Assembly: GCA_045640185.1 (NCBI GenBank) | Contig: JAZUEN010000053.1 | Coordinates: 6,289-70,288 of the forward strand | Length of the DNA: 64,000 nucleotides | Source: Bacteroidales bacterium | GTDB lineage: Bacteria > Bacteroidota > Bacteroidia > Bacteroidales > SZUA-534 | Reading direction: 5' to 3' | Program-made: the position numbers and the translations under genes | Notes under the pieces: generated by a model | Seen by the model: the letters and a program-made list of their open reading frames with translations, nothing else | What the model was told of the DNA's origin: nothing | Database searches by the model: none | Shown here: piece after piece, positions 1 through 64,000 of the stretch | Position numbering within the stretch: position 1 is the first letter of the stretch | Layout: each line of letters begins with the position of its first letter

Positions 1-51
1 ACAAGAGCCTTAGTGAATGTTTTATGGAAACGTGGCAGTGTCATCAATCCA

Positions 52-1437
52 TTAATAACGTGCTACGGTCTTTTCGTTGATCCATCCGCCTACTGTATAG
101 GTTTCGCCTTCGTTAATGCCAAACATAAAGGCTTCCTCCTTATTTGGGAAGTACTTCTTGTATGTTGATATAAGGTCGTTTGCCTCAGCCTCGCAAGAAG
201 AGTCGACTTGTTTTGCCTTGTTAAATTTATCAACAGCGGCCCAATACACAGCATTGTGCTCAACCTGCTCCTGGCCAATGCTCTTTGCATCGGCTGCATA
301 AGCCTTGCCTATTGCAATATATGCCTTGCCGTTGTTTGGATTGTTCTTCAATGCAAGATTTGCCAGTTCACGAACTTTTGAGAAGTTCTTTTGAGTGAAC
401 ACCACTTGGCTCCATTCGTAATAGTATTGTGATTTTGCCATTGGATCCTCTTCCAAGTCGCATGCGTTTGAATAGTATGTTGCGGCCTTGGGCATGTCTT
501 GCTTAGCCAAGAACAAGCGTGCCAAGTTGCGCGCTGCCAAAGCTGATGGCTCCAATGCGTACAGCGCCTCGGAAGCATTCGCAAACAATGGGGCAGAGTT
601 GCATTCTGCCTTGTCCAAAAGTTTTGTGACTTTCTTCAACCATTCTACGTCATCCTTCATTGCATCGTACTTTGCGCCAAATATCGCAATCAATGCATCG
701 CAAGTGGCGGCTCCACTTTCAGAGAACAAAGCTTCAACGTTCTTTAAGTCGACCTCCAGGTTTTCCAATTCCTTTTGTGCTGCAGGGGCTTTCTTTGCAT
801 CACCACTCTCGACTATCGACTTGTTGTTTGCCATAGCCAATTCAATTGTGCTTGCGGCCAATTCGTATGCTGAAATGACTTCAGCTCCATCAATGGCCTC
901 TTCCCTATATTGGTCGACAGCTGCCTGAAGCATTACCGTTGCAACGCCGGCACCTTGCTCGCCTTTTTCAAGTTCGCAGGATTTTTTCAGCATTTCGTAT
1001 ACTTCTCCAGAAGCTTTCTTCTCTCTATATGTATATAGGTCGACACCTTTATTTGCCAACACGGCGCCTTCCTGCTTGAAGTAGGCAATACGCTGGTCAT
1101 ATATCAACATAAGGGTATCGATTAACGACTCTCTTCTGGCTGCGTCTTTCTCGTCCTTGATAAGGCCCTTGTAGATGGCGGCACCGCGAATGAATGTGTT
1201 CTTGCTGGCTTCTGGGCAGTTTTCAAAAACTTTACGCCAATTGACCACGGCATCCTTGTAATTCTTTTGTTTGTAGAATTGACCATAAAGAGACATGTGC
1301 ATTGCGCACGCCTCGCGGGCGGCGCTGTCTGCACCATATTTCGGATCAGATAAATACTTCTTTTGAGCATTTGTGGCGCCGGCAGCCATTAAAAGTGACA
1401 TGGCCACTACACCAAATTTGCAAGCAAACGTTTTCAT
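52..1437 (-). CDS. secreted TPR-like repeat protein
   Basis: ORF 52..1599. The internal Met at 1437 (cat at 1435-1437) gives the signal peptide MKTFACKFGVVAMSLLMAAGATNAQ. The body is a helical repeat-rich Ala/Tyr/Lys sequence. The 54 codons upstream do not look like protein. Confidence 0.55.
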   Translation of the reverse strand: MKTFACKFGVVAMSLLMAAGATNAQKKYLSDPKYGADSAAREACAMHMSLYGQFYKQKNYKDAVVNWRKVFENCPEASKNTFIRGAAIYKGLIKDEKDAARRESLIDTLMLIYDQRIAYFKQEGAVLANKGVDLYTYREKKASGEVYEMLKKSCELEKGEQGAGVATVMLQAAVDQYREEAIDGAEVISAYELAASTIELAMANNKSIVESGDAKKAPAAQKELENLEVDLKNVEALFSESGAATCDALIAIFGAKYDAMKDDVEWLKKVTKLLDKAECNSAPLFANASEALYALEPSALAARNLARLFLAKQDMPKAATYYSNACDLEEDPMAKSQYYYEWSQVVFTQKNFSKVRELANLALKNNPNNGKAYIAIGKAYAADAKSIGQEQVEHNAVYWAAVDKFNKAKQVDSSCEAEANDLISTYKKYFPNKEEAFMFGINEGETYTVGGWINEKTVARY

Positions 1438-1586
1438 TTTTCTAGTTTTAAAAATTAACGCCCAAAAGTAATAAATCTTTAATAGGAAAGTCTTTTTTGT
1501 CAATGTTTCTGCACCTTTAGGTTGACAAAAACCAATATCCAAAACCAAACCAGCCAGGCTATATTGCTGAATGTCAGCGACAAGTG

Positions 1587-2306
1587 CTAGTGCTTCCAAT
1601 TGTCAAGAATGTTGTTCATGCCCAACAAAACGAGGTCGGGATTATGCACAACTTCCGCATTGTCCTTGAAAAACATATTAGCGCCACCACCAGTGATGAC
1701 GATTTTCAAGTCATCATACATGCGACGATACCTATTTATATACCCTTCAATCTCAAATGATATCCCGTTGACTATTCCGGAACGGATTGCCTCTGCCGTG
1801 CTTTTTCCTTGAATCGCCACTTCCCCGTCAAAACCTACTAGAGGGAGCCTGCCCGTGAAGTGGTTCAAAGCCTTGGCCCTGATTTCAGGCCCTAGAGAGA
1901 TTATACCTCCGCAGTAAACTCCATCTGACGCAAGGAAATCAATTGTCATGGCTGTACCTATGTCAATAATAAGGACATTACTGCTCGGGTAAATAGTGCG
2001 CGCGCCAACTGCCGCCGCAATGCGGTCACAGCCCAGGGTTTGTGGCGTGGCGTAATCTATCTTTATAGGCAGTTCGGCCTGCGGAGTCAATGCCAAGTGT
2101 GGCAGGGAGCGCAAAAACTGAGGCAGTTCAACACTTTCCGAGCGCGTACTGGAGCTGATTATCTTATCTACGTCATGTTTCCTGATGAATTGCACCGCCG
2201 CGTCATCGCAAATGCTGGCGCTTGACATTTGGGATACAATTTTACCGTCTTCGGCTATGGCGAATTTACATAACGTGTTACCCTCGTCGATAATAAGGTT
2301 ACTCAT
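1587..2306 (-). CDS. coaX: type III pantothenate kinase
   Basis: N-terminus MSNLIIDEGNTLCKFA and the IIDIGTAMTID / VITGGGA motifs are typical of CoaX (acetate/sugar kinase fold). Start taken at Met6 of the ORF (2306). Confidence 0.8.
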   Translation of the reverse strand: MSNLIIDEGNTLCKFAIAEDGKIVSQMSSASICDDAAVQFIRKHDVDKIISSSTRSESVELPQFLRSLPHLALTPQAELPIKIDYATPQTLGCDRIAAAVGARTIYPSSNVLIIDIGTAMTIDFLASDGVYCGGIISLGPEIRAKALNHFTGRLPLVGFDGEVAIQGKSTAEAIRSGIVNGISFEIEGYINRYRRMYDDLKIVITGGGANMFFKDNAEVVHNPDLVLLGMNNILDNWKH

Positions 2307-2820
2307 AGCCTTTCTTGGCAATTTCCAACAACCTGTTGAAGAAAAATATCTTTAGATACAATCCGTGTTTTTCTGTATATGACAGCTTTATGGCATACAC
2401 GCGTTTATCGTTGCCTATGGTCCATTGCCTATCGACATCGTTCTCGGCAAACAACTTTGTGTCAGTGCTGTTCCACAATCCACGCCTGTCGTCGTCGTAC
2501 CCGTAAATGGCAAAAAGCGAATTCACGATAGCCTTCGTCTTCTCCATGGTCACAAGCCGCATGTTGGCTGGCAATGTTACATTTATGTGATTGCTGGCTG
2601 TGATGTTGTTTTTGTCGTCAAACAGGCGAAAAACCACTTTTTCGAACATGCCAAGCTCCACCAATGGAAAATCCTTTTCGAATTCCACCATAAACACTCC
2701 TTCGATGTCCTTGCTTTCAACCTCGCTATAATCGCTGTCAGCGAAAAATTTTGTGAGGTCGAACGAAAAAAGTTCAAGTATGTTATGTGGACTCGCCGAT
2801 ATGCTGTCTGTATTTGGCAT
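2299..2820 (-). CDS. hypothetical cytoplasmic protein
   Basis: 173-aa ORF packed tightly between the ABC ATPase gene (ends 2824) and coaX. No recognisable motif. Confidence 0.5.
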   Translation of the reverse strand: MPNTDSISASPHNILELFSFDLTKFFADSDYSEVESKDIEGVFMVEFEKDFPLVELGMFEKVVFRLFDDKNNITASNHINVTLPANMRLVTMEKTKAIVNSLFAIYGYDDDRRGLWNSTDTKLFAENDVDRQWTIGNDKRVYAIKLSYTEKHGLYLKIFFFNRLLEIAKKGYE

Positions 2821-2823
2821 TGT

Positions 2824-3735
2824 CTAACTAGTTTTTGTCAGTTCCTGGAACGCTTCCTCTATTGTCTTTTGCTTGGCCTGCATCGCCAAAACTGCCAACC
2901 CATGACTGACGGCAAAATTGAACACATCTTGCCTTATGTCGGAACTGGAGTTCAGACAATATTTGTGCGGACCGGTTTTTTCAACCGCCACAATATTAGC
3001 TATTTGTGACAGAAGATTTTCATCGGCGTCAACATTAAATTCAACCTCCAGCTGTTCATATCTGCCATTCCCCGCTGAATGCTGGACCTGCTCGGTATTG
3101 CCGTTTGCAACAAGCCTGCCTCTGTTCAAGATGGCAATTTGGTGACAGATAGCCTTGACTTCCTGCATTATGTGGGTAGATAGCATTATTGTCTTCTCGC
3201 GCCCCAAATCGAGTATCAGATTGCGGATCTCGACAATCTGGTTCGGGTCGAGGCCGGTGGTAGGCTCATCAAGGATCAGCACTTTCGGATTGTGAATTAT
3301 GGCTTGCGCCAATCCGACACGCTGCTTGTAGCCCTTCGACAATGCGCCAATCTTTTTCCGGCACTCCTGTGTCAAGCCTGTACGTTCAATTACGTCATCA
3401 ACCACTCCGCGGACATTGCCAAGCTTATATATGTTGGCAATGAACTGCAGATATTCCTTAACGTACATATCAAGATAAAGAGGATTGTTTTCCGGCAAAT
3501 AGCCAATCAGCCTCCTTATTTCATTAGGATTTTCGGCAACGTCCACCCCCTCGACAAGCACTTGGCCTTCAGTTGGAAGAATCAGCCCAGTTATTATCTT
3601 CATCAATGTCGATTTGCCTGCCCCGTTTGGCCCCAAAAAGCCGACAACCGTGCCCGTGCCAACAGAAAACGACACATTGTCAAGTGCCTTCTGTTCACCA
3701 AACAGTTTGGTTACGGAGTTGATTTCTATCGACAT
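2824..3735 (-). CDS. ABC transporter ATP-binding protein (GldA-like)
   Basis: Walker A GPNGAGKST, signature LSKGYKQRV, Walker B LILDEPTTGLD. Its length of about 300 aa and C-terminal extension resemble Bacteroidota GldA-type ATPases. Confidence 0.85.
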   Translation of the reverse strand: MSIEINSVTKLFGEQKALDNVSFSVGTGTVVGFLGPNGAGKSTLMKIITGLILPTEGQVLVEGVDVAENPNEIRRLIGYLPENNPLYLDMYVKEYLQFIANIYKLGNVRGVVDDVIERTGLTQECRKKIGALSKGYKQRVGLAQAIIHNPKVLILDEPTTGLDPNQIVEIRNLILDLGREKTIMLSTHIMQEVKAICHQIAILNRGRLVANGNTEQVQHSAGNGRYEQLEVEFNVDADENLLSQIANIVAVEKTGPHKYCLNSSSDIRQDVFNFAVSHGLAVLAMQAKQKTIEEAFQELTKTS

Positions 3736-3778
3736 GAATACCTGATTTATTTATTAGATGTAACGATGCCGGCCTGAA

Positions 3779-4210
3779 TTATTTGCAAGGTATCTTGTCG
3801 ATGCGACGCTGGTGACGGCCACCCTCAAAACCGGTGGTCAGGAAAGTGTCGACAACCTGCTTTGCCAAATCGACCGATATGAAACGTGCGGGAATGGCGC
3901 ATATGTTGGCGTTGTTGTGCTGGCGGGCAAGTGCGGCTATTTCAGTGTTCCAGCACAATGCCGAACGAATTCCCTGGTGCTTGTTTGCAGTGATGTTGAT
4001 GCCGTTTCCACTTCCGCATAAGGTTATTCCCAAGTCGAACTTTCCTTGTTCAACTGCCTCTGCCAATGGGTGGGCCACATCTGGGTAGTCCATGCTCTCT
4101 GGCGAATTTGTGCCGAAATCGGTCACTGTATGTCCCTTGGATTTCAGATACTCAACCAAAATTTGCTTTGTTTCGAAGCCTGCGTGATCGCTTCCTATTG
4201 CTAGATTCAT
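3779..4210 (-). CDS. rpiB: ribose-5-phosphate isomerase B
   Basis: MNLAIGSDHAGFETK... and CGSGNGINITANK motifs are typical of the RpiB/LacAB family. Length 143 aa. Confidence 0.85.
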   Translation of the reverse strand: MNLAIGSDHAGFETKQILVEYLKSKGHTVTDFGTNSPESMDYPDVAHPLAEAVEQGKFDLGITLCGSGNGINITANKHQGIRSALCWNTEIAALARQHNNANICAIPARFISVDLAKQVVDTFLTTGFEGGRHQRRIDKIPCK

Positions 4211-4638
4211 GATCGTTGTTATTAAAAATTCGTTAAAAAAGATGTCAGTTCCAATCTTCGAGCGACTCGGTGCCTTATCGTCATTCTATTGGTCGCCCGA
4301 CAAATTTCCAAAAATCGCTACATTTATGAAAACCAACTTAATTTGCCGGCAAAAATACCAAACCAAAGCAACTTGGCAAAAGAAAATCCACAAATAAGAC
4401 ACGATTAAAGCTGTTGCGCGACATTCGCTACATAATGTTTGCTGAAACGCCGACAAAATTTACATTGAAAGTCCGATGGCAAATGAAAAAAAACATAAAA
4501 AACACATCCGGGAAATGGCATCAAACCTATGCAGATTAAGCCAAAAATGAGAAAAAAGCATAAATGACCACTTCCGTTTGATTTTTTTTGTATTTTGCCG
4601 ACCGTTTTTGTGGCCTCTGAATTTAATGATGGGGCTTC

Positions 4639-4728
4639 GGAGAAATGGCCGAGTGGTCTAAGGCGCACGCCTGGAAAGTGTGTATACCGCGTGAAACGGT
4701 ATCGTGGGTTCGAATCCCCCTTTCTCCG
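4639..4728 (+). tRNA. tRNA-Ser (anticodon GGA)
   Basis: Acceptor stem GGAGAAA/TTTCTCC. D-arm GCCGAGTGGTCTAAGGC. Anticodon stem CACGC/GTGTG with loop CTGGAAA. Long variable arm TATACCGCGTGAAACGGTATC. T-arm GGGTTCGAATCCC. No encoded CCA. Confidence 0.9.
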
Positions 4729-4786
4729 CAGAGATGATTTATTAATTTAAATTTTTAACAAGTAAAAACCGTAATAACAAAAGACT

Positions 4787-5617
4787 ATGAAAAAGTTATT
4801 CACATTGTTAGTTGTGACTATGATGTTGGGAACAGCATCATTGAATTGCGTAAATGCGCAAGATGAAAACGCTGCTACAGATTCGACAGAACAAGTTGCA
4901 GCAGTAGATTCAGCAGAAGCTGCAGCACCTGCTGAAGTTGCAGAAGCTGCAGCAGTTAGCGAAGACGCCATTGAAGGCCAAAGCGCTCACCAGGCAATCA
5001 AACAAAAATTCATTGAAGGTGGTGTTGGATTTATGTCATCAGTTATCCTTTGCTTGATTTTGGGTTTGGCTATCTGCGTTGAACGTATATTGTTCTTGAA
5101 CTTGTCTTCAACCAACACAAAGAAATTGTTGGCAAAGATTGAGGCTGCCCTTAACGAGCAAGGTGTTGAAGCCGCAAAGGAAGTTTGTCGCAACACACGT
5201 GGCCCAGTAGCCAGCATCTTCTATCAAGGCCTTGACCGCTACGATGCAGGTTTGGACATGGTTGAGAAAGCTGTCATTTCTTATGGTGGCGTTCAGACAG
5301 GCTTGCTGGAGAAGAACCTTTCATGGATTGCATTGTTCATCGCATTGGCTCCTATGTTGGGATTCTTGGGAACAGTTATTGGTATGGTTCAGGCATTCGA
5401 CTCAATCAAGATTGCAGGTGACATCAGCCCGGCATTGGTTGCAGGTGGTATTTCAGTTGCCCTTATCACAACTATGGCTGGTTTGATTGTAGCTATGATT
5501 CTTCAGGTATTCTACAACTATTTCGTATCAAAAATTGATGCTATTGTAAACGACATGGAAGACGCATCAATCTCTTTGACCGACATGCTTTATAAATACA
5601 ACCAGAAAAACAAATAA
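4787..5617 (+). CDS. exbB: MotA/TolQ/ExbB proton-channel family protein
   Basis: Signal peptide, then an acidic Ala/Glu-rich linker, then three TM segments with a conserved C-terminal half (LGFLGTVIGMVQAF, ALITTMAGLIVA). Followed by two ExbD genes. Confidence 0.8.
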   Translation: MKKLFTLLVVTMMLGTASLNCVNAQDENAATDSTEQVAAVDSAEAAAPAEVAEAAAVSEDAIEGQSAHQAIKQKFIEGGVGFMSSVILCLILGLAICVERILFLNLSSTNTKKLLAKIEAALNEQGVEAAKEVCRNTRGPVASIFYQGLDRYDAGLDMVEKAVISYGGVQTGLLEKNLSWIALFIALAPMLGFLGTVIGMVQAFDSIKIAGDISPALVAGGISVALITTMAGLIVAMILQVFYNYFVSKIDAIVNDMEDASISLTDMLYKYNQKNK

Positions 5618-5619
5618 AA

Positions 5620-6042
5620 ATGAACACATTAACATCTAAACTATTAGGTGTCGTTTCTGTGGTATTGCTGTTGGTCAGTGCCGTTGCAGGCATTGTAGTA
5701 TTCGCCACAGGAGAATACATTGATTTCTTGCTAATTTGGACATACGTGTTGGTAATAACCGCATTTGTTATAATCATCCTTGCATCACTAATAGGGATGT
5801 TGTCGTCAAAGAAAAGTGCGCTGTCGTTGCTCACTGTTTTGGCAATCGCAGCTGTGATTGTCTTTACATGCCGCGCATTTGCACCAGCATCATTGCCAAC
5901 ATTCTTCGGTGTTGAAGAGTATCACCTTACAATAGCAAGTTCACAATGGATTGACACCGCATTATATGTAACATACACCTTATTTTTTGTATCAATCCTT
6001 GGTTTGTTGTTTACAGCAATCAGGTCTGCTGCAACTAAGTAG
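5620..6042 (+). CDS. small multi-pass membrane protein (ExbB-ExbD cluster associated)
   Basis: 140 aa with four hydrophobic segments. Starts 3 nt after the exbB stop. Confidence 0.55.
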   Translation: MNTLTSKLLGVVSVVLLLVSAVAGIVVFATGEYIDFLLIWTYVLVITAFVIIILASLIGMLSSKKSALSLLTVLAIAAVIVFTCRAFAPASLPTFFGVEEYHLTIASSQWIDTALYVTYTLFFVSILGLLFTAIRSAATK

Positions 6043-6063
6043 GTAAGTGAAAAAAATTAAACT

Positions 6064-6642
6064 ATGGCACGTAAAACACCAGATATTCCTTCTGCATCAT
6101 TGGCCGATACAGCATTTATGATGTTGATCTTCTTCCTGGTTTCAACAACAATGGATACCGATGCCGGTATATCCCGTATGTTGCCACAGCCAGTTCCAAA
6201 AGACCAACAGAATGACGACCAAAAAGTCAAGGAAAGGAATATATTGATTGTCCTTATCAATAAAAATGACCAGTTGATGGTTGAAGGTGAGCCACTGCAC
6301 ATTTCTGAGCTAAAGAAAAAAGCAAAGGAATTCATCGAAAACCCTGCCGACGATCCTGCTCTCCCAGAAAAACAAATAAAGGAGATACCGTTCTTTGGCA
6401 ATTATCCTGTGTCAAAACAAGTAATCTCACTTCAGAACGACCGCACAACATCATACGGCTTGTACATACAAGTCCAAGATGAATTGGCCGCCGCCTATAA
6501 CGAATTGCGAGACGAGATGGCAATGCGCAAGTGGAACAAGCGTTACGATGACTTGGATAAGGAACAACAAGATGCAATCAAAAAGATATACCCACAAAGT
6601 ATATCCGAGGCTGAACCTAAAAACTATGGAGGAGGAAAATAA
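6064..6642 (+). CDS. exbD: ExbD/TolR biopolymer transport protein
   Basis: N-terminal SLADTAFMMLIFFLVSTTM TM motif typical of ExbD/TolR. Confidence 0.8.
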   Translation: MARKTPDIPSASLADTAFMMLIFFLVSTTMDTDAGISRMLPQPVPKDQQNDDQKVKERNILIVLINKNDQLMVEGEPLHISELKKKAKEFIENPADDPALPEKQIKEIPFFGNYPVSKQVISLQNDRTTSYGLYIQVQDELAAAYNELRDEMAMRKWNKRYDDLDKEQQDAIKKIYPQSISEAEPKNYGGGK

Positions 6643-7115
6643 TGGGAAAATTTAGAGAGAGCGGGAAAAAGGAAGTTCCTGCCATTTCAACATCATCTCT
6701 TCCTGACGTGGTTTACATGTTGTTGTTCTTCTTCATGGTATCAACAACAATGAAGGAAGTCGACCTTAAGGTAAATGTAAATGTCCCAATGGCAACCGAA
6801 ATCAAGAAACTTGAGAAGAAGTCGTTGGTCAGCTACATCTACATTGGAAAGCCGAAAGAAAAGTTTACTAAAACCTATGGTACAGAACCTCGTATTCAAT
6901 TGAATGACCAATTCTCTGACGTAAAAGACATTGCTGACTATATCGAGTCGGAACGTCAAAAAAGAGACGAGAAGGAAATTCCATTGATGACAACCTCACT
7001 AAAGGTTGACATTGATACAAAAATGGGTATAGTAACCGACGTTAAACAAGAGTTGAGAAAAGTTAGCGCGTTGAAAATCAACTATTCCACCAAAAAGGGA
7101 ATTAGACGCAACTAA
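6642..7115 (+). CDS. exbD: ExbD/TolR biopolymer transport protein (second copy)
   Basis: SLPDVVYMLLFFFMVSTTM motif. Start overlaps the preceding stop (TAATG). Confidence 0.8.
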   Translation: MGKFRESGKKEVPAISTSSLPDVVYMLLFFFMVSTTMKEVDLKVNVNVPMATEIKKLEKKSLVSYIYIGKPKEKFTKTYGTEPRIQLNDQFSDVKDIADYIESERQKRDEKEIPLMTTSLKVDIDTKMGIVTDVKQELRKVSALKINYSTKKGIRRN

Positions 7116-7136
7116 TCTGAATTTCTTATAAATACA

Positions 7137-7168
7137 AAAGGATGGCTGTAATACAACCATCCTTTTTT
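7137..7168 (+). terminator. rho-independent terminator after the exbBD cluster
   Basis: Hairpin AAAAGGATGG-loop-CCATCCTTTT followed by a T-run. Confidence 0.7.
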
Positions 7169-7173
7169 AATTT

Positions 7174-7629
7174 ATGCACAACACCATGTCAACAAAAAAA
7201 CTGATTTCAACAATCGCGCTTATATTGGCGTTTCAAGGTTGCATTGGATACAAGCCACCGGAGCTTGTATGCATAAACAAAGTCGACATGCTAGACTTGT
7301 CTTTCAAGAAAATCAAAGCAGAACTGAACATAACTGTCCTAAACCCAAACCATCACGACATAGTAATAGATTCAGCGCATATCAATGTCTACCTGAACGA
7401 CGAGCAAATAGGTGAACTATCAATCAACAATGCATGCACACTCCCACCTGAAGCAGAAACCGAATGTGGCTTTCTCATGACACTAAGAACTAAAGACGTA
7501 ATGGAAAACGGCATTGATTCCATGCTTGACATGCTGTCACAAATGAATGAGATAAAGATGGAGGGGAAAATAAATGGCAAATACTGGATTTTCAAAAAGG
7601 AGCTGAAAGCTGATGCCATCATTAAATAA
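7174..7629 (+). CDS. LEA_2 / NDR1-HIN1-like lipoprotein
   Basis: Lipobox LAFQGC. The LNITVLNPNHHDIVIDSAHINVYLNDEQIG pattern resembles the LEA14-like fold. Confidence 0.5.
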   Translation: MHNTMSTKKLISTIALILAFQGCIGYKPPELVCINKVDMLDLSFKKIKAELNITVLNPNHHDIVIDSAHINVYLNDEQIGELSINNACTLPPEAETECGFLMTLRTKDVMENGIDSMLDMLSQMNEIKMEGKINGKYWIFKKELKADAIIK

Positions 7630-7657
7630 AATGAAGTAAATTGCCACAAAAATTACG

Positions 7658-8500
7658 ATGGCTATGGAAAAGTACATTTTAGTGCCTGTTGACTTCTCTC
7701 CCAGTTCGATAAACGCGATGGAACACGCTGTCATATATGCAAATGCCTTGAAATATGACATAAAAATGATTCATGTCAAGCGCAAGAACGCCGACTACGA
7801 CCCAACCATTGATTACTGCGACTATGATGAAGTTCTTAAATCGACGGCCATCGACAATTTCAATAGAATCATTGCCCACTTTAAGGGTAAAATGATGGGC
7901 AATATAAGCTATTGCGTGCGTGACGGCCGCGTGTTCAACGAGGTATGCAACCAAGCGAAATATGGCGATGCGGCTATGATAATCAGCGGAACAAATGGCG
8001 TTTCGGGCTTCAAGGAAAGATGGGAAGGAAGCAACGCTTTCCGTATCGTAAGCCATGCAATATGCCCTGTCATTACAATCAAATACAGCTTTGTGCCAAA
8101 AATACCTCGCAAGATAGTAGTGCCAATTGACAACACATCACGAACCCGGCTGAAAATACCAATAGTGGCTAACATAGCTAAATGCTTTAACGCAGAAATG
8201 ATTCTTGTCGACTTGCGCAATGACAACAAATTTGCCACACAAAAGAAGATGGAAGAAGCTATGAGGGCCGTGACAGTCTACCTCGACCGGCACAAAATAC
8301 TATATAGTAAAGACGGCCTGCGAGCAAAAAAATCAAAAACCGCAAAAGCTGTTATCGACTATGCCATGCAAATTGACGCTGATTTGATTGCGGCAACAAG
8401 CGAACGTCTGGACAACAGCTGGCAGCAATTTTCAATGTCAAACCCGCAGAAACTGGTCAATCACTCGCCAATACCTGTAATTACAATAAAGGTGGCATAA
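7658..8500 (+). CDS. tandem-domain universal stress protein (UspA family)
   Basis: KYILVPVDFSPSS N-terminus. Two approximately 140-aa Usp halves. C-terminal NHSPIPVITI motif. Confidence 0.75.
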   Translation: MAMEKYILVPVDFSPSSINAMEHAVIYANALKYDIKMIHVKRKNADYDPTIDYCDYDEVLKSTAIDNFNRIIAHFKGKMMGNISYCVRDGRVFNEVCNQAKYGDAAMIISGTNGVSGFKERWEGSNAFRIVSHAICPVITIKYSFVPKIPRKIVVPIDNTSRTRLKIPIVANIAKCFNAEMILVDLRNDNKFATQKKMEEAMRAVTVYLDRHKILYSKDGLRAKKSKTAKAVIDYAMQIDADLIAATSERLDNSWQQFSMSNPQKLVNHSPIPVITIKVA

Positions 8501-8515
8501 GGCGCAATGCGCCAA

Positions 8516-9496
8516 TTATTTGGATTTTGAATATAGCCATGCGTTGCCATACTTCTCGTTGGAACGGATGCGTCTCAGCTCATGCAATGCCCTGACCTTA
8601 TCGTCATAAGCCCCAAGCGACACCCTATACAAGTTGTCGGTTTCTACAACTTCCGAATTGAATCCGTCCTTTTGGTATTGCTTCAGGTACTTTTCGGCAT
8701 TTGAAAAATCCTTAAAGCTGCCACCAATTATATAGTATGTGCAATTGTCGGCCTGGCGCTTCTTGACCGGCTCCGACACTGGCGCTTCGTTGTAGAACAA
8801 GGCCGCCCGCTTGTTGGTTGAAGCGGCTATCTCATAATCGACTGTGTTTTCTGTGTTGGCTGAGCTTATGGTATCTTCAAGAGATATGGCTGTCTTGACA
8901 GGAGTTGGCACTACGCCTGCACTTTGCTGAATGCGTTGGTTGCAAAATGGGATCAATGCTACTATGCCGAAAATGGGAATTAATATTGCTGCATACCTCA
9001 ACACTTTTCTTGAATCTATCATAGGCATGATACGAATATTATCGTTGTTGATTACTGTTTTTGCCTTGGTCTGATAACTCAAAGGAGGGAACCTGAAAGA
9101 GAACAATCCGTAAGAATCGCTCAGTAGGTTTTCTGTCACCTGTGGGTCAAAAATCAATGCGGAATCCTCGTTATAACGGAAGGAGCCTATTCCTTCAAAC
9201 TTCAATGTTTCGCCCTTTTCGAGCCTAATCCACGCATCCTCGACACTCTGCTTCACCATTTGCTCAGCTTCTTCGTACCTGATGCCTAGCTGACGCGACA
9301 AGTAGTTAATCAGCAAACCATCGTTGTATGATAGATTGCTGTTGAAAACAAGCTTTTTTGAAGGAGGCGCAAATGTATTGCTCGTCTCATCGTGGACAGC
9401 TTCCTGATAGTTGGCCACGAATCCGCCAAACCCTGGAAGTATCACACAATCGTGAATAAACAACAAGCCTGTTATGTAACTACTTAAATCGAACAT
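8516..9496 (-). CDS. HU-like domain / SPOR domain-containing protein
   Basis: Start at Met22 (MFDLSSYITGLLFIHDCVILPGFGGFVANY, an HU-CCDC81-like N-terminus). One central TM segment. C-terminal SPOR-like YYIIGGSFKDFSNAEKY...YRVSLGAY. Confidence 0.7.
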   Translation of the reverse strand: MFDLSSYITGLLFIHDCVILPGFGGFVANYQEAVHDETSNTFAPPSKKLVFNSNLSYNDGLLINYLSRQLGIRYEEAEQMVKQSVEDAWIRLEKGETLKFEGIGSFRYNEDSALIFDPQVTENLLSDSYGLFSFRFPPLSYQTKAKTVINNDNIRIMPMIDSRKVLRYAAILIPIFGIVALIPFCNQRIQQSAGVVPTPVKTAISLEDTISSANTENTVDYEIAASTNKRAALFYNEAPVSEPVKKRQADNCTYYIIGGSFKDFSNAEKYLKQYQKDGFNSEVVETDNLYRVSLGAYDDKVRALHELRRIRSNEKYGNAWLYSKSK

Positions 9497-9597
9497 CGCA
9501 AAAAATTGTCGACAACAAAAATAAAATTTATTTAGTACATAAAACTTCATTTTTGGCATTGGCTAATTTAGTATGTTTGTAGCACAAATTCAACAAG

Positions 9598-10341
9598 ATG
9601 CTGTTCAAATTCCTACATAAGGACGACACTCAATTGGTTGCCTTACGCGACTTGGGAATAAAATGTGACATCCATTCGCATTTGCTCCCGAATTTGGATG
9701 ACGGCTCACAATCAGTGAAAGACAGCATTGACCTTATCAGAGGATTAAAGGAATATGGGTACGACAAGATTATTGTAACTCCCCATGTAATGAATGGATT
9801 CTACAACAACAGCAATGAATCGATTACAAATGCCCTTAACTTGCTGAAAGAGGAATTGGGTCGTCAACAGATTGACATTGACATAAATGCTGGTGCCGAG
9901 TATTACATTGACTACGACTTTATGCAGAGCTTGGACCATAAGGAAATGATGACTATCGGGAATAAAATGCTTTTGTTCGAGTGCTCGTTCACCAATCCTC
10001 ACTCTATTTTTGACGAAACAGTCTTCAAGATGCAGATAAACGGCTACACACCTGTACTGGCTCACCCTGAACGATACCTATATTGGCACGGAAACCTTGA
10101 CAAAATGAAGGACCTGCATGACAGAGGCATTATGTTCCAAATAAATCTGCTTTCAATAGCAAATGCCTATTCGCCTTCAGTGAACAAGGAGGCCAAGACG
10201 TTAATAGAAAACGGATTGTGCGACTTTATTGGCACCGACCTGCACAATGCTGAACAACTGTCAATAATCAGAAATGCATGCATACCGGCGCGATTGTTTG
10301 AAAGGCTGAAAAGCTTGAACTTACAGAACAACCGCCTTTAG
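9598..10341 (+). CDS. PHP-family tyrosine-protein phosphatase (CpsB/YwqE-like)
   Basis: CDIHSHLLPNLDDGS, TPHV, AHPERY and GTDLHN metal-binding motifs. Confidence 0.75.
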   Translation: MLFKFLHKDDTQLVALRDLGIKCDIHSHLLPNLDDGSQSVKDSIDLIRGLKEYGYDKIIVTPHVMNGFYNNSNESITNALNLLKEELGRQQIDIDINAGAEYYIDYDFMQSLDHKEMMTIGNKMLLFECSFTNPHSIFDETVFKMQINGYTPVLAHPERYLYWHGNLDKMKDLHDRGIMFQINLLSIANAYSPSVNKEAKTLIENGLCDFIGTDLHNAEQLSIIRNACIPARLFERLKSLNLQNNRL

Positions 10342-10446
10342 AAACCTTGCATTAAGGCTCCAGTTAAGGCCTACAAAATTATTCATCAATCTTTTATTGA
10401 TTATCTTATAGCAATAAAGGCTCCTTTTTGAGTGCCTTTATTGTTT

Positions 10447-10490
10447 AAGGTGTGTTCTATAAATGCACCGTTTGAAAAATGCGACAAATG
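10447..10490 (+). repeat. orphan copy of a 44-nt leader-like element (second copy at 40269-40312)
   Basis: AAGGTGTGTTCTATAAATGCACCGTTTGAAAAATGCGACAAATG matches 40269-40312 with 3 mismatches. Contains a GGTG(T)..(A)CACC inverted repeat. Confidence 0.7.
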
Positions 10491-10645
10491 GAATGAAATG
10501 CTTGAACTTTTCGCCGATTTTTGATTTTTTCCGGCACCTTGTTGGCCGTCGGGCAGTCATAGTGCCCGCACTGCTCCTTTCTTCCGCCCAACAATGCGCT
10601 CGCAAAATCTTCAAAAATCTCTCGAAATCTATTTATAGGCTCTCC

Positions 10646-11539
10646 TTAATGTATTTTGTGACCTGACCTATGCGACATCTTCATCCTGTAATCCCATATC
10701 ACGCCTCCATGCATGCCTACGGACACCAAACGTGCCTTGTCAATTTGATTTGAGTTCAATGTTCCGTTATACTTCAAGTCGGATGAAAGCACTGGCGAAT
10801 TGTTTTCCTTTCGAATATTACTCATGCAGTAGCTGAAATAAAAACCTGCATATACGCGGATCGCCTTGTTTATCTTATACGCCATGCCACATTCCATCAA
10901 GAATGACAGGTTGACTGGCTTCAATTTGCACTTGCCTTTCTCCTTGTTAACTTCAACAGCTGAAAAGCCATGCTGTGGCATGTCATGATACTCTACCTTG
11001 GTAAGCGGATAATAGCCTCGCGTTTCATAAACGCCATCGAGCAACTTGTAGGTCGTATTGACTGGAATTCCCAACCTGAAACCTGCCTTGCCTACCAATT
11101 CAAATGAATTGTTGATGATGGGATATTGGCAATATGCAGTGATAGGTATTTCAAGTTGAAGCATGTTCTGGCGTTCTGAAAAATCGGTATAATACGTGTG
11201 AAATTCATACGGAAGATCGTTTATGGAATCATACGCCTGGCTAACTTCCTTCACATCGTTGTAAATAACTCGCGACCTGTACGAAGACAATCCCAATCCA
11301 CTGTTTACACCCCAATTGTCATCAATCATGAAAACGCAACCTGTCTGGAAGCTAAATCCTGCACCGCACTTGTGCCGCCCATCCTGCGATGTGAATTGTA
11401 TGCTGTGCAATCCTCCACCCAACTCGCCTGTCAAATATTTGGGAATGAAATATTCAATGATTTGCGCATTGGAACTTGCCGGCACAATAGCCAACAACAT
11501 TGCTGCGACGACCAACTTCAATCTTCCTTGTCTTTTCAT
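10646..11539 (-). CDS. outer-membrane beta-barrel (porin-family) protein
   Basis: Signal peptide MKRQGRLKLVVAAMLLAIVPASSNAQ. Alternating Gly/aromatic beta-strand pattern. Lies directly downstream of the giant surface-protein gene. Confidence 0.55.
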   Translation of the reverse strand: MKRQGRLKLVVAAMLLAIVPASSNAQIIEYFIPKYLTGELGGGLHSIQFTSQDGRHKCGAGFSFQTGCVFMIDDNWGVNSGLGLSSYRSRVIYNDVKEVSQAYDSINDLPYEFHTYYTDFSERQNMLQLEIPITAYCQYPIINNSFELVGKAGFRLGIPVNTTYKLLDGVYETRGYYPLTKVEYHDMPQHGFSAVEVNKEKGKCKLKPVNLSFLMECGMAYKINKAIRVYAGFYFSYCMSNIRKENNSPVLSSDLKYNGTLNSNQIDKARLVSVGMHGGVIWDYRMKMSHRSGHKIH

Positions 11540-11596
11540 AAACCTATATGCTGACATTATATCGAACTTATTCATATACATATTCTGCCTTTTCTC

Positions 11597-14500
11597 TTAT
11601 AATTTGATGAATGAAACAGCCTTGCCATCGATTTTAACGATGTATAGACCTTGAGGCGTCTTTGTAAAATCAAATTCCTCAACGCCTTCTTTTGTAACTA
11701 TTCGTGACAATATGGTATTGCCCTTATCATCGGTAACGACTATGCGCTTGCCTACTTCGAGAATCGATCCTCTGACATAAGCTTTCTCAATGACAGGGTT
11801 TGGATACACAGTCATCGCAACCTCTTTCTTCTCTCCGAAGTTTCTATCGCAAGAGCAAATTTCAACTCCGCTGAATGTTGTGGCAACCAAGTAGTAGCTG
11901 CCAGTCAGGCCACCTACCTCATTGTAGAACTCGGTGGTGTCTATCAGCTGGTCATTATGATACCACTTGTAAGAGCAGAACATGCTGTCGGCATTGACAA
12001 CTGTAACGACATCGTCCCACATGGTGCGAATCATTTCTTTCTTACGTTGGTAAGGGATCTCCTTTCTTACATTCTTCCCGCCAAATGAGCCTGTCACTTC
12101 AACGGTGCCTTCATATGCGGAAGATTCCGGCAATTCATATTCAGGTCCGAATTGTGTAGTATCGACAACGCCATTGACGCTCCATACAAATTCAACGTTA
12201 TGGCTGACACCGGTCAATTCTATCTTCTTTTCGTTTTCGCATGTAACAAACTTGTCGGGTGTGGTAAATTCAACTATTGGATCCCAAATTGCATAAAAGA
12301 CAACACCTTCGCCGTTCATTGTACCGAAATCGGTGATTACACCACCTTGTGGCGATGCCGACCATCCGACAAACATATAGTCGGCACGAGTTGGCACGGT
12401 TTCAGGTGCGACAATTGCACTGTCCATTGCTATCTTTTCAGACTTGAAAACAGCATCAGTGCCATCATTCATTTTCCATAATGCCATAAACTGATTTAGG
12501 CTCCAAATTGCATAGAATGATGTTCCGCCCGACGGCATTGTGCCGAAGTCGGTCAGGATTTCACCATCGGCGGTTGACGACCAGCCCTGGAATTCGTAAT
12601 TGGCGCGAACTGGTACGGTGTCTGGCATTGCCAGTGTGTCGCCGACATTTGTCCTAACTATATAGAACACTGAATCTGTGCCATCATTCATATACCAGTT
12701 AGCCGTGAACTGATTTAGGCTCCAAATTGCATAGAATGATGTTCCGCCCGACGGCATTGTGCCGAAGTCGGTCAGGATTTCACCATCGGCGGTTGACGAC
12801 CAGCCTTGGAATGCATAATTGGCACGCGATGGAACACTATCCGGCGCCACCAAAGTACTGCTTACGGTTGCTTGTGCCGTAAAGAATATGTCGTCTGAAC
12901 CATTATTGACGTACCATAAGGCATCGTAGAGGACGTCTTCCCATACAGCATAGAACTCGATTCCGCCTGACGGCATTGTGCCGAAGTCGGTCAGGATTTC
13001 ACCATCGGCGGTTGACGACCAGCCCTTGAATAGATAATCAATGCGAACTGGTGCGGCATCAAGCACTGCCAATGTATCGCTGACATTTGCCATCACTGTA
13101 TAGAACACTGAATCTGTGCCGTCATTCATATACCAGTTAGCCGTGAACTGATTGAGGCTCCAAATTGCATAGAATGATGTTCCGCCCGACGGCATTGTGC
13201 CAAAGTCGGTCAGGATTTCACCATCGGCGGTTGACGACCAGCCTTGAAATGCATAATTGGCGCGGGCTGGTACGGTGTCTGGCGCAATTACTGGAGAACT
13301 AACACTTGCCGTTGTGGTCAAGAAAATTGAATCTGAACCGTCGTTCATATACCATATTGCATCATAGACATCTTCTGCCCATACGGCATAGAATGCTGTG
13401 TCATTGTCTGGCATAGTGCCAAAGTCTGATTCTGCCAAACCGCTTTGCGATGATGACCAGCCCATAAAATGATGGTATTTGCGAGAAGGTGTTTCGACTG
13501 GCGAAACTATTTCTGCAAGATATTCTATGGTGTCGGTAGCGAAGATGCTGTCAGTACCGTTATTGATGTACCAGGCAACTACATTCTTGTTCAATTGCCA
13601 AATGGCGTAGAATGTGGTGTCGCTAGCCTCCATTGTGCCAAAATCTGAAATTACGTCGCCGTCTTCAGTGGCAGACCAGCCCAGGAACTGATAATGCTCA
13701 AACGAAGGATTGTTTGCCGGCTGGCTGATATAGTCGCCGTAATTGACTTCTGTCGTTGTGAAATTTCCGCTTGTACCATCGTTGAACTTCCAGTTGACAG
13801 TATATGCGTTAACTGACCAAACGGCATAGAATGTGGTGTCGGCATCAGGCATTGTGGTTATTTCAACAATGTCAGACACAGATGCATCAGATGCAGAAGC
13901 CCACCCCTCAAAAGTATGACCCTTGCGAGTTGCTGTTGGCTTGACAATTTCCTGGCCGTAGTCAACGGCTCCACTTGTATATGTCCCGCTCAGGTCACCA
14001 CCATTGGCATCCCAAGAAAGATTGTTGCTGTTGATTTGCCATTGTGCGTAGAATTTCACTTCGTTGGCATTCATTGTGCCAAACTCTGAAATGACTTCGC
14101 TATCGGCGGTTTTCGACCAGCCTAGGAATTTATAGTGCTCTCTTGACGGGTCGGGTTCAATCTTGCTAATGGCATTGCCGAATGCTACATTGTTTGAGCC
14201 ATATAGATTGTCTGTTCCATCATTCAACAGCCATTCAACCACATAGTCTTTAGCCACCCACAAGGCATAATACTCGACATCTTCGTCAGGCATTGTGCTG
14301 GCAACGCTTGTTGGGGCGGTTGATGTTGCAGACTCGCCCCAACCTGCAAACTTGTAGCCTGTCCTTGATACATTTGTTGGTGCCACAATGGTAGTGTCAT
14401 AAGCAACAGTGCCACTTGTATAAGTGCCACCCAGCTCACCACCGTTGGCAATCCAGGTAAGGGTGTGCTGGTTTGCCTCCCAAACAGCATAATAAGTTAC

Positions 14501-17500
14501 GTTATCGTCGGGCATTGTGGTTATTTCAACAGTTTCGGTTGAACCGAGCGTTATAGTCCAGCCCTTGAAAGTATAACCATAGCGAGTTGCCAAAGGTGCA
14601 GTAATAGTTGTACCATAAGAGACTGTGCCTTTTGTGTAGTTGCCACTTAATTCACCACTGTTGGCATTCCAGGTAAGAGTGTGCTGGTTGATTTTCCAAA
14701 TTGCGAAGAATTCCTTGTCCTCGCCAGGCATTGTAAGCGGAATGTTTATGGTTGACGTTGCGGTAGCCGATTCACCCCAGCCAATAAATGTATAACCAGT
14801 ACGTGATGCATTAGGCTTGACAATGTCTGTGCCATAATCGACAGAACCAGAAGTGTAGCTTCCGCTCAAACTACCACCATTGGCATTCCAAGTAAGATTG
14901 TATTTGTTTGGTATCCATTGAGCATAGAATGTGGCGCCTGCGGTAGTCATCTTGCCGAAATCGCCATTTGTGATGATTGCTCCATTTTTTGTCTTTGACC
15001 AACCTGCGAATGTGTATTTGTCACGGTCAGGAACACCAGCAGGTGCCTCAATGTCTTCTCCGTAATTAAAGAAACTCGTAGGTTGTGGCGAGCCAGCATA
15101 GTTCCAATCCCAAATGACTTTATATTCGTTTACATCCCAAACATCATAGTAGGTCAAATCGGCATCTGGCATTTGAGTGGCAACAACAGTTGTATTGCCT
15201 CCATTAGTCAATGACCAACCTTTGTGAGTATAGCCTTCACGGTTCAATTTAGGTTCGATGATAGTTGCTCCGAACATTACTGAGCCTTTTGTATACGATT
15301 CACTTTCCAAAGTACCGTAACCTATTGACCAAGTAAGAATATGAATGTTACGCTTGTAATAGATTTCGACTACAGTAGTGCCGTCTTCCTTAATGGTTGC
15401 CTGTGAAAAATTCTGAGCAGTGAACCCTTCATAATTTTTGGCAGATGCGTTTGTCTGCAATCCCCAAACACCTGATCCATTATCAGTTGTGGTTGGTGTT
15501 GCAGGATAATTGCCATCAAGGTCCTCTTGATAGTGGTTGACAACGTACGGCTTGCTGTCATTGACAACAAAAATTGCATAATATACTACATTGGAATCTA
15601 CCGTTGCTTCTGTCAAATTCAGTGCGTTATTTACGGTATCAATGGTATTCCATCCAATAAAATGCTTGCCTGCCACGGCTTCCAGGTCGCTTGCGCTTGG
15701 TATCTCCAAATAAGAACCATATTTGTAATTGCCTGTTAAAACTGGTGCCGATCCATTGTACCACTTGACATCGTAACTGTTTCGAGTGTATTTAATATCT
15801 ACAACGGTAGTCCCATCAGCCTTAATTATTTCTTGGCTGATAGTCTCTGGCGCGGTGAATCCAGTATATGTCTTTGCTGTTGCTTGTGTCTGCAAACCGA
15901 CAGTGCCTGAACCGGTTTCGGTTTCCTCAGGGTCTGTAGGATATGTGCCATCGAGATTTTGCTTGTAATGATTTACTGTGTATGACTTGCTGTCGTTTGT
16001 GGCAAAAATAGCATAATAGGTTGCAGCGCCCTCAACTGTCTTGCCTCCTAAAGAAAGAGCGACAGTTGCATTGGCATCAGTGTTCCATCCTACAAAATGC
16101 TTGCCTGCCACAGCAGGTGGATCGCTTGGTATCACCAATTCAGAACCATATTTGTAATTGCCTGCTAAAACTGGTGCCGATCCATTGTACCAATTGACAT
16201 CGTAACTGTTACGGGTATAATTAATATCTACCACAGTGTTTCCATCTTCTGAAACGGTTCCCTGATTGATAGACGCAGGTGCGGTAAATCCGGTATATGT
16301 CTTTGCCGTTGCTTGTGTCTGCAAACCGAACACCTCCATAATGGTATCGGTGGCAAATGGTGTTGTCGGATAATTGTTGTCATCAAGATTTTGCAGGAAG
16401 TGTCTTACAACATAAGGCTTGCGGTCGTTTGTGGCAAAAATTGCGTGGAATGTGGTGTCTTTTCGCAAAAGGCTGTTCTCGTCAAATGTCACGGCAGTTG
16501 TTGCGTCGGGGTTTGGATTCCATCCGATGAAATGCTTGCCGGCATCAGGCGTAACTGTCACGTTTGGTTCGGTCATTACAGTGCCGTACTTGTATGTCCC
16601 GTTGCTTACAACCTCGCCTTTTGACTTCCAATTGACTGTATATGAATTACGTGTATAATATATCTTGACAATTACGTTGGTGTTGTCCAATAGCTTTTGG
16701 TCAAAAGGCATTGGTGTAAAACCTTCGTAATTATTGGGTTCTGCTGTTGTATTGCATAATAAATACCCTTCGCATTTAACGCTTTCAGGTTTCAAGAAAC
16801 CAGTGCCTTCAATATTTTGCTTATAGTGGTAAGTAAGGTAATCGTATTTCTTCGACTTTATATCTGACATAAAATCTCCGGTATCCCTTACAACGGCAAA
16901 ACGATTCCAAATAGACGAATTGCTATATATGTCAAATGCCTCGCTAGGAACGTACAAAATCACCTTTGTGTTGCCAGAATACATTGAACTGCTGAACGAA
17001 CTAGTGGTGGCAATTGGTGGCTGATTGGTGCCAACCCTAATGAAACTAAGGCTTTTCATCTCTGCCATGTTGCCACTATTGCCGTCAACCACGGATTTGA
17101 TGTCATCTCCCAAGTCAAGGCCTTGTAAATATTTATTGCAATAAAATGCATGAATGCCAACCTGCGTCGTGCCATCGGCAACTTTGTAGAACAAACGCTT
17201 GTTTCCGCGAGGATATGAAATCAGTTTTGTTTTAGACTTGTTATACAAAACACCGCAAGTGTCACTGCTATATGTGCCGTTGCCTTCATCTACATAATAG
17301 TACTCCAGATTTTCCAATGGGTAAAGGTATTCTCCGTTTATTTCGTTTGCCACTTTGTTTATGGAAAAAGTCTTAGTGTTGGCATTCGATTTAATGGTAG
17401 ATACTGTTATTTTCTTTGTCTTGGCCGGCATGACATAATCTTTGACTGCCACGTCGGAACCGTAAAGCACCATTGTCACTGTGTCATCAGAATAAAAAAC

Positions 17501-18634
17501 ACCATCGATATTGACATATATGTTTTCTGAATTCAGGAAATTGACGGAATACGTAGTGCTATGGTATGCCGTAGCAGAAATTTTACCTGCTTTCAACTTT
17601 GTACATTGCCCGTAATCGATGTTTTTAATATATGGATGGCTATAAAACGCATAATCGCCGACCTGTGTGACATTCGCAGGTACTACAAACGTTTCTTGCG
17701 TGTTGCATTTAAAATATCGGCATAGAATGGTGTCGGCAGAAGTGTATTTATACAACACACCGTCAATCACTTCAAAACATTTATTTCCCTCATCAATATC
17801 TGGCAAAAAACTATTGTTTGAAGCATACATCAATGCCGATGTTCCCATAGATTCAACCTTTGCACCAATGTGAAGGCTGACCAATTTGCCACCAGACACT
17901 ACAGAACCCATGCTTGTCACATTGTCGCCACCTGTTATGCGTTGCAAATTTTGCATTGCATAAAACGCAAATGTAGCAACGATTTCAACCGATGCCGGTA
18001 TGTCGTAATTGGCGCCACTCAAGTATGGAGGATAATAATACAGTTTCTTCATGTCCTTGCTATACAATATGCCGTCGGCATTTGTACACAGCGTGGAACT
18101 CGACTCGTCAACATGAAAATGCTTGACACCCGGGAAAGTCGTCCAGCTGAAAAAGTTATCTCCACCTGCCACTGTCCCGACGTTCTTTCCTATCACTAAT
18201 GTGTCGCCTTTATTTGGGGCTAACACTGCACAATGAAAGGCGTTTTTTTCAATGGTGGTAAGGGCTTCACTATCCAAATTGATTCTTATGCCTGAACCGT
18301 TAGGCCCGCTGACGCGCTCAAAAGCATAATACTTGATTGTTTTGACATTGCTACCTAATGTGACTGACTTCACATCGTAGCAGTAATAAAAGGCATCCTG
18401 CCCGATTGTGGTGACAAGATAATCTTTGCCTTTGACCGTAATGCTAGACGGAATGACAACATCGCCACTATACTGCCATTCACCAGCGACAACAGTGGCC
18501 TCACCCTTTTTAGGTGAATCCAGCTTGTAATAAACGATACCTTCTGCGCTAGAAGAAGCAAAATTATAATCGTACGAAAAAGCGCTTGCAAAAACCAATG
18601 TAAACGCCACTGTCAGTAGTAAATGTTTTGCCAT
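11597..18634 (-). CDS. giant T9SS-secreted surface protein (BspA-type LRR + Listeria-Bacteroides repeats + T9SS C-terminal domain)
   Basis: 2345 aa. Signal peptide. The N-terminal ~600 aa carry BspA-like LRR motifs (IGQDAFYYCYDVKSVTLGSNVKTIKYYAF). More than 20 repeats of ~70-75 aa follow, with the F.GW...-......FG.M.....FYA.W signature. The C-terminus TVYPNPVIEKAYV...GLYIVKIDGKAVSFIKL is a T9SS type A sorting domain. Confidence 0.85.
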   Translation of the reverse strand: MAKHLLLTVAFTLVFASAFSYDYNFASSSAEGIVYYKLDSPKKGEATVVAGEWQYSGDVVIPSSITVKGKDYLVTTIGQDAFYYCYDVKSVTLGSNVKTIKYYAFERVSGPNGSGIRINLDSEALTTIEKNAFHCAVLAPNKGDTLVIGKNVGTVAGGDNFFSWTTFPGVKHFHVDESSSTLCTNADGILYSKDMKKLYYYPPYLSGANYDIPASVEIVATFAFYAMQNLQRITGGDNVTSMGSVVSGGKLVSLHIGAKVESMGTSALMYASNNSFLPDIDEGNKCFEVIDGVLYKYTSADTILCRYFKCNTQETFVVPANVTQVGDYAFYSHPYIKNIDYGQCTKLKAGKISATAYHSTTYSVNFLNSENIYVNIDGVFYSDDTVTMVLYGSDVAVKDYVMPAKTKKITVSTIKSNANTKTFSINKVANEINGEYLYPLENLEYYYVDEGNGTYSSDTCGVLYNKSKTKLISYPRGNKRLFYKVADGTTQVGIHAFYCNKYLQGLDLGDDIKSVVDGNSGNMAEMKSLSFIRVGTNQPPIATTSSFSSSMYSGNTKVILYVPSEAFDIYSNSSIWNRFAVVRDTGDFMSDIKSKKYDYLTYHYKQNIEGTGFLKPESVKCEGYLLCNTTAEPNNYEGFTPMPFDQKLLDNTNVIVKIYYTRNSYTVNWKSKGEVVSNGTYKYGTVMTEPNVTVTPDAGKHFIGWNPNPDATTAVTFDENSLLRKDTTFHAIFATNDRKPYVVRHFLQNLDDNNYPTTPFATDTIMEVFGLQTQATAKTYTGFTAPASINQGTVSEDGNTVVDINYTRNSYDVNWYNGSAPVLAGNYKYGSELVIPSDPPAVAGKHFVGWNTDANATVALSLGGKTVEGAATYYAIFATNDSKSYTVNHYKQNLDGTYPTDPEETETGSGTVGLQTQATAKTYTGFTAPETISQEIIKADGTTVVDIKYTRNSYDVKWYNGSAPVLTGNYKYGSYLEIPSASDLEAVAGKHFIGWNTIDTVNNALNLTEATVDSNVVYYAIFVVNDSKPYVVNHYQEDLDGNYPATPTTTDNGSGVWGLQTNASAKNYEGFTAQNFSQATIKEDGTTVVEIYYKRNIHILTWSIGYGTLESESYTKGSVMFGATIIEPKLNREGYTHKGWSLTNGGNTTVVATQMPDADLTYYDVWDVNEYKVIWDWNYAGSPQPTSFFNYGEDIEAPAGVPDRDKYTFAGWSKTKNGAIITNGDFGKMTTAGATFYAQWIPNKYNLTWNANGGSLSGSYTSGSVDYGTDIVKPNASRTGYTFIGWGESATATSTINIPLTMPGEDKEFFAIWKINQHTLTWNANSGELSGNYTKGTVSYGTTITAPLATRYGYTFKGWTITLGSTETVEITTMPDDNVTYYAVWEANQHTLTWIANGGELGGTYTSGTVAYDTTIVAPTNVSRTGYKFAGWGESATSTAPTSVASTMPDEDVEYYALWVAKDYVVEWLLNDGTDNLYGSNNVAFGNAISKIEPDPSREHYKFLGWSKTADSEVISEFGTMNANEVKFYAQWQINSNNLSWDANGGDLSGTYTSGAVDYGQEIVKPTATRKGHTFEGWASASDASVSDIVEITTMPDADTTFYAVWSVNAYTVNWKFNDGTSGNFTTTEVNYGDYISQPANNPSFEHYQFLGWSATEDGDVISDFGTMEASDTTFYAIWQLNKNVVAWYINNGTDSIFATDTIEYLAEIVSPVETPSRKYHHFMGWSSSQSGLAESDFGTMPDNDTAFYAVWAEDVYDAIWYMNDGSDSIFLTTTASVSSPVIAPDTVPARANYAFQGWSSTADGEILTDFGTMPSGGTSFYAIWSLNQFTANWYMNDGTDSVFYTVMANVSDTLAVLDAAPVRIDYLFKGWSSTADGEILTDFGTMPSGGIEFYAVWEDVLYDALWYVNNGSDDIFFTAQATVSSTLVAPDSVPSRANYAFQGWSSTADGEILTDFGTMPSGGTSFYAIWSLNQFTANWYMNDGTDSVFYIVRTNVGDTLAMPDTVPVRANYEFQGWSSTADGEILTDFGTMPSGGTSFYAIWSLNQFMALWKMNDGTDAVFKSEKIAMDSAIVAPETVPTRADYMFVGWSASPQGGVITDFGTMNGEGVVFYAIWDPIVEFTTPDKFVTCENEKKIELTGVSHNVEFVWSVNGVVDTTQFGPEYELPESSAYEGTVEVTGSFGGKNVRKEIPYQRKKEMIRTMWDDVVTVVNADSMFCSYKWYHNDQLIDTTEFYNEVGGLTGSYYLVATTFSGVEICSCDRNFGEKKEVAMTVYPNPVIEKAYVRGSILEVGKRIVVTDDKGNTILSRIVTKEGVEEFDFTKTPQGLYIVKIDGKAVSFIKL
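12397..16657 (-). repeat. in-frame tandem coding repeats inside the giant surface-protein gene
   Basis: A 219-nt period with near-identical blocks starts at 12491 and 12710. The conserved core GGCATTGTGCC(G/A)AAGTCGGTCAGGATTTCACCATCGGCGGTTGACGACCAGCC recurs at 12534, 12753, 12972 and 13191 (the 13191 copy has A in place of G). More diverged units, including three ~115-aa units, extend to ~16.6 kb. Confidence 0.9.
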
Positions 18635-18883
18635 GTTTATGTGATTTTTCTATTGTTTTTCCCAAAAAAAACTGATATATAATCCATTGCAAAATTGCCA
18701 AAATTTCCACTTTACATATATAATAATGCGATTTTGATTCGGCCTTTTTGAGTAATGGCTTATAATGCAATGCTTAATGGATGCTTTTATGTGACAAACA
18801 GATTGCAGGTTAATGATAAAATGACATTCGCACCTGCGAAATTTCAATTCAAATGACCTTTTTATATATCTTGCGACCAAACA

Positions 18884-20701
18884 ATGCGACATTTTATGAA
18901 ACATATTGCAACTATTTCCATCACAGCCATAATAACGGCATTATCGCTAAACGCCTATGCCGACACGGCATTAATCGACGACTCGTTTGAAAGCACATCA
19001 ACCAAATGGAAGGCCCGTGGTTCTGAGTCTGTCGCCATTTCAGGCGAGACCGCACATTCCGGCTCGCAATCGCTAATGATAAGCAACCGCTCCAGCGTTT
19101 GGCATGGGGCACAGCTGTCATCAGACGAGTTCGCCAGTGCCGGGACCTATCATGTTGAATGCTATGTGTCGTACAGCGCAAACTACGCAGAGCACAAGTT
19201 TCAGCTATGCTGGCAAAACACAATCGGTTCAGAAACATCGTACCCAACCATAAACGAAAGTTCATGCAAAACCGGAGAATGGGCCAAATTGTCAGGGACA
19301 TTCGCCGTAACCAGCGAGATGAAGAACATCTCCGTATATGTCCAAACAGCTTACACCTCAAACCCTACCGATGAGGATCTCATTGATTTCTACATCGATG
19401 ATTTTAAATGCACTAAAATTGAAACGGGCAATTTCGACATCGCCTCCCTTTCCAACAACACACCACTAAAACAGCTTTACTCCGCCTATTTCAAGGTGGG
19501 TACAGCCGTCACCGCCAGCGAATTGGCAATGGAAAAGACAAAGCCACTAATCGAATATCACTTCAACAGCATCACGCCTGGCAACGAGCTGAAACCTGAC
19601 GCCTTGCTGAACCAGACACAATGCCAAAAAGACAACAAACCTGCAGTAAGGCTATCAAATGGAGCGAAATCGATACTGCAATACTGCTCCGACAACAACA
19701 TCCCATTCCGTGGACATTGCCTCGTATGGCACAGCCAAACACCAGAATGGTTCTTCCGCGAAGGGTTCAAGACTGACGGAGCACTGCTCGGCAAAGACGA
19801 CATGACAAAACGCATGGACGAATACATCAAAGCCGTGATTGAACTTGTAACCACCAGCTACCCCAACCTGAACATCTATGCTTGGGACGTGGTGAACGAG
19901 GCCTTCGGCGACGGCAACGGGCAACTGCGCACTGCCGGCACCAACGCAAGCAAAGGCGAATCGTTGTGGACCAAAATCTACGGCGACCAGTCGTTCATCG
20001 ACAGCGCATTCCACTTTGCACGGAAATATGCGCCTGCAACCTGCAGCCTCTACTACAACGACTTCAACGAGTATATCGATGCAAAACGCGATGCCATATA
20101 TGCCCTTGTCAAAAGGCTCTACGAAAACGGCACTTGCGACGGAATTGGAATGCAATCGCATTTGGCGACAAGCTACCCTTCCGTAAGCCAGTATGAAACC
20201 GCCCTGAAGAAATTTTGCGAAATTGGCTGCGACATTCAGGTGACCGAACTCGACATCACCATTGAAAACGGGGCCACGGAAAAAACACAAGCAAAAATGT
20301 ACAGCGACCTGTTCGACCTCTACATTAAGCATGCCGACAACATCAGCGCCGTCGTCTTTTGGGGCACACAAGACGGGACAAGCTGGCGAAGCAGCAAGAA
20401 CCCTCTGATTTTCAATGCCGATTTCGAACCAAAGGAATCGTTCTTCTCAATCATTGATGGCCTTGAACTGCCTGGCACCGGAATAAACCAACGGCCGTCG
20501 CCAACAGGCAACAGCTCGCTAAAAGTATATGGACAAAACGGATACGTGGTAATTGAACCGGAGACGGAACAGCCCATCCAAGCCACGATATACCGCATCG
20601 ACGGACTGCCAATGGGTTCGTATGCAATCAATGGACGCACGGAAATATGCCTGCCAAATGGCATATACATCATTGAACGCCAGACAGTCGTGGTGATGTA
20701 G
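18884..20701 (+). CDS. endo-1,4-beta-xylanase, GH10, with N-terminal CBM4_9-like module and putative T9SS C-terminal domain
   Basis: Signal peptide. CBM-like LIDDSFES...SGSQSLMISNRS. GH10 catalytic motifs AWDVVNEAF and IQVTELDIT. The C-terminal ~65 aa (KVYGQNGYVVIEP...GIYIIERQTVVVM) is sorting-domain-like. Confidence 0.8.
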   Translation: MRHFMKHIATISITAIITALSLNAYADTALIDDSFESTSTKWKARGSESVAISGETAHSGSQSLMISNRSSVWHGAQLSSDEFASAGTYHVECYVSYSANYAEHKFQLCWQNTIGSETSYPTINESSCKTGEWAKLSGTFAVTSEMKNISVYVQTAYTSNPTDEDLIDFYIDDFKCTKIETGNFDIASLSNNTPLKQLYSAYFKVGTAVTASELAMEKTKPLIEYHFNSITPGNELKPDALLNQTQCQKDNKPAVRLSNGAKSILQYCSDNNIPFRGHCLVWHSQTPEWFFREGFKTDGALLGKDDMTKRMDEYIKAVIELVTTSYPNLNIYAWDVVNEAFGDGNGQLRTAGTNASKGESLWTKIYGDQSFIDSAFHFARKYAPATCSLYYNDFNEYIDAKRDAIYALVKRLYENGTCDGIGMQSHLATSYPSVSQYETALKKFCEIGCDIQVTELDITIENGATEKTQAKMYSDLFDLYIKHADNISAVVFWGTQDGTSWRSSKNPLIFNADFEPKESFFSIIDGLELPGTGINQRPSPTGNSSLKVYGQNGYVVIEPETEQPIQATIYRIDGLPMGSYAINGRTEICLPNGIYIIERQTVVVM

Positions 20702-20769
20702 CCCACGTCTCCGAGAAACAAAAAAGGCCACCGGAAATCTGGTAGCCTTCAGTATTGCGAATTGATTTG

Positions 20770-21573
20770 TTACATGAATTTTTCGTAGAATTCATTATAC
20801 GAATCCATATATACGTCAGGCGACTGATATTCAAGCACAGGCTTGCCACTTGACATTACGTAATCGGCAACGTTCTTGTTGACTTGCCTGCTTCCGAAAA
20901 TCACGCCGTCGGAAAAATCGACTGCCAATTTCGACAAGTTCTCGTATGTCGGCTCTGTCAAAACCTTGACATCGCTTTCTGAAATGGAATCGTAAATCAG
21001 CTTGTCCTTCAAGTGCGGATTAAGCGGGGTGCTGAACTCGTCATCGTAAATTGATGTCACAATTTTCGAATTGCTGAACAGAGGATTGTCCTTGAATGTA
21101 CGTTTCACATACAATGGTACAAACGACGTGAACCAGCCGTGGCAGTGAATCACATCTGGCGACCAGCGCAATTTCTGCACTGTTTCCAATGCACCACGGG
21201 CAAAAAACATTGCACGCTCATCATTGTCCTCAAAATATTGTCCGTCAGCATTTCTAACAATTGCCTTGCGCTGGAAATAATCTTCATTGTCAATAAAATA
21301 CACCTGCATGCGTGCTGCCTGTATGGATGCAACCTTGATAATTAAAGGATGGTCGGTGTCGTCGATTATCAGATTCATGCCCGTAAGCCTGATTACTTCG
21401 TGCAACTGGTTGCGACGCTCGTTGACACAGCCATAACGTGGCATAAATGTCCTGATTTCCCTTCCCCTCTCTTGTATTCCTTGTGGCAATTCACGACTGA
21501 TTTTAGAAATTTCAGTCTCAGGTAAATATGGAGTTATTTCTTGCGAAATAAACAATACCTTTTTCTTTTCCAT
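20770..21573 (-). CDS. glycogen/starch synthase (short Bacteroidota form)
   Basis: KKVLFISQEITPYLPETEIS...MPRYGCVNERRNQLHEVIRL and HCHGWFTSFVPLY motifs. Confidence 0.75.
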   Translation of the reverse strand: MEKKKVLFISQEITPYLPETEISKISRELPQGIQERGREIRTFMPRYGCVNERRNQLHEVIRLTGMNLIIDDTDHPLIIKVASIQAARMQVYFIDNEDYFQRKAIVRNADGQYFEDNDERAMFFARGALETVQKLRWSPDVIHCHGWFTSFVPLYVKRTFKDNPLFSNSKIVTSIYDDEFSTPLNPHLKDKLIYDSISESDVKVLTEPTYENLSKLAVDFSDGVIFGSRQVNKNVADYVMSSGKPVLEYQSPDVYMDSYNEFYEKFM

Positions 21574-21761
21574 CCTAAAAAATTATAAGCGCAATTTTAG
21601 GCCACAAAGATAGTAAAAATATTGTGTTGTTGGAACTTAAAAATCATCCTAATAAAAATGTTAAACAAGTCTGGCCCGTCTTACCCTGAATATATTGACA
21701 GATGCCATGAACTTGCTCACACATAACAAAGAAACGAACGGCTTCCAATGCAAATTAATAT

Positions 21762-21769
21762 TACTTTTG
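21762..21769 (+). promoter_or_regulatory. putative Bacteroidota -7 promoter box (TACTTTTG)
   Basis: Matches TAnnTTTG. Its 3' end is 20 nt upstream of the ATG at 21789. Confidence 0.35.
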
Positions 21770-21788
21770 GGGGCTGAAACAAGTATTT

Positions 21789-22613
21789 ATGGAAAACAGA
21801 AATTTTACTGTTGGCGTAGTCATATCGACATACAACTCTCCCAAATGGCTCGAAAAGGTCTTATGGGGCTATGAAAACCAGACTGTTAAGCCGGACGAGA
21901 TTGTCATAGCCGACGACGGATCAAAAGACGATACTCGCCAACTGATTGAAAGTTTCGCATCACGCTTGCCGATAAAACACGTATGGCACGAAGACCGCGG
22001 ATTCCAGAAATCGCAGATACTGAACAAGGCCTTGGTTGCCTCAACAGCCGACTACCTGATTTTTACCGACCAGGACTGTATTCCCCGCGCTGATTTTGTC
22101 GAGACACACTGCAAATATGCAGAGCATGGCTACTTCCTCTCTGGCGGATACTTCAAGTTGCCAATGGACATAAGCCTGCAAATCGGCAAGGACGATGTTG
22201 TAAGCCAAAGGGCATTCTCACTTAAATGGCTTTTTGCACAAGGACTGAAAAAAAGCTTCAAATGCGCCAAACTGCTCGGCAATGCAGGCTTTGCAAAATT
22301 CATGAACGCAATAACGCCAACAAAAGCCACATGGAACGGCTGTAACGCATCTGGATGGCGCGAGGACGCTTTTCGTGTTAACGGATACAACGAGGAGATG
22401 CACTATGGAGGCCAGGACCGCGAGTTTGGCGAACGCCTCTTCAACCTGGGCATCAAGTCAAAACAGATTCGCTATTCGGCAATCTGCCTGCACCTTGACC
22501 ACAAACGCCCATACAAGACAAAGGAAACGCTGGAGAAAAACCTTGCCATCCGCAAAAACACACGCAAAAGCGGAATGACGGAAACCCCCAACGGAATTAA
22601 AAAAATACAGTAA
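21789..22613 (+). CDS. family 2 glycosyltransferase
   Basis: VGVVISTYNSPKWLEKVL...IVIADDGSKDDT and the DQD motif. C-terminal half is galactosyltransferase-like. Confidence 0.75.
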   Translation: MENRNFTVGVVISTYNSPKWLEKVLWGYENQTVKPDEIVIADDGSKDDTRQLIESFASRLPIKHVWHEDRGFQKSQILNKALVASTADYLIFTDQDCIPRADFVETHCKYAEHGYFLSGGYFKLPMDISLQIGKDDVVSQRAFSLKWLFAQGLKKSFKCAKLLGNAGFAKFMNAITPTKATWNGCNASGWREDAFRVNGYNEEMHYGGQDREFGERLFNLGIKSKQIRYSAICLHLDHKRPYKTKETLEKNLAIRKNTRKSGMTETPNGIKKIQ

Positions 22614-22625
22614 CACACTGCCCTT

Positions 22626-23585
22626 ATGGACAAATCGCAAGAAATAGCCCGATTATATTCAAGATACGAATGCTTGTCAAAAGAAATCCGTGAAATAAAG
22701 AGCAAAGGCCCATTCCATAAAAATTTCATGTACCTGCCGGCCTATATCCGACGCGATTCCGTAAAAAAGGACTTTTTCAGACTGCTAGAGCAACACCCTA
22801 TAGATGTGACGTGTGAAGCGCCAAAAAACAATATCCTGGTGTCGCTAACCAGCTTCCCTTCCAGAATAGGCATCGTGCACCTGGTCATCAAATCAATGAT
22901 GCTGCAAAATACGGCGCCTGAAAAAATCATCCTTTGGCTTTCGAAAGATGAATTTCCAAACCAGATGGAAGACCTGCCAGAAAGCCTGAAATCGCTGCAA
23001 GGCAACATGTTCAGCATAGCGTTTGTCGATGGCAACATGAAATCGCACAAGAAGTACTACTACGCATTTCAGCAATATCCCGGCTATTCAATAGTCACCG
23101 TCGACGATGACCTGTGCATGCCGTTTGATACCATAACGCGCCTGCAAAAGCTGTCGATAAGGTTTCCCAACTCAGTATGCTCCAATGTAATAAGGGTTAT
23201 TGAAACCCAAAACGGAGAATTCCGGAAATACAAAGAATGGAAAAAGATTGACATGCCAGAGCCTTCAGAATCCATGAATTATGTATCAATAGGCTACGGA
23301 GGAGTGATGTATCCACCTGTGTGCTTCAAAAATTTTGAATTCGACACAAACCTGATATTCAGCCTTTGCCCAAATGCCGACGACCTATGGCTAAAGGCAA
23401 ACGAAATAAAGGAGAATATTGCCGTCGCCTCAGGAGGCGTAGAGTTCATCCATCCCATAACCATACCCAACACGCAAAAACACAGCCTGCAACGGACCAA
23501 CAACAGCAGTTCACAGCAGAACGACATTCAATGGAACCAAACATGCGCCCATTTCGGAATAAAGCCGTTCCCAGTCACCGCATAG
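22626..23585 (+). CDS. putative glycosyltransferase (DXD-type), uncharacterised family
   Basis: LVSLTSFPSRI...IVTVDDDLCMP (DXD) and ADDLWLK motifs. Adjacent to the GT2 gene. Confidence 0.5.
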   Translation: MDKSQEIARLYSRYECLSKEIREIKSKGPFHKNFMYLPAYIRRDSVKKDFFRLLEQHPIDVTCEAPKNNILVSLTSFPSRIGIVHLVIKSMMLQNTAPEKIILWLSKDEFPNQMEDLPESLKSLQGNMFSIAFVDGNMKSHKKYYYAFQQYPGYSIVTVDDDLCMPFDTITRLQKLSIRFPNSVCSNVIRVIETQNGEFRKYKEWKKIDMPEPSESMNYVSIGYGGVMYPPVCFKNFEFDTNLIFSLCPNADDLWLKANEIKENIAVASGGVEFIHPITIPNTQKHSLQRTNNSSSQQNDIQWNQTCAHFGIKPFPVTA

Positions 23586-23917
23586 AACCCACAACATCAC
23601 CATTCGCACAACGCGTCTATGAAGCCGTCAGCCAAATACCGCAAGGCGAAGTGCGCACTTATGGCGACATAGCAAAGATGATTGGCTGCCGAAGCGCCCA
23701 AGCCGTTGGACAGGCATTGAGACACAACCCTTACGCGCCTGAAGTTCCTTGCCACCGCGTAGTCGCCGCTGATGGTAGCCTATGTGGCTTTTTCGGCAAA
23801 AACGACGCCCACGCCCTTAGACAAAAACGACAACTGCTCGAATCGGAGGGCATAATTTTTGACGCAAATGGAAAAGTTGCATGCCTAATGAAAAAAGGCA
23901 CAGACCGGCAAGCATGA
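23531..23917 (+). CDS. MGMT-family methylated-DNA--protein-cysteine methyltransferase (DNA-binding/active-site domain only)
   Basis: YGDIAKMIG...AVGQALRHNP....PCHRVV active-site motif. Start at 23531 or 23543, overlapping the preceding gene. The longer ORF from 23366 is an out-of-frame read-through of the GT gene. Confidence 0.75.
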   Translation: MEPNMRPFRNKAVPSHRIEPTTSPFAQRVYEAVSQIPQGEVRTYGDIAKMIGCRSAQAVGQALRHNPYAPEVPCHRVVAADGSLCGFFGKNDAHALRQKRQLLESEGIIFDANGKVACLMKKGTDRQA

Positions 23918-24124
23918 CTATGCCTTAAGAAATTTTCTATAAATTGCATTATGGTGATTTTGAATAATTTGTCAGGCGGGTTGATTGTTTAAGCGAAGGA
24001 GCAACGCCTTAAAAAAACAACAATATATAATTATCCAACAGACAATTATCACATTCAACGTCTAAGTATTTTTCGTAAAAACGCACAAAGCGTATATAAT
24101 AGGTGTTATTTTTATAAAAATTTC

Positions 24125-24132
24125 TACATTTG
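24125..24132 (+). promoter_or_regulatory. putative -7 promoter box (TACATTTG) for the ilv leader
   Basis: Matches TAnnTTTG. Lies 19 nt upstream of the leader ATG at 24151. Confidence 0.35.
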
Positions 24133-24150
24133 CCATCGAAAGCAAAAAAG

Positions 24151-24213
24151 ATGAAAAACGTAATGAACATAGTCGTTCCTGTATTTCGCGTGGTCGTGGT
24201 GGTCTGCGAATAA
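24151..24213 (+). CDS. ilv operon leader peptide (MKNVMNIVVPVFRVVVVVCE)
   Basis: 20-codon mini-ORF with 9 Val and 1 Ile, including a run of five Val codons. Its stop codon is followed 1 nt later by antiterminator and terminator segments. Confidence 0.6.
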   Translation: MKNVMNIVVPVFRVVVVVCE

Positions 24214-24279
24214 GGAAGGGCTATATTTAATTATAACATAAGTTACTACGAGCCCTTCCATTTTGGTTGGGCTTTTTTT
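24214..24279 (+). promoter_or_regulatory. transcription attenuator (antiterminator/terminator) upstream of ilvD
   Basis: Segment 2 GGAAGGGCT (24214-24222) is perfectly complementary to segment 3 AGCCCTTCC (24251-24259). Segment 3 also pairs with segment 4 TGGTTGGGC (24264-24272), which is followed by T7 (24273-24279). Segment 1 AGTCGTTCC (24171-24179) can pair with segment 2. Confidence 0.6.
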
Positions 24280-24301
24280 ATTTTGAATAAATTCTAAGGA
24301 T

Positions 24302-26107
24302 ATGAAACATACACTACGAAGCGCACAAACAACCGAAGGCCGCAGAATGGCCGGTGCGCGCGCCCTATGGGTGGCAAACGGTATGAAGCGTGAGCAAATG
24401 GGCAAGCCTATCATTGCCATTGCAAATTCATTCACCCAATTTGTTCCAGGTCACACACACCTGCACGAAATTGGCCAGATAGTGAAAGCCGAAATCGAAA
24501 AACTTGGATGCTACGCCGCCGAATTCAACACCATAGCCATCGACGACGGAATAGCAATGGGTCACGATGGAATGCTCTACTCTTTGCCTTCACGCGACAT
24601 CATTGCCGACTCTGTTGAATATATGTGCAATGCCCATAAGGCCGATGCGCTCGTATGCATAAGCAACTGCGACAAGATAACCCCGGGAATGCTGATGGCA
24701 TCAATGAGGCTGAACATACCTACAGTCTTTGTTTCAGGCGGACCAATGGAAGCCGGAAAATGGAACGGCGAAAATGCCGACCTCATCACGGCAATGGTCA
24801 AGTCTGCCGATTCTTCAATAAGCGATGAGCAGGTTAAGGATATCGAAAACTGCGCTTGCCCAGGTTGTGGTTCTTGTTCAGGAATGTTCACTGCAAACTC
24901 AATGAACTCGCTTACCGAAGCCATTGGATTGAGCCTTCCGGGCAACGGCACCATACTTGCAACACACGCAAACCGTATCCAACTGTTCAAGGACGCAGCT
25001 GCACTCATCGTAAAAAATGCTTACAAATATTATGAGGAAGGCGACGAAAGCGTTCTTCCGAAAAGCATTGCAACACGTCAGGCGTTCCTGAACGCAATGA
25101 CACTCGACATTGCAATGGGTGGCTCAAGCAACACAGTTCTTCACCTTTTGGCTGTTGCCTACGAGGCAGGAGTCAATTTCAAGATGCAGGATATCGACAT
25201 GCTAAGCCGCAAGGTTCCGTTCCTATGCAAGTTGGCACCAAACACACAAAAATACTCTATTCAGGAATGCAACCGCGCCGGTGGCATCTTGGGAATTCTC
25301 AACGAACTAAACAAGGTTGGTCTGCTTGACACATCAGTAAAACGCGTCAATGGAGCGACGCTTGCCGAGGACTTGAAGAAGTACTACATCTGCGGAAGCA
25401 CAATAGACCCAGAGGCACAACGCATATACGAAAGTGCGCCAGGCGGCAAGTTCAGCACAAAGATGGGTTCACAGTCAACAAAATGGGAATCGTTTGATAC
25501 CGACCGCGCCAACGGATGCATCCGTGACGTTGAGCACGCATACTCGAAAGACGGCGGATTGGCAGTATTGTTCGGCAACATCGCCAAGGACGGCTGCATA
25601 ATCAAGACTGCAGGCGTTGACGAAAGTCTGTGGCACTTCAGCGGACCGGCAAAAGTATTTGACTCGCAAGAAGATGCCTGCGATGGAATTTTGGGAGGCA
25701 AAATAAAGGCCGGCGATGTTGTGGTGATCACAAATGAAGGACCAAAAGGCGGACCAGGCATGCAGGAAATGCTTTATCCGACATCCTACATCAAGAGCAT
25801 GCACCTTGGCAAGGAATGCGCCCTCATCACCGACGGACGTTTCTCGGGTGGAACATCAGGCCTGTCAATCGGCCATATTTCGCCGGAAGCCGCAGCAGGT
25901 GGCGCAATCGGCAAGATTGTTGACGGCGACATCATAGAGATAGATATTCCTACACGTTCAATAAACGTCAAACTGAGCGATGCCGAACTTGAGGCACGTC
26001 CAATGCGTCCATTGACACGCAAGCGCGTTGTCGCAAAATCACTTAAGGCATACGCAAGCATGGTAAGTTCAGCCGACAAGGGCGCAATCAGAATAATACC
26101 TGAATAA
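24302..26107 (+). CDS. ilvD: dihydroxy-acid dehydratase
   Basis: [24 protein letters not shown] and [17 protein letters not shown] motifs. Length 601 aa. Confidence 0.95.
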
Positions 26108-26146
26108 TTGTTTTAAGCACAAACCACATATTAAACTGAGACTCTA

Positions 26147-27844
26147 ATGGCAGATAAGATTACAGGCGCAGAGGCACTTATGCGTTCGCTCGAAAACGAA
26201 GGCGTCGAGGTAATGTTCGGTTACCCTGGCGGTGCCATAATGCCTACATTTGATGCGCTATACGACCACACAAAGAAACTTAACCACATATTGGTACGCC
26301 ACGAGCAGGCTGCGGCCCACGCCGCACAAGGCTATGCACGTGTCAGCGGCAAGGTGGGTGTCTGTCTGGTAACAAGCGGACCTGGCGTCACCAACACCAT
26401 AACAGGCATTGCCGATGCAATGATGGACAGCACCCCTATTGTGGTGATTGCCGGACAGGTAGGAGCATCTTTTTTGGGTAGCGACGCCTTTCAGGAAGTC
26501 GACCTTGTAGGCGTGACACAGCCTATCAGCAAATGGGCATACCAGATTCGCCGTCCAGAAGATGTGGCCTGGGCTGTAAGCCGCGCATTCTACATTGCGC
26601 GCAGCGGTAGGCCAGGACCTGTTGTGCTCGACTTTGCAAAAAACGCACAAGTAGGGACCGTTGAATACGAACCGCAACACATCGACTTTATCCGTGGCTA
26701 TGTTCCAGAGCCGGAAATTGACGACGAAGCCATACAGGAAGCGGCAAGGCTGATAAACGCAGCCGAACGTCCATTGGTGCTTGTCGGGCAAGGCGTGGAA
26801 CTTGGAAACGCACAGCAGGAACTCCGCAACATGATTGAAAAAGCCGACATGCCCGCAGGATGCACATTGCTCGGACTTTCGACCTTGCCATCGGACCACA
26901 GGCTGAATGTAGGAATGCTTGGCATGCACGGAAGCCTTGCATCAAACATCAAGACACAAAAATGCGATTTGCTGATAGCCGTAGGAATGCGTTTCGACGA
27001 CAGAATAACAGGCAAGTTAAGCACCTACGCCACTCAGGCAAAGAAGATTCACTTCGATATCGACCCGTCGGAAATAAACAAGAACGTCAAAGTTGACGTG
27101 CCTGTGCTTGGCAATTGCAAGCAGACTCTTGCGGCTGTGACCAAACTGATAAACAACGCCAAGCATACCGAGTGGATACAAAGTTTCGAGCCTTACTACG
27201 AGCAGGAAAAGGAGATGGTAATAGAAAAGGAAATACATCCAACCTCTGGCCCGATAAAAATGGGCGAAGTGGTGAATGTAGTGACCGAGCAGACTAACAA
27301 CCAAGCTGTTTTGGTCACCGATGTCGGCCAAAACCAAATGATGGCGGCCCGATACTTCAAGTTCACCAAAAACCGAAGCATAGTGACATCAGGCGGAATG
27401 GGCACAATGGGATTTGGCATACCTGCCGGCATAGGCGCCGCATTTGGCGCTCCCGACCGCGACATCTGCGTGTTCCTGGGCGACGGAGGCCTGCAAATGA
27501 CAATTCAGGAATTCGGCACCATCATGGAGCACCAAATACCTGTAAAGCTGATTCTCATGAACAACAGCTTCTTGGGCAACGTGCGTCAGTGGCAAGCCAT
27601 GTTCTTCAATCACAGGTACTCGTTCACACCAATGAAAAATCCTGATTTCATGAAGATAGCATCGGCTTACAACATTCCATGCAACACTGTAGTGAAGAGA
27701 GAGAATCTGGCAAGCGCCGTAAAGAAGATGATGGACACAAAAGGCCCGTACCTGCTGCAGGTGGCTGTGGAGGAAGAAGGCAATGTGCTGCCAATGTGCG
27801 CACCTGGCCACGATGTCGATGATATGATGTTGGAATACAAATAA
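26147..27844 (+). CDS. ilvB: acetolactate synthase large subunit (biosynthetic type)
   Basis: ThDP enzyme motifs GYPGGAIMP, TSGPGVTNTITGIADA and GGMGTMGFGIPAGIGA...GDGGLQM. Confidence 0.95.
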   Translation: MADKITGAEALMRSLENEGVEVMFGYPGGAIMPTFDALYDHTKKLNHILVRHEQAAAHAAQGYARVSGKVGVCLVTSGPGVTNTITGIADAMMDSTPIVVIAGQVGASFLGSDAFQEVDLVGVTQPISKWAYQIRRPEDVAWAVSRAFYIARSGRPGPVVLDFAKNAQVGTVEYEPQHIDFIRGYVPEPEIDDEAIQEAARLINAAERPLVLVGQGVELGNAQQELRNMIEKADMPAGCTLLGLSTLPSDHRLNVGMLGMHGSLASNIKTQKCDLLIAVGMRFDDRITGKLSTYATQAKKIHFDIDPSEINKNVKVDVPVLGNCKQTLAAVTKLINNAKHTEWIQSFEPYYEQEKEMVIEKEIHPTSGPIKMGEVVNVVTEQTNNQAVLVTDVGQNQMMAARYFKFTKNRSIVTSGGMGTMGFGIPAGIGAAFGAPDRDICVFLGDGGLQMTIQEFGTIMEHQIPVKLILMNNSFLGNVRQWQAMFFNHRYSFTPMKNPDFMKIASAYNIPCNTVVKRENLASAVKKMMDTKGPYLLQVAVEEEGNVLPMCAPGHDVDDMMLEYK

Positions 27845-27853
27845 AAAACTCAA

Positions 27854-28414
27854 ATGGAACAAGAAGAAAAGACACTATACACCATATTGGTTTTCTCTGA
27901 AAACCTGGCTGGCTTGCTGAACCAGATTACAGCCGTATTTACTCGCCGTCAGGTAAACATTGAAAGTCTAAATGTCTCTGCATCAAGCATCAAAGGCATA
28001 CACAAATACACTATCACCTGCTATAGCGATGCGGAAACAATAGAAAAGATAACTCGCCAGATTGAACGGAAGATAGATGTCATTCAGGCGAACTATTACA
28101 CTGACAACGAGATATTTATCCAAGAATGTGGATTGATGAAGATATCTACGCCTGTCTTGCTTGAGAACAAGCAGGTATCGCGCAGCATCCGAATCCACGA
28201 TGCAAACATAGTGGAGGTGAACCCCACTTATGCCATTGTCACAAAATGCGGATTGACTGAAGATATCGAGTCTCTGTATCAGGCATTGAAAAGCTGCAAA
28301 TGCGTCCTGCAATATGTCCGTTCTGGCCGAATAGCAATAACCAAGAGCCATACAGAGCACATCAGCGACTACATAAATGCACGCGAACAGAAATACAGGG
28401 AATCGAAAGCGTAA
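27854..28414 (+). CDS. ilvN: acetolactate synthase small (regulatory) subunit
   Basis: ACT-domain N-terminus YTILVFSENLAGLLNQITAVFTRRQVNIESLNV. Lies immediately downstream of ilvB. Confidence 0.85.
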   Translation: MEQEEKTLYTILVFSENLAGLLNQITAVFTRRQVNIESLNVSASSIKGIHKYTITCYSDAETIEKITRQIERKIDVIQANYYTDNEIFIQECGLMKISTPVLLENKQVSRSIRIHDANIVEVNPTYAIVTKCGLTEDIESLYQALKSCKCVLQYVRSGRIAITKSHTEHISDYINAREQKYRESKA

Positions 28415-28542
28415 ACGAAAGACAATTAATATTACATTGCGTCGTTTTTTTCTTAATGATATTGTGAAAGTCCTTACTTTCGCACTTTGAAAAAGACAAC
28501 AATTTGAACATATAGTTTATTTAATAACAAAAAAATAAGAAA

Positions 28543-29586
28543 ATGGCACAGATGAATTTTGGCGGTGTTATTGAAAACGTAATGACCCGCGAAGAATTTC
28601 CATTGGAAAAAGCACGTGAAATCCTGAAAAACGAGACCATCGCAGTTATCGGCTATGGCGTACAAGGCCCAGGCCAATCATTGAACCTGCGCGACAATGG
28701 TTTCAACGTAATCGTAGGCCAACGTCAAGGCAAGACTTACGACAAGGCCGTTGCCGACGGTTGGGTTCCTGGCAAGACATTGTTCAGCATTGAAGAAGCA
28801 GCAGAAAAAGCAACTATCGTAATGTGCTTGCTTTCTGACGCCGCAGTTATGAGCGTATGGCCAAGCCTTCAAAAGTATCTCACTCCAGGCAAGGCACTTT
28901 ACTTCTCTCACGGTTTTGCCATCACCTGGAACGACCGCACAGGTTGCGTTCCTGCAAAAGACATCGACGTCATCATGGTTGCTCCTAAAGGCTCAGGCAC
29001 ATCACTCCGTACCATGTTCCTTGAAGGACGCGGCTTGAACTCTTCATACGCTGTTTACCAAGATGCAACAGGCAAGGCAATGGACCGCACCTTGGCTCTT
29101 GGCATCGGCATCGGCTCTGGCTACCTGTTCGAGACTACATTCCAACGCGAGGCTACATCAGACCTTACTGGCGAGCGTGGCTCACTGATGGGTGCAATCC
29201 AAGGCTTGCTGCTTGCTCAATACGAAGTATTGCGTGAGAACGGCCACACTCCTTCTGAGGCATTCAACGAGACTGTTGAGGAGCTTACACAATCGCTTAT
29301 GCCATTGTTCGCAAAGAACGGCATGGACTGGATGTACGCAAACTGCTCAACAACCGCTCAACGTGGCGCTCTTGACTGGATGGGCCCATTCCACGATGCC
29401 ATCAAGCCAGTTGTAGAGAAACTCTACGCTTCAGTTAAATGCGGCAACGAGGCTCAAATCTCAATTGACGCCAACTCTAAACCAGACTACCGTGCCGGCC
29501 TTGAAAAAGAACTTAAGGCTTTGCGCGAGAGCGAAATGTGGCAGACTGCAGTCACTGTACGCAAATTGCGTCCTGAAAACAACTAA
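28543..29586 (+). CDS. ilvC: ketol-acid reductoisomerase
   Basis: IAVIGYGVQGPGQSLNLRDNG Rossmann motif and SHGF...PKGSG motifs. Length 347 aa. Confidence 0.95.
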   Translation: MAQMNFGGVIENVMTREEFPLEKAREILKNETIAVIGYGVQGPGQSLNLRDNGFNVIVGQRQGKTYDKAVADGWVPGKTLFSIEEAAEKATIVMCLLSDAAVMSVWPSLQKYLTPGKALYFSHGFAITWNDRTGCVPAKDIDVIMVAPKGSGTSLRTMFLEGRGLNSSYAVYQDATGKAMDRTLALGIGIGSGYLFETTFQREATSDLTGERGSLMGAIQGLLLAQYEVLRENGHTPSEAFNETVEELTQSLMPLFAKNGMDWMYANCSTTAQRGALDWMGPFHDAIKPVVEKLYASVKCGNEAQISIDANSKPDYRAGLEKELKALRESEMWQTAVTVRKLRPENN

Positions 29587-29609
29587 TCGGAATCTTCCTA
29601 TTTTATGAT

Positions 29610-29640
29610 AAGGCTATCCAAAAAAGGATAGCCTTTTTTT
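29610..29640 (+). terminator. rho-independent terminator after ilvC
   Basis: AAGGCTATCC-AAAAAA-GGATAGCCTT followed by a T-run. Confidence 0.8.
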
Positions 29641-29763
29641 GTTCTTATACACAAAACACATTGATTGATTGGTTTTTACGACAAGCGTCATGGGGGCCGT
29701 CATATACTTTCACAAATTGTCATACAGACGCATCACTTATCTATCATTTACAAACTATTTTGC

Positions 29764-29771
29764 TACATTTG
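29764..29771 (+). promoter_or_regulatory. putative -7 promoter box (TACATTTG)
   Basis: Matches TAnnTTTG. Lies 17 nt upstream of the ATG at 29788. Confidence 0.35.
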
Positions 29772-29787
29772 AGCCGTTTTTAGAAAA

Positions 29788-31143
29788 ATGACAATGAGAA
29801 CCTTTACAAGAATTTTCACCTGTACATTAATGGCCACTGCCGCCATGTTCACATCATGCGACAATGCAAACAAAGGCAACACTTTCACAGCAAACGTGGA
29901 ATCGAAAGCTTGCGTAGCCGACACTTCAATACACTATTCAGTATACGTTCCAAAATCAGATAGTGAAAAACTTCCAGTAATTCTTTTCTTCGACCCTCAC
30001 AACCAAGGAGACATACCTGTCAGCACTTATGCGGAATTGGCATCGAAATACCAATATATACTTATTGGCAGCAACGACTTGCATAACGGGCAATCAGCTT
30101 TTCAAACCGAGAAAATAATTCTCGGCCTGCTTAACGAAGCCGAGACCCAATACAAGATTGACGAAAACAGAATATACCTGTGCGGTTTTTCCGGTGGAGC
30201 AAAAGTTGCAATGATGTATGGCCTCAACATGCCAGAAATAAGCGGTGTGGCCGCATGTGGCGGCAGCATCGCCCCGTCACACAAACCCGATTCGTCGTTC
30301 TGCTTTGTGGGCATGGTCGGGAACAAGGACTTCAACTATCTTGACATGCAACAGACACTGTCGCAATTCAACAAGATGAACGTTCCTTTCACTTCCGTCG
30401 TATTCGACGGCAAACATGAATGGCCATCAGCCAACGACTTCGAAACCGCATTCATATCATTTGAAATAAACGCCATGCATACAGGTGCCACACCTGCAAA
30501 CGTTGACTGGCTGAAATCTGTATACAACAAGCTAAGCAACGAAGTCAACCATCACATGGAAATGGGCGAATACGTAAAGAGTTCGGAACTCATAGGCCGG
30601 ATACAAGGATGGTTCGGCTCTGTAGCAAACGACATAAGGCTCTCTACATTCTTGACAAACCTGAATTCGAACCAGATATACAAGAACCAACTGTCAAAAA
30701 TCCAAAATCTGGCACAAAAGGAAGTTACACTTCGTGGCCAATTCATAGGTTCTGTCGAAAGCCGCGATTTGGAATGGTGGAAAACCGAAGTTGAGAACTT
30801 CAAGACAAGCATTGCAAGCAAAGACGAACTGGTAAGCCTTACCAGCCAACGCCTCATGGCATATTTGAGCATGATGTCGTACTCACTTGCCGACAACGAA
30901 ATATTAAGCAACAATGCCGATGCGGCCCTGAAAAGACTGCAGATTTACGAAATGGTTGACCCCGACAATACCGATGTCTATCTGATGTTCGCCCGCTATT
31001 ACCTTATGACCGGCAACAAAGAACAAATGGTGGAAAGCTACAAAAAGGCTGTTGAAAAAGGATTCACCGACAATGCCCAATACGCTTCCGACCCAACATG
31101 GAAGATGCTTTTTGCCCAACCAGAAATCAAGGCTTTGCAATAG
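29788..31143 (+). CDS. lipoprotein alpha/beta-hydrolase (esterase) with C-terminal helical/TPR-like domain
   Basis: Lipobox MFTSC. Nucleophile elbow GFSGGAKVA. Esterase-like N-terminal 220 aa and a helical C-terminal half. Confidence 0.6.
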   Translation: MTMRTFTRIFTCTLMATAAMFTSCDNANKGNTFTANVESKACVADTSIHYSVYVPKSDSEKLPVILFFDPHNQGDIPVSTYAELASKYQYILIGSNDLHNGQSAFQTEKIILGLLNEAETQYKIDENRIYLCGFSGGAKVAMMYGLNMPEISGVAACGGSIAPSHKPDSSFCFVGMVGNKDFNYLDMQQTLSQFNKMNVPFTSVVFDGKHEWPSANDFETAFISFEINAMHTGATPANVDWLKSVYNKLSNEVNHHMEMGEYVKSSELIGRIQGWFGSVANDIRLSTFLTNLNSNQIYKNQLSKIQNLAQKEVTLRGQFIGSVESRDLEWWKTEVENFKTSIASKDELVSLTSQRLMAYLSMMSYSLADNEILSNNADAALKRLQIYEMVDPDNTDVYLMFARYYLMTGNKEQMVESYKKAVEKGFTDNAQYASDPTWKMLFAQPEIKALQ

Positions 31144-31169
31144 TCTGACAAACACATAACAACAAGCAA

Positions 31170-31200
31170 AAAGCCCTATCAGTTGATAGGGCTTTTGTTT
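31170..31200 (+). terminator. rho-independent terminator
   Basis: AGCCCTATC-AGTT-GATAGGGCT followed by TTTTGTTT. Confidence 0.7.
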
Positions 31201-31425
31201 TGCGCAAGGCACAAAAAAAACAGCCATTCTTTTTTGGGGGTGAAGGTGGCTGTTTTTGTTGCCGGTGGGGAGGCAACTTCAGGGCTATTTTTTCGTGGGC
31301 CCGTTTGATTGAATGACCAAATGTACATACGATTGCCCTACTGCTAATGACAAATGAAAATTCGGTAGGAACAACTTCATATTCGGCTGGGTTCAATTCA
31401 TATTCGGCAAACAGAATGGCCCAGG

Positions 31426-32772
31426 CTATATCACCAAAGCATTATCGCCCTTTATCAGCTTATACAAATCCATAGCATACAAGTCGGTCGTTCCGGATAT
31501 GAAGTCGAGCGTTGAACGGCACTTTCCGTAAACTGAATCGGTTTCGGTCTTGTACTGCTCTGGAATGAGCTGCAGAAGCTTGCGCGAATAATTCGACTTC
31601 GGGTCCATGGTTGCCTGCAGAAATTCCTCAACCAAGGTCTTCAGCACGTTGTAGCCCGTGATTTCGACCTTTACAACTGAACGGTTGTTGTATATCTTCT
31701 TTACCGACAAGTTGCTACTTTCAGCATACTCTGTCTCGATTTTTTCGGGCAGATTCTTGACAAGCGAGCCTGTGAAGGTGCCATTCATGATGGCCTCCTG
31801 ATTGTTCAGGAACACTTCGGAAGTGCGCGTCACCAGATGGTTTATGGACATGGCGCGCAAAAATGCGACAAGTTCGTTATTGTCAGTTACAACGCCCTTT
31901 ACGTCGTCGAGCTTCTTCCTGAAAATCTTTAGGTTCTCGCCATCGAAGAAGCTCGAAAGGCGCTCACGCGTCTCGTCAAACGACAGGATTCCGAGCCTGT
32001 GGGCATCCTCAATGTCCATAATCATATAAGCAATGTCGTCAGCGGCCTCCATCAGATAGGCGAGCGGGCTGCGGGCATAGATGCATTTTTCCTTGTCGAT
32101 GCACTCAAGCCCTGCCTCGGCCACTATTTTCTCGAACGCGTCCTTTTCGCTCTGGAAGAATCCGTATTTGCCCTTCTTGGTGCGCTCGGTTGACGGGAAC
32201 GGATATTTTATCATAGCCGCCAGGCATGCGTAAGTAAGCATCATGCCACCGGGCCTGCGCCCCTTGAACTGGTGTGTCAGCAGACGAATCAGGTTGGCAT
32301 TGCCCTCGAAATTTGTCAAGTCGAGCCATTCGGCCTCGGTCATCTCCGATTTCAGGCTACGCCCGTTGCCATTCTCGAAATAGTTGGATATGGCACTCTC
32401 GCCAGAGTGTCCGAAAGGCGGGTTTCCGAGGTCGTGGGCGAGCCCCGCCACCGACACAATGGTGCCCAGTTCGCCCATGAGCGGGCGCACCCTTTCATCG
32501 ACATTGGGCGAAATCCTGCTGGCCACAATGTTGCCAAGCGAACGGCTGATGCTTGCCACCTCAAGGCTGTGAGTAAGCCGGTTGTGCACAAAAACGCTTC
32601 CTGGCAGAGGAAACACCTGCGTCTTGTTTTGCAGGCGACGGAAAGGCGAGCTGAAAATCAGGCGGTCGTAGTCGCGCTGAAAGTTGGTACGTATGATTTC
32701 AATGTCGATGTCCTTGACATTTGGTTCCCTTCCGAACCGATTAGTTGACAATAACCTGCTCCAATCCATCAT
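31426..32772 (-). CDS. dgt: dGTP triphosphohydrolase-like HD-domain protein
   Basis: NRLTHSLEV and AHDLGNPPFGHSGE HD motifs. Start at the ATG overlapping the lspA stop (ATGA at 32772-32769). The longer ORF to 32916 overlaps lspA. Confidence 0.85.
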   Translation of the reverse strand: MMDWSRLLSTNRFGREPNVKDIDIEIIRTNFQRDYDRLIFSSPFRRLQNKTQVFPLPGSVFVHNRLTHSLEVASISRSLGNIVASRISPNVDERVRPLMGELGTIVSVAGLAHDLGNPPFGHSGESAISNYFENGNGRSLKSEMTEAEWLDLTNFEGNANLIRLLTHQFKGRRPGGMMLTYACLAAMIKYPFPSTERTKKGKYGFFQSEKDAFEKIVAEAGLECIDKEKCIYARSPLAYLMEAADDIAYMIMDIEDAHRLGILSFDETRERLSSFFDGENLKIFRKKLDDVKGVVTDNNELVAFLRAMSINHLVTRTSEVFLNNQEAIMNGTFTGSLVKNLPEKIETEYAESSNLSVKKIYNNRSVVKVEITGYNVLKTLVEEFLQATMDPKSNYSRKLLQLIPEQYKTETDSVYGKCRSTLDFISGTTDLYAMDLYKLIKGDNALVI

Positions 32773-33392
32773 TTCTCGAGTTCTTTTTGAAGTGTCTTGC
32801 GTTCGAACAGCAACATCCATATCACGCCACAGGTTATGGCAGAATCGGCGATGTTGAATATTGGACGGAAGAATATGAATTCCTCGCCCGGATGAAATGG
32901 CGACCACGCTGGCCAATGCGCCTCAATAAGAGGAAAATAGAGCATATCGACCACCCGGCCTTGCAGAAATCCTGAATATCCTGTGCCGAATGGGACAAAT
33001 GACGCCAAATTATTCCAGCTGTCGTTGAATATCAGCCCATAAAAGGCGCAATCGAATATGTTGCCGGCGGCTCCCGCCATAATCATTGTCACACAGATGA
33101 AATAGCCCATCGGGACAGCATTTGCAGCACGTCGTGAAAGACGATGCAAGTAGTAGATGATAAGGCCGACCATTGCCAGCCTGAAAATGCTCAGCAGATA
33201 TTTGCCAACCTGTCCGAACAGCTCTATTCCAAAAGCCATTCCGTTGTTTTCGGTGAAATGGATTATGAACCAATTGCCGAAGATGTGTATCTCCTCGCCA
33301 ATCATCATGTGGGTCTTGATCCATATTTTCAGTGCCTGGTCGGCGGCAAGAATCAAGACGGCCAATAGGATTGCCAGTTTACCTTTGCTCAT
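32769..33392 (-). CDS. lspA: lipoprotein signal peptidase II
   Basis: ADQALKIWI, NNGMAFG and VVDMLYFP...FNIADS motifs. Four TM segments. Confidence 0.9.
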   Translation of the reverse strand: MSKGKLAILLAVLILAADQALKIWIKTHMMIGEEIHIFGNWFIIHFTENNGMAFGIELFGQVGKYLLSIFRLAMVGLIIYYLHRLSRRAANAVPMGYFICVTMIMAGAAGNIFDCAFYGLIFNDSWNNLASFVPFGTGYSGFLQGRVVDMLYFPLIEAHWPAWSPFHPGEEFIFFRPIFNIADSAITCGVIWMLLFERKTLQKELEK

Positions 33393-33575
33393 TTATATTG
33401 ACTTGTGGGGCCAAAATCCCCGATTAAAAATCAAATGAAACTTAAGAATGTCTTGCTGGTCCAGAAATCGCGCAAAGCAATTTATGGAATTTGCAAGTGT
33501 ATTCAAAAAACAGCCACAAGAGCCATTGCTATGCGCAAGAGCCATTGTGGCTGTAAAAATATGCTTTTTATCCAA

Positions 33576-33965
33576 CTATTTCTTGCTTGCGTTTTTTGCC
33601 TCGACGCTCAATGTTGCATGAGGCACAGCGCGAAGGCGCTCTTTGGGAATGAGCTGACCTGTCTCACGGCAAATGCCATAGGTCTTATTCTCAATGCGTA
33701 CCAAAGCCGCTTTAAGGTGTTGAATAAACTTCTCCTGATGCTGCGCAAGACGACCTGTCTCTTCACGTGAAAGAACGCTTGCTCCTTCTTCCAAAACCTT
33801 GAAGGTTGGTGATGTATCAAGAGTGTCGTTGCCATCAGTGTGTGCGAGAGTTTTGCATAGCACTTCGTATTCTTCTTGGGCTTGTGCCAACTTTTCAAGA
33901 ATAATCTGCTTAAACTCTGCTAATTCTTCGTCAGAATATCTGACTTTTGGTTGTTCATCGCTCAT
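33576..33965 (-). CDS. DksA/TraR-family C4 zinc-finger protein
   Basis: Start at Met21 (MSDEQPK...). Coiled-coil region followed by C-terminal CRETGQLIPKERLRAVPHATL. Confidence 0.75.
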   Translation of the reverse strand: MSDEQPKVRYSDEELAEFKQIILEKLAQAQEEYEVLCKTLAHTDGNDTLDTSPTFKVLEEGASVLSREETGRLAQHQEKFIQHLKAALVRIENKTYGICRETGQLIPKERLRAVPHATLSVEAKNASKK

Positions 33966-34059
33966 AGTGGTATGAATTAGGTGGGCTAAAAGTAGAATTT
34001 TTGGTATGGTGTGGCTATAGCGCAACGCGTTTTTTACAACATAATTATTAACAACGGTT

Positions 34060-34380
34060 CAACAAATGCCTTGTGGCATTTGGCTATTTGCCTTTGGCAG
34101 TTAGCCACTTTTGCCTTGTGCCTTATGCCTTTTCATCTAATTTCAATTTCCCGTAGGGAAACCCCATTGGTAGAAAATGCCCATTATGCGTTTAACGGCA
34201 TTCCGTAGGAATGCGCCAATGTCGCAATGGCTCCATTCCGATGGAATGGAAATGGCTGTGATAATGCGTGTTTTCTACCGAGCGTTAATGCCTAACGGCA
34301 TTCTGTTGGAAATTGGCCTTTTGCCGTTGGCTTATGCCTTATCCCTTTTACTTTTGCCTTTCCCCTTATGCCTTTAATTT
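34060..34380. repeat. mosaic of small palindromes and T/G-rich word repeats (REP-like intergenic element)
   Basis: Hairpins AATGCCttgtGGCATT (34065-34080), CATTCCgtaGGAATG (34199-34213) and CCATTCCgatGGAATGG (34234-34250). Imperfect inverted repeat at 34169-34187 / 34261-34279. TTGCCTT / TTATGCCTT words flank both sides. Confidence 0.7.
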
Positions 34381-34491
34381 GATTGAATATGACCAATTGA
34401 AAAAAACGCAAGGGCGACGCTATGGAACGCCACCCCTGCAAGTAACTACGTAATAACCAAACGTGTTTTCTCTTATTCACCCTGTGCCATA

Positions 34492-35151
34492 TCAAAATAT
34501 ATTAATGCTTTTTGCTGAATGTGGCTTGCTGAAAAATATATCGTTGTCCATCGTAATAACCTCATTCGTGCTGTCGTTTCTGACTGTCAAGACATAATGC
34601 GCATTTCTTTTATAGTCAACCTCGAACGTATGCGATCCTTTATCGCCGATTACAGAATCGATTGGTGTTTGCAGATTGTTTTTGTTGTACAAGAACGCTG
34701 TGCTTCTGCTAGTTTCCTTTATAGTACAGGATATTCGGCACTGTCTTTTGCCAAGCATTCCTGAAGTATCGGTACTTGGACGGTATAAATCAATATAATC
34801 TATATAGCTATATGTGTCGTTATCGCCGTTGTACTCTTCCTTCGAAACCTTTTTATTGATAGTGCAAAAAGCCATTTCCATTTCTCTTAATTTTAACTCT
34901 GCCGAGAAATGATATTTGCCCGACGATGGTGCAACATCTGCCGAATCAAGTAACTGATTGCTGTCGATATTGAACAAATATACCTTGCTGATTTTTTCCC
35001 GTTTATTGTTGCCAATTGTTCCTGTGTAGTCAAACACAGCAGTGCTGTCGGTTAAAGGCGTGCAAGTAGGAGAAAATACGCCTGTGTTATTGTCTGTTTC
35101 GCAAGCCGAGAGCAAGCCGACAACTGCAAATGCCAATATTAAGTGTTTCAT
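34492..35151 (-). CDS. orphan lipoprotein
   Basis: Lipobox LLSAC. 219 aa with no recognisable domain. Last gene of the ABC/GntR operon. Confidence 0.6.
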   Translation of the reverse strand: MKHLILAFAVVGLLSACETDNNTGVFSPTCTPLTDSTAVFDYTGTIGNNKREKISKVYLFNIDSNQLLDSADVAPSSGKYHFSAELKLREMEMAFCTINKKVSKEEYNGDNDTYSYIDYIDLYRPSTDTSGMLGKRQCRISCTIKETSRSTAFLYNKNNLQTPIDSVIGDKGSHTFEVDYKRNAHYVLTVRNDSTNEVITMDNDIFFSKPHSAKSINIF

Positions 35152-35219
35152 TGTTTTGTCGTTTTTGGTTAAGGAGAATTTCTGTTAATTCTCCGATTTA
35201 AATATTTTATGAATATGGG

Positions 35220-37205
35220 TTAATCTCCATAGTAAATACGGACTTTGGTAGTGCTGTCCTTTATGTAGATGTCGTCGGACAACTTTACAAGTTCTCCCTT
35301 TCTGCTGTCTGTTTCGTAATAGACTGAGTAGTGTTTCTGCGGTTTCACTTTTTCGTAGAAAAAGGCGCGATTAATATTATTTCTTTTTACAGTGTCAATG
35401 CAGACAGTTCTATCTTCATTATCAAAAAGATAGTACCAGCCATTAAACTTATCCCCGTTGAGTGTAATACTTACCACTATAATTGGCAATGTTAGGTTGT
35501 CTTCCATAAAATCACCGTACTTTGTTAAATTACAAAAAGTACTCCAGGCCAAGTTGTCGGTTAGCAATCCATATTGCCAAATGTCGTCTGCGGTCAATGA
35601 CTTTCTTTTAAACACTTTCTCAAAATATGGCTTTAAAGGCTTGCACTCGTTGTTCCATTGTTCCAAAACCGACTTGTACTCCGCGTTGGCAATGTTGGCG
35701 TGTACAAATTCGTAATATTGCTTGAACTCGTTCAGCGAACCAGCCGTCGTATTGTTGTATGGATTTGAATAATTCTTAAATTTCATCAGTCGTATATATT
35801 CACAACTAGTGTAGTGCATACTGTTTTTTGTACTGTCGGTGTAGAATAGGCAACGGCCTTGATTCGGGTTTAACGATACAACAGACGACGTTAATGCCAT
35901 ATCTGCAAAATTCCTGCTCAATCCCAGTTCTTTGGCCAATTCGTAATGGTTTTCATAAATCTCAGTGCGGGAAATAAATTTTTCATAACTGATACTATTA
36001 TTATTCCAAACACGTATTCCCAATAAATTGCACAACGAGTCAAAACTGTAGTCTGCCCTACGGCGAAGCATAACATTCTTTGCATAATCGAATGCCATTT
36101 TCGACTGCATAATGTCGTTGTCGGCCAGCGATGTGTTCTTGATAACCGAGTCGGCATACTCGCAAAGGCAAATAAATGTGTTTGCACGCGAGTATTCAAA
36201 AACGTTTTGGACATAGCGCCTATACTTCTCCGATACGGGCACATTCAGGCTGTCGAAGGCGTTTTTAATGTTTTTGGCCACGGCTTCATACGCCTCTTTT
36301 TCGCGCTTGACAAATGTGTTGTAATTCAATTTATTATTGGCATAATCGTCGCTGTATTCAATATTGATTGGGCTCCTCTTAATGTAATCCAGATTGAACG
36401 GGGTGTCACAGATATGGTCTTTTGGGTGTTCTTTCAGAATCAGCGCCATATAGTTTGCGCACAGGTTGTTGTCGGTGCCCATTGCAACATCACAGAGCCA
36501 GCCATTTTTCATTACCAATATCGTATCGCCTTGTCCTACAGTTAAATGCAGATTATTCTCGAAGTCTGAAGCAAACGGGCTGATGTAAAATTCGGCCATA
36601 TTGACCACAGGAATTTTAGCCTCATACAGGCGTCCGTAATGGTCGTCGCTTTCCACGTAGGTCATTTTTGTGCTCCAGTCGCCGAGTCGGTTGTTGTAGC
36701 AGACAAAAAGGTTTCCGTAATAGCCATTGCTACTGCCGTCGATACGGCTTGTCAGATAGCGGGACTTGCTCATATCGTTGCGCACGTATGTCCGTATAAC
36801 GGCATATCCTACTGTTGTTTGCTCCATGTTGTAGGTTGATGTGTCGCGGTCGGCAACGTTTTTAGCCTTGTTGCGCATCAGCACATCCATCTTCCAACAC
36901 AGTTTCTTGGTTTTCCCGTTCTCGGTCACCGCCAGTGTGGAGTCGTTGTCGAAAGCGACATTCAGGCTAACCTGTTCGGTGTCGCAGGTCAAAGTCAGAT
37001 TCAGGCCGTCGGCGGTGGGCTCAACCGATTGGTAATCCCATCGGTTGTTTTTGTAGATGGCCGACTCCTCGAACAGGCCGTAGGTCCAATGTCCGTTATC
37101 CTGATTGAACCAACAGCCAATGTATTGCTCAGGTATATGGCTCTTGTAGGGGTTGCACGATGCAAGCAATCCCATTAAGGCTGAAATGTATAGTATTCTT
37201 TTCAT
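35220..37205 (-). CDS. orphan large lipoprotein (661 aa)
   Basis: Lipobox LLASC. Asn/Tyr/Cys-rich with no recognisable domain. Its start overlaps the stop of the upstream mini-ORF. Confidence 0.6.
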   Translation of the reverse strand: MKRILYISALMGLLASCNPYKSHIPEQYIGCWFNQDNGHWTYGLFEESAIYKNNRWDYQSVEPTADGLNLTLTCDTEQVSLNVAFDNDSTLAVTENGKTKKLCWKMDVLMRNKAKNVADRDTSTYNMEQTTVGYAVIRTYVRNDMSKSRYLTSRIDGSSNGYYGNLFVCYNNRLGDWSTKMTYVESDDHYGRLYEAKIPVVNMAEFYISPFASDFENNLHLTVGQGDTILVMKNGWLCDVAMGTDNNLCANYMALILKEHPKDHICDTPFNLDYIKRSPINIEYSDDYANNKLNYNTFVKREKEAYEAVAKNIKNAFDSLNVPVSEKYRRYVQNVFEYSRANTFICLCEYADSVIKNTSLADNDIMQSKMAFDYAKNVMLRRRADYSFDSLCNLLGIRVWNNNSISYEKFISRTEIYENHYELAKELGLSRNFADMALTSSVVSLNPNQGRCLFYTDSTKNSMHYTSCEYIRLMKFKNYSNPYNNTTAGSLNEFKQYYEFVHANIANAEYKSVLEQWNNECKPLKPYFEKVFKRKSLTADDIWQYGLLTDNLAWSTFCNLTKYGDFMEDNLTLPIIVVSITLNGDKFNGWYYLFDNEDRTVCIDTVKRNNINRAFFYEKVKPQKHYSVYYETDSRKGELVKLSDDIYIKDSTTKVRIYYGD

Positions 37206-37384
37206 ATCTTATTGACTTTTTGTTGTTTGTGTTTATTGCGATAGATATTGGCAATCTCGTCAATGCTGATTTCAAGTTTGTCAATCTCGCCAAAGAATCG
37301 GGCAAGCAAATCGCACTTGAGTGTCTGTCTGTCCTTTGGACGACTTGTGGTGGCGACTTTCGCCCCGTCAACTATGCCTTTCAT
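37202..37384 (-). CDS. truncated paralog of the C-terminal ~50 aa of the adjacent GntR/YtrA regulator (no wHTH)
   Basis: VDGAK...LARFFGEIDKLEISIDEIANIYRNKHKQ aligns with AEGAK...LPEFFNELDMLEISIDEVVKIYKERKKQ of the 37381..37743 product. The DNA is also similar. It has 4-nt stop/start overlaps on both sides. Confidence 0.45.
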   Translation of the reverse strand: MKGIVDGAKVATTSRPKDRQTLKCDLLARFFGEIDKLEISIDEIANIYRNKHKQQKVNKI

Positions 37385-37743
37385 TGCTTTTTCCTTTCCT
37401 TATAGATTTTCACCACCTCGTCAATAGAAATTTCAAGCATATCGAGTTCGTTGAAGAATTCGGGCAACGACTCGTTCATAAAGGCCTCGCGCCGTACGGC
37501 CTTGATCTGCTCCTTTGCGCCTTCTGCCACAAAGTAGCCAATGCCTCGGCGGTTGAAAATGATGTTGTTGCTTTGCAGGAAGTCGAATGAGCGCACCACA
37601 GTGTTGGCATTCACCTCCACGTTTGATGCATACTCGCGCACCGACGGCACACGCTCGCCCTCGGGGTATATTCCTGTCAGAATCTCGTTGCAGATGCGGT
37701 CAACTATCTGCATATATATCGGTCTGCTTTCCTTAAAATCCAT
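37381..37743 (-). CDS. GntR-family transcriptional regulator, YtrA subfamily
   Basis: PIYMQIVDRI...GERVPSVREYASNVEVNANTVVRSFDFLQSNNIIFNRRGIGYFV winged HTH. Short 120-aa length is typical of YtrA. Confidence 0.85.
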   Translation of the reverse strand: MDFKESRPIYMQIVDRICNEILTGIYPEGERVPSVREYASNVEVNANTVVRSFDFLQSNNIIFNRRGIGYFVAEGAKEQIKAVRREAFMNESLPEFFNELDMLEISIDEVVKIYKERKKQ

Positions 37744-37751
37744 AACTACTG

Positions 37752-38447
37752 TTATTTACACTGTTTTACATTGCTTTTGCAGAAACTTCTGTAGGCAAGA
37801 GCCATCAATAAAGCGCTGACAATGATGCCCGCCAGAAGTTCAACCACAGAAAGGGCAAAATCGGTCTTAATAATGATATAATGATGACAGTTTTCATATA
37901 GAAGCACCAGACCAAAAGTGATTATGGCTGTCCAAATAATTGAAAATGACTTGATAAGCACACTGTTGAGCGCTCCAATGGCCAGGCATATCGCAATCAG
38001 GGCGTATGCGTGGAAATATGTGCAACAGTAGTCGGCAAAATCGAACCTGCCTCCCAAGGAACATACTTCAACAACCGCAAGCCCCACAACCGCTATCAGG
38101 AACGGGAAAACCACATAGGTAAGCAACCGTGCGGTGAATTTTTCGCAAGCGGTGGCGGGCATTGTCATAAACGATATGCAGGAGCGCTTTCGGCTTGTGT
38201 TGACTAAAGTCCGTGTCGATAGAAACCAGGTCAGGCATACGGAACCCATCTCGCATATTGTTTCATATGAGAAATAGTCGCGGGCAAACGCGCTTACGGT
38301 CCCCTCGTAAAACGCGTAGTAGGCAAAAGTAATCAGTGCCCATACTGCGTACAGACAGCCTAATACCATTATCCAATATTTGGCAGGCTCCCACTCGTGG
38401 CGGAAAACTTGCGCAAATCGGGTTTTATTAATTGTTTCGTTTTTCAT
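37752..38447 (-). CDS. multi-pass membrane protein (putative permease component, paralog B)
   Basis: Start at Met28 (MKNETINKTRFAQVFRHEWEPAKYW). About 6 hydrophobic segments. The N-terminal motif is shared with the upstream gene. Confidence 0.6.
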   Translation of the reverse strand: MKNETINKTRFAQVFRHEWEPAKYWIMVLGCLYAVWALITFAYYAFYEGTVSAFARDYFSYETICEMGSVCLTWFLSTRTLVNTSRKRSCISFMTMPATACEKFTARLLTYVVFPFLIAVVGLAVVEVCSLGGRFDFADYCCTYFHAYALIAICLAIGALNSVLIKSFSIIWTAIITFGLVLLYENCHHYIIIKTDFALSVVELLAGIIVSALLMALAYRSFCKSNVKQCK

Positions 38448-38460
38448 AATAATTCTCCTT

Positions 38461-39198
38461 TCATTTTTTCCTCGACGATATGCCGTAAATGCTCTTGCGT
38501 TTGAACAGCACCCACGAAACAGGAACAAACACGATGAAAAATGCCATCACAATTGCCAGCGACAAGACAAGCGCGTGGCTGTGGACAGGATTCGCAACAT
38601 TGTAATACTCAATGAACGGCACCGTGAACATCAGGTTGATGTGCTCTATTATGTGAGCGAATAGTATAACCAGCACGCCTGTCATCAATACCGCAAACAG
38701 AATTTTCAGGCGGTTGAACAGCGCGCCCGCAAACAGCGCCACAAGCGATATGCCTATCACAAGCGCAGTTGTCAGCATATTTCCGCACAACAGCATCTCC
38801 TTTTGCAAAAGCGCAGTCTCCTCGTTTAACTGTATGAAGTGTCGCATCGGTTCGAACACAATGAACACCAATGCGGGTAAAACCCAAAACAGCAACATTC
38901 TGCAACAGAACTTCTCGATATTTGACGCGGGCACTACCGTAAAGGGCAGAAACGCCCGTTTGTCGGTAGTATGAGCCGATACAAAAAGTGGCATTATGAA
39001 AAGCATCACGGCAGGCCAGAATATTATTGTCGTTGTTCCCAGGTCATCGGTTTTCACAAACAGCGCCACAAGCCAGGCCATTATCATCATTGCAGTGTAG
39101 GCGGTGAGCCACACCCACGAATTTGCCCATTCGTGGCGCAAGAGCAACCCGAATCGGCGTAAGTTGAATTGGTTGTTCATAGCCAAGTCCTCCATCAT
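38461..39198 (-). CDS. multi-pass membrane protein (putative permease component, paralog A)
   Basis: N-terminal motif NLRRFGLLLRHEWANSWVW. About 6 hydrophobic segments. Its start overlaps the ABC ATPase stop. Confidence 0.6.
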   Translation of the reverse strand: MMEDLAMNNQFNLRRFGLLLRHEWANSWVWLTAYTAMMIMAWLVALFVKTDDLGTTTIIFWPAVMLFIMPLFVSAHTTDKRAFLPFTVVPASNIEKFCCRMLLFWVLPALVFIVFEPMRHFIQLNEETALLQKEMLLCGNMLTTALVIGISLVALFAGALFNRLKILFAVLMTGVLVILFAHIIEHINLMFTVPFIEYYNVANPVHSHALVLSLAIVMAFFIVFVPVSWVLFKRKSIYGISSRKK

Positions 39199-40031
39199 TT
39201 ACTGAAAACCGACTGAATTTTCTCCGTCTCGGCCAAGACGGCGTTAAACAGCATTTCAATGTTGAGCGGAGTCTCGCTGTCGTCGGCCATTTTTGGGCGG
39301 ACAATGCAGTCGCCAACGCCAAATGGTAGGCTGAAAATGGTGTTTTCGGGGTGGTTGCCTACGGCGCACTCGCCAAAAACCAGATGTTGCACTATTTCCG
39401 ACACCGAATGGTTGAACAGCAACTTGCCGTCGCCAATGATGGTGATCTCGTCGATAAGGTTCTCGACGTCGCGCACCTGATGAGTTGAGATGATGACCGT
39501 CCGTTCATCGTTCATACAGCCCGACACCACCTTGCGGAATTGGCTCTTTGACGGAATATCTAGGCCGTTGGTTGGCTCGTCCATAATCAGCAACTGTGTG
39601 TTGGTTGCCAAAGCAAAGCATACAAAAGCCTTTTTCTTCTGTCCCATTGATAGCGCCTTCAGATTCATATTGCGGTTCATATTGAAGCCTGCCAGGCAAT
39701 GGTCAAGCGTCTCGTTGCTGAATTTCGGGTAGAACGGAGCATTCAACTTTATGTACTTGTCGAAAGGCATATTAGGCAAATCGAACTCTTCTGGCACAAT
39801 GAAAAGGTCGGCCAGCGCATTCGGGTTGCGCTTTTGCATATCGTAGCCATTGAACATCACTTCGCCTTTTTGCGCGAACAGAAGTCCGCTCATAAGATAT
39901 AGCAATGTCGATTTGCCAGCCCCGTTGAGTCCGAGCAAACCGTAAATTTTTCCTTCGCTGAACGACAGATTCAGGTCGCTGAACACCTTGTGTCCTTTAT
40001 AACCAAATTCTAAGTTGCCAATTGTAATCAT
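39195..40031 (-). CDS. ABC transporter ATP-binding protein
   Basis: Walker A GLNGAGKST, signature LSMGQKKK, Walker B LLIMDEPTNGLD. Confidence 0.85.
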   Translation of the reverse strand: MITIGNLEFGYKGHKVFSDLNLSFSEGKIYGLLGLNGAGKSTLLYLMSGLLFAQKGEVMFNGYDMQKRNPNALADLFIVPEEFDLPNMPFDKYIKLNAPFYPKFSNETLDHCLAGFNMNRNMNLKALSMGQKKKAFVCFALATNTQLLIMDEPTNGLDIPSKSQFRKVVSGCMNDERTVIISTHQVRDVENLIDEITIIGDGKLLFNHSVSEIVQHLVFGECAVGNHPENTIFSLPFGVGDCIVRPKMADDSETPLNIEMLFNAVLAETEKIQSVFSK

Positions 40032-40248
40032 TTTATATTTTCGTTTATTAGTGTGTTAGATGATTAGTACACTGCAAATGTAGCAATCATTTTCAATCTG
40101 CAATCATTTTCTTGAAAAATTTTGTTTGAAAATAAGGCAGTTGGCACGTGATAGTATTTTTAGTCATTGAAAATCAATGTGTTGTGCAACTGTTTTTTTG
40201 GTACGATTTAATTGCCTGAGTTGTAACATTCTATTTAATTCACAGTCA

Positions 40249-40264
40249 TATCTTTGTATCTTTG
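40249..40264 (+). promoter_or_regulatory. tandem duplicated -7 boxes (TATCTTTG x2)
   Basis: Two adjacent matches to TAnnTTTG at 40249-40256 and 40257-40264, just upstream of the 44-nt leader element and the acyltransferase ATG (40310). Confidence 0.4.
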
Positions 40265-40268
40265 TATA

Positions 40269-40312
40269 AAGGTGTGTTCTATAAATACACCGTTTAAAAA
40301 ATGCGATAAATG
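40269..40312 (+). repeat. 44-nt leader element (copy 2), ending in the acyltransferase start codon
   Basis: Matches 10447-10490 at 41 of 44 positions. Confidence 0.7.
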
Positions 40313-41329
40313 AACAAACGGCTTTACTATTTAGACAATCTGAAGGTCTTTCTTACGGCATTAGTAGTGTTCCACCACGCAAACATTCCATTTTCGCACG
40401 CGGGCGATTGGGGATACTCACCGAGCAATCCTGCAGAGTTTATTCCGAACCTTTGGCATTTCAATTCAATAAACGCCACATTCTTTATGGGATTGTTTTT
40501 CTTTATCTCGGGCTTTTTTGTTCCAGGAAGTTACGACCGTCAAGGCGGAAAAACATTCTGCTTGAAAAAACTCTTGCGGTTGGGCATTCCGTTGCTGTTG
40601 GTAACAATGATTGTCAGTTCGGCTGACCATTGCTTGTCGTTCGCTCACGTTTGGTTTGTTGAGAGTTTGCTCATTTTCAGTCTTTTATATGCATTAGTAA
40701 GACAATTTGCAAAGCCAATTGACAGCAAAAACGCCAAATCGCGACTTACAATATTGGCGATTGTAGCGTTTGCCACCGTTTTGGGATTGTTGCAATTGCT
40801 CATACGCGGTGTCAGCAATCAGGACAACTGGATAATGTTTTTGGGCTTCATAAGAATGGAACCCGCCCACTATTTGCAATATGCATCGCTGTTTGTGCTG
40901 GGGATTTTAGCATACCGACTTGGCTGGCTGGAAAAACTGAAAAACAGCATCGGAATAGGTGCCGTTATTGTCTCAATACTGTTTTGCATTGGCGACTTGC
41001 TTCGTGGCGAAAATGCTTGGGGCGGTTTTGTATGGCATTGGTTCGGGATGTACGAGGCGTTTATGTGCGTGTCTATCTGCATTGCGCTGATTTGGATTTT
41101 CCGCGAATTTGGAAATTGGTCGGGCAGTTTTTGGAAATGGTGTTCCGCTCAAACGTACGGCGCATATATATTTCACCTATTTGTTTTGTTGTCAATAGAA
41201 TACGCTATGGACAGCGTTGCAATGCCTGTCTTTTTGAAATTCATTCTCGAAGGCTCTTTGGCTACAGTTTTTTCATTTGCAATAACGTGGCTATTCCGAC
41301 TTATACCAGGCGTGAAGAAAGTGCTGTAA
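40310..41329 (+). CDS. acyltransferase family 3 membrane protein
   Basis: YYLDNLKVFLTALVVFHHA N-terminal motif. About 10 TM segments. Length 339 aa. Confidence 0.8.
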   Translation: MNKRLYYLDNLKVFLTALVVFHHANIPFSHAGDWGYSPSNPAEFIPNLWHFNSINATFFMGLFFFISGFFVPGSYDRQGGKTFCLKKLLRLGIPLLLVTMIVSSADHCLSFAHVWFVESLLIFSLLYALVRQFAKPIDSKNAKSRLTILAIVAFATVLGLLQLLIRGVSNQDNWIMFLGFIRMEPAHYLQYASLFVLGILAYRLGWLEKLKNSIGIGAVIVSILFCIGDLLRGENAWGGFVWHWFGMYEAFMCVSICIALIWIFREFGNWSGSFWKWCSAQTYGAYIFHLFVLLSIEYAMDSVAMPVFLKFILEGSLATVFSFAITWLFRLIPGVKKVL

Positions 41330-41483
41330 CGTGGAGCGATGAAAAATTAATGAATGACGAAATGACGATTCGGTCACCGCGTCCCTACAACGTAAAACAA
41401 ATCCGTGCCATTTGTGTCATCTGCACGAAATCCCTATACAACTAATAAATAGATATGCATAAATTGTAACCACCTTATGGGTT

Positions 41484-42548
41484 TCATCTTTCGGCATTGT
41501 TTTTGCACTGCAATTCAAAAAATAATTTTTGAGCTTCGATTTCTTTTTTCAATTCTTCTTCGGTAGGCAAATAAAGCTTGTATTTCGAGGCAAATAACTG
41601 TTCGTTTTCGTGTAGAACCGAATATTTGGCAATTGCCTCGTCAGTATCGGAACACAAGAGAATGCCTAATGTAGGATTATCGTCTTTTGCGCGTTTAAGC
41701 TCGTCATACATACGTATATACATATCCATTTGTCCGACATCCTGATGTGTGATTTTCTTTGTCTTCAGGTCCACAAGTACAAAACACTTTAAAATGTAAT
41801 TGTAGAATACAAGGTCAATGTAATAGTCTTCTTTTTCAGTGTGTATGTGTTGCTGACGTGCCACAAAAGCATATCCTTTCCCAAGTTCCATCAAAAATTT
41901 CTGAATGTTCGATATGATGCTTGATTCTATATCAGTTTCAGAGAATGAAGATTCTTGTGAAAAGCCAAGAAATTCAGCAACAACAGGATTTTTTATGAAT
42001 TCCAGTTTGTTGTTTTGAAAATTAGCGGTCAGAGTTTTCATTTCAGCTTCCACGGGCTCTTTATTTTGGCTTGAAAGAAGTCTGTAATAATATTGTGAAC
42101 TGACGTTTCTTTGCAATGTGCGTACCGACCAAGTTTGGTCAAAAGCTTCTTTTTCGTACCAAGCACGCGCCTTTTCGTCATATACTTGAAGCAAAACAAG
42201 ATAATGCGTCCACGTTAGAAGTGTTTCAGATTTTCCAATCACTGATTGGAAAATGTTCGGATATGTCTTATAGAATTGATAAAAATTATAAATGTTTGAT
42301 TTGGTGAATCCTCTGCCATAAATCTCGGTTAGTGTTTTAGAAACATTGCCCATAATTGAAGCACCATAGTCTGCGCGTTCCTTGCCTTTTAGCTCTTCTT
42401 CTGCAATGCGTTTGCCAATGAGCCAGTTACGTTGTATCAAAACAACATTGACAGTAGAATGAACAATTTTTTGGGCTTGGTCAATAATGGAACGCAAATC
42501 TGAAATCATATCCAGACTTTCTTTATACTCAACAACTTCCGTTTCCAT
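41484..42548 (-). CDS. PDDEXK nuclease-domain protein, YhcG/DUF1016 family
   Basis: N-terminal VNVVLIQRNWLIGKRI... and C-terminal YYIDLVFYNYILKCFVLVDLKTKK (PD-(D/E)xK-like) pattern. Confidence 0.7.
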   Translation of the reverse strand: METEVVEYKESLDMISDLRSIIDQAQKIVHSTVNVVLIQRNWLIGKRIAEEELKGKERADYGASIMGNVSKTLTEIYGRGFTKSNIYNFYQFYKTYPNIFQSVIGKSETLLTWTHYLVLLQVYDEKARAWYEKEAFDQTWSVRTLQRNVSSQYYYRLLSSQNKEPVEAEMKTLTANFQNNKLEFIKNPVVAEFLGFSQESSFSETDIESSIISNIQKFLMELGKGYAFVARQQHIHTEKEDYYIDLVFYNYILKCFVLVDLKTKKITHQDVGQMDMYIRMYDELKRAKDDNPTLGILLCSDTDEAIAKYSVLHENEQLFASKYKLYLPTEEELKKEIEAQKLFFELQCKNNAER

Positions 42549-42761
42549 ATTTCAGCATCAAATTAAGTATTAATAAATATAAAAATAGTGCAATCCATCG
42601 TACATAACAAGTACGATAGATTCAAAAGAACACTGATGACGCGGGTTTGAAGAATTATCGGGATTTATCCACAATACAAAAACAGGCTAGCAAAACCTTT
42701 TTTAAATGACGGATGCGGATACAGCGTCCCTTCAACAAAAACACAAGGCAAGACGAATAAA

Positions 42762-42792
42762 GGCTCCATTCCATACGGAATGCGCCAATGTC
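42762..42792 (+). repeat. REP-like unit sharing a 16-nt core with 34208-34223
   Basis: GGCTCCATTCCATACGGAATGCGCCAATGTC. The exact 16-mer GGAATGCGCCAATGTC and the 11-mer GGCTCCATTCC both occur at 34208-34239 in the same orientation. Confidence 0.75.
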
Positions 42793-42811
42793 CATACAAT
42801 CAATAAGGATT

Positions 42812-42843
42812 AAAAAAAGGCGAATACGTCTTGCGTATTCGCC
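42812..42843 (-). terminator. rho-independent terminator of ileS
   Basis: On the minus strand: GGCGAATACG-loop-CGTATTCGCC followed by T7. Confidence 0.8.
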
Positions 42844-42870
42844 TTTTGAATGATATCGGTTGTGTTGCTT

Positions 42871-45800
42871 TTACTTTACAAGTTCAACCTTTATATAAAG
42901 ATTAACGTCGTCGTCAATGTCAACAGTAATGGCATTGTCGGCGTTAAGGTTGCCCACAATATCGATGCTGTTGGCAAGTGTTTGTCCAGCAATGTATTGC
43001 TTGAATGCCACAATGGCATTGTCGGAATAGTCGTTTGCCGAAATCTGAATGTTAATCTTGTCGGTAACTTCAAATCCGCTATCCTTGCGGATGTTCTGTA
43101 TGCGGTTCACAAGTTCGCGGGCCACGCCCTCGTTCTTCAGTTCGTCGGTGATGGTTATGTCGAGAGCCACTGTCAGAGTGCCCTCGTTGGTAACCAGCCA
43201 GCCAGGAATGTCTTCCGAAACAATCTCGACATCGGAACGAACCAGTGTCAAGGGCTGACCGTCGGCAACAATGTCGAACTTCTCGTCTGATTCAAGTTGG
43301 GCGATGTCCTCTTGGCTCATTTGTGCTATGGCAGACGAAATCTGCTTCATTATCTTGCCGTATTTCGGACCAAGCACCTTGAAGTCGGGCTTGATGCGCT
43401 TAACCAATATGCCTGTCGTGTTTTCCAAAAGTTCGACTTCCTTCACGTTCACTTCGGTCATTATTATTGACTTGACGGCCTCAATTTGGCGACGCATCTT
43501 GTCGCTGTGGATAGGAACCATAATCTTGCTCAGTGGCTGACGGACCTTCAGGCTCACCTTTCGGCGCAAGCCAAGAACCATTGACGACACGCGCTGTGCC
43601 ATAGCCATACGTTCCTCAAGGTCGGTGTCGATTGCCGACTCGTCAAAAGCAGGGAAGTTTGTCAGGTGCACTGATGTGGCGCAACGTCCTGTAGCGGTGT
43701 TGAGGTCCTTGAACAGCATATCCATATAGAATGGCGCAATAGGACTGCCTAGGATGGACACTGTTTCAAGGCAGGTGTAAAGTGTTTGGTAAGCGGAAAT
43801 CTTGTCGTTGTCGTATTGTCCGCCCCAGAAGCGCTTGCGGTTGAGGCGCACGTACCAGTTGCTCAGGTTGTCGATTACGAAATCCTGAATGGCGCGTCCT
43901 GCGCGTGTAGGCTCATAGTTGTCGAGTGCGTCCTGAACTTCCTTGATGAGCGAGTTCAGCAACGACAGTATCCAGCGGTCGATTTCAGGACGCTCGGCCA
44001 GCGGAATATCCTTCTCCTTATATGTAAAGCCGTCGACATTGGCATACAATGCAAAGAAACTGTATGTATTATAGAGTGTTCCGAAGAATTTGCGCTTTAC
44101 TTCGTCAACACCTTCAATGTCGAATTTCAGGTTGTCCCAAGGCTGTGCGTTGGTTATCATATACCAGCGCAACGGGTCGGAACCGTATTTTTCGATTGTC
44201 TCGAACGGGTCAACGGCATTGCCCAGACGTTTTGACATCTTGCTTCCGTTCTTGTCAAGAACGAGTCCGTTGCTGATGATGTTCTTGAAGGCCACCTTGC
44301 CGTTTATCATTGTGCTGATGGCGTGCAGAGTGTAGAACCAGCCACGTGTTTGGTCGACGCCTTCGGCGATGAAGTCGGCAGGATATAGCGTGTTGAAGTC
44401 GTCCTTGTGCTCAAATGGCCAGTGGCGTTGTGCGAAAGGCATTGCGCCAGAGTCGAACCACACGTCGATAAGGTCCTTCTCGCGGTACATAGGCTGTCCG
44501 TTTGACGAGACAAGCACCACGCCGTCGATGTATGGGCGGTGAAGGTCAATCTTCTCGTAGTTGTCCTTTGAGTAGTCGCCCACCTTGAAGCCTTTGGCTG
44601 TGTAAGGATTTTCCTTCATTATTCCAGCCTTGATAGCCTTCTCTATCTCACTGCAAAGTTCCTCAACCGAGCCGATGCATAACTCTTCGGAGCCGTCTTC
44701 GGTGCGCCAGATAGGAAGCGGTGTGCCCCAATAGCGTGAACGGCTGAGGTTCCAGTCGTTGAGGTTCTCGAGCCACTTGCCGAATCGGCCTTCGCCAGTG
44801 CTTTGAGGCTTCCAGTTGATGGTCTTGTTAAGTTCGAACATTTGGTCCTTGACAGCCGATGCCTTGATGAACCAACTGTCGAGCGGGTAGTAGAGCACGG
44901 GCTTGTCGGTGCGCCAGCAATGCGGATAGTTGTGAACGTGCTTTTCAATCTTGAACACAGTGCCGTCGGCCTTCATCTTCATACAGATGAAGATGTCGAG
45001 GTTTTCGGCCTTCTGCGCCGACTGCTCGTCGTATTTTCCGTCGACGGTGAACTGCGGGTCGTAGGCGTTCTTAACCCAACGGCCTTCATATTCCTTATAG
45101 ATGTCGGTCTTTACAAAATCTTTAGCGAAACTGCTGTCGAGGTCCGATATGAAGTAGTATTTGCCTGTCATATCGACCATTGGACGGGTTTCGCCAGCCT
45201 TGTTGATCATAAACAGCGACGGTATGCCAGCCAACTTGGCCACTTTGGCGTCGTCGGCGCCGAAGGTAGGCGCAATGTGGACAATGCCCGTGCCGTCTTC
45301 GGTAGTTACATAGTCGCCAGGGATTACGCGGAAAGCATCAGCCTTCTTGTTGACAATCTTCTTATCGACCAATTCGCAAGGGTCAACCCAAGGGAAGAGT
45401 TGCTCGTAGTGGATGCCAACAAGGTCGGAGCCCTTCATTTCGGCGATGATGTTGCCAGGGTTCTTGTCGTTGAAGTAGGCGCTGAAACGTGCCTTTGCCA
45501 CAATGACGGTGCATTTCTGCTCGGTATACGGGTTCTGTGTCTCAACAGCGACATAGTCGATTTTCGGCCCTACGCACAATGCCGTGTTTGAAGGCAATGT
45601 CCAAGGAGTTGTTGTCCAGGCGATAATGTAGAGTTGCTTGTATTCATCGCCAGCCTTGCCAATGATGTCTTTTACAAGAGCGTTGTCGTTGTCGGTAACC
45701 TTGAACTGCGCGGTGCAGGTGGTATCCTTGACATCGCGGTAGCAACCAGGTTGGTTTAGTTCGTGCGACGAAAGTCCAGTGCCTGCGGCAGGCGAATAAG

Positions 45801-46344
45801 GCTGAATGGTGTAGCCCTTGTACAGCAATCCTTTCTTGTAGATTTCCTTCAGCAAGTACCACAACGACTCGATGTATCGGTTGTCGTAAGTGATGTAAGG
45901 GTCGTCCATATTGACCCAATATCCCATTTTGGCGGTAAGGTCGCGCCAAAGGTCGGTGTATTTCATCACCTCTGAACGGCAGGCGCGGTTGTAGTCGTCA
46001 ACGCTGATTTTCTTGCCGATGTCTTCCTTGGTGATTCCGAGTTGCTTTTCCACGCCAAGTTCGACAGGCAGTCCGTGAGTGTCCCAGCCAGCCTTGCGGT
46101 CCACCAGGAATCCTTGCAGAGTCTTGTAACGGCAAATAATATCCTTTATGCTACGTGCCATAACGTGGTGAATGCCAGGCTTGCCGTTGGCCGATGGTGG
46201 TCCTTCGAAGAAAATGAATTTTGGATGGCCTTCACGGGCATCGATGCTCTTTTGGAATGTGTTTTCCTTGTTCCATTCAGCAAGTACGTCCTTGTTGATT
46301 TGTGACAAGTCTAACTGCTTGTGTTCGGGGAATTTACCGCTCAT
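42871..46344 (-). CDS. ileS: isoleucine--tRNA ligase
   Basis: Class I motifs PPSANGKPGIHHV (HIGH) and KMSKRLGN (KMSKS). Length 1157 aa. Confidence 0.95.
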   Translation of the reverse strand: MSGKFPEHKQLDLSQINKDVLAEWNKENTFQKSIDAREGHPKFIFFEGPPSANGKPGIHHVMARSIKDIICRYKTLQGFLVDRKAGWDTHGLPVELGVEKQLGITKEDIGKKISVDDYNRACRSEVMKYTDLWRDLTAKMGYWVNMDDPYITYDNRYIESLWYLLKEIYKKGLLYKGYTIQPYSPAAGTGLSSHELNQPGCYRDVKDTTCTAQFKVTDNDNALVKDIIGKAGDEYKQLYIIAWTTTPWTLPSNTALCVGPKIDYVAVETQNPYTEQKCTVIVAKARFSAYFNDKNPGNIIAEMKGSDLVGIHYEQLFPWVDPCELVDKKIVNKKADAFRVIPGDYVTTEDGTGIVHIAPTFGADDAKVAKLAGIPSLFMINKAGETRPMVDMTGKYYFISDLDSSFAKDFVKTDIYKEYEGRWVKNAYDPQFTVDGKYDEQSAQKAENLDIFICMKMKADGTVFKIEKHVHNYPHCWRTDKPVLYYPLDSWFIKASAVKDQMFELNKTINWKPQSTGEGRFGKWLENLNDWNLSRSRYWGTPLPIWRTEDGSEELCIGSVEELCSEIEKAIKAGIMKENPYTAKGFKVGDYSKDNYEKIDLHRPYIDGVVLVSSNGQPMYREKDLIDVWFDSGAMPFAQRHWPFEHKDDFNTLYPADFIAEGVDQTRGWFYTLHAISTMINGKVAFKNIISNGLVLDKNGSKMSKRLGNAVDPFETIEKYGSDPLRWYMITNAQPWDNLKFDIEGVDEVKRKFFGTLYNTYSFFALYANVDGFTYKEKDIPLAERPEIDRWILSLLNSLIKEVQDALDNYEPTRAGRAIQDFVIDNLSNWYVRLNRKRFWGGQYDNDKISAYQTLYTCLETVSILGSPIAPFYMDMLFKDLNTATGRCATSVHLTNFPAFDESAIDTDLEERMAMAQRVSSMVLGLRRKVSLKVRQPLSKIMVPIHSDKMRRQIEAVKSIIMTEVNVKEVELLENTTGILVKRIKPDFKVLGPKYGKIMKQISSAIAQMSQEDIAQLESDEKFDIVADGQPLTLVRSDVEIVSEDIPGWLVTNEGTLTVALDITITDELKNEGVARELVNRIQNIRKDSGFEVTDKINIQISANDYSDNAIVAFKQYIAGQTLANSIDIVGNLNADNAITVDIDDDVNLYIKVELVK

Positions 46345-46602
46345 AATATCATCAATTAAAACATATCGGTTTCTAAGGGAGAAATGTTAGTGTTCACCCT
46401 AAAAGTCTGCAAATATAATTATCAATTACAAATAATGAATTGCGAAACAGGTTTGTCAACGAATATAGCGAATTTGACCAATGCTTTTTTGGTTTTAATC
46501 ACTTGCTAATGCCCGCAGGCGAGCCGACGAATTGGACGGATTTTTACTGTTTTTGGGTGATAGAAATAATATTAGTATCTTTGCGCAAGATCAAATTTCG
46601 TT

Positions 46603-46812
46603 ATGACAACGGTCCAATTGACATATAATGAGAATGATAAGGTGGCGACAAAAGCATTTGAGTCGCTAAAGGCGCTTGGCTTGTTTGAAATTAAAGAGAC
46701 AATGTCGACGTCGAAGAAAAAAACCCTTAAGGCAATTGATGATGCCCGCAAAGGCAAAAACATCACCAAGTGCGAAACATTCGAAGACTATCTCAAAGCC
46801 GTATCGGAATGA
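46603..46812 (+). CDS. putative antitoxin of the YafQ/RelE-type pair
   Basis: 69-aa ORF whose stop overlaps the toxin start (ATGA at 46809-46812). No obvious RHH or HTH motif by eye. Confidence 0.5.
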   Translation: MTTVQLTYNENDKVATKAFESLKALGLFEIKETMSTSKKKTLKAIDDARKGKNITKCETFEDYLKAVSE

Positions 46813-47087
46813 GAAGAATCGACATCACCAACCAATACAAAAAAGACCTAAAACTAGAAAGAAAACGGAATCTGCAAGAAGATAAACTCAATGAGATAAT
46901 TTTGAAACTTGCAAAAAATGAGGAATTGCCCCAGCAAAATAGGGATCACGCATTACACGGCGATTTTGAAGGTACTCGCGAATGCCACATTGTGCCAGAT
47001 TGGCTACTCATTTACAGCAAAGAAGACAGCGATTCCATAAAAATTCTGACATTAATCAGAACAGAAACACATTCAGAGTTGTTCTAA
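46809..47087 (+). CDS. type II toxin, YafQ/RelE family mRNA interferase
   Basis: MRRIDITNQYKKDLKL...DHALHGDFEGTRECHIVPDWLLIY matches the YafQ signature. Start at the internal Met, giving 92 aa. Confidence 0.75.
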   Translation: MRRIDITNQYKKDLKLERKRNLQEDKLNEIILKLAKNEELPQQNRDHALHGDFEGTRECHIVPDWLLIYSKEDSDSIKILTLIRTETHSELF

Positions 47088-47316
47088 TACTTCAATTACG
47101 AATGCATCTCAATGCGTTCGTAACTCCATTTGACCAAGGCACTTTCTAAATTAAGGGAAGTTCTATAAAAAAATCATTCAACAAGTGCAGGAACCCATTT
47201 TTTCAGAATCCTGTAAATGACGTATGCCAATGCAAATGACGCGATGCAACTTAAAGAGCCAGTTGTTTTTTGCCAGACATTTGTGCAAATGCTATTTTTG
47301 CGGAAAAGAGTAAGAA

Positions 47317-48087
47317 ATGGAATTCATTGACACACACTCGCACCTTTATGCCGAGGAGTTTGACGCCGACCGTGAAGAAGCGGTCAAGCGCTGTTTTGAG
47401 TCGGGAGTGAACCGCCTCATCCTGCCCGACATTGACGCCACATCGCGCCAGGCAATGCTCGATATGGCAATGTCGGACCCAGAGCATTTCTTTCCTTGCG
47501 CAGGTCTGCACCCCACATCGGTTGGGGCTGACTACAAGACCGCCCTCAAGGCTGTTGAGAAGATGCTTTCCTGTGGCACGAAATTCTACGCCGTGGGCGA
47601 GATAGGCATCGACCTTTATTGGGACCAGACCTACGAACGTGAGCAGTTCGACGCCTTTGCCACGCAGGTGAAATGGGCCAAGGAACTGCAACTTCCAATA
47701 ATTGTGCATATCCGCAATGCCATCGACAAGACCATAGAAGCCCTTGAACCGCTTGCCGATGAAAGGTTGCGCGGAGTTTTCCACTGTTTTTCGGGCAATG
47801 CCGAACAGGCCAAAAGGGCCATTGAGATGGGCTTCCTGTTGGGTGTCGGCGGTATTCTGACCTTCAAGAAATCGGAATTGCCGGCTGTTGTGGAGAACAT
47901 CGATATTGAAAGACTGATTTTGGAAACCGACTGCCCTTACCTTGCACCCGTCCCGCACCGTGGCCAGCGTAACGAGAGCAGTTTCATTCCGTGCATAGCC
48001 CAGAAACTTGCCGAAATAAAGGGCACAACCATTGACGATGTGGCCTTGCAAACCACCCGAAACGCCGAACGGCTGTTTGGGCTGTGA
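47317..48087 (+). CDS. TatD-family metal-dependent hydrolase
   Basis: FIDTHSHL, GEIGIDLYW, IVHIRNA, HCFSG and LILETDCPYLAP motifs. Confidence 0.9.
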   Translation: MEFIDTHSHLYAEEFDADREEAVKRCFESGVNRLILPDIDATSRQAMLDMAMSDPEHFFPCAGLHPTSVGADYKTALKAVEKMLSCGTKFYAVGEIGIDLYWDQTYEREQFDAFATQVKWAKELQLPIIVHIRNAIDKTIEALEPLADERLRGVFHCFSGNAEQAKRAIEMGFLLGVGGILTFKKSELPAVVENIDIERLILETDCPYLAPVPHRGQRNESSFIPCIAQKLAEIKGTTIDDVALQTTRNAERLFGL

Positions 48088-48111
48088 CTTTGCCGAGGCT
48101 CAGCCACTCGG

Positions 48112-49437
48112 TCAAATCTTCAGCTCCCTCCCGTAGTAGAAGTCAAGAATCTTGACACGGAACAGGTACTCGTACTTGGCCTGGATGAAGGTTGACTGGG
48201 CCTGTGCCAGACGGTTCTTGCTCTCGTTGTACTCGTATGGAGTGACTATGCCGAGGTTGAACTTCTCCTGCACATATCGGAACGATTCGGTGGCGCTGTT
48301 TACCGACTTCTCGCTCGACTCGTAACGCTTCATTGCGGCCACGGCGTTCACGTAAACCTGCTGAATCTCTTTCAGAAGAGTATTCTTTGTCTGCTGAAGC
48401 TCCATCTGCGAGTTCCGATAGTTCAGCTTGCTGTTTTTCACGTTTGTCCGTGACGACATTCCGTTGAATATGGGAATGCTAAGCGACAAGCCTATGCTCT
48501 TGCTGCCGTGCACTTCGAGCTGATCGCTTAATGACGGATTGGGCATGTTCGACATTTTGTAGTAGCTGTTGTTATAACCCGCACTTGCGCTCAGCGACGG
48601 ATATTGCTGGGCCTTGGCAATGGCAACCTGACGGTCGGCGCTCTCGACGGCAAGCTCACGGCTCTTGACCTCGGGACGCTGTTCGACGGCCTTTTGGTAA
48701 ACAGTGTCGACCGACAGCAGGCCTGCCGTTATTTCAGTCATGTCGATATTGGGCGCAACCACGTCGAAGTTGTCGTCAATAGACAGCTCCAGCAACTGCT
48801 GAAGAGTGATTTTCGATATCCAGAGCGAGTTTTCGCGGTTTATCACGTCGAGCTCCTCCGACGAAGCCTGCGACTCTGTCTCGAGCAGCTTGCCCTCAGC
48901 CATGGTGCCTGCCTCAACCTGCTTGCGGTTTATTTCAACCTGTTCCTGAGTGAGAGCCAGCTGCTCCTTCGATGTTTCGAGCAGTTCCTTGTTCAGAAGC
49001 ACCTCAAGGTAAGCCGAGGTGATGTTCAGCGCAATGTTGTTTTTGGCTTGCTCAAGGTTTTGCAGTGCCGCCTCGTAGTTCAGCTTGTTCATTTTGGTCT
49101 GGTTGTATTTTGCCAGCCCGTTGAACAGCGTCATGTTGGCCGATATGTATGCCGATGTCGATGCCGAGTTGTTGTTCACGTTCACATTGTCGCTGCCTGT
49201 CGATTGACCGAACGAGAACGATTGGCTCAACCCTGCGTTGACGCTTGGCAGCACGCTGAAGCGCGATTGCTGATAACTGTTCTTCTGCTGTTCAACGCTC
49301 AACTCCTGCTGCTTTATGCTGATGTTGTTGTCAACGGCATAGCCGATGCAGCGTTCGAGCGACCATTGCTCTTGCGCCTGCGCTGTCTGGGCCGCAAATG
49401 CCACGGCCATTGCCGATATGATAATTTTGGTTCGCAT
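48112..49437 (-). CDS. TolC-family outer-membrane efflux protein
   Basis: Signal peptide. Two repeated coiled-coil/beta halves. LERCIGYAVDNNISIK N-terminal motif. Confidence 0.85.
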   Translation of the reverse strand: MRTKIIISAMAVAFAAQTAQAQEQWSLERCIGYAVDNNISIKQQELSVEQQKNSYQQSRFSVLPSVNAGLSQSFSFGQSTGSDNVNVNNNSASTSAYISANMTLFNGLAKYNQTKMNKLNYEAALQNLEQAKNNIALNITSAYLEVLLNKELLETSKEQLALTQEQVEINRKQVEAGTMAEGKLLETESQASSEELDVINRENSLWISKITLQQLLELSIDDNFDVVAPNIDMTEITAGLLSVDTVYQKAVEQRPEVKSRELAVESADRQVAIAKAQQYPSLSASAGYNNSYYKMSNMPNPSLSDQLEVHGSKSIGLSLSIPIFNGMSSRTNVKNSKLNYRNSQMELQQTKNTLLKEIQQVYVNAVAAMKRYESSEKSVNSATESFRYVQEKFNLGIVTPYEYNESKNRLAQAQSTFIQAKYEYLFRVKILDFYYGRELKI

Positions 49438-49468
49438 GGAAATCTAATTATAAATCGCTTATATTGAA

Positions 49469-50572
49469 TTATTTAATCACCGGATTGCCTTTAACCTGGT
49501 CGTTCCAGTCAAGGCCGTTCCTTATTTCGATGTTGATACCGTCGGTAGAGCCGATTTCAACGTGGCGGCGCTCAAATCGCTGTACGGCTTCAGTGGAGTC
49601 GCTTACAAGCACATTGACAAACGAGCTGTCGTTCTCAAAGAACAGCAGACCCTCCGAGATGGCCATCACGCTGTCGTGGCGCTCCAGGATGATGTCGGCA
49701 TTGGCACTATATCCGGCGCGGATGAACTTGTCGTCCTGCAACGAAATCTTCGCCTTTATGTCGAACTGCACGGCGCCGTTTGAATCGACACCCTTAGGCG
49801 AGATGTACTCGAGCACGGCATCGAACTGTGTATCCACAATGGCTCCGATGGTGACGTTGAGGTGCATCCCCTCGTGTATGCGTCCAACCTCCGTCTCGTC
49901 GATGGTTCCTTGGAATATCATGTCGTTCATGTCGGCCACTACGGCAATGGTTGTACCGTCGTTGAAGGTGTTGGACTGCGTCACGCTGTTGCCCTCCTTG
50001 ATGGGCACGTCGATAATCATGCCGTTGATGGTTGAGCGGATGAGCGTGTTGGTGGTGTTCTGCGCCTTTTTGCTCACGCCGTCCTTAATTATCTCAAGAT
50101 TGCTCTGCGCATTGTTGAAATTCTCGACAGCCTGGTTATATGCCAGTTCGGCCGACTGAAATTCCGATTCTGAAATCACCTTTTTCTCGAACAGTTGCTT
50201 CTGGCGGTTATAGTTGATGGTCTCGTTGTCGAGGTTCATCTTCTGCATCTTCACTTGCGACTCGGCCGAGTTGAGCGACTGCACGTCGGGAATAATCTTT
50301 ACCTTGGCAATAACCTGGCCTTCCTTTACCATTGAGCCAGCCTCAAGGTAGATTTCCTGCACAATGCCCGACACCTGTGGCTTGATGGGTATCTCCTTGC
50401 GCGGAACTATCGACCCTGTCGCCATTGTCTTGTTTACAATGTTGGTCTTTTGCGGTTTCTCAACGTTGTACACAACGGGTTCCGTCTTTGTCTTGTTAGC
50501 CAAAAAGACAATTGTTCCAATGAACAACGCTACAACGATAATAAGTAGCAGAATTTTGAAAAACTTTTTCAT
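49469..50572 (-). CDS. efflux periplasmic adaptor subunit (HlyD/MacA family)
   Basis: N-terminal TM segment. Lipoyl/hairpin pattern G.V.EI....G..VKEGQVIAKV. Beta-barrel C-terminus. Confidence 0.85.
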   Translation of the reverse strand: MKKFFKILLLIIVVALFIGTIVFLANKTKTEPVVYNVEKPQKTNIVNKTMATGSIVPRKEIPIKPQVSGIVQEIYLEAGSMVKEGQVIAKVKIIPDVQSLNSAESQVKMQKMNLDNETINYNRQKQLFEKKVISESEFQSAELAYNQAVENFNNAQSNLEIIKDGVSKKAQNTTNTLIRSTINGMIIDVPIKEGNSVTQSNTFNDGTTIAVVADMNDMIFQGTIDETEVGRIHEGMHLNVTIGAIVDTQFDAVLEYISPKGVDSNGAVQFDIKAKISLQDDKFIRAGYSANADIILERHDSVMAISEGLLFFENDSSFVNVLVSDSTEAVQRFERRHVEIGSTDGINIEIRNGLDWNDQVKGNPVIK

Positions 50573-50599
50573 CTATTTAATATTTAATGGTTTATATTT

Positions 50600-50820
50600 T
50601 TAGTTATTGGTTGTTGGTTCGTTGATTTGTTGATCCCGATAGCTATCGGGAGTTGATTTGTTGATTTGTTGAATGTTTGCTGTTGACTTTTGCCTTTGTC
50701 ATTAGTCGTTTGTCGTTTGTCTTCAATTCCACATCCTAAATTCCGATCCCGATCCCGATAGCCATCGGGACCATCGGGACTAAATCCTAAATCCTACATC
50801 CTAAATCCTACATCCTAAAT
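50600..50820. repeat. mosaic of short tandem repeats and CCCGATAGCnATCGGG palindromes inside the efflux operon
   Basis: GTTGATTT units flank the palindrome CCCGATAGCTATCGGG (50635-50650). GTCGTTT occurs twice in tandem. CCGATC x3 leads into CCCGATAGCCATCGGG (50753-50768). CCATCGGGA occurs twice. Five 7-nt A(A/C)ATCCT units span 50782-50816. Confidence 0.85.
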
Positions 50821-50824
50821 ATAT

Positions 50825-52072
50825 CTACTCCTCCCTAATAGCGTCAATCGGTTTTATCTTGACGGCACGCATTGCAGGCAGCAGGCCGGCGCACGCGCCC
50901 GATATTATCAATATTGTCAGGCAGATGAGTCCGACATTCAGGTCGATTCCCGGGTTCAGGAATATCGAATCCTCCGACGACAGAGCCAAACCCAGACCCT
51001 CGTTTATCAGCACGCCTATGACAAGCCCCAAATAGCCGGCCACAATCGTCAGCAGCACCGACTCCATCATTATCTGTTTGATTATGTTGGCAGGCGAGGC
51101 CCCGATGGCACGCTTGATGCCTATTTCCTGCGTGCGTTCCTTCACAATCACAAGCATGATGTTGCTGATGCCTATGATGCCCGCAAGCAACGTACCCAGA
51201 CCGACAAGCCAAATCAGTATGTCGACTCCCAGAAAAAGATTGCTTATCTGCCCGAACTGCTTGGCCAGGTTGACGTGCTGGAGCGCCTCAGTGTCGTCGG
51301 GCGACACGTCCTTATGACGGCTGCGGATGAAGCGCATCACATCGTCTTCAACATCGCCAATATCTTGCGTCGGCTTTGCCGCAATAAGTAGCATATCCAC
51401 CTCGTCGCCACGGTTATACGTCTGCTGCATGGTGGTAAATGGCAGGCGGACGGCTGTCTCCGAATCGAAACCGAGCGTTATGTTGTCGCGCACGTTGTAT
51501 GAGCCCACCACAGTGTAGTACACACCACCCACATTCACGTTTTTGCCTATAGGGTCCTCGCCGTTAGGGAAAAGGTTCTCGCGTACGCGCGGGCCTATGA
51601 CGCACACCTTTCGGCGGTTCTTTATGTCGATGTCGTTGATGTATCGGCCATAGACCATGTTCAGGTACTCGACGCGCGTGGTGACAGGGTACTCGCCCAC
51701 AATGTTGCAGTCAGACGAGCGCAGGTTGTAGGTCACGCCTGTCGAGCTCCAGTTCATGATGCGCGGCACAACGGCATCGAGTTCAGGAAACTGCCTGTTT
51801 ACGGCCACTACATCGCTGTTGTTGAACTCCCACCAGTGATTGCGCCTGAAGCCACCATAAGGAATGGTTGTACGGCTTGTGTACATCACCGACGAATTTT
51901 TGGCTATGTTCTTGAATTGGTTCTCAACGCCGTTCTGCAGGCCGTTGCCCATGCCGTAAAGCGTGATGAGCATGAACAATCCCCAGAAAACGCCAAAGGC
52001 GGTGAGTATGGAGCGCATCTTGTTCTTGCTTACGGCTTGCCAAATTTCCTTATATAAATCAGTGTCAAACAT
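50825..52072 (-). CDS. ABC transporter permease (MacB/FtsX family)
   Basis: Start at Met11 (MFDTDLYKEIWQAVSKNKMRS). MacB periplasmic domain plus C-terminal FtsX TMs (VKERTQEIGIKRAIGA). Confidence 0.85.
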   Translation of the reverse strand: MFDTDLYKEIWQAVSKNKMRSILTAFGVFWGLFMLITLYGMGNGLQNGVENQFKNIAKNSSVMYTSRTTIPYGGFRRNHWWEFNNSDVVAVNRQFPELDAVVPRIMNWSSTGVTYNLRSSDCNIVGEYPVTTRVEYLNMVYGRYINDIDIKNRRKVCVIGPRVRENLFPNGEDPIGKNVNVGGVYYTVVGSYNVRDNITLGFDSETAVRLPFTTMQQTYNRGDEVDMLLIAAKPTQDIGDVEDDVMRFIRSRHKDVSPDDTEALQHVNLAKQFGQISNLFLGVDILIWLVGLGTLLAGIIGISNIMLVIVKERTQEIGIKRAIGASPANIIKQIMMESVLLTIVAGYLGLVIGVLINEGLGLALSSEDSIFLNPGIDLNVGLICLTILIISGACAGLLPAMRAVKIKPIDAIREE

Positions 52073-52098
52073 CTCTATTGCTAAATCAAAGTAAAAAA

Positions 52099-53367
52099 TC
52101 ACTCGTACCGCAGCGCCTCTATCGGCTTTATTCTGGCGGCCCTGATGGCAGGAACCAGGCCTGCAACGGTTCCGCAGACAATGAGCAGCACCGTGGCGCC
52201 AATGGCGATGCCGATATCGGCATTAGGGTTGATGAACATAAGCATGTTGCCGGCCGCGTCGGTCGTTTCGGGCTTGCTTGCCAGCATCTGGTCGTTGATG
52301 TGGTCCACAACCTCCATCACTGCCACACCCAGAACCATACCCATATATCCGGCCACTGTGGTTATGAACACCGCCTCCGAGATAATCAGGCTCACAACCG
52401 AGCCAGGCTTTGCCCCGAGGGCCTTGCGCACGCCAATCTCGCGGGTGCGCTCCTTCACCACTATCATCATTATGTTGCTGACGCCCACAATGCCCGAGAT
52501 GAGTGTGCCGATGCCTATCAGCCAGATGAACAGGCTGATGCCGCCAAACAGCTTCTGCATCTCCCCGATACGCTCGTTCATGTTCGATATGTACAATGCC
52601 GAATTGTCGGCAGGGTCGAACTGGTGCAGAGCGGCCATCTTCCTGCGTATTTCGGCCTCAACCTGCTGGCTCTGCTCAATGCTGATGCCAGGCGCGGTGG
52701 TGAGTTCGAAGTTTGTAACCCTATTGTTGCCCCGCAGCAGCTGGGCAGTGGTGAACGGCGTGTAGATGAAGCGGTTGTCCCATTCGCTGTCGCGATAGAC
52801 GCCCACCACGCGGAACATGATGTTGTTAATCTTGATGTATTCGCCTAAGGCGTTCTCACCGTTAGGGAAGACAGCCTTTTCAACGTCCTCGCCAATGACA
52901 GCCACCTTGCGCCTCAGTTTCAGGTCGGTGTCGTTGATGAAGCGCCCTGACTTCACTGTCAGGTTTTCGCTGGCCATTATTGCAGGATAGACGCCGCGAG
53001 TGCTGAAGCTTGCGTAGTTGGTGCCGTGTACAACGTTTGAACTCCACATCTGCAGTATGGGCGATATGGCGTCAAGGCCACCAATCTCGTTTTCAATCAA
53101 GTCGATATCCTGATTGGTGAACTGTATCCAGCGGTTTTTCTTCAGGCCCTTGTAGTCCATGCTGGTGTTTTGAGGCCACACAATCATTAGATTGTTGGCA
53201 TCGCCTTCAAAATTCAGCATGATGGCGTTCTTGAGGCCGTTGCCCGAACTCAGCAACACAATAAGTATGAATATGCCCCAAGCCACGCTGAAAGCGGTGA
53301 GCACAGTGCGCAGCTTGTTCTTGCGCATTGTCGAGAAAATCTCCTGCCACTTGTCTATATCAAACAT
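52099..53367 (-). CDS. ABC transporter permease (MacB/FtsX family)
   Basis: MFDIDKWQEIFSTMRKNKLRT N-terminus and the VKERTREIGVRKALGA motif. Paralog of the downstream permease. Confidence 0.85.
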   Translation of the reverse strand: MFDIDKWQEIFSTMRKNKLRTVLTAFSVAWGIFILIVLLSSGNGLKNAIMLNFEGDANNLMIVWPQNTSMDYKGLKKNRWIQFTNQDIDLIENEIGGLDAISPILQMWSSNVVHGTNYASFSTRGVYPAIMASENLTVKSGRFINDTDLKLRRKVAVIGEDVEKAVFPNGENALGEYIKINNIMFRVVGVYRDSEWDNRFIYTPFTTAQLLRGNNRVTNFELTTAPGISIEQSQQVEAEIRRKMAALHQFDPADNSALYISNMNERIGEMQKLFGGISLFIWLIGIGTLISGIVGVSNIMMIVVKERTREIGVRKALGAKPGSVVSLIISEAVFITTVAGYMGMVLGVAVMEVVDHINDQMLASKPETTDAAGNMLMFINPNADIGIAIGATVLLIVCGTVAGLVPAIRAARIKPIEALRYE

Positions 53368-54059
53368 TCCTTGGCGATTTTTATCTGGTTTCGGGTATCC
53401 GACTCAATCACGCCGTCCTTGAGGAATACGGTGCGGCTGGTCATGTCGGCAATGTCGCGCTCGTGGGTGACAATTATGATTGTCTTGCCCTCCTTGTTCA
53501 CTTCCTGCAGAAGATCCATCACCTCGTACGATGTCTTGGTGTCGAGAGCGCCCGTAGGCTCATCGGCAAGAATCACCTTCGGGTTGGCAATGAGCGCGCG
53601 CGCAATGGCTATGCGCTGCTTCTGTCCGCCCGACATTTCGTTAGGCATGTGCTCGGCGTGAGTAGCCAATCCCACGCGCTCCAGATACTCGTAGGCCATC
53701 TGGTTGCGCTTTTTGCGACTGACGCCCTGGTAATAGAGCGGGAGCGCCACGTTCTCGAGTGCGTTCTTGAACGTTATCAGGTTGAATTGCTGAAATACAA
53801 ATCCGAGCATCTTGTTACGGTAGGCGGCGGCTTTTTTCTCGCTCATGTTCATCACAAGCTCGCCGTTGAGGTAGTAGGCGCCCTCGTCGTAATTGTCGAG
53901 GATGCCCAGGATGTTGAGCAAGGTTGACTTGCCCGAGCCCGAACTGCCCATAATGGAAACCAGCTCGCCCTCCTCAATGTTTAGGTTGATGCCTTTGAGC
54001 ACGTGCAGAGGCGAGCCTCCTGTGAAATACGATTTATGCAGATTTTCAATCCGTATCAT
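53355..54059 (-). CDS. ABC transporter ATP-binding protein (MacB/LolD type)
   Basis: Walker A GSSGSGKST, signature MSGGQKQRIAIARAL, Walker B ILADEPTGALD. Confidence 0.9.
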   Translation of the reverse strand: MIRIENLHKSYFTGGSPLHVLKGINLNIEEGELVSIMGSSGSGKSTLLNILGILDNYDEGAYYLNGELVMNMSEKKAAAYRNKMLGFVFQQFNLITFKNALENVALPLYYQGVSRKKRNQMAYEYLERVGLATHAEHMPNEMSGGQKQRIAIARALIANPKVILADEPTGALDTKTSYEVMDLLQEVNKEGKTIIIVTHERDIADMTSRTVFLKDGVIESDTRNQIKIAKECLI

Positions 54060-54214
54060 CTTTTTGTTTTATTGCAAATACGTTTAATTGACTACAAATA
54101 TTTTGCAATGTTACAGCGGAACGACAAAAAAATCTTGTCAGGCCATCAAACGTACCGCAAAACCGTGCCATTCCGCATCTCAACAAATACAAAAAGACGC
54201 TTGTGCCGTGCAAA

Positions 54215-54255
54215 CAAAAAAAGCAGATTCCCTGCTTTCAGGAAATCTGCCTTTT
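54215..54255 (-). terminator. rho-independent terminator after the 544-aa gene
   Basis: GCAGATTcCCTG-cttt-CAGGaAATCTGC hairpin with a T7 run on the minus strand. Confidence 0.65.
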
Positions 54256-54324
54256 ATTGTATTTGTCAGATTATCAATAATTGTAATCTCTTACCAAACC
54301 GGTTCTGCCCATGTAGACAATACG

Positions 54325-55959
54325 CTAGTTTATAGGCGTTACGAATGTGATTGTTATTGTATTGTCTTCCATTGGGAATGGACCTATTATTTGATTTTCT
54401 ATTGCAATACCTTTACTATATCTGTCACCATAAGCCGTTACTTTTTTGACTTTTGTGGATATAATATTACTTTTTAATTCTTTCACAGGTATTTTTACAA
54501 ACAACGGGGTGTAATCGTTTTCGTTTTCTCTGTCCCTATGAAATTCTAGCCCATCTGCCCACACGTCACCATTGTCTCCAATCCAGAACTGAGCTTTCAT
54601 TGTTATGGGGTACTCATAATCAAAAGCATCTTTGTTAGGTTCCTTAAAGTGTTTTTTCATTAGCATATTGCTGGCTAAATATCCGGATGAAGTCACTTTA
54701 TTGGCGAAACCGGTGCCGCGACCCTCATTCCCCAAATTAGGATCCTGATTGCACATAAGTTGATAATAATCGTAATAATGATTATCACCATTGTATGGGT
54801 ATAAATTCGTCTTATATTCCAGGCTATACGAATTAGTATTAGCATAGCCAGCAATGTTATTAAACTCTTCCCCATTGATATCGATCATAGATACATATTG
54901 TCTGGATGAAGGAAATGCGGAAATGTAAACAGGGCTATATGCTGGGATGACGAATGTATTTTCTCCTTCTTTAATTTCTTTTCCTAAAAATTTCACCATA
55001 CTATTATCTTCACTACCATTAACAATTACTGTAACCCTTACCAAAGGCATATCGCCAATGTACTGAGTTGCCTTTGTGGCAGTTTCTGACTTTTCAGCTC
55101 TTTTGGCCTTATAGGTAGCAACGGATGAATCGGCAATGGCCGCATTATCAATCTTATCGGATTTAGTCAAATATTTGGCATCGTTGTTCAGCTTGCTAAT
55201 GTTTTCACCTTCTTTTACGTATTTGGCATCGTTGTTCAACTTGCTGATGTTGCTGCCGTTGTGCAGATAGGTGCTAAGGTCAACACCGTCGGGCAGTTCG
55301 CTTTTCAAGGCATAGGCACTTAGCGTGTCTTCCGAGATGTATTTTGCATCGTTGGTGAACGAACTTATGTTCTGGTCGGTTTTGGCGTAAGAGTTCAATG
55401 TTTTGGTAGAAACATAGTTTGCCAGAGTGTCGGCATTCACATAGTTTGCCAACATGATGGTGTTCTTCAGAATGTTGATGTTTGCTGCGTATGCCTTAAG
55501 TGTGTCGGTGGAAACGAATTTAGCGTCGTTCTCAAGTTCGCTCACTTTGGTTGGAACATTGCCGGCATACATTGCGAAAGGCACGCTCAGCAGTTGCTGT
55601 ACAGATGATATGGAGTAGTTCTCGCCACCTTCAATGTCAATCTCTGTCTTTACAAAGAAAGTGCCTTGTGCCCAGTCAATCTTGTCGAAGGAGCCGCTTA
55701 TGGCGGTGCCATTGCCAATCTGCAGGCTCATAAGTCCGTTGGCGTTGGTTTCGGCGGTGGCGGTTTCGGCATAGACAACGCTGTTGTCGTCGGCAGCATC
55801 TTTAAGGATTGACACTTTAACGCTCACATTGGAGCTGTTTTGCACCAATTCGCCTTGTGCGTTGCGCACAACGGCCTGGAATGAAAAACCTTGCGGCACA
55901 CCTGCCCAAAGGTTTGCCGCAAGGATCAGTGCGGCTACGGTTGAGAATAATTTTTTCAT
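54325..55959 (-). CDS. secreted tail-fibre-like repeat protein
   Basis: Signal peptide. N-terminal FSFQAVVRNAQGELV...LLSVPFAMYAG domain. Repeated xxNDAK(Y/F) segments (ELENDAKFVS, FTNDAKYIS, LNNDAKYVK, LNNDAKYLT). C-terminal ~240 aa is unassigned. Confidence 0.6.
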   Translation of the reverse strand: MKKLFSTVAALILAANLWAGVPQGFSFQAVVRNAQGELVQNSSNVSVKVSILKDAADDNSVVYAETATAETNANGLMSLQIGNGTAISGSFDKIDWAQGTFFVKTEIDIEGGENYSISSVQQLLSVPFAMYAGNVPTKVSELENDAKFVSTDTLKAYAANINILKNTIMLANYVNADTLANYVSTKTLNSYAKTDQNISSFTNDAKYISEDTLSAYALKSELPDGVDLSTYLHNGSNISKLNNDAKYVKEGENISKLNNDAKYLTKSDKIDNAAIADSSVATYKAKRAEKSETATKATQYIGDMPLVRVTVIVNGSEDNSMVKFLGKEIKEGENTFVIPAYSPVYISAFPSSRQYVSMIDINGEEFNNIAGYANTNSYSLEYKTNLYPYNGDNHYYDYYQLMCNQDPNLGNEGRGTGFANKVTSSGYLASNMLMKKHFKEPNKDAFDYEYPITMKAQFWIGDNGDVWADGLEFHRDRENENDYTPLFVKIPVKELKSNIISTKVKKVTAYGDRYSKGIAIENQIIGPFPMEDNTITITFVTPIN

Positions 55960-55998
55960 GAGTGAATTTTGAAATTGTTATTGAATAAAATACCTATG

Positions 55999-56475
55999 TT
56001 ACTGTTTGACAATGCGGAACACTTTCATCTGTCCCTTCTTGTTGCTGATGCGCAGCATGTATGTGCTCGGCACCAAAGCCGACATTTCCACTTGGCACGA
56101 CTCGTCAAAGTCGTCCTTGCCTACAACGGCTCCTGTCTCGGACAGAAGTTCGTAGCTGTAGCTGTCGCTCTCGGTTGTGGTAACTGTCACGGCGTCGGTT
56201 GTGGGGTTAGGGTAAACCGCAAATTCGGCCTGCAGTTCGGCAATGCCGTCGGGTGGAGGCACCACTCCGATGATGTAGGGCTGCTGCACGCCCATGTTAA
56301 TGCTGCCGCTTGCGTTGCCTGCGAATCCGGCAAACGGCTGACCTATGGTGTAGGTTACTGTTCCGGCCTGCCCAATGGCATCGCCGCCAGCCGGCACTAC
56401 AGCCGTCTGCGCCTCTGCCATTGTAGCCGTCAGCATCAGGGCCAATGCTGAAATAATGGGTTTTGATTGGTTCAT
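55999..56475 (-). CDS. small T9SS type A sorting-domain protein
   Basis: Signal peptide. GTVTYTIGQPF...GSINMGVQQPY module. C-terminal FAVYPNPTTDAVTV...YMLRISNKKGQMKVFRIVKQ sorting domain. Confidence 0.7.
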   Translation of the reverse strand: MNQSKPIISALALMLTATMAEAQTAVVPAGGDAIGQAGTVTYTIGQPFAGFAGNASGSINMGVQQPYIIGVVPPPDGIAELQAEFAVYPNPTTDAVTVTTTESDSYSYELLSETGAVVGKDDFDESCQVEMSALVPSTYMLRISNKKGQMKVFRIVKQ

Positions 56476-56494
56476 CTCTTTTGGTTTTTAAAGG

Positions 56495-56695
56495 TTATCT
56501 GCATTGTTCGTTTATCAGCTGCACCAGCTGAAGGCAGCTTGAAATGCCCAGCTTATGGTAGATGTTGGCTTTGTGCGCGTCAACTGTGCGTTTGCTTATG
56601 CCCAAATCGGCGGCAATGTCCTTTGCGCGCAAGCCTTTGCAACATGCTGCAACAATTTCACGTTCGCGATCTGTCAGTGTTTTTAATTGTGACAT
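56495..56695 (-). CDS. LuxR/GerE-type HTH-only transcriptional regulator (66 aa)
   Basis: LTDREREIVAACCKGLRAKDIAADLGISKRTVDAHKANIYHKLG is a complete LuxR-type HTH with no other domain. Confidence 0.75.
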   Translation of the reverse strand: MSQLKTLTDREREIVAACCKGLRAKDIAADLGISKRTVDAHKANIYHKLGISSCLQLVQLINEQCR

Positions 56696-56866
56696 GGCTT
56701 TATATTTTTTAAAAATTCGAAAAATCGTTTTTCGGAGGTTGTGTTCCTAAATCCGATGCAAGTATATGCGCTTATTTTTAACACCGCACATAGGTATTTA
56801 TACCTAAAATACCTAAGTATTTGCATTTCAGTATGTTTTAAGGACCGATGCAAGGGAGGCTTTTGC

Positions 56867-56893
56867 CCATGTTACATGAACCATGTTACATGA
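56867..56893. promoter_or_regulatory. tandem palindromic boxes CCATGTTACATGA x2 (candidate operator)
   Basis: The perfect 11-nt palindrome CATGTtACATG occurs at 56868-56878 and 56882-56892 (14-nt period), between the two LuxR-type genes. Confidence 0.35.
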
Positions 56894-57122
56894 GCGAAAA
56901 AAAGGCCGGAAATCGGGCTGCCGAAGTTGGTTTAGGCCATGTCTGAAATGGCTGGCGGAATGCAGAAAACCGACAAACCGGCATGCTACTTAAAAAACAA
57001 CGGTACTATGATTGCAGAGAATTCTAAAAATTGCCTTGTAGAGATTTTGAAGGAGCTGTAAGGCAGATTGAATGTCTGGACGAATGAGCAGTACGGGCAA
57101 ACGGGGATTTTATAGAAGCCTC

Positions 57123-58511
57123 CTATAGATGAACCAAGCCGTTTTTTACGGCATATAGAATGAGCTCCGTATTGTTGCTGACGCCAAGCTTCTGGTAAAT
57201 TGTCGTTTTGTGGGCGTCGACGGTGCGCTTGCTTATGCATAGTTCGTCGGCAATCTCCTTGCTCAGCTTGCCTTGGCAGCAGGCGCGCACAATTTCAATC
57301 TCGCGGGCCGACAATATGCTTGGCTTGGCATTTATTACCAGTTCCTCGTCAGCAGTGACTGAGTCGGGCGAGGTGGTGTTCTCGTTTTGCTTCCTTGTCT
57401 TGGGGAAAAACAGTTTCCGTGCAATCGATTCAGTGCGCTGAATGTCACGGTGCAGACGGTACAAGACTAACGTAAGTGCGACGCCACCCATAATGGCGAT
57501 AAGCACTATTATAAGTATCCACATCAGATGGTGCTGCCTTTCAATTACAATCTGCAGCTGCGCGTTTTGCCTTTCCTTTTCGGCAGTTTCGTATTTTACC
57601 TCAAATTCGGCCACTTGCGATTGAATTTGCTCGTTGTGCAATGAGTCTTTCAGGTCCATGGCCTTTTGGTACAGGTCCACATCCCTGAGCAATTTAGCAA
57701 GCATGTATGTCGCCTTATACTCGTAAGGCCGCTGGCTTGTCTTCCTACTTATTTCCAGACATTCGTTCAAGATAGTGCGGGCCTTCTGGGGGTCATTGAT
57801 TTTCGTATACAATTTGGACTGTTGCAGCAGATTGATGCAAAGGCTGTGCCAGTTGCATGTTTCGCGGAATACGGCCGTTGACGTGGCAAGCGCCTTTTCG
57901 GCTTTAGCGTACTCTCCCACGTAGATGTAGGTGTTGCCCAGCTGCGAGAGCCGCATGGCCGCCCTTTCAATGCGGTTGTCCGCAGTGTCGAGCGAGTAGG
58001 CGTATTCAATATGATAAATGGCCTCTTCGTATTTTTCTTCAAGGGTCAGAATCTCGCCTAACGTTCCGTGCCGCGAGGCCAGCATTGCAATGTCGTCTTT
58101 CGGGACCATGCCAAGAGCGTCGTTCATGTATGTCTCGGCCTCGGCGTACATGTTTTGATGCGTAAATATTGCCGATATCAGTGCCAGCGATGACGATATG
58201 TAGGCGGAGTCGCCCAGCTGCCGGTCGATGTCGAGCGCCTTGGAGCCATAGTCGAGCGCTTTCTCGTATTTTCCAAGGCACCAATATGAATAAGTAAGCC
58301 CGTTGTAGGTATCGGAGAACATCTCTAGCGAGTCGCTATGGATGAGTGTGAGCGCTTCTTCGAGTACACGCGCCGAGTTGGCATAGTCTTTTATCTCAAA
58401 ATATTCATCGTACTGCCTATGCAACTCATGATATTTCTGGTTGTTTGACGCCGATGCAACAAAAGAGCATAGCAATATGGCTATTCCCAAAAGATACCTT
58501 TTATTATACAT
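57123..58511 (-). CDS. membrane-anchored TPR sensor fused to a LuxR-type HTH (one-component regulator)
   Basis: Start at Met66 (MYNKRYLLGIAILLCSFVASA signal/anchor). About 300 aa of TPR-like repeats. TM helix LMWILIIVLIAIMGGVALTLVLY. C-terminal LSAREIEIVRACCQGKLSKEIADELCISKRTVDAHKTTIYQKLG. Confidence 0.75.
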   Translation of the reverse strand: MYNKRYLLGIAILLCSFVASASNNQKYHELHRQYDEYFEIKDYANSARVLEEALTLIHSDSLEMFSDTYNGLTYSYWCLGKYEKALDYGSKALDIDRQLGDSAYISSSLALISAIFTHQNMYAEAETYMNDALGMVPKDDIAMLASRHGTLGEILTLEEKYEEAIYHIEYAYSLDTADNRIERAAMRLSQLGNTYIYVGEYAKAEKALATSTAVFRETCNWHSLCINLLQQSKLYTKINDPQKARTILNECLEISRKTSQRPYEYKATYMLAKLLRDVDLYQKAMDLKDSLHNEQIQSQVAEFEVKYETAEKERQNAQLQIVIERQHHLMWILIIVLIAIMGGVALTLVLYRLHRDIQRTESIARKLFFPKTRKQNENTTSPDSVTADEELVINAKPSILSAREIEIVRACCQGKLSKEIADELCISKRTVDAHKTTIYQKLGVSNNTELILYAVKNGLVHL

Positions 58512-59111
58512 ATGATTTGTTTGTGGCAAAAGTATAAAAGCAAATAACATTTTAGGCAAAAATGCAAAAAAATACTTAGGTAAGTGATATGTAAGTCTAT
58601 GTTCCATAAACAAAAAAGCCGGTTTTTGTGGACTACTAAATCCGATGCAACCCAAAGAAACAGGTATAAAAAAGTTCCTCCGCCCGCCCCGATGAAAATC
58701 CCGCATACATCACGGCAGATGGTGGCGTGGAACTTGAGTTAGGCGGTCATGACAGCATTGAACAGAATATCGTAGACTATTTCACTCGTTTGGGAAACGA
58801 CAGCATTTCATTTAGCGGAATAAAGGATTCCGAACCCAAGACAATAAACGGAATACACGTCCGTGAAATGAGGGGCGAGGTTATGAAGGATAAGAATGGA
58901 CATAGGTATTATGGAAGATGAATCCTAAAATATTTGTCACTGAAAAGCAAAAAACTCTATCGGAACCCGCCCGCGTCACCCGCTATCGAAAGCGCCAAAC
59001 AAGTCATTGAAAATATGCATAATCGCACCTTCAGTGCCTGGCATATTGTTTGTTACATAAGAAATATAGGTATTTTAGTGAATCAGCGAACGTTAATTGC
59101 TTTAAATTGAC

Positions 59112-59119
59112 TACTTTTG
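59112..59119 (+). promoter_or_regulatory. putative -7 promoter box (TACTTTTG)
   Basis: Matches TAnnTTTG. Lies 25 nt upstream of the ATG at 59144. Confidence 0.35.
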
Positions 59120-59143
59120 CGCGAATTTTTTTGAAGGTATAAA

Positions 59144-60559
59144 ATGAAACGAAAAATTTCCATTGGTGACATTACAATGAAGCAGGCCGCCGATAAGGCA
59201 GGCTACGCCTTTTCATTCCGTGAGAAGATTGAATTGGCAAAGCTTCTTGACAAACTTGGACTTTCTGTTATCGAGGTTAGTCCCATAGTTGACGGCAAGA
59301 CAGACAGCTTACTCATAAAGTCGCTTGCATCAACAGTTAAAACCAGTGCTGTTGCCGTTCCCCTCAACATTTTTGAGGCCGACACAGTTGACACAACCTG
59401 GAACGCCTTGAAGGGCGCCGCACATCCTCGATTGCAAATCTCGGTTCCTGTCAGCACCGTACAGATGGAATATTTCTGCCACAAGAAACCAGCCGCAGTG
59501 CTCGACCTCATATCAGACCTTACGGCACGCAGCCGCGCACTTTGTCCCGATGTTGAATTCGTTGCCGAAGATTTCGGCCGCAGCGACAAGGACTTTTTGT
59601 GGCAAGCCGTTGAAGCAGCCGTCAAGAACGGCGCAACCATAGTAACCGTATGCGACGCGGCAGGCAACCTGCTGCCCGACGAGTTCTACAGCCTTGTGAA
59701 GCAGGTTAAGGAATCGTTGCCCGAAAACGTAAGGCTTGGCGTACGCTGCTCAAACGAATTCTACCTTGCCGACTCGTGCGCCATATCGGCCGTACGTGCT
59801 GGCGCCGACGAGATAAAGACCGCCCCTTTCGGCAACTTCACCGTCTCGCTCGAACGCTTTGTCAAGATACTGAACGCAAAAGTCGATGTATGCGAGGCCA
59901 CTTGCGATGTACACGCAACCGAACTTCAGCGCGTTGTGAGCCAAATCAAGCGCCTGTGCCAGACCAACCGCTCAAAACCGACATCGTTCAGCAACATCAC
60001 GCCTGAAGACAGGTCCGATATCCAACTGACCATTCACGACGACAAGGAAACCGTGATTGGCGCCGTGCGCAAGCTCAACTACGACCTTACCGAAGACGAT
60101 GCCCAAAACGTGTTCGACGCATTCGTACGCGTGGCTTCAAAGAACGACACCGTCGGCCCGAAGGAACTCGACGCAATAGTCGCCTCGGTGGCATTTCAGG
60201 TGCCTCCAACCTACAAGCTCGAGAGTTACGTCATCAATTCGGGCAATGTGATAACAGCCACCTGCCACATAATGCTCAAAAAGGGCGATGCGGTAATGGA
60301 GAGCGTATGCGTGGGCGACGGCCCAATCGACGCCGCATTCCTTGCAATAGAAAAGGTGATTGGGCGCCACTACGAGCTCGACGATTTTCAGATACAATCA
60401 GTGACTGAAGGCCGCGAAGCAATGGGCGAGACTGTTGTCCGCCTGCGCTTTGAAGGCAAGATATATTCAGGAAGAGGCATTTCAACCGATATCGTCGGCT
60501 CAAGCATCGACGCATATCTTAATGCCGTAAACAAAATAGCATTTGAGGAGGGCGAATAA
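59144..60559 (+). CDS. LeuA/HMGL-like protein with degenerate catalytic motifs and an intact LeuA-type C-terminal domain
   Basis: TIM-barrel HMGL-like N-terminus, but IGDITMKQAAD replaces DTTLRDGEQ and VRCSNEF replaces the HxH metal site. The C-terminal GDGPIDAAFLAIEKV...GRGISTDIVGSSIDAYLNAVNK matches the LeuA dimerisation/regulatory domain. Confidence 0.65.
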   Translation: MKRKISIGDITMKQAADKAGYAFSFREKIELAKLLDKLGLSVIEVSPIVDGKTDSLLIKSLASTVKTSAVAVPLNIFEADTVDTTWNALKGAAHPRLQISVPVSTVQMEYFCHKKPAAVLDLISDLTARSRALCPDVEFVAEDFGRSDKDFLWQAVEAAVKNGATIVTVCDAAGNLLPDEFYSLVKQVKESLPENVRLGVRCSNEFYLADSCAISAVRAGADEIKTAPFGNFTVSLERFVKILNAKVDVCEATCDVHATELQRVVSQIKRLCQTNRSKPTSFSNITPEDRSDIQLTIHDDKETVIGAVRKLNYDLTEDDAQNVFDAFVRVASKNDTVGPKELDAIVASVAFQVPPTYKLESYVINSGNVITATCHIMLKKGDAVMESVCVGDGPIDAAFLAIEKVIGRHYELDDFQIQSVTEGREAMGETVVRLRFEGKIYSGRGISTDIVGSSIDAYLNAVNKIAFEEGE

Positions 60560-63045
60560 TGAAACTGTCATTCTCTACACGTGGCTGGACTGACATGTCA
60601 TGGAGCGAAATCCTTGACAATGCAAGCGAGATGCACTTCGCTGGAGTGGAAATATACAATCTTTTCAAGACACCCGAATTTGTGGCAAAAGGCGGACCTT
60701 TCCACAAATACTCGCTTATGGCCACATTGCGCGAACTGCGTGAAAAGAACCTGTCGATACCCTGTTTCGACACATCGGCCGACCTGTCTATTGAAAAGCC
60801 TGAAATGCTCTCCGAACTCGAAAGCCTTATCGGAATCGCTTCGGACATGCATTGCCCATACGTGTGCGCATTCGCTAAAGACGGCGACGTTGAAACCGTT
60901 AAGAAGAACCTTTCGACACTGATTCCCGTCGCCGAAGAAAAGAACGTCACCATCCTCATCAAGACAAGCGGAATATATGCCGATACAGCCTTGTTGCGCG
61001 ACTTGCTGAACTTCTTCGCCTGCGACCAGGTGGCCGTCATATGGGATGTTCACCACCCGTACCGCGACAAAGGCGAAACGCCATCGCAGACCATAACAAA
61101 CCTTGGAGCCTACATAAAGCATGTACACCTGCGCGACAGCGACGACGCCAACACATATAATATTATAGGCGAGGGCAACTTCCCTATCGCCAATGTGATG
61201 AAAGCCTTGTCGTCAGTTGACTACGACGGATTCATATCGCTGGAATGGAAACCCGAGTGGATGCTCGACTTCACCGACCGCGATGTCATTTTCCCGCATT
61301 TTGTCAACTATATGGGCCAATTCGAGAATACACGTGGCAAGAAAACCGCACTTTATCCTAACCACGACGGCTCGGGATACTACATCTGGAAAAAAGACGA
61401 ACTGCTGAACCTTACCTTCTCAAAGGTCCTCGACCGCGTGGTTGAGGAGTTCCCTGACCAGTACTGCTTCAAATACACCACGCTCGACTATACCCGCACC
61501 TACTCGGAGTTCCGCGACGATGTCGACGACTTTGCACGGGCACTTGTGTCGTTAGGCGTAAGGCCAGGCTCAAAAGTGGCAGTATGGTGTACAAACATTC
61601 CTGCTTGGTACATAACGTTTTGGGCGACAGTAAAAATAGGTGCTGTGCTTGTTACAGTCAACACCGCATACAAGATTCACGAGGCCGAATATCTGCTCCG
61701 CCAGTCAGACACCCACACTCTTGTAATGATTGAGAGTGCGCTCGACTCCAACTACAAGGCCATAATGAACGAACTTTGTCCTGAAATAGCGACAAACGAG
61801 CCAGGCAAGCCGCTTCACTGCAAGCGTCTGCCGTTCCTGCGCAATGTCATAACAGTGGGCTACCGCCAGAAAGGTTGCCTGACATTCCAGCAGGCAATGG
61901 CCCGCCGCGATCTAGTTCCGCTCGAAGAGATTCAGCGCATGGCCGCAGCCGTACATCCCGACGACGTCTGCAATATGCAATACACTTCAGGCACAACAGG
62001 GTTCCCTAAAGGTGTGATGCTTACACACTACAACGTGGTCAACAACGGAAAGTGCATTGGCGACCGCATGGGCCTGTCAACAGCCGACCGCATGATGATT
62101 CAGGTGCCAATGTTCCACTGCTTTGGAATGGTGCTGTCAATGACTTCGTCAATAACACACGCCACAACAATGTGCCCTATGCCGTACTTCTCGGCAAAAT
62201 CATCGCTGGCCTGCATCAACCAGGAGCATATAACCTGCTTCAACGGCGTGCCGACAATGTTCATAGCAATGTTCAATCATCCCGACTACCGCAAGACCGA
62301 CTTCTCGTACATGCGTACAGGCATTATGGCTGGTTCCGGCTGTCCTGCCGACCTCATGCGCCGCGCCGCCGAACCCGACGAGATGAATATGCGGGGCATC
62401 ATAAGCGTTTACGGACAGACCGAAACGGCACCAGGCAACACCATGTCGTCCTGGACTGACGACATCGACGTCAGATGCGATACCGTGGGCTACGCATTCC
62501 CGCACGTGCGATGCAAGATTATCGATCCTGAGACTGGCCTTGAAGTGCCTGCTGGCACAAACGGCGAGTTCTGCTCAAAGGGATACAATATGATGAAGGG
62601 CTACTACAAGATGCCCGACGCCACAGCACAGACAATAGACGCCGAGGGATGGTTGCACAGCGGCGACCTTGCCTGCGTTGATGAACACGGCAACTATCGC
62701 ATCACAGGACGTCTGAAAGATATGATAATCCGTGGTGGTGAGAATATCTATCCTAAAGAAATAGAGGAATTTATATACACACATCCAAAAGTGAAGGATG
62801 TTCAGGTGATTGGCGTTCCCGACGAGAAATACGGCGAAGAGGCAATGGCCTGCATCATACTTAAGGAAGGTGAAAGCATTTCGGAAGAAGATATGCGGGC
62901 ATTCATCGTAGGCCGTCTTGCACGCCACAAGGTGCCACGCTACATCGACTTTGTTAAATCATTCCCGATGAACGCCGCAGGCAAGATTCTCAAGTACAAG
63001 ATGAGGGAAGAGGCTGTGGAGAAGTTGGGGCTGAAGAAGAATTAG
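60559..63045 (+). CDS. fusion protein: xylose-isomerase-like TIM barrel (N-terminal ~270 aa) + AMP-dependent synthetase/ligase (C-terminal ~550 aa)
   Basis: The N-terminus has AP_endonuc_2-like features (HVHLRDS, ISLEWKPEW). The C-terminus has adenylation motifs YTSGTTGFPKGVMLTH, YGQTE, GWLHSGD and the terminal NAAGKILK. The ATG overlaps the upstream TAA (TAATG). Confidence 0.8.
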   Translation: MKLSFSTRGWTDMSWSEILDNASEMHFAGVEIYNLFKTPEFVAKGGPFHKYSLMATLRELREKNLSIPCFDTSADLSIEKPEMLSELESLIGIASDMHCPYVCAFAKDGDVETVKKNLSTLIPVAEEKNVTILIKTSGIYADTALLRDLLNFFACDQVAVIWDVHHPYRDKGETPSQTITNLGAYIKHVHLRDSDDANTYNIIGEGNFPIANVMKALSSVDYDGFISLEWKPEWMLDFTDRDVIFPHFVNYMGQFENTRGKKTALYPNHDGSGYYIWKKDELLNLTFSKVLDRVVEEFPDQYCFKYTTLDYTRTYSEFRDDVDDFARALVSLGVRPGSKVAVWCTNIPAWYITFWATVKIGAVLVTVNTAYKIHEAEYLLRQSDTHTLVMIESALDSNYKAIMNELCPEIATNEPGKPLHCKRLPFLRNVITVGYRQKGCLTFQQAMARRDLVPLEEIQRMAAAVHPDDVCNMQYTSGTTGFPKGVMLTHYNVVNNGKCIGDRMGLSTADRMMIQVPMFHCFGMVLSMTSSITHATTMCPMPYFSAKSSLACINQEHITCFNGVPTMFIAMFNHPDYRKTDFSYMRTGIMAGSGCPADLMRRAAEPDEMNMRGIISVYGQTETAPGNTMSSWTDDIDVRCDTVGYAFPHVRCKIIDPETGLEVPAGTNGEFCSKGYNMMKGYYKMPDATAQTIDAEGWLHSGDLACVDEHGNYRITGRLKDMIIRGGENIYPKEIEEFIYTHPKVKDVQVIGVPDEKYGEEAMACIILKEGESISEEDMRAFIVGRLARHKVPRYIDFVKSFPMNAAGKILKYKMREEAVEKLGLKKN

Positions 63046-63072
63046 AAATATTATTTGGTGAATTATATATGG

Positions 63073-63105
63073 CGTAAGGTTGGTTTTTATCAGCCTTACG
63101 TTTTG
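63073..63105 (+). terminator. rho-independent terminator
   Basis: CGTAAGG-loop-CCTTACG followed by TTTTG. Confidence 0.6.
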
Positions 63106-63123
63106 CATTAAAAGAAAAACAAA

Positions 63124-64000
63124 ATGTCAAAGAATTTAGTAACCATTGACGGCAACGAGGCTGCATCTCATATCGCGTATGAGTTCACAGAAATAGCCGC
63201 CATTTATCCTATCACGCCGTCGTCGCCTATGGCCGAACACACTGACGCATGGTCGGCAAAAGGCAGAAAAAATATTTTTGGCCAGCAAGTCACCTTGATT
63301 GAGATGCAATCGGAGGCAGGTGCCATTGGCGCAGTTCACGGCGCAGCACAGACAGGCTCGCTCGCTACAAGTTTCACATCGAGCCAGGGCCTGATGCTTA
63401 TGATTCCGGTCCTTCACCGTATTGCAGGCGAACGTCTACCTGTAGTTCTGCACGTTGCAGCACGTACAGTGGGCACCCACGCAATGAGCATCTTCGGCGA
63501 CCATTCCGATGTTATGGGCTGCCGCAACACAGGTTTTGCAATGCTTTGCTCAGGTAGCGTGCAGGAAGTTGTCGATATGGCAGGAGTCGCTCATTTGGCT
63601 GCAATCAAGGGGCAGACACCATTTATGCACTTCTTCGACGGGTTCCGCACATCGCACGAGATAAACACCGTTGAAATGATTGACACGCAGAGACTTGCCG
63701 CAATGCTCGACAAGGATGCGCTAGCCGCCTTCCGTGCTCACGCACTCAATCCGGAGCATCCGCTTATGCGTGGCACTGTCCAGAACCCTGACGTCTTCTT
63801 CCAGGTCCGTGAGGCCTGCAACACATACTACGACGCTCTTCCAGAGATTGTTGAGAACTATCTTGGACAGATAAGCGCACTTACAGGCCGCGAATATCAC
63901 CTATTCAACTACTACGGTGCCAAAGACGCCACCGATATTGTAATAGCAATGGGCAGCGTATCGGGCGCAATAAAGGAAGCCGTTGACGAACTGAACGCAA
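63124..64000 (+). CDS. nifJ: pyruvate:ferredoxin (flavodoxin) oxidoreductase, N-terminal part (runs off the window)
   Basis: My translation from the ATG at 63124 gives MSKNLVTIDGNEAASHIAYEFTEIAAIYPITPSSPMAEHTDAW...GFRTSHE, the PFOR domain I signature. The frame is open to the window end. It is absent from the ORF track because no stop codon is reached. Confidence 0.85.
   Translation, partial: MSKNLVTIDGNEAASHIAYEFTEIAAIYPITPSSPMAEHTDAWSAKGRKNIFGQQVTLIEMQSEAGAIGAVHGAAQTGSLATSFTSSQGLMLMIPVLHRIAGERLPVVLHVAARTVGTHAMSIFGDHSDVMGCRNTGFAMLCSGSVQEVVDMAGVAHLAAIKGQTPFMHFFDGFRTSHEINTVEMIDTQRLAAMLDKDALAAFRAHALNPEHPLMRGTVQNPDVFFQVREACNTYYDALPEIVENYLGQISALTGREYHLFNYYGAKDATDIVIAMGSVSGAIKEAVDELNA

Follow-up and report, generated by a model that had tools for sequence, protein, structure and literature searches.

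The gene at 59144..60559 on the forward strand of the window (the whole 64,000-nucleotide stretch of Bacteroidales DNA analysed here) encodes a 471-residue relative of LeuA that, judged from alignments, has lost its catalytic residues together with the rest of its family. The protein combines a degenerate DRE-TIM barrel and a shortened accessory region with an intact LeuA-type regulatory domain. We put at roughly one half the probability that this dead LeuA is a leucine-responsive, non-catalytic subunit of a module with which gut and rumen bacteria salvage the fermentation acid isovalerate to leucine; leucine binding and control of the ligase encoded beside it are inferred.

Loss of the LeuA active site across the family

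An HMGL-like barrel followed by a C-terminal LeuA regulatory domain had been proposed in the initial annotation, and Pfam finds both. The HMGL-like match (PF00682) covers residues 5-231 (59156..59836, forward strand; E 6.9e-32, 111 bits against a cut-off of 29), and the LeuA_dimer match (PF08502) covers residues 338-465 (60155..60538, forward strand; E 6.1e-30, 104 bits against a cut-off of 24.9, 128 of 131 profile positions). The barrel assignment also rests on alignment with Listeria LeuA (3ewb) and on family statistics, and that of the allosteric/dimerisation domain on alignment with canonical LeuA. The reading frame scores below the cut-offs of all LeuA, CimA and NifV equivalog models of NCBIfam, the best LeuA equivalog, NF002086, giving 283 bits against a required 532. 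In an AlphaFold2 model of the protein (pLDDT 89.7) the barrel superimposes on the catalytic domains of LeuA in 3ewb and 3eeg with an rmsd of 1.8-1.9 Å, and a Foldseek comparison of the model with 3ewb, 3eeg and 3rmj gave 1.8-2.3 Å. By Pfam and Foldseek, the protein meets the fold criterion of the DRE-TIM metallolyases, a (beta/alpha)8 HMGL-like barrel; DmpG/AmnG aldolase-dehydrogenase entries were also among its fold matches.

In MtIPMS the metal ligands are Asp81, His285 and His287, and the active site also holds Arg80, which binds the 2-oxoacid carboxylate, and His379, a catalytic residue within the HxSGIHQ segment (PMC5498780). Comparison with 3ewb by phmmer set DITMKQAAD opposite DTTLRDGEQ and VRCSNEFY opposite SHCHDDLG, so that K13, Q14, R201 and S203 occupy the canonical Arg, Asp, His and His sites. 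The initial annotation had described the DTTLRDGEQ motif as replaced, which is correct for the metal Asp (now Gln14) and the Arg (now Lys13), whereas the first Asp of the motif is retained (D9); the metal ligand in LeuA is the second Asp, not the first. The HxH metal site, likewise described as replaced, is indeed gone in this alignment, both His residues having given way to Arg201 and Ser203. Two further losses go beyond those named there: the GxGERAGN loop is shortened by a deletion of 4 residues, and another of ~24 residues takes out the HxSGIHQDG segment of subdomain I, each present in all of the LeuA-like family members shown in the alignment.

The same positions were followed through 107 LeuA-like family members in a MAFFT alignment of 114 sequences. 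The metal Asp is kept in 9 of the 107, the substrate Arg in 34 (the window protein having K13) and the catalytic-base Glu of the 'ED' motif in 26, among them the window protein, which retains E142. Position 13 is occupied by R, K, C, A, Q and others, positions 14, 201 and 203 are similarly mixed, and His is not among the residues listed at 201 or 203 in the ~107 members. The degenerate motifs are thus not conserved in themselves, which argues against a replacement active site. Nor did phmmer against the PDB or the 114-sequence alignment recover any catalytic residue at a shifted position, so that the loss suspected in the initial annotation stands. With its catalytic residues lost and no new conserved set in their place, the family meets the criterion for a pseudoenzyme. 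Since the residues are missing here and unconserved in ~107 diverged relatives, canonical Claisen condensation by this protein appears very unlikely, as the initial annotation had supposed.

In our tree the family forms one clade, sister to canonical short LeuA, on a stem of 1.87 substitutions per site that precedes a wide radiation. It originated in Clostridia, and this rumen Bacteroidales genus acquired the gene from Firmicutes by transfer: dead LeuA is found in 13 of 15 congeneric species (79-84% identity) and in none of 150 other Bacteroidales sampled. The module occurs in at least 577 species genomes of Bacillota, Bacteroidota and Actinomycetota, the carriers being rumen and gut anaerobes. 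One Bacteroidaceae locus has a canonical CimA/LeuA-type gene immediately next to dead LeuA, a further pointer to leucine.

The regulatory domain and its probable ligase partner

The regulatory domain is the best-conserved region of the family, with a mean conservation of 0.68 compared to 0.46 for the barrel, and in the alignment it retains the canonical LeuA motifs GDGPIDA, TEGReAmGE and GxGxSTDIvxSSxxAYLxAxNK. A phmmer search of the PDB with this domain matched no LeuA or CimA regulatory domain by sequence. As far as its residues allow a judgement, the domain is intact; that it binds leucine is inferred, without binding data.

The stop codon of the LeuA-like gene overlaps the start of the next gene (60559..63045, forward strand) in the sequence TAATG, an overlap that the initial annotation had pointed out. 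This second gene encodes an 828-residue fusion of a xylose-isomerase-like (XI-like) TIM domain (residues ~1-257) and a complete adenylate-forming acyl-CoA ligase (residues ~292-809). Pfam recognizes AP_endonuc_2, AMP-binding and AMP-binding_C domains in it, and the best NCBIfam model is PRK12583, a generic fatty-acid-CoA ligase family (663 bits, below its cut-off); the ligase motifs YTSGTTGFPKG, GWLHSGD and GKILK can be seen in the translation. The TIM domain is less readily placed. Its model (pLDDT 91.6) resembles generic sugar epimerase/dehydratase barrels in Foldseek (TM ~0.7), and phmmer returned weak matches only (MJ1311 at 1e-5). Its conserved residues are E31, D71, D163-H164-H165, E172, H187/H189/D192 and E229, a His/Asp/Glu set that has the look of a genuine metal site.

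The tight coupling to the fusion that had been inferred for this locus proved to be general. The fusion lies directly 3' of the dead LeuA, on the same strand, in all loci with readable downstream DNA (~77 of 82), the junction being an overlapping or near-abutting stop/start, and between three phyla the ligase part of the fusion keeps 69-93% identity. Among 121 genomes sampled from the family Oscillospiraceae, all 27 that carry dead LeuA also encode the TIM domain, next to dead LeuA in every case where the contig extends far enough. Synteny of dead LeuA with the fusion is obligatory.

A connection to leucine comes from the Firmicutes orthologues. With Rfam, 8 of 10 Firmicutes loci showed a T-box (RF00230, 95-118 bits), the T-box core motif was present in 47 of 81, and every readable specifier (42 of 42) is a CUN leucine codon, in a register upheld on the Rfam alignment. 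These leucine-specific T-boxes establish, at the level of sequence, the leucine link of the module. T-box control is induction when the tRNA is uncharged. Ile-specific T-boxes found nearby govern other AMP-ligases, a sign that each branched-chain acid may have its own ligase. In the window, the intergenic region upstream of the operon (58707..59143, forward strand) has no T-box and no Rfam match; an Rfam scan of 56000-64000 under an E-value threshold gave no relevant riboswitch or leader, the T-box core motif was absent from all nine Bacteroidales loci, and a search of Bacteroidales upstream regions for Leu-rich leader peptides gave nothing consistent. A TActTTTG box of the Bacteroidetes type TAnnTTTG lies ~30 nt before the ATG of the LeuA-like gene, and a promoter function is inferred for it from the known Bacteroidetes consensus.

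Dead LeuA is not universal among TIM-ligase fusions: some fusions under leucine T-boxes occur in genomes without it. Dead LeuA is therefore an accessory component, a point that is new here. The role of a regulatory subunit is favoured because conservation in the protein peaks in the regulatory domain, the Firmicutes loci have leucine T-boxes and some fusions are partner-less, but it remains unproven in the absence of binding or inhibition data.

One alternative, which we consider unlikely, gives the LeuA-like protein a purely structural part as an adaptor that senses no ligand; it would stabilise or oligomerise the fusion, or hold the fusion against the oxidoreductase or aminotransferase for transfer of the acyl-CoA. 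LeuA proteins are domain-swapped dimers. The obligatory synteny and overlapping stop/start would suit an adaptor, as would a barrel fold retained with invariant surface residues of its own (F25, E109 and K115, which are specific to the LeuA-like family), and HMGL-type barrels are known in channelling complexes with partner enzymes, such as DmpG/AmnG. However, conservation is strongest in the regulatory domain with the motifs of feedback-inhibited LeuA, a region for which a mere scaffold should have no need; moreover, fusions exist without the partner, and PFOR and BCAT are adjacent in a minority of loci only.

We regard as improbable a second alternative, in which the protein is an active enzyme with a new, metal-independent barrel chemistry (for example through Lys115/Glu109 or Lys13) acting on the ligase product or a 2-oxoacid. 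The whole barrel has been kept over long evolution, as the family stem and radiation attest, and D9, T11, S104, D143 and D171 are invariant polar residues at the C-terminal strand ends, with E109 and K115 in the helix region that follows; given these residues and F25, a ligand site in the barrel is not excluded. However, the five strand-end residues are also conserved in canonical LeuA, where they are not catalytic, and none of the positions at which LeuA touches metal or substrate is held constant in the family. The family has lost by deletion the loop and the subdomain with which LeuA closes its active site, and fusions under leucine T-boxes function in genomes that lack the LeuA-like protein altogether.

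The putative isovalerate salvage route

The third gene of the operon (63124..64000, forward strand) encodes the N-terminus of a NifJ-type 2-oxoacid:ferredoxin oxidoreductase (PFOR) paralogue of 1156 residues in full, which runs past the window end. Cassette-linked PFOR copies form one clade (100/100), separate from the second PFOR of the same genomes. In D. africanus PFOR, residues 219 and 843 line the pyruvate methyl pocket (PMC5020499). Mapped on that enzyme, all cassette copies carry Ala219 to Val and Ile843 to Ala, most also have L121M, and Thr31, Arg114 and Asn996 are retained. The substrate pocket is thus, by its residues, reshaped relative to pyruvate-specific enzymes; specificity for isovaleryl-CoA/2-oxoisocaproate is inferred. 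A PFOR-type gene adjoins the module in ~12 loci, and in one congener the cassette type is on another contig. The cassette type is not universal among carriers, since four of five further carrier genomes have the ordinary type only.

An equivalog-grade BCAT lies beside the module in roughly one fifth of loci, and two Aminotran_4 genes are found elsewhere in this genome, for which the enzyme set of the isovalerate route (acid-activating enzyme, 2-oxoacid:ferredoxin oxidoreductase and BCAT) is all present. The genome also has the de novo pathway, with ilvDB(N)C in the window, where ilvN (a 186-aa ORF) is assigned by position only, and leuB with a CimA/LeuA-type synthase on another contig.

In the reading that we prefer, the LeuA-like protein would be a paralogue of 2-isopropylmalate synthase that is incapable of Claisen condensation, keeps the leucine-binding regulatory domain and is produced at a constant ratio to the TIM-barrel::acyl-CoA-ligase fusion. 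Its likeliest role would be to bind the fusion as a non-catalytic subunit, report the leucine level and throttle acid activation when leucine is high. The ligase would convert isovalerate, ATP and CoA to isovaleryl-CoA, the adjacent PFOR paralogue would carry out ferredoxin-dependent reductive carboxylation to 2-oxoisocaproate, and BCAT, whose gene lies elsewhere in this genome and next to the module in other loci, would transaminate this to leucine. Complex formation, leucine binding, ligase inhibition, isovalerate as substrate and the reductive direction of the oxidoreductase are all inferred, with neither an experiment nor a complex prediction behind them. Several observations count against this reading. 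The Bacteroidales copy has no T-box or recognised leucine-responsive leader and its genome has the de novo pathway, many carrier genomes lack a cassette-type PFOR, and the XI-like TIM domain has no role in a simple three-step route from isovalerate, so that its function in the module is unexplained.

It also seems improbable that the module is leucine-related without serving isovalerate, the ligase activating another acid (branched or 2-hydroxy) or the module being one of leucine catabolism: the ligase substrate is not established, its best model being a generic one scored below cut-off, and the TIM domain is superfluous to the route, but T-box induction at uncharged tRNA-Leu points to supply and away from degradation, ligases that form AMP serve to activate and not to conserve energy, BCAT and the 2-oxoacid:ferredoxin oxidoreductase complete exactly the isovalerate route, and the Ile-specific T-boxes on other AMP-ligases again suggest a ligase for each branched-chain acid.

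Returning to dead LeuA as a leucine-responsive subunit, we offer a broader proposal only tentatively, as somewhat less than an even chance. The LeuA regulatory domain, to our knowledge described only as an allosteric module that acts in cis within Claisen-condensing synthases, may have been recruited in trans, leucine-bound dead LeuA switching off an unrelated adenylate-forming ligase; together with the specialised PFOR, this would make a self-contained, horizontally mobile isovalerate-to-leucine cassette that holds the missing genes of the rumen pathway.

Relation to known systems

Dead LeuA shares with short LeuA (and CimA) its domain order, an HMGL-like barrel, an accessory region and two beta-beta-beta-alpha regulatory units, and with short LeuA its regulatory motifs, the barrels being 1.8 Å apart (3ewb). 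Unlike LeuA, it lacks the metal ligands, the substrate Arg, the catalytic Glu as a family trait, the GxGERAGN loop and the HxSGIHQ segment, and it is always paired with the acyl-CoA ligase fusion and not with leuBCD.

The closest parallels for the proposed role are other regulatory subunits. HisZ is an inactive histidyl-tRNA-synthetase paralogue that acts as the histidine-sensing regulatory subunit of the short-form ATP phosphoribosyltransferase HisG. Like HisZ, dead LeuA would be an inactive paralogue of an enzyme that belongs to the same amino-acid system, retained for the part that recognises the ligand and encoded beside the unrelated catalytic partner that it would regulate, and both are accessory, as long-form HisG and LeuA-less fusions do without them. 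However, the HisZ complex and its allostery are experimentally established, whereas those of dead LeuA are inferred; the partner of dead LeuA is an adenylate-forming ligase, and its sensor descends from a synthase with a TIM barrel. The small subunits that regulate acetohydroxyacid synthase, IlvN/IlvH, resemble the role proposed for dead LeuA in being a separate polypeptide, co-transcribed with the catalytic subunit, that gives end-product feedback to a branched-chain amino-acid enzyme. In contrast to dead LeuA, IlvN/IlvH has an ACT domain and is no degenerate paralogue of an enzyme, and it regulates a de novo pathway and not salvage. The module also resembles leucine supply operons under T-box(Leu) control (RF00230), in that Firmicutes orthologues have full-length T-boxes with CUN specifiers, although the Bacteroidales copy in the window does not.

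From the 1960s to the 1980s, Allison and co-workers reportedly found that rumen bacteria carboxylate isovalerate, isobutyrate and 2-methylbutyrate reductively to Leu, Val and Ile, a conversion that PMC7356843 also mentions. The module agrees with that route in its rumen and gut anaerobe habitat and in its enzyme set of acid activation, ferredoxin-dependent 2-oxoacid synthase and BCAT; the Allison work, however, was physiological. In a literature search we found no paper assigning genes, dead LeuA or the TIM-ligase fusion to isovalerate carboxylation, and no earlier description of the module.

Annotation pipelines call the LeuA-like proteins 'hypothetical' or risk labelling them 2-isopropylmalate synthase, which would wrongly credit their carriers with a de novo leucine pathway. 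If the preferred reading is true, dead LeuA would be a clear example of an enzyme paralogue turned into a sensor subunit, and for the first time the LeuA allosteric domain would be seen to act on an enzyme other than its own. Cattle are given branched-chain volatile fatty acids as 'isoacids', and for fibre-degrading rumen bacteria these acids serve as growth factors. The module provides testable candidates for activation of the acid, for its control and for a dedicated 2-oxoacid synthase, and would, if the reading holds, fill the gene gap in a rumen pathway whose physiology has been known since the 1960s.

Active-site loss in the LeuA-like protein

The LeuA-like ORF (59144..60559, + strand) encodes a 471-aa protein in which Pfam found both domains claimed by the initial annotation, an HMGL-like barrel (residues 5-231, E 6.9e-32) and the LeuA allosteric/dimerisation domain (residues 338-465, E 6.1e-30). 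The AlphaFold2 model (pLDDT 89.7) shows the architecture of LeuA, and superposition of its barrel on the LeuA domains of Listeria and Cytophaga gives 1.8-1.9 Å. In the profile comparison that the annotation had proposed, the NCBIfam LeuA, CimA and NifV equivalogs all matched the protein, far under their cut-offs (top score 283 bits vs 532). When aligned by phmmer to solved LeuA catalytic domains, 'DITMKQAAD' falls opposite 'DTTLRDGEQ' and 'VRCSNEFY' opposite 'SHCHDDLG'. The metal ligands of M. tuberculosis LeuA are Asp81, His285 and His287, and Arg80 and His379 are active-site residues (PMC5498780). The window protein has Lys13 for the Arg, Gln14 for the metal Asp, and Arg201 and Ser203 for the two His, bearing out the proposed replacement of the HxH metal site. 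The proposed loss of DTTLRDGEQ was also right, with one correction: it is its second Asp, the metal ligand, that is gone, and the first is retained as D9. A wider alignment added two deletions to these losses, one of 4 residues that shortens the GxGERAGN loop and one of ~24 residues by which subdomain I loses its 'HxSGIHQDG' segment. Having failed several tests of defining features, the protein is excluded from the catalytic LeuA family.

Searched in full with HMMER, 1.84 billion representatives yielded a family of ~130 clusters (50% identity) of 450-480-aa proteins with scores of 250-610 bits; 500-aa LeuAs of the canonical kind, their motifs intact, appeared only at ~235 bits and below. The family forms a single clade (100/100) on a long stem beside canonical short LeuA in a maximum-likelihood tree. 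Among 107 members, the metal Asp is kept in 9, the catalytic-base Glu in 26 and the substrate Thr in 32; the substrate Arg position holds Arg in 34, Lys in 28 and Cys in 17, and His is absent from the residues listed at both metal His positions. The annotation had also asked whether the degenerate motifs are themselves conserved; the former active-site positions are variable, with no new conserved set. Support for reading the protein as a pseudoenzyme is strong. The conserved framework consists of residues also conserved in canonical LeuA (D9, T11, S104, D143, R146, D171), and F25, E109 and K115 are family-specific invariants of the barrel. Mean column conservation is highest in the regulatory domain (0.68 vs 0.46 for the barrel), where the motifs GDGPIDA, TEGReAmGE and GxGxSTDI..S..AY..A.NK are common to canonical LeuA. 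Judged from sequence, then, the LeuA active site is dead and the regulatory domain intact. Two 500-aa LeuA-like proteins, P0254 and P0256, carry partly degenerate motifs (TLCDGE / TLCEGE; RAYNDLG / HSQNDLG) but still have both the GxGxRAG loop and a long subdomain I, and could represent LeuA paralogues that are intermediate or are decaying independently.

Coupling to an acyl-CoA ligase and leucine T-boxes

The LeuA-like ORF and the gene after it overlap at stop and start codon (TAATG), as had been noted. The latter gene (60559..63045, +) encodes a xylose-isomerase-like TIM barrel fused to a complete adenylate-forming acyl-CoA ligase (TIM-ligase). Wherever the downstream DNA of a locus could be read, the fusion lies directly 3' of the LeuA-like gene on the same strand, mostly within ~10 nt and at most ~120 nt away. 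In a sample of 121 genomes of an Oscillospiraceae-type family, 27 had the dead LeuA and all 27 of these had the TIM-ligase. An intact acyl-CoA ligase is strictly co-inherited with the LeuA-like gene and coupled to it in translation. Across phyla, identity is 69-93% in the ligase part, compared with 48-83% in the LeuA-like protein and 42-83% in the TIM domain. In the window, the TIM domain (60559-61353, +) has Lys/Thr ('LIKTSG') where relatives carry the first metal-binding Glu ('xxEN'), and it retains a set of His, Asp and Glu residues that are invariant or nearly so (WDVHH, HVHLRDS, SLEW); E31, D71, D163-H165, E172, H187/H189/D192 and E229 resemble a metal site.

The third gene encodes a NifJ-type oxidoreductase (PFOR) of 1156 aa that extends beyond the window end. 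It is followed by a convergent TPR-AraC regulator gene (8980-10830, -, of L091, the downstream part of the window's contig), so the operon comprises three genes. A TPR-TM-LuxR regulator gene (57123-58706, -) lies divergently upstream, and the operon is thus flanked on both sides by TPR-containing transcription regulators. However, the sole congener upstream gene scanned encodes a BspA-type LRR protein at this position, which makes a link between the TPR regulator and the operon doubtful. A branched-chain aminotransferase (BCAT) gene adjoins the module in about one-fifth of loci, and the one scanned was of ilvE_II equivalog grade (466 bits, cut-off 307). In ~12 loci the module has a gene of PFOR type next to it. 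In a Bacteroidaceae MAG, a gene for a canonical CimA/LeuA-type synthase of 533 aa (L013:5375-6976, +) stops one base ahead of the dead-LeuA start, followed by the fusion and then PFOR, so that live and dead LeuA paralogues stand head to tail in one operon.

T-boxes activate gene expression in response to an uncharged cognate tRNA. Of 10 Firmicutes loci, 8 have a full-length T-box leader (95-118 bits; Rfam gathering score, 93) directly ahead of the LeuA-like gene, and a motif survey placed the core motif 56-274 nt upstream in 47 of 81 loci. The specifier, in a register verified against the Rfam structural alignment, was readable in 42 of the 47, and every one was a CUN leucine codon (27 CUG, 13 CUC, 2 CUA). 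This marks the operon as one for leucine supply and, on the evidence of the T-box leaders, LeuA-like orthologues respond to leucine starvation. Neither the Rfam scan nor the motif survey detected a T-box at the Bacteroidales loci, window included. Ile-specific T-boxes (AUC specifier) adjoin the module in Oscillospiraceae genomes (L020:6315-6548, -; L128:575-800, +) and face other AMP-ligase genes. In L019 (11108-15403), genes neighboring the module encode HTH_3 + Cupin_2 + AMP-binding fusions of ~795 aa, which may correspond, for Ile (2-methylbutyrate), to the leucine module.

Ten further genomes of the 121 had a more diverged TIM-ligase and no dead LeuA at the chosen threshold. Three of these fusions lie at contig ends, leaving the upstream gene unreadable, one has a diverged dead LeuA (38% identity) upstream, and the remaining six have none upstream. 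Two of the six are directly preceded by a Leu (CUC) T-box (L129:417-656, -; L123:2213-2453, +). In a profile search of five of these six genomes, the two with a Leu T-box fusion yielded canonical LeuA only, and three yielded no LeuA homologue of any kind. It follows that the ligase fusion can serve the leucine regulon by itself, and the LeuA-like protein is an add-on, as expected of a regulatory subunit; this argues against an indispensable catalytic role.

The oxidoreductase paralogue and origin of the cassette

Two full-length genes of PFOR type, 52.6% identical to each other, occur in the window genome; five other carrier genomes examined also have two, the second copy being contig-split in two of them. 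Nine cassette-linked copies form one clade (100/100), to which none of the four second copies that are intact in these genomes belongs. We mapped the pocket on D. africanus PFOR, in which Thr31 and Arg114 bind the carboxylate and Leu121, Ala219, Ile843, Asn996 and Met1202 surround the pyruvate methyl; in a Sulfolobus enzyme, the residue equivalent to Ile843 influences 2-oxoacid specificity (PMC5020499). The cassette clade retains Thr31, Arg114 and Asn996, but every member has Val for Ala219 and Ala for Ile843 (GCSSIWG to GCSQAWG), and Leu121 is mostly Met. Given these substitutions and the Sulfolobus effect, the pocket is reshaped, which fits a non-pyruvate substrate. The cassette type is not universal, as four other carriers have the ordinary type only, and in a congener it lies on another contig.

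With one genome scanned per species, relatives of the LeuA-like protein turned up in at least 577 species, the best 80 of which are all gut or rumen MAGs. The matches listed include Oscillospiraceae/Faecousia, Lachnospiraceae, Christensenellales, Acutalibacteraceae, Erysipelotrichaceae, Peptococcaceae, Tissierellia, Eggerthellaceae and a few Bacteroidales. In both the LeuA-like and PFOR trees, Bacteroidota sequences form one clade within Bacillota, neighboring Oscillospiraceae and Christensenellales; Eggerthellaceae are also nested within Bacillota in the LeuA-like tree. The gene occurs in 13 of 15 other species of the window genus (79-84% identity; congeners are labeled 'Salinivirgaceae bacterium' at NCBI), and was not found in 9 genomes of 7 other genera of the family or in 150 other genomes sampled from the order. 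It follows from these nested positions and the distribution among relatives that this rumen genus gained the cassette from Firmicutes, close to its base, and has retained it.

The host also has an ilvD-ilvB-186-aa ORF-ilvC operon (24302-29586, +) ~30 kb upstream of the cassette, in which the 186-aa ORF has no family match and is, from its position, presumably ilvN; leuB adjoins a CimA/LeuA-type synthase gene on another contig. Since the host has a de novo branched-chain pathway, the cassette is an additional route and not the sole one. Elsewhere in the window, 11597-18634 (-) is a single open reading frame of 2345 aa.

Proposed role in leucine supply

The module is associated with BCAT and the reshaped 2-oxoacid:ferredoxin oxidoreductase, and we propose that the ligase would activate isovalerate, the oxidoreductase would reductively carboxylate isovaleryl-CoA to 2-oxoisocaproate, and BCAT would convert this to leucine. 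Rumen bacteria, according to Allison and co-workers, reportedly carboxylate branched-chain fatty acids reductively, and the proposed route matches this chemistry. Such carboxylation in rumen bacteria is also mentioned in PMC7356843; no gene assignment for it was found in the searchable literature. A regulatory-subunit role for the LeuA-like protein is the best-supported mechanism, although it remains inferred; its closest working likeness is a HisZ-type sensor paralogue. The LeuA-like dimer may bind leucine through its regulatory domain and restrain the ligase, and the leucine-bound dimer would then add enzyme-level feedback on top of RNA-level control.

Follow-up and report, generated by a model that had tools for sequence, protein, structure and literature searches.

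The last part of the Bacteroidales DNA analysed here, a stretch of 64,000 nucleotides that we call the window, encodes a protein that joins a xylose-isomerase-like barrel to an acyl-CoA ligase, coupled to a degenerate LeuA-like protein and followed by a PFOR. A previous reading made from the letters alone (the sequence-only reading) could not tie this combination to any pathway, and the locus thus raises the question of which acid the ligase activates and why a LeuA relative accompanies it. The features of the locus are as follows.

59034-59143, + strand: genus-conserved upstream block, from an alignment of 13 congener upstream regions
59039-59053, + strand: sigma-54-like TGGCAT-N5-TTGT within the upstream block
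59112-59119, + strand: Bacteroidetes -7-type box TACTTTTG, a TAnnTTTG match in the genus-conserved block
59144-60559, + strand: dead LeuA paralog, 471 aa (Pfam HMGL-like, 111 bits; LeuA_dimer, 104 bits)
60556-60559, + strand: ATGA stop/start overlap, read from the sequence as translational coupling of dead LeuA and fusion
60559-63045, + strand: fusion gene, a single unbroken 828-aa frame (ORF listing and translation)
60559-61350, + strand: xylose-isomerase-like TIM barrel, residues 1-264 (Pfam, AlphaFold, Foldseek)
61351-61392, + strand: inter-domain linker (pLDDT 48-65 over residues 251-280 in both models)
61393-63045, + strand: AMP-forming acyl-CoA ligase domain of the ANL superfamily (Pfam AMP-binding, AMP-binding_C)
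63073-63104, + strand: weak hairpin with TTTT in the ligase-PFOR intergenic region, read from the sequence
63124-64000, + strand: start of a NifJ-type PFOR paralog (TIGR02176), 1156 aa, extending past the window

The fusion protein and its ligase domain

The sequence-only reading described one polypeptide made of an AP_endonuc_2-type barrel and a complete AMP-binding ligase, and this description holds. Pfam places the N-terminal AP_endonuc_2 TIM barrel at residues 19-232 (6e-19, 69 bits vs a cut-off of 31), and the complete C-terminal AMP-forming ligase consists of AMP-binding at residues 292-683 (1e-85, 288 bits) and AMP-binding_C at residues 734-809 (62 bits). The full-length AlphaFold model of the fusion has a pTM of 0.56 with a low-confidence linker and is thus uninformative on how the domains pack. 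A survey of domain architectures, which the earlier reading had proposed as a check, returned the same three-domain layout in the best 120 database homologues and the fusion architecture in more than 590 loci of species-representative genomes. An assembly or frameshift artefact, named there as a possible flaw, is ruled out by full-length orthologs in hundreds of genomes. Separate barrel and ligase genes, the other concern raised, do occur in Lachnospirales, in either order, but these are distant paralogs (30-39% barrel identity) in which the two genes remain neighbours, an arrangement that speaks for a functional coupling and not against it.

The ligase domain is the best-conserved part of the fusion, with 77-97% column identity. 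All ANL core motifs (A3, (T/S)SG(T/S)TGxPKG; A5, GxTE; A8, GRxxDxxxxGGxxxxP; A10, the catalytic Lys) are present as YTSGTTGFPKG (residues 475-485), YGQTE (618-622), GRLKDMIIRGGENIYP (717-732) and K809, and they are invariant across 26 orthologs; GWLHSGD, which had been quoted along with the first motif and the terminal Lys, was also found. Because the domain scores below every curated family cut-off, its substrate is not readable from sequence. The nearest NCBIfam model for the fusion, PRK12583 (NF009233), gives 663 bits, below its cut-off of 832, and MbcS (NF047394, cut-off 850 bits) is absent among the 25 best families. PRK12583, a "fatty acid CoA ligase family" that we take to be of the ACSF2/YngI type, matches the ligase domain over its full length (residues 279-826 against profile positions 12-557), whereas its members are single-domain proteins, and we know of no described member that carries a TIM barrel or is partnered by a dead LeuA. 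The acyl pocket is likewise not readable, since the solved structures are too distant: 8weu/8wev are the closest at 260 bits, and the nearest solved enzymes, which are feruloyl/fatty-acyl, malonyl and oxalyl-CoA ligases, lie at 200-260 bits. In line with the earlier failure to tie the domain combination to a known pathway, no characterised member was found, and a literature search found no paper on the fusion architecture or on isovalerate-carboxylation genes.

The closest characterised analogue in role is MbcS of Staphylococcus aureus, an AMP-forming enzyme that scavenges environmental branched short-chain acids and converts them to CoA thioesters, acting on 2-methylbutyrate and isobutyrate and poorly on isovalerate (PMC10026030). 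In contrast to the fusion, MbcS belongs to another ANL subfamily, has neither a TIM barrel nor a LeuA-like partner, and feeds fatty-acid priming instead of amino-acid synthesis.

A barrel without its first metal ligand and a LeuA without its catalytic residues

The barrel was modelled by AlphaFold with a pLDDT of 91.9, and Foldseek matched its (beta/alpha)8 fold to AP_endonuc_2 family members with a probability of 1.00. The top matches, AsbF (3dx5), MJ1311 (3wqo), DgpB/C and UlaE (3cqi), are generic for the family (TM ~0.7, 13-18% identity), and the ketose 3-epimerases share the same fold. Three of the four metal ligands of these enzymes are in place, the tetrad being K135-D163-H190-E229 instead of the complete E-D-H-E, with K135 aligned to the metal-ligand Glu. 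Unlike its structural relatives, the fusion-type barrel is always joined to or adjoining an acyl-CoA ligase. A 278-aa query for free-standing relatives retrieved truncated fusions only, a search of the library of 50% representatives at E<=1e-30 yielded 96 clusters, mostly fragments or ligase-adjacent forms of ~265 aa, and no close free-standing barrel relative other than the ligase-adjacent ones was found.

The sequence-only reading guessed that the module isomerises or dehydrates, and then activates, a hydroxy- or keto-acid. AsbF, the best structural match, gives this idea a precedent, since in petrobactin synthesis its acid product is activated by an adenylating enzyme, and a barrel that isomerises, epimerises or dehydrates an acid for the ligase to activate, or that acts after it, would be in keeping with the fact that the two domains are linked in fused form and, elsewhere, as neighbouring genes in both orders. 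The metal site bears on this idea in two ways. The E-D-H-E tetrad is intact, with Glu as first ligand, in the basal and split relatives, and D163, H190, E229 and several other acidic barrel residues are near-invariant; however, among 72 orthologs, 49 (this one included) have KDHE and 14 have EDHE, with Arg, Cys, Tyr or Thr in first position in others, and without the first ligand the barrel is unlikely to catalyse a first step here. The barrel is also the least conserved part of the fusion, the structural matches are generic, and no sugar-acid or hydroxy-acid genes were found in the neighbourhood of the fusion. We regard such a two-step enzyme as improbable, and the comparative evidence described below points to isovalerate as the acid. 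Some ligase-barrel pairs have neither the dead LeuA nor a T-box, and the core unit may therefore originally have had another function; around the split pairs, the neighbourhoods comprise heterogeneous housekeeping genes without signal, and no Rfam element was found at these loci.

LeuA is a DRE-TIM metallolyase whose C-terminal regulatory domain binds leucine, and bacterial LeuA proteins (e.g. PDB 3ewb and 3rmj) provide the nearest profiles of the partner protein, which shares their two-domain layout and conserved regulatory domain (GDGPIDA ... TDIVGSSIDAYLNAVNK). It scores 283 bits against the LeuA equivalog, below the cut-off of 532, vs 58-64 bits against the CimA models. In contrast to LeuA, DTTLRDGEQ is changed to GDITMKQAA and HCH to RCS, and the Arg-Asp of LRDGEQ and the His-x-His, including the metal ligands Asp and both His, are missing in 64/64 orthologs. 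Because these residues are replaced, no Claisen condensation is possible for this protein. Conservation is highest in its regulatory (LeuA_dimer) domain, where column identity is 0.76 vs 0.61 in the barrel, which suggests that the dead LeuA most likely serves as a leucine-sensing subunit. Whereas LeuA is encoded with leuBCD, the partner is encoded with the ligase, and the coupling to a degenerate LeuA-like gene recognised in the sequence-only reading proved general: dead LeuA is the directly upstream neighbour of the fusion in all 77 loci with upstream DNA, and the two genes overlap by 4 nt in 44 of 62 loci and by 1 nt in 8.

Leucine T-boxes and neighbouring genes of the related loci

The comparative evidence for leucine comes from the upstream regions of related loci. 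In 8 of 10 Clostridial loci, the dead LeuA gene is preceded by an Rfam T-box (RF00230) that scores above the gathering threshold, and a stem-I model identified a T-box in 50 of the 70 related loci with enough upstream DNA. The specifier is a Leu codon in 49 of these 50 (CTG 27, CTC 21, CTA 1). Neighbouring MbcS-like HTH-cupin ligases, whose best NCBIfam is MbcS at 429 bits, under its cut-off of 850, are preceded instead by T-boxes with an Ile (ATC) or Val (GTC/GTA) specifier. In the window, the region upstream of the dead LeuA gene has no Rfam match at E<=1, the stem-I model finds no match, and two Bacteroidota loci are also without a T-box; the proposed link to leucine is drawn from orthologs at 63-78% identity, not from the window itself.

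As the ligase substrate is not readable, the same chemistry could in principle act on another acid (e.g. 2-methylbutyrate, isobutyrate or propionate, leading to isoleucine or valine), with the dead LeuA sensing that amino acid, and the regulatory domain of CimA, a LeuA-family domain, can bind isoleucine. The near-uniform Leu specifiers, the Ile/Val T-boxes that precede the companion ligases at these loci, and the much higher score of the dead LeuA on LeuA than on CimA models argue against this substitution, and we consider it very unlikely.

For the window itself, the sequence-only reading predicted that the pair has its own promoter and terminator. The promoter part corresponds to the TAnnTTTG match, which falls in the only conserved portion of the 13 congener upstream regions, the last ~110 nt; a sigma-70 promoter scan is not meaningful for Bacteroidota. 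The terminator part corresponds to the hairpin, whose 14-nt loop is closed by a 7-bp stem (63073-63079 / 63094-63100); it was not called by a terminator scan and is weak at best.

The linkage to PFOR, also noted earlier, is supported but partial, with PFOR as the next gene at 16 of the 80 loci. The full 1156-aa protein scores 1685 bits against TIGR02176, above the cut-off of 911, and the gene after it is on the opposite strand. Among four congeners, PFOR is adjacent in one, 2.3 kb away in another, and absent within 5-7 kb in two. The protein shares 62-73% identity with module-linked PFORs from other phyla vs 52% with the second PFOR of its own genome, and the module-linked PFORs form a separate clade (100/100 support) to which the second PFOR of these genomes does not belong. 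Near the related loci we found three-subunit 2-oxoacid:ferredoxin oxidoreductases (~10 loci) and IlvE (7 loci; BCAT equivalog, 480 bits vs a cut-off of 307), and in three loci the gene order is dead LeuA, fusion, IlvE, oxidoreductase.

A proposed route from isovalerate to leucine

Taken with moderate confidence, our reading is that the fusion, the dead LeuA and the PFOR paralog constitute a leucine-salvage module that converts isovalerate to leucine, with the dead LeuA as sensor. Activation of isovalerate for leucine is suggested by the Leu-specifier T-boxes, the BCAT and oxidoreductase neighbours, and the sister ligases under Ile/Val T-boxes. The ligase domain, probably an isovalerate-CoA ligase, would convert isovalerate, a fermentation acid, to isovaleryl-CoA. 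The PFOR paralog, probably a 2-oxoisocaproate synthase running in the carboxylating direction, would combine isovaleryl-CoA with CO2 and reduced ferredoxin to give 2-oxoisocaproate, and a branched-chain aminotransferase encoded on another contig of the genome would complete the synthesis of leucine. A PFOR-superfamily enzyme of C. sporogenes handles branched 2-oxoacids (bioRxiv 10.1101/401489). The dead LeuA would keep its leucine-binding regulatory domain and throttle the ligase as a sensing subunit, presumably by contacting the barrel, which is probably a docking or transmission module rather than a catalyst.

That anaerobes of the rumen and gut can form leucine out of isovalerate has been known since the 1960s, and ruminants receive branched-chain volatile fatty acids in their feed as a stimulus for fibre-degrading bacteria. 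Allison and co-workers reportedly established this conversion, a reductive carboxylation, in rumen Bacteroides/Prevotella between the 1960s and 1984. The pathway they described is the one proposed here for the module, in the same habitats and, as in this genus, beside the isopropylmalate route, but that work was physiological and isotopic and is not known to have assigned any genes. In a proteomic study of Prevotella bryantii (2020), the reverse route was still considered unproven and an unspecific acetyl-CoA synthetase was invoked (PMC7709123).

Isovaleryl-CoA could also be an end in itself. In Bacteroidales the module might supply it as a primer for iso-branched fatty acids and sphingolipids, made by the ligase from isovalerate and by the PFOR paralog from leucine-derived 2-oxoisocaproate, with the dead LeuA matching supply to leucine status. 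Both enzymes could converge on this compound, iso-C15 is abundant in Bacteroidota membranes, and MbcS serves such priming; the missing Leu T-box in the window and the full de novo leucine pathway retained by the congeners point the same way. However, uncharged tRNA-Leu induces the operon in the donor lineage, a response that suits the supply of leucine and not its consumption, and the neighbours are BCAT and amino-acid biosynthesis genes, with no fatty-acid genes seen near the fusion loci. We therefore judge the primer role unlikely and retain leucine salvage as the preferred reading.

The module is present in 13 of 15 congeners of this Bacteroidales genus and in none of 200 other sampled Bacteroidales genomes, and the tree places the Bacteroidales copy inside Bacillota. 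The genus probably acquired it from Clostridia, where a Leu T-box leader controls it, and would have lost this leader. Since 11 of the 15 congeners also carry a true LeuA alongside the module, the genus does not depend on the route. This genome has a CimA-like synthase only and no LeuA in a 96%-complete assembly; we do not claim that LeuA was lost and replaced by the module here, as the 11 congeners have both. In five module-bearing Clostridial genomes, neither LeuA nor LeuB was found above the equivalog cut-off.

More tentatively, and with less than even confidence, we propose that leucine bound to the dead LeuA switches off the covalently attached isovalerate-CoA ligase through the barrel, an allosteric device built from two remodelled enzymes, and that the locus provides the first genes assigned to the conversion of isovalerate into leucine, along with a NifJ clade dedicated to 2-oxoisocaproate synthesis. 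The Bacteroidales copy indicates that the module is transferred across phyla and functions in the absence of its riboswitch, and the fusion and the MbcS-like ligases under Ile/Val control suggest a division of labour. If the proposal is true, the ligase, the sensor and the oxidoreductase paralog, a concrete and testable gene set, would be the first genes for a 60-year-old pathway, a salvage route would be under post-translational feedback through recruitment of the regulatory half of the first enzyme of the de novo pathway, and the dead LeuA would clearly exemplify the recruitment of a pseudoenzyme as the regulatory subunit of an unrelated enzyme.

Architecture and spread of the module

The fusion is encoded in a single unbroken frame, as confirmed by the ORF listing and translation, and the TGA of the preceding LeuA-like gene overlaps its ATG.

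Genes and domains of the module in the window
59144-60559, + strand: LeuA-like ORF, 471 aa, with HMGL-like and LeuA_dimer domains (Pfam)
60559-63045, + strand: fusion, 828 aa
Fusion residues 19-232: AP_endonuc_2 (xylose-isomerase-like) TIM barrel (Pfam, 69 bits, cut-off 31)
Fusion residues 292-683: AMP-binding, full domain (Pfam, 288 bits)
Fusion residues 734-809: AMP-binding_C (Pfam)
From 63124, extending past the window: NifJ-type PFOR, 1156 aa

The sequence-only reading had allowed for an assembly or frameshift artefact. The fusion is a real gene and neither artefactual nor rare: the identical three-domain layout is found in the best 120 of more than 8000 database homologues, at 75-100% identity, and, with one genome per species scanned, more than 590 loci encode the fusion. 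From these we retained 80 loci (63-89% identity) from gut, rumen and faecal MAGs, belonging to Oscillospiraceae, Acutalibacteraceae, Lachnospiraceae, Eggerthellaceae, Spirochaetaceae, Abditibacteriota and a few Bacteroidota. Column identity is 77-97% in the ligase half compared with approximately 60% in the barrel. Literature searches found no paper on any member with this architecture.

The proposed coupling to a degenerate LeuA-like partner (dead LeuA) is borne out, with the partner gene immediately 5' of the fusion in all 77 loci with upstream DNA. Of 62 loci, 44 have an overlap of 4 nt and eight an overlap of 1 nt. In an alignment with a solved LeuA, DTTLRDGEQ is changed to GDITMKQAA and HCH to RCS, and none of 64 orthologs retains the metal-binding Asp or either His. 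Dead LeuA scores 283 bits with LeuA models versus 58-64 bits with CimA models. Its best-conserved part is the regulatory domain (column identity 0.76 versus 0.61 for the barrel), and position for position this domain also matches the LeuA profile better than the barrel does.

Leucine T-boxes and neighbouring genes

In 8 of 10 loci, the sequence just 5' of the dead LeuA gene matches an Rfam T-box leader above the gathering score. We built a stem I covariance model, which detected 105 T-box copies across the loci, and a stem-I T-box directly precedes the dead LeuA gene in 50 of the 70 loci with sufficient upstream DNA. The specifier codons of these 50 are CTG (27), CTC (21) and CTA (1), with one misread by the parser. 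HTH-cupin ligase genes, whose best NCBIfam match is MbcS (429 bits), occur in 36 of the 80 loci, frequently as two tandem copies, and carry T-boxes of their own.

T-boxes before HTH(XRE)-cupin-AMP-ligase genes (stem-I model)
L005:2087-2321, - strand
L020:8627-8865, + strand
L074:1334-1570, - strand
L007-L078: approximately 45 further stem-I matches

Here the specifiers are ATC (Ile) in 26 and Val in 11 (GTC 8, GTA 3); additional specifiers comprise seven ATC, for which the ORF filter named no downstream gene, and two GTA (Val). The purified enzyme MbcS accepts 2-methylbutyrate and isobutyrate, whereas isovalerate is a poor substrate (PMC10026030). The Leu versus Ile/Val specifiers, together with the preferences of MbcS, therefore suggest one ligase per branched-chain amino acid, with the barrel-ligase assigned to leucine; the leucine-controlled fusion and the Ile/Val HTH-cupin ligases look like a three-ligase set. 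That the fusion acts on a different branched or short acid is, in our judgement, highly improbable.

ORFs on either side of the module in the 80 loci were grouped into clusters and named by Pfam and NCBIfam. The link to PFOR read from the window, where the two genes are adjacent, is borne out by a NifJ-type PFOR just 3' of the module in 16 of the 80 loci. In the window the gene after PFOR lies on the opposite strand, and the unit here therefore consists of three genes. Approximately 10 of the 80 loci carry three-subunit 2-oxoacid:ferredoxin oxidoreductases with a MinD/CbiA-like ATPase ahead of them, and seven carry IlvE (BCAT equivalog, 480 bits, cut-off 307). Dead LeuA, fusion, IlvE, ATPase and oxidoreductase alpha-beta-gamma follow one another on a single strand in L072, L075 and L079. 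The ATPase (approximately 225 aa), which may be an Fe-S maturation or carrier factor, was seen before the oxidoreductase in L016, L020, L026, L027, L042, L055, L059 and L063, and further in L068, L072, L075, L077-L079 and L091. Another amino-acid biosynthesis neighbour of the module is formed by O-acetylhomoserine sulfhydrylase-type (Cys_Met_Meta_PP) and homoserine O-acyltransferase (HTS) genes, 3' of it in L059, L069, L070 and L071.

The PFOR in the window is 62-73% identical to module-linked PFORs of other phyla compared with 52% to the second PFOR of its own genome. That second NifJ-type copy, 1186 aa long, is encoded outside the window at contig C1:1047-4574 and presumably has the housekeeping role. 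Two copies are also present in four of five other genomes, and module-linked copies separate from second copies in the tree with 100/100 support; by phylogeny, the module-adjacent PFOR is a distinct paralog. Branched 2-oxoacids are plausible PFOR-type substrates because C. sporogenes depends on a PFOR-superfamily enzyme to produce branched short-chain acids (10.1101/401489).

The barrel and its relatives

The AlphaFold model of the barrel (pLDDT 91.9) matched only generic family members, namely AsbF, MJ1311, DgpB/C, Art22 and UlaE, with TM approximately 0.7 and 13-18% identity. At the metal site the first-ligand Glu is Lys135, while D163, H190 and E229 are retained. The tetrad was read in 72 orthologs: 49 have KDHE, 14 have EDHE, and a few have Arg, Cys, Tyr or Thr as the first residue. 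Basal branches of the tree account for most of the EDHE forms.

Barrel relatives occur in 23 of 201 Lachnospirales genomes, and all of them, fused or free, keep the Glu. About half are fusions without dead LeuA; the others are free barrels of approximately 265 aa (30-39% identity), each directly 3' of a free ligase of approximately 555 aa, which shares 50-54% identity with the ligase domain of the fusion. Their neighbours are varying, unrelated housekeeping genes, and no T-box or other Rfam element was found at these loci.

Split pairs, ligase then barrel (reverse order), E-D-H-E intact, no dead LeuA
Loci: L091-L097, L102
Genomes (Lachnospirales): G236, G282, G277, G257, G245, G242, G228, G295

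Given these split or LeuA-less relatives, the ligase-barrel partnership predates the leucine module, and the split pair may be an ancestral unit with a different function. Judging from the tetrads, the barrel was probably once catalytic, and its metal site was remodelled in the crown group that includes this window. The barrel could now serve in docking or transmission for dead LeuA. The earlier guess of a module that isomerises or dehydrates a hydroxy- or keto-acid and then activates it, taken here as a genuine two-step enzyme (barrel, then ligase), is unlikely beside a first ligand that is Lys in 49 of the 72 orthologs.

The Bacteroidales copy and a proposed route to leucine

A search of 200 other sampled Bacteroidales genomes did not turn up the barrel, but dead LeuA is present in 13 of 15 congeners (79-100% identity), with the fusion after it. 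A tree of 76 fusion sequences, with divergent forms as root, places the window beside L001 (99); L002 and a Eubacterium locus join next (97). This group lies within a starred clade of 23 rows, 17 of them Bacillota. The simplest reading of this topology is that the ancestor of this Bacteroidales genus received the module from Clostridia. Of four congeners, one has PFOR next to the module and one at a distance of 2.3 kb; in the other two it is absent within 5-7 kb. A divergent TPR-TM-LuxR regulator (57123-58706, - strand) lies upstream of the module in the window; no counterpart was found next to the module in related loci or in four congener regions examined, and it probably lies outside the module.

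The T-box is absent upstream in the three Bacteroidota loci (window, L001, L002). Upstream conservation across the genus is confined to the last approximately 110 nt, and in most congeners this stretch contains TGGCACACAATTTGC, a perfect sigma-54 -24/-12 consensus.

Upstream elements
Window 59039-59053: degenerate sigma-54-like element TGGCAT-N5-TTGT
Window 59112-59119: TAnnTTTG box, after the sigma-54-like element
L105-L114 (congeners): TGGCACACAATTTGC, approximately 100 nt 5' of the dead LeuA gene

This genome carries 17 copies of the strict sigma-54 consensus, versus approximately 6 expected by chance. One copy, TGGCACGTTTTTTGC, lies outside the window at contig C20:102301, approximately 80 nt 5' of a 602-aa ORF for another AMP-binding ligase.

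The assembly is 96% complete, and a true LeuA was not found in any part of it. A leu cluster outside the window (contig C78:45345-53208) encodes LeuC, LeuD, MetA, a CimA-like synthase (NF042433, 638 bits), a methyltransferase and LeuB, and this synthase is the only one beside LeuC, LeuD and LeuB. We do not claim that the module replaced LeuA, because most congeners (11 of 15) encode a true LeuA, at approximately 657 bits. IlvE is located on contig C26, and this genome contains neither an MbcS-like ligase nor a three-subunit oxidoreductase related to those of the loci. In five module-carrying Clostridial genomes, MAGs in which absence is not proven, no LeuA or LeuB scored above the equivalog cut-off. 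That the module instead supplies isovaleryl-CoA for iso-branched lipids in Bacteroidales is a reading to which we give a small chance.

Isovalerate carboxylation has reportedly been described in papers by Allison. With moderate confidence, on comparative evidence, we favour a route from isovalerate to leucine. The fusion would convert isovalerate to isovaleryl-CoA, the PFOR paralog, working in the synthase direction, would convert isovaleryl-CoA to 2-oxoisocaproate, and IlvE would convert 2-oxoisocaproate to leucine, with dead LeuA providing leucine feedback at the protein level.
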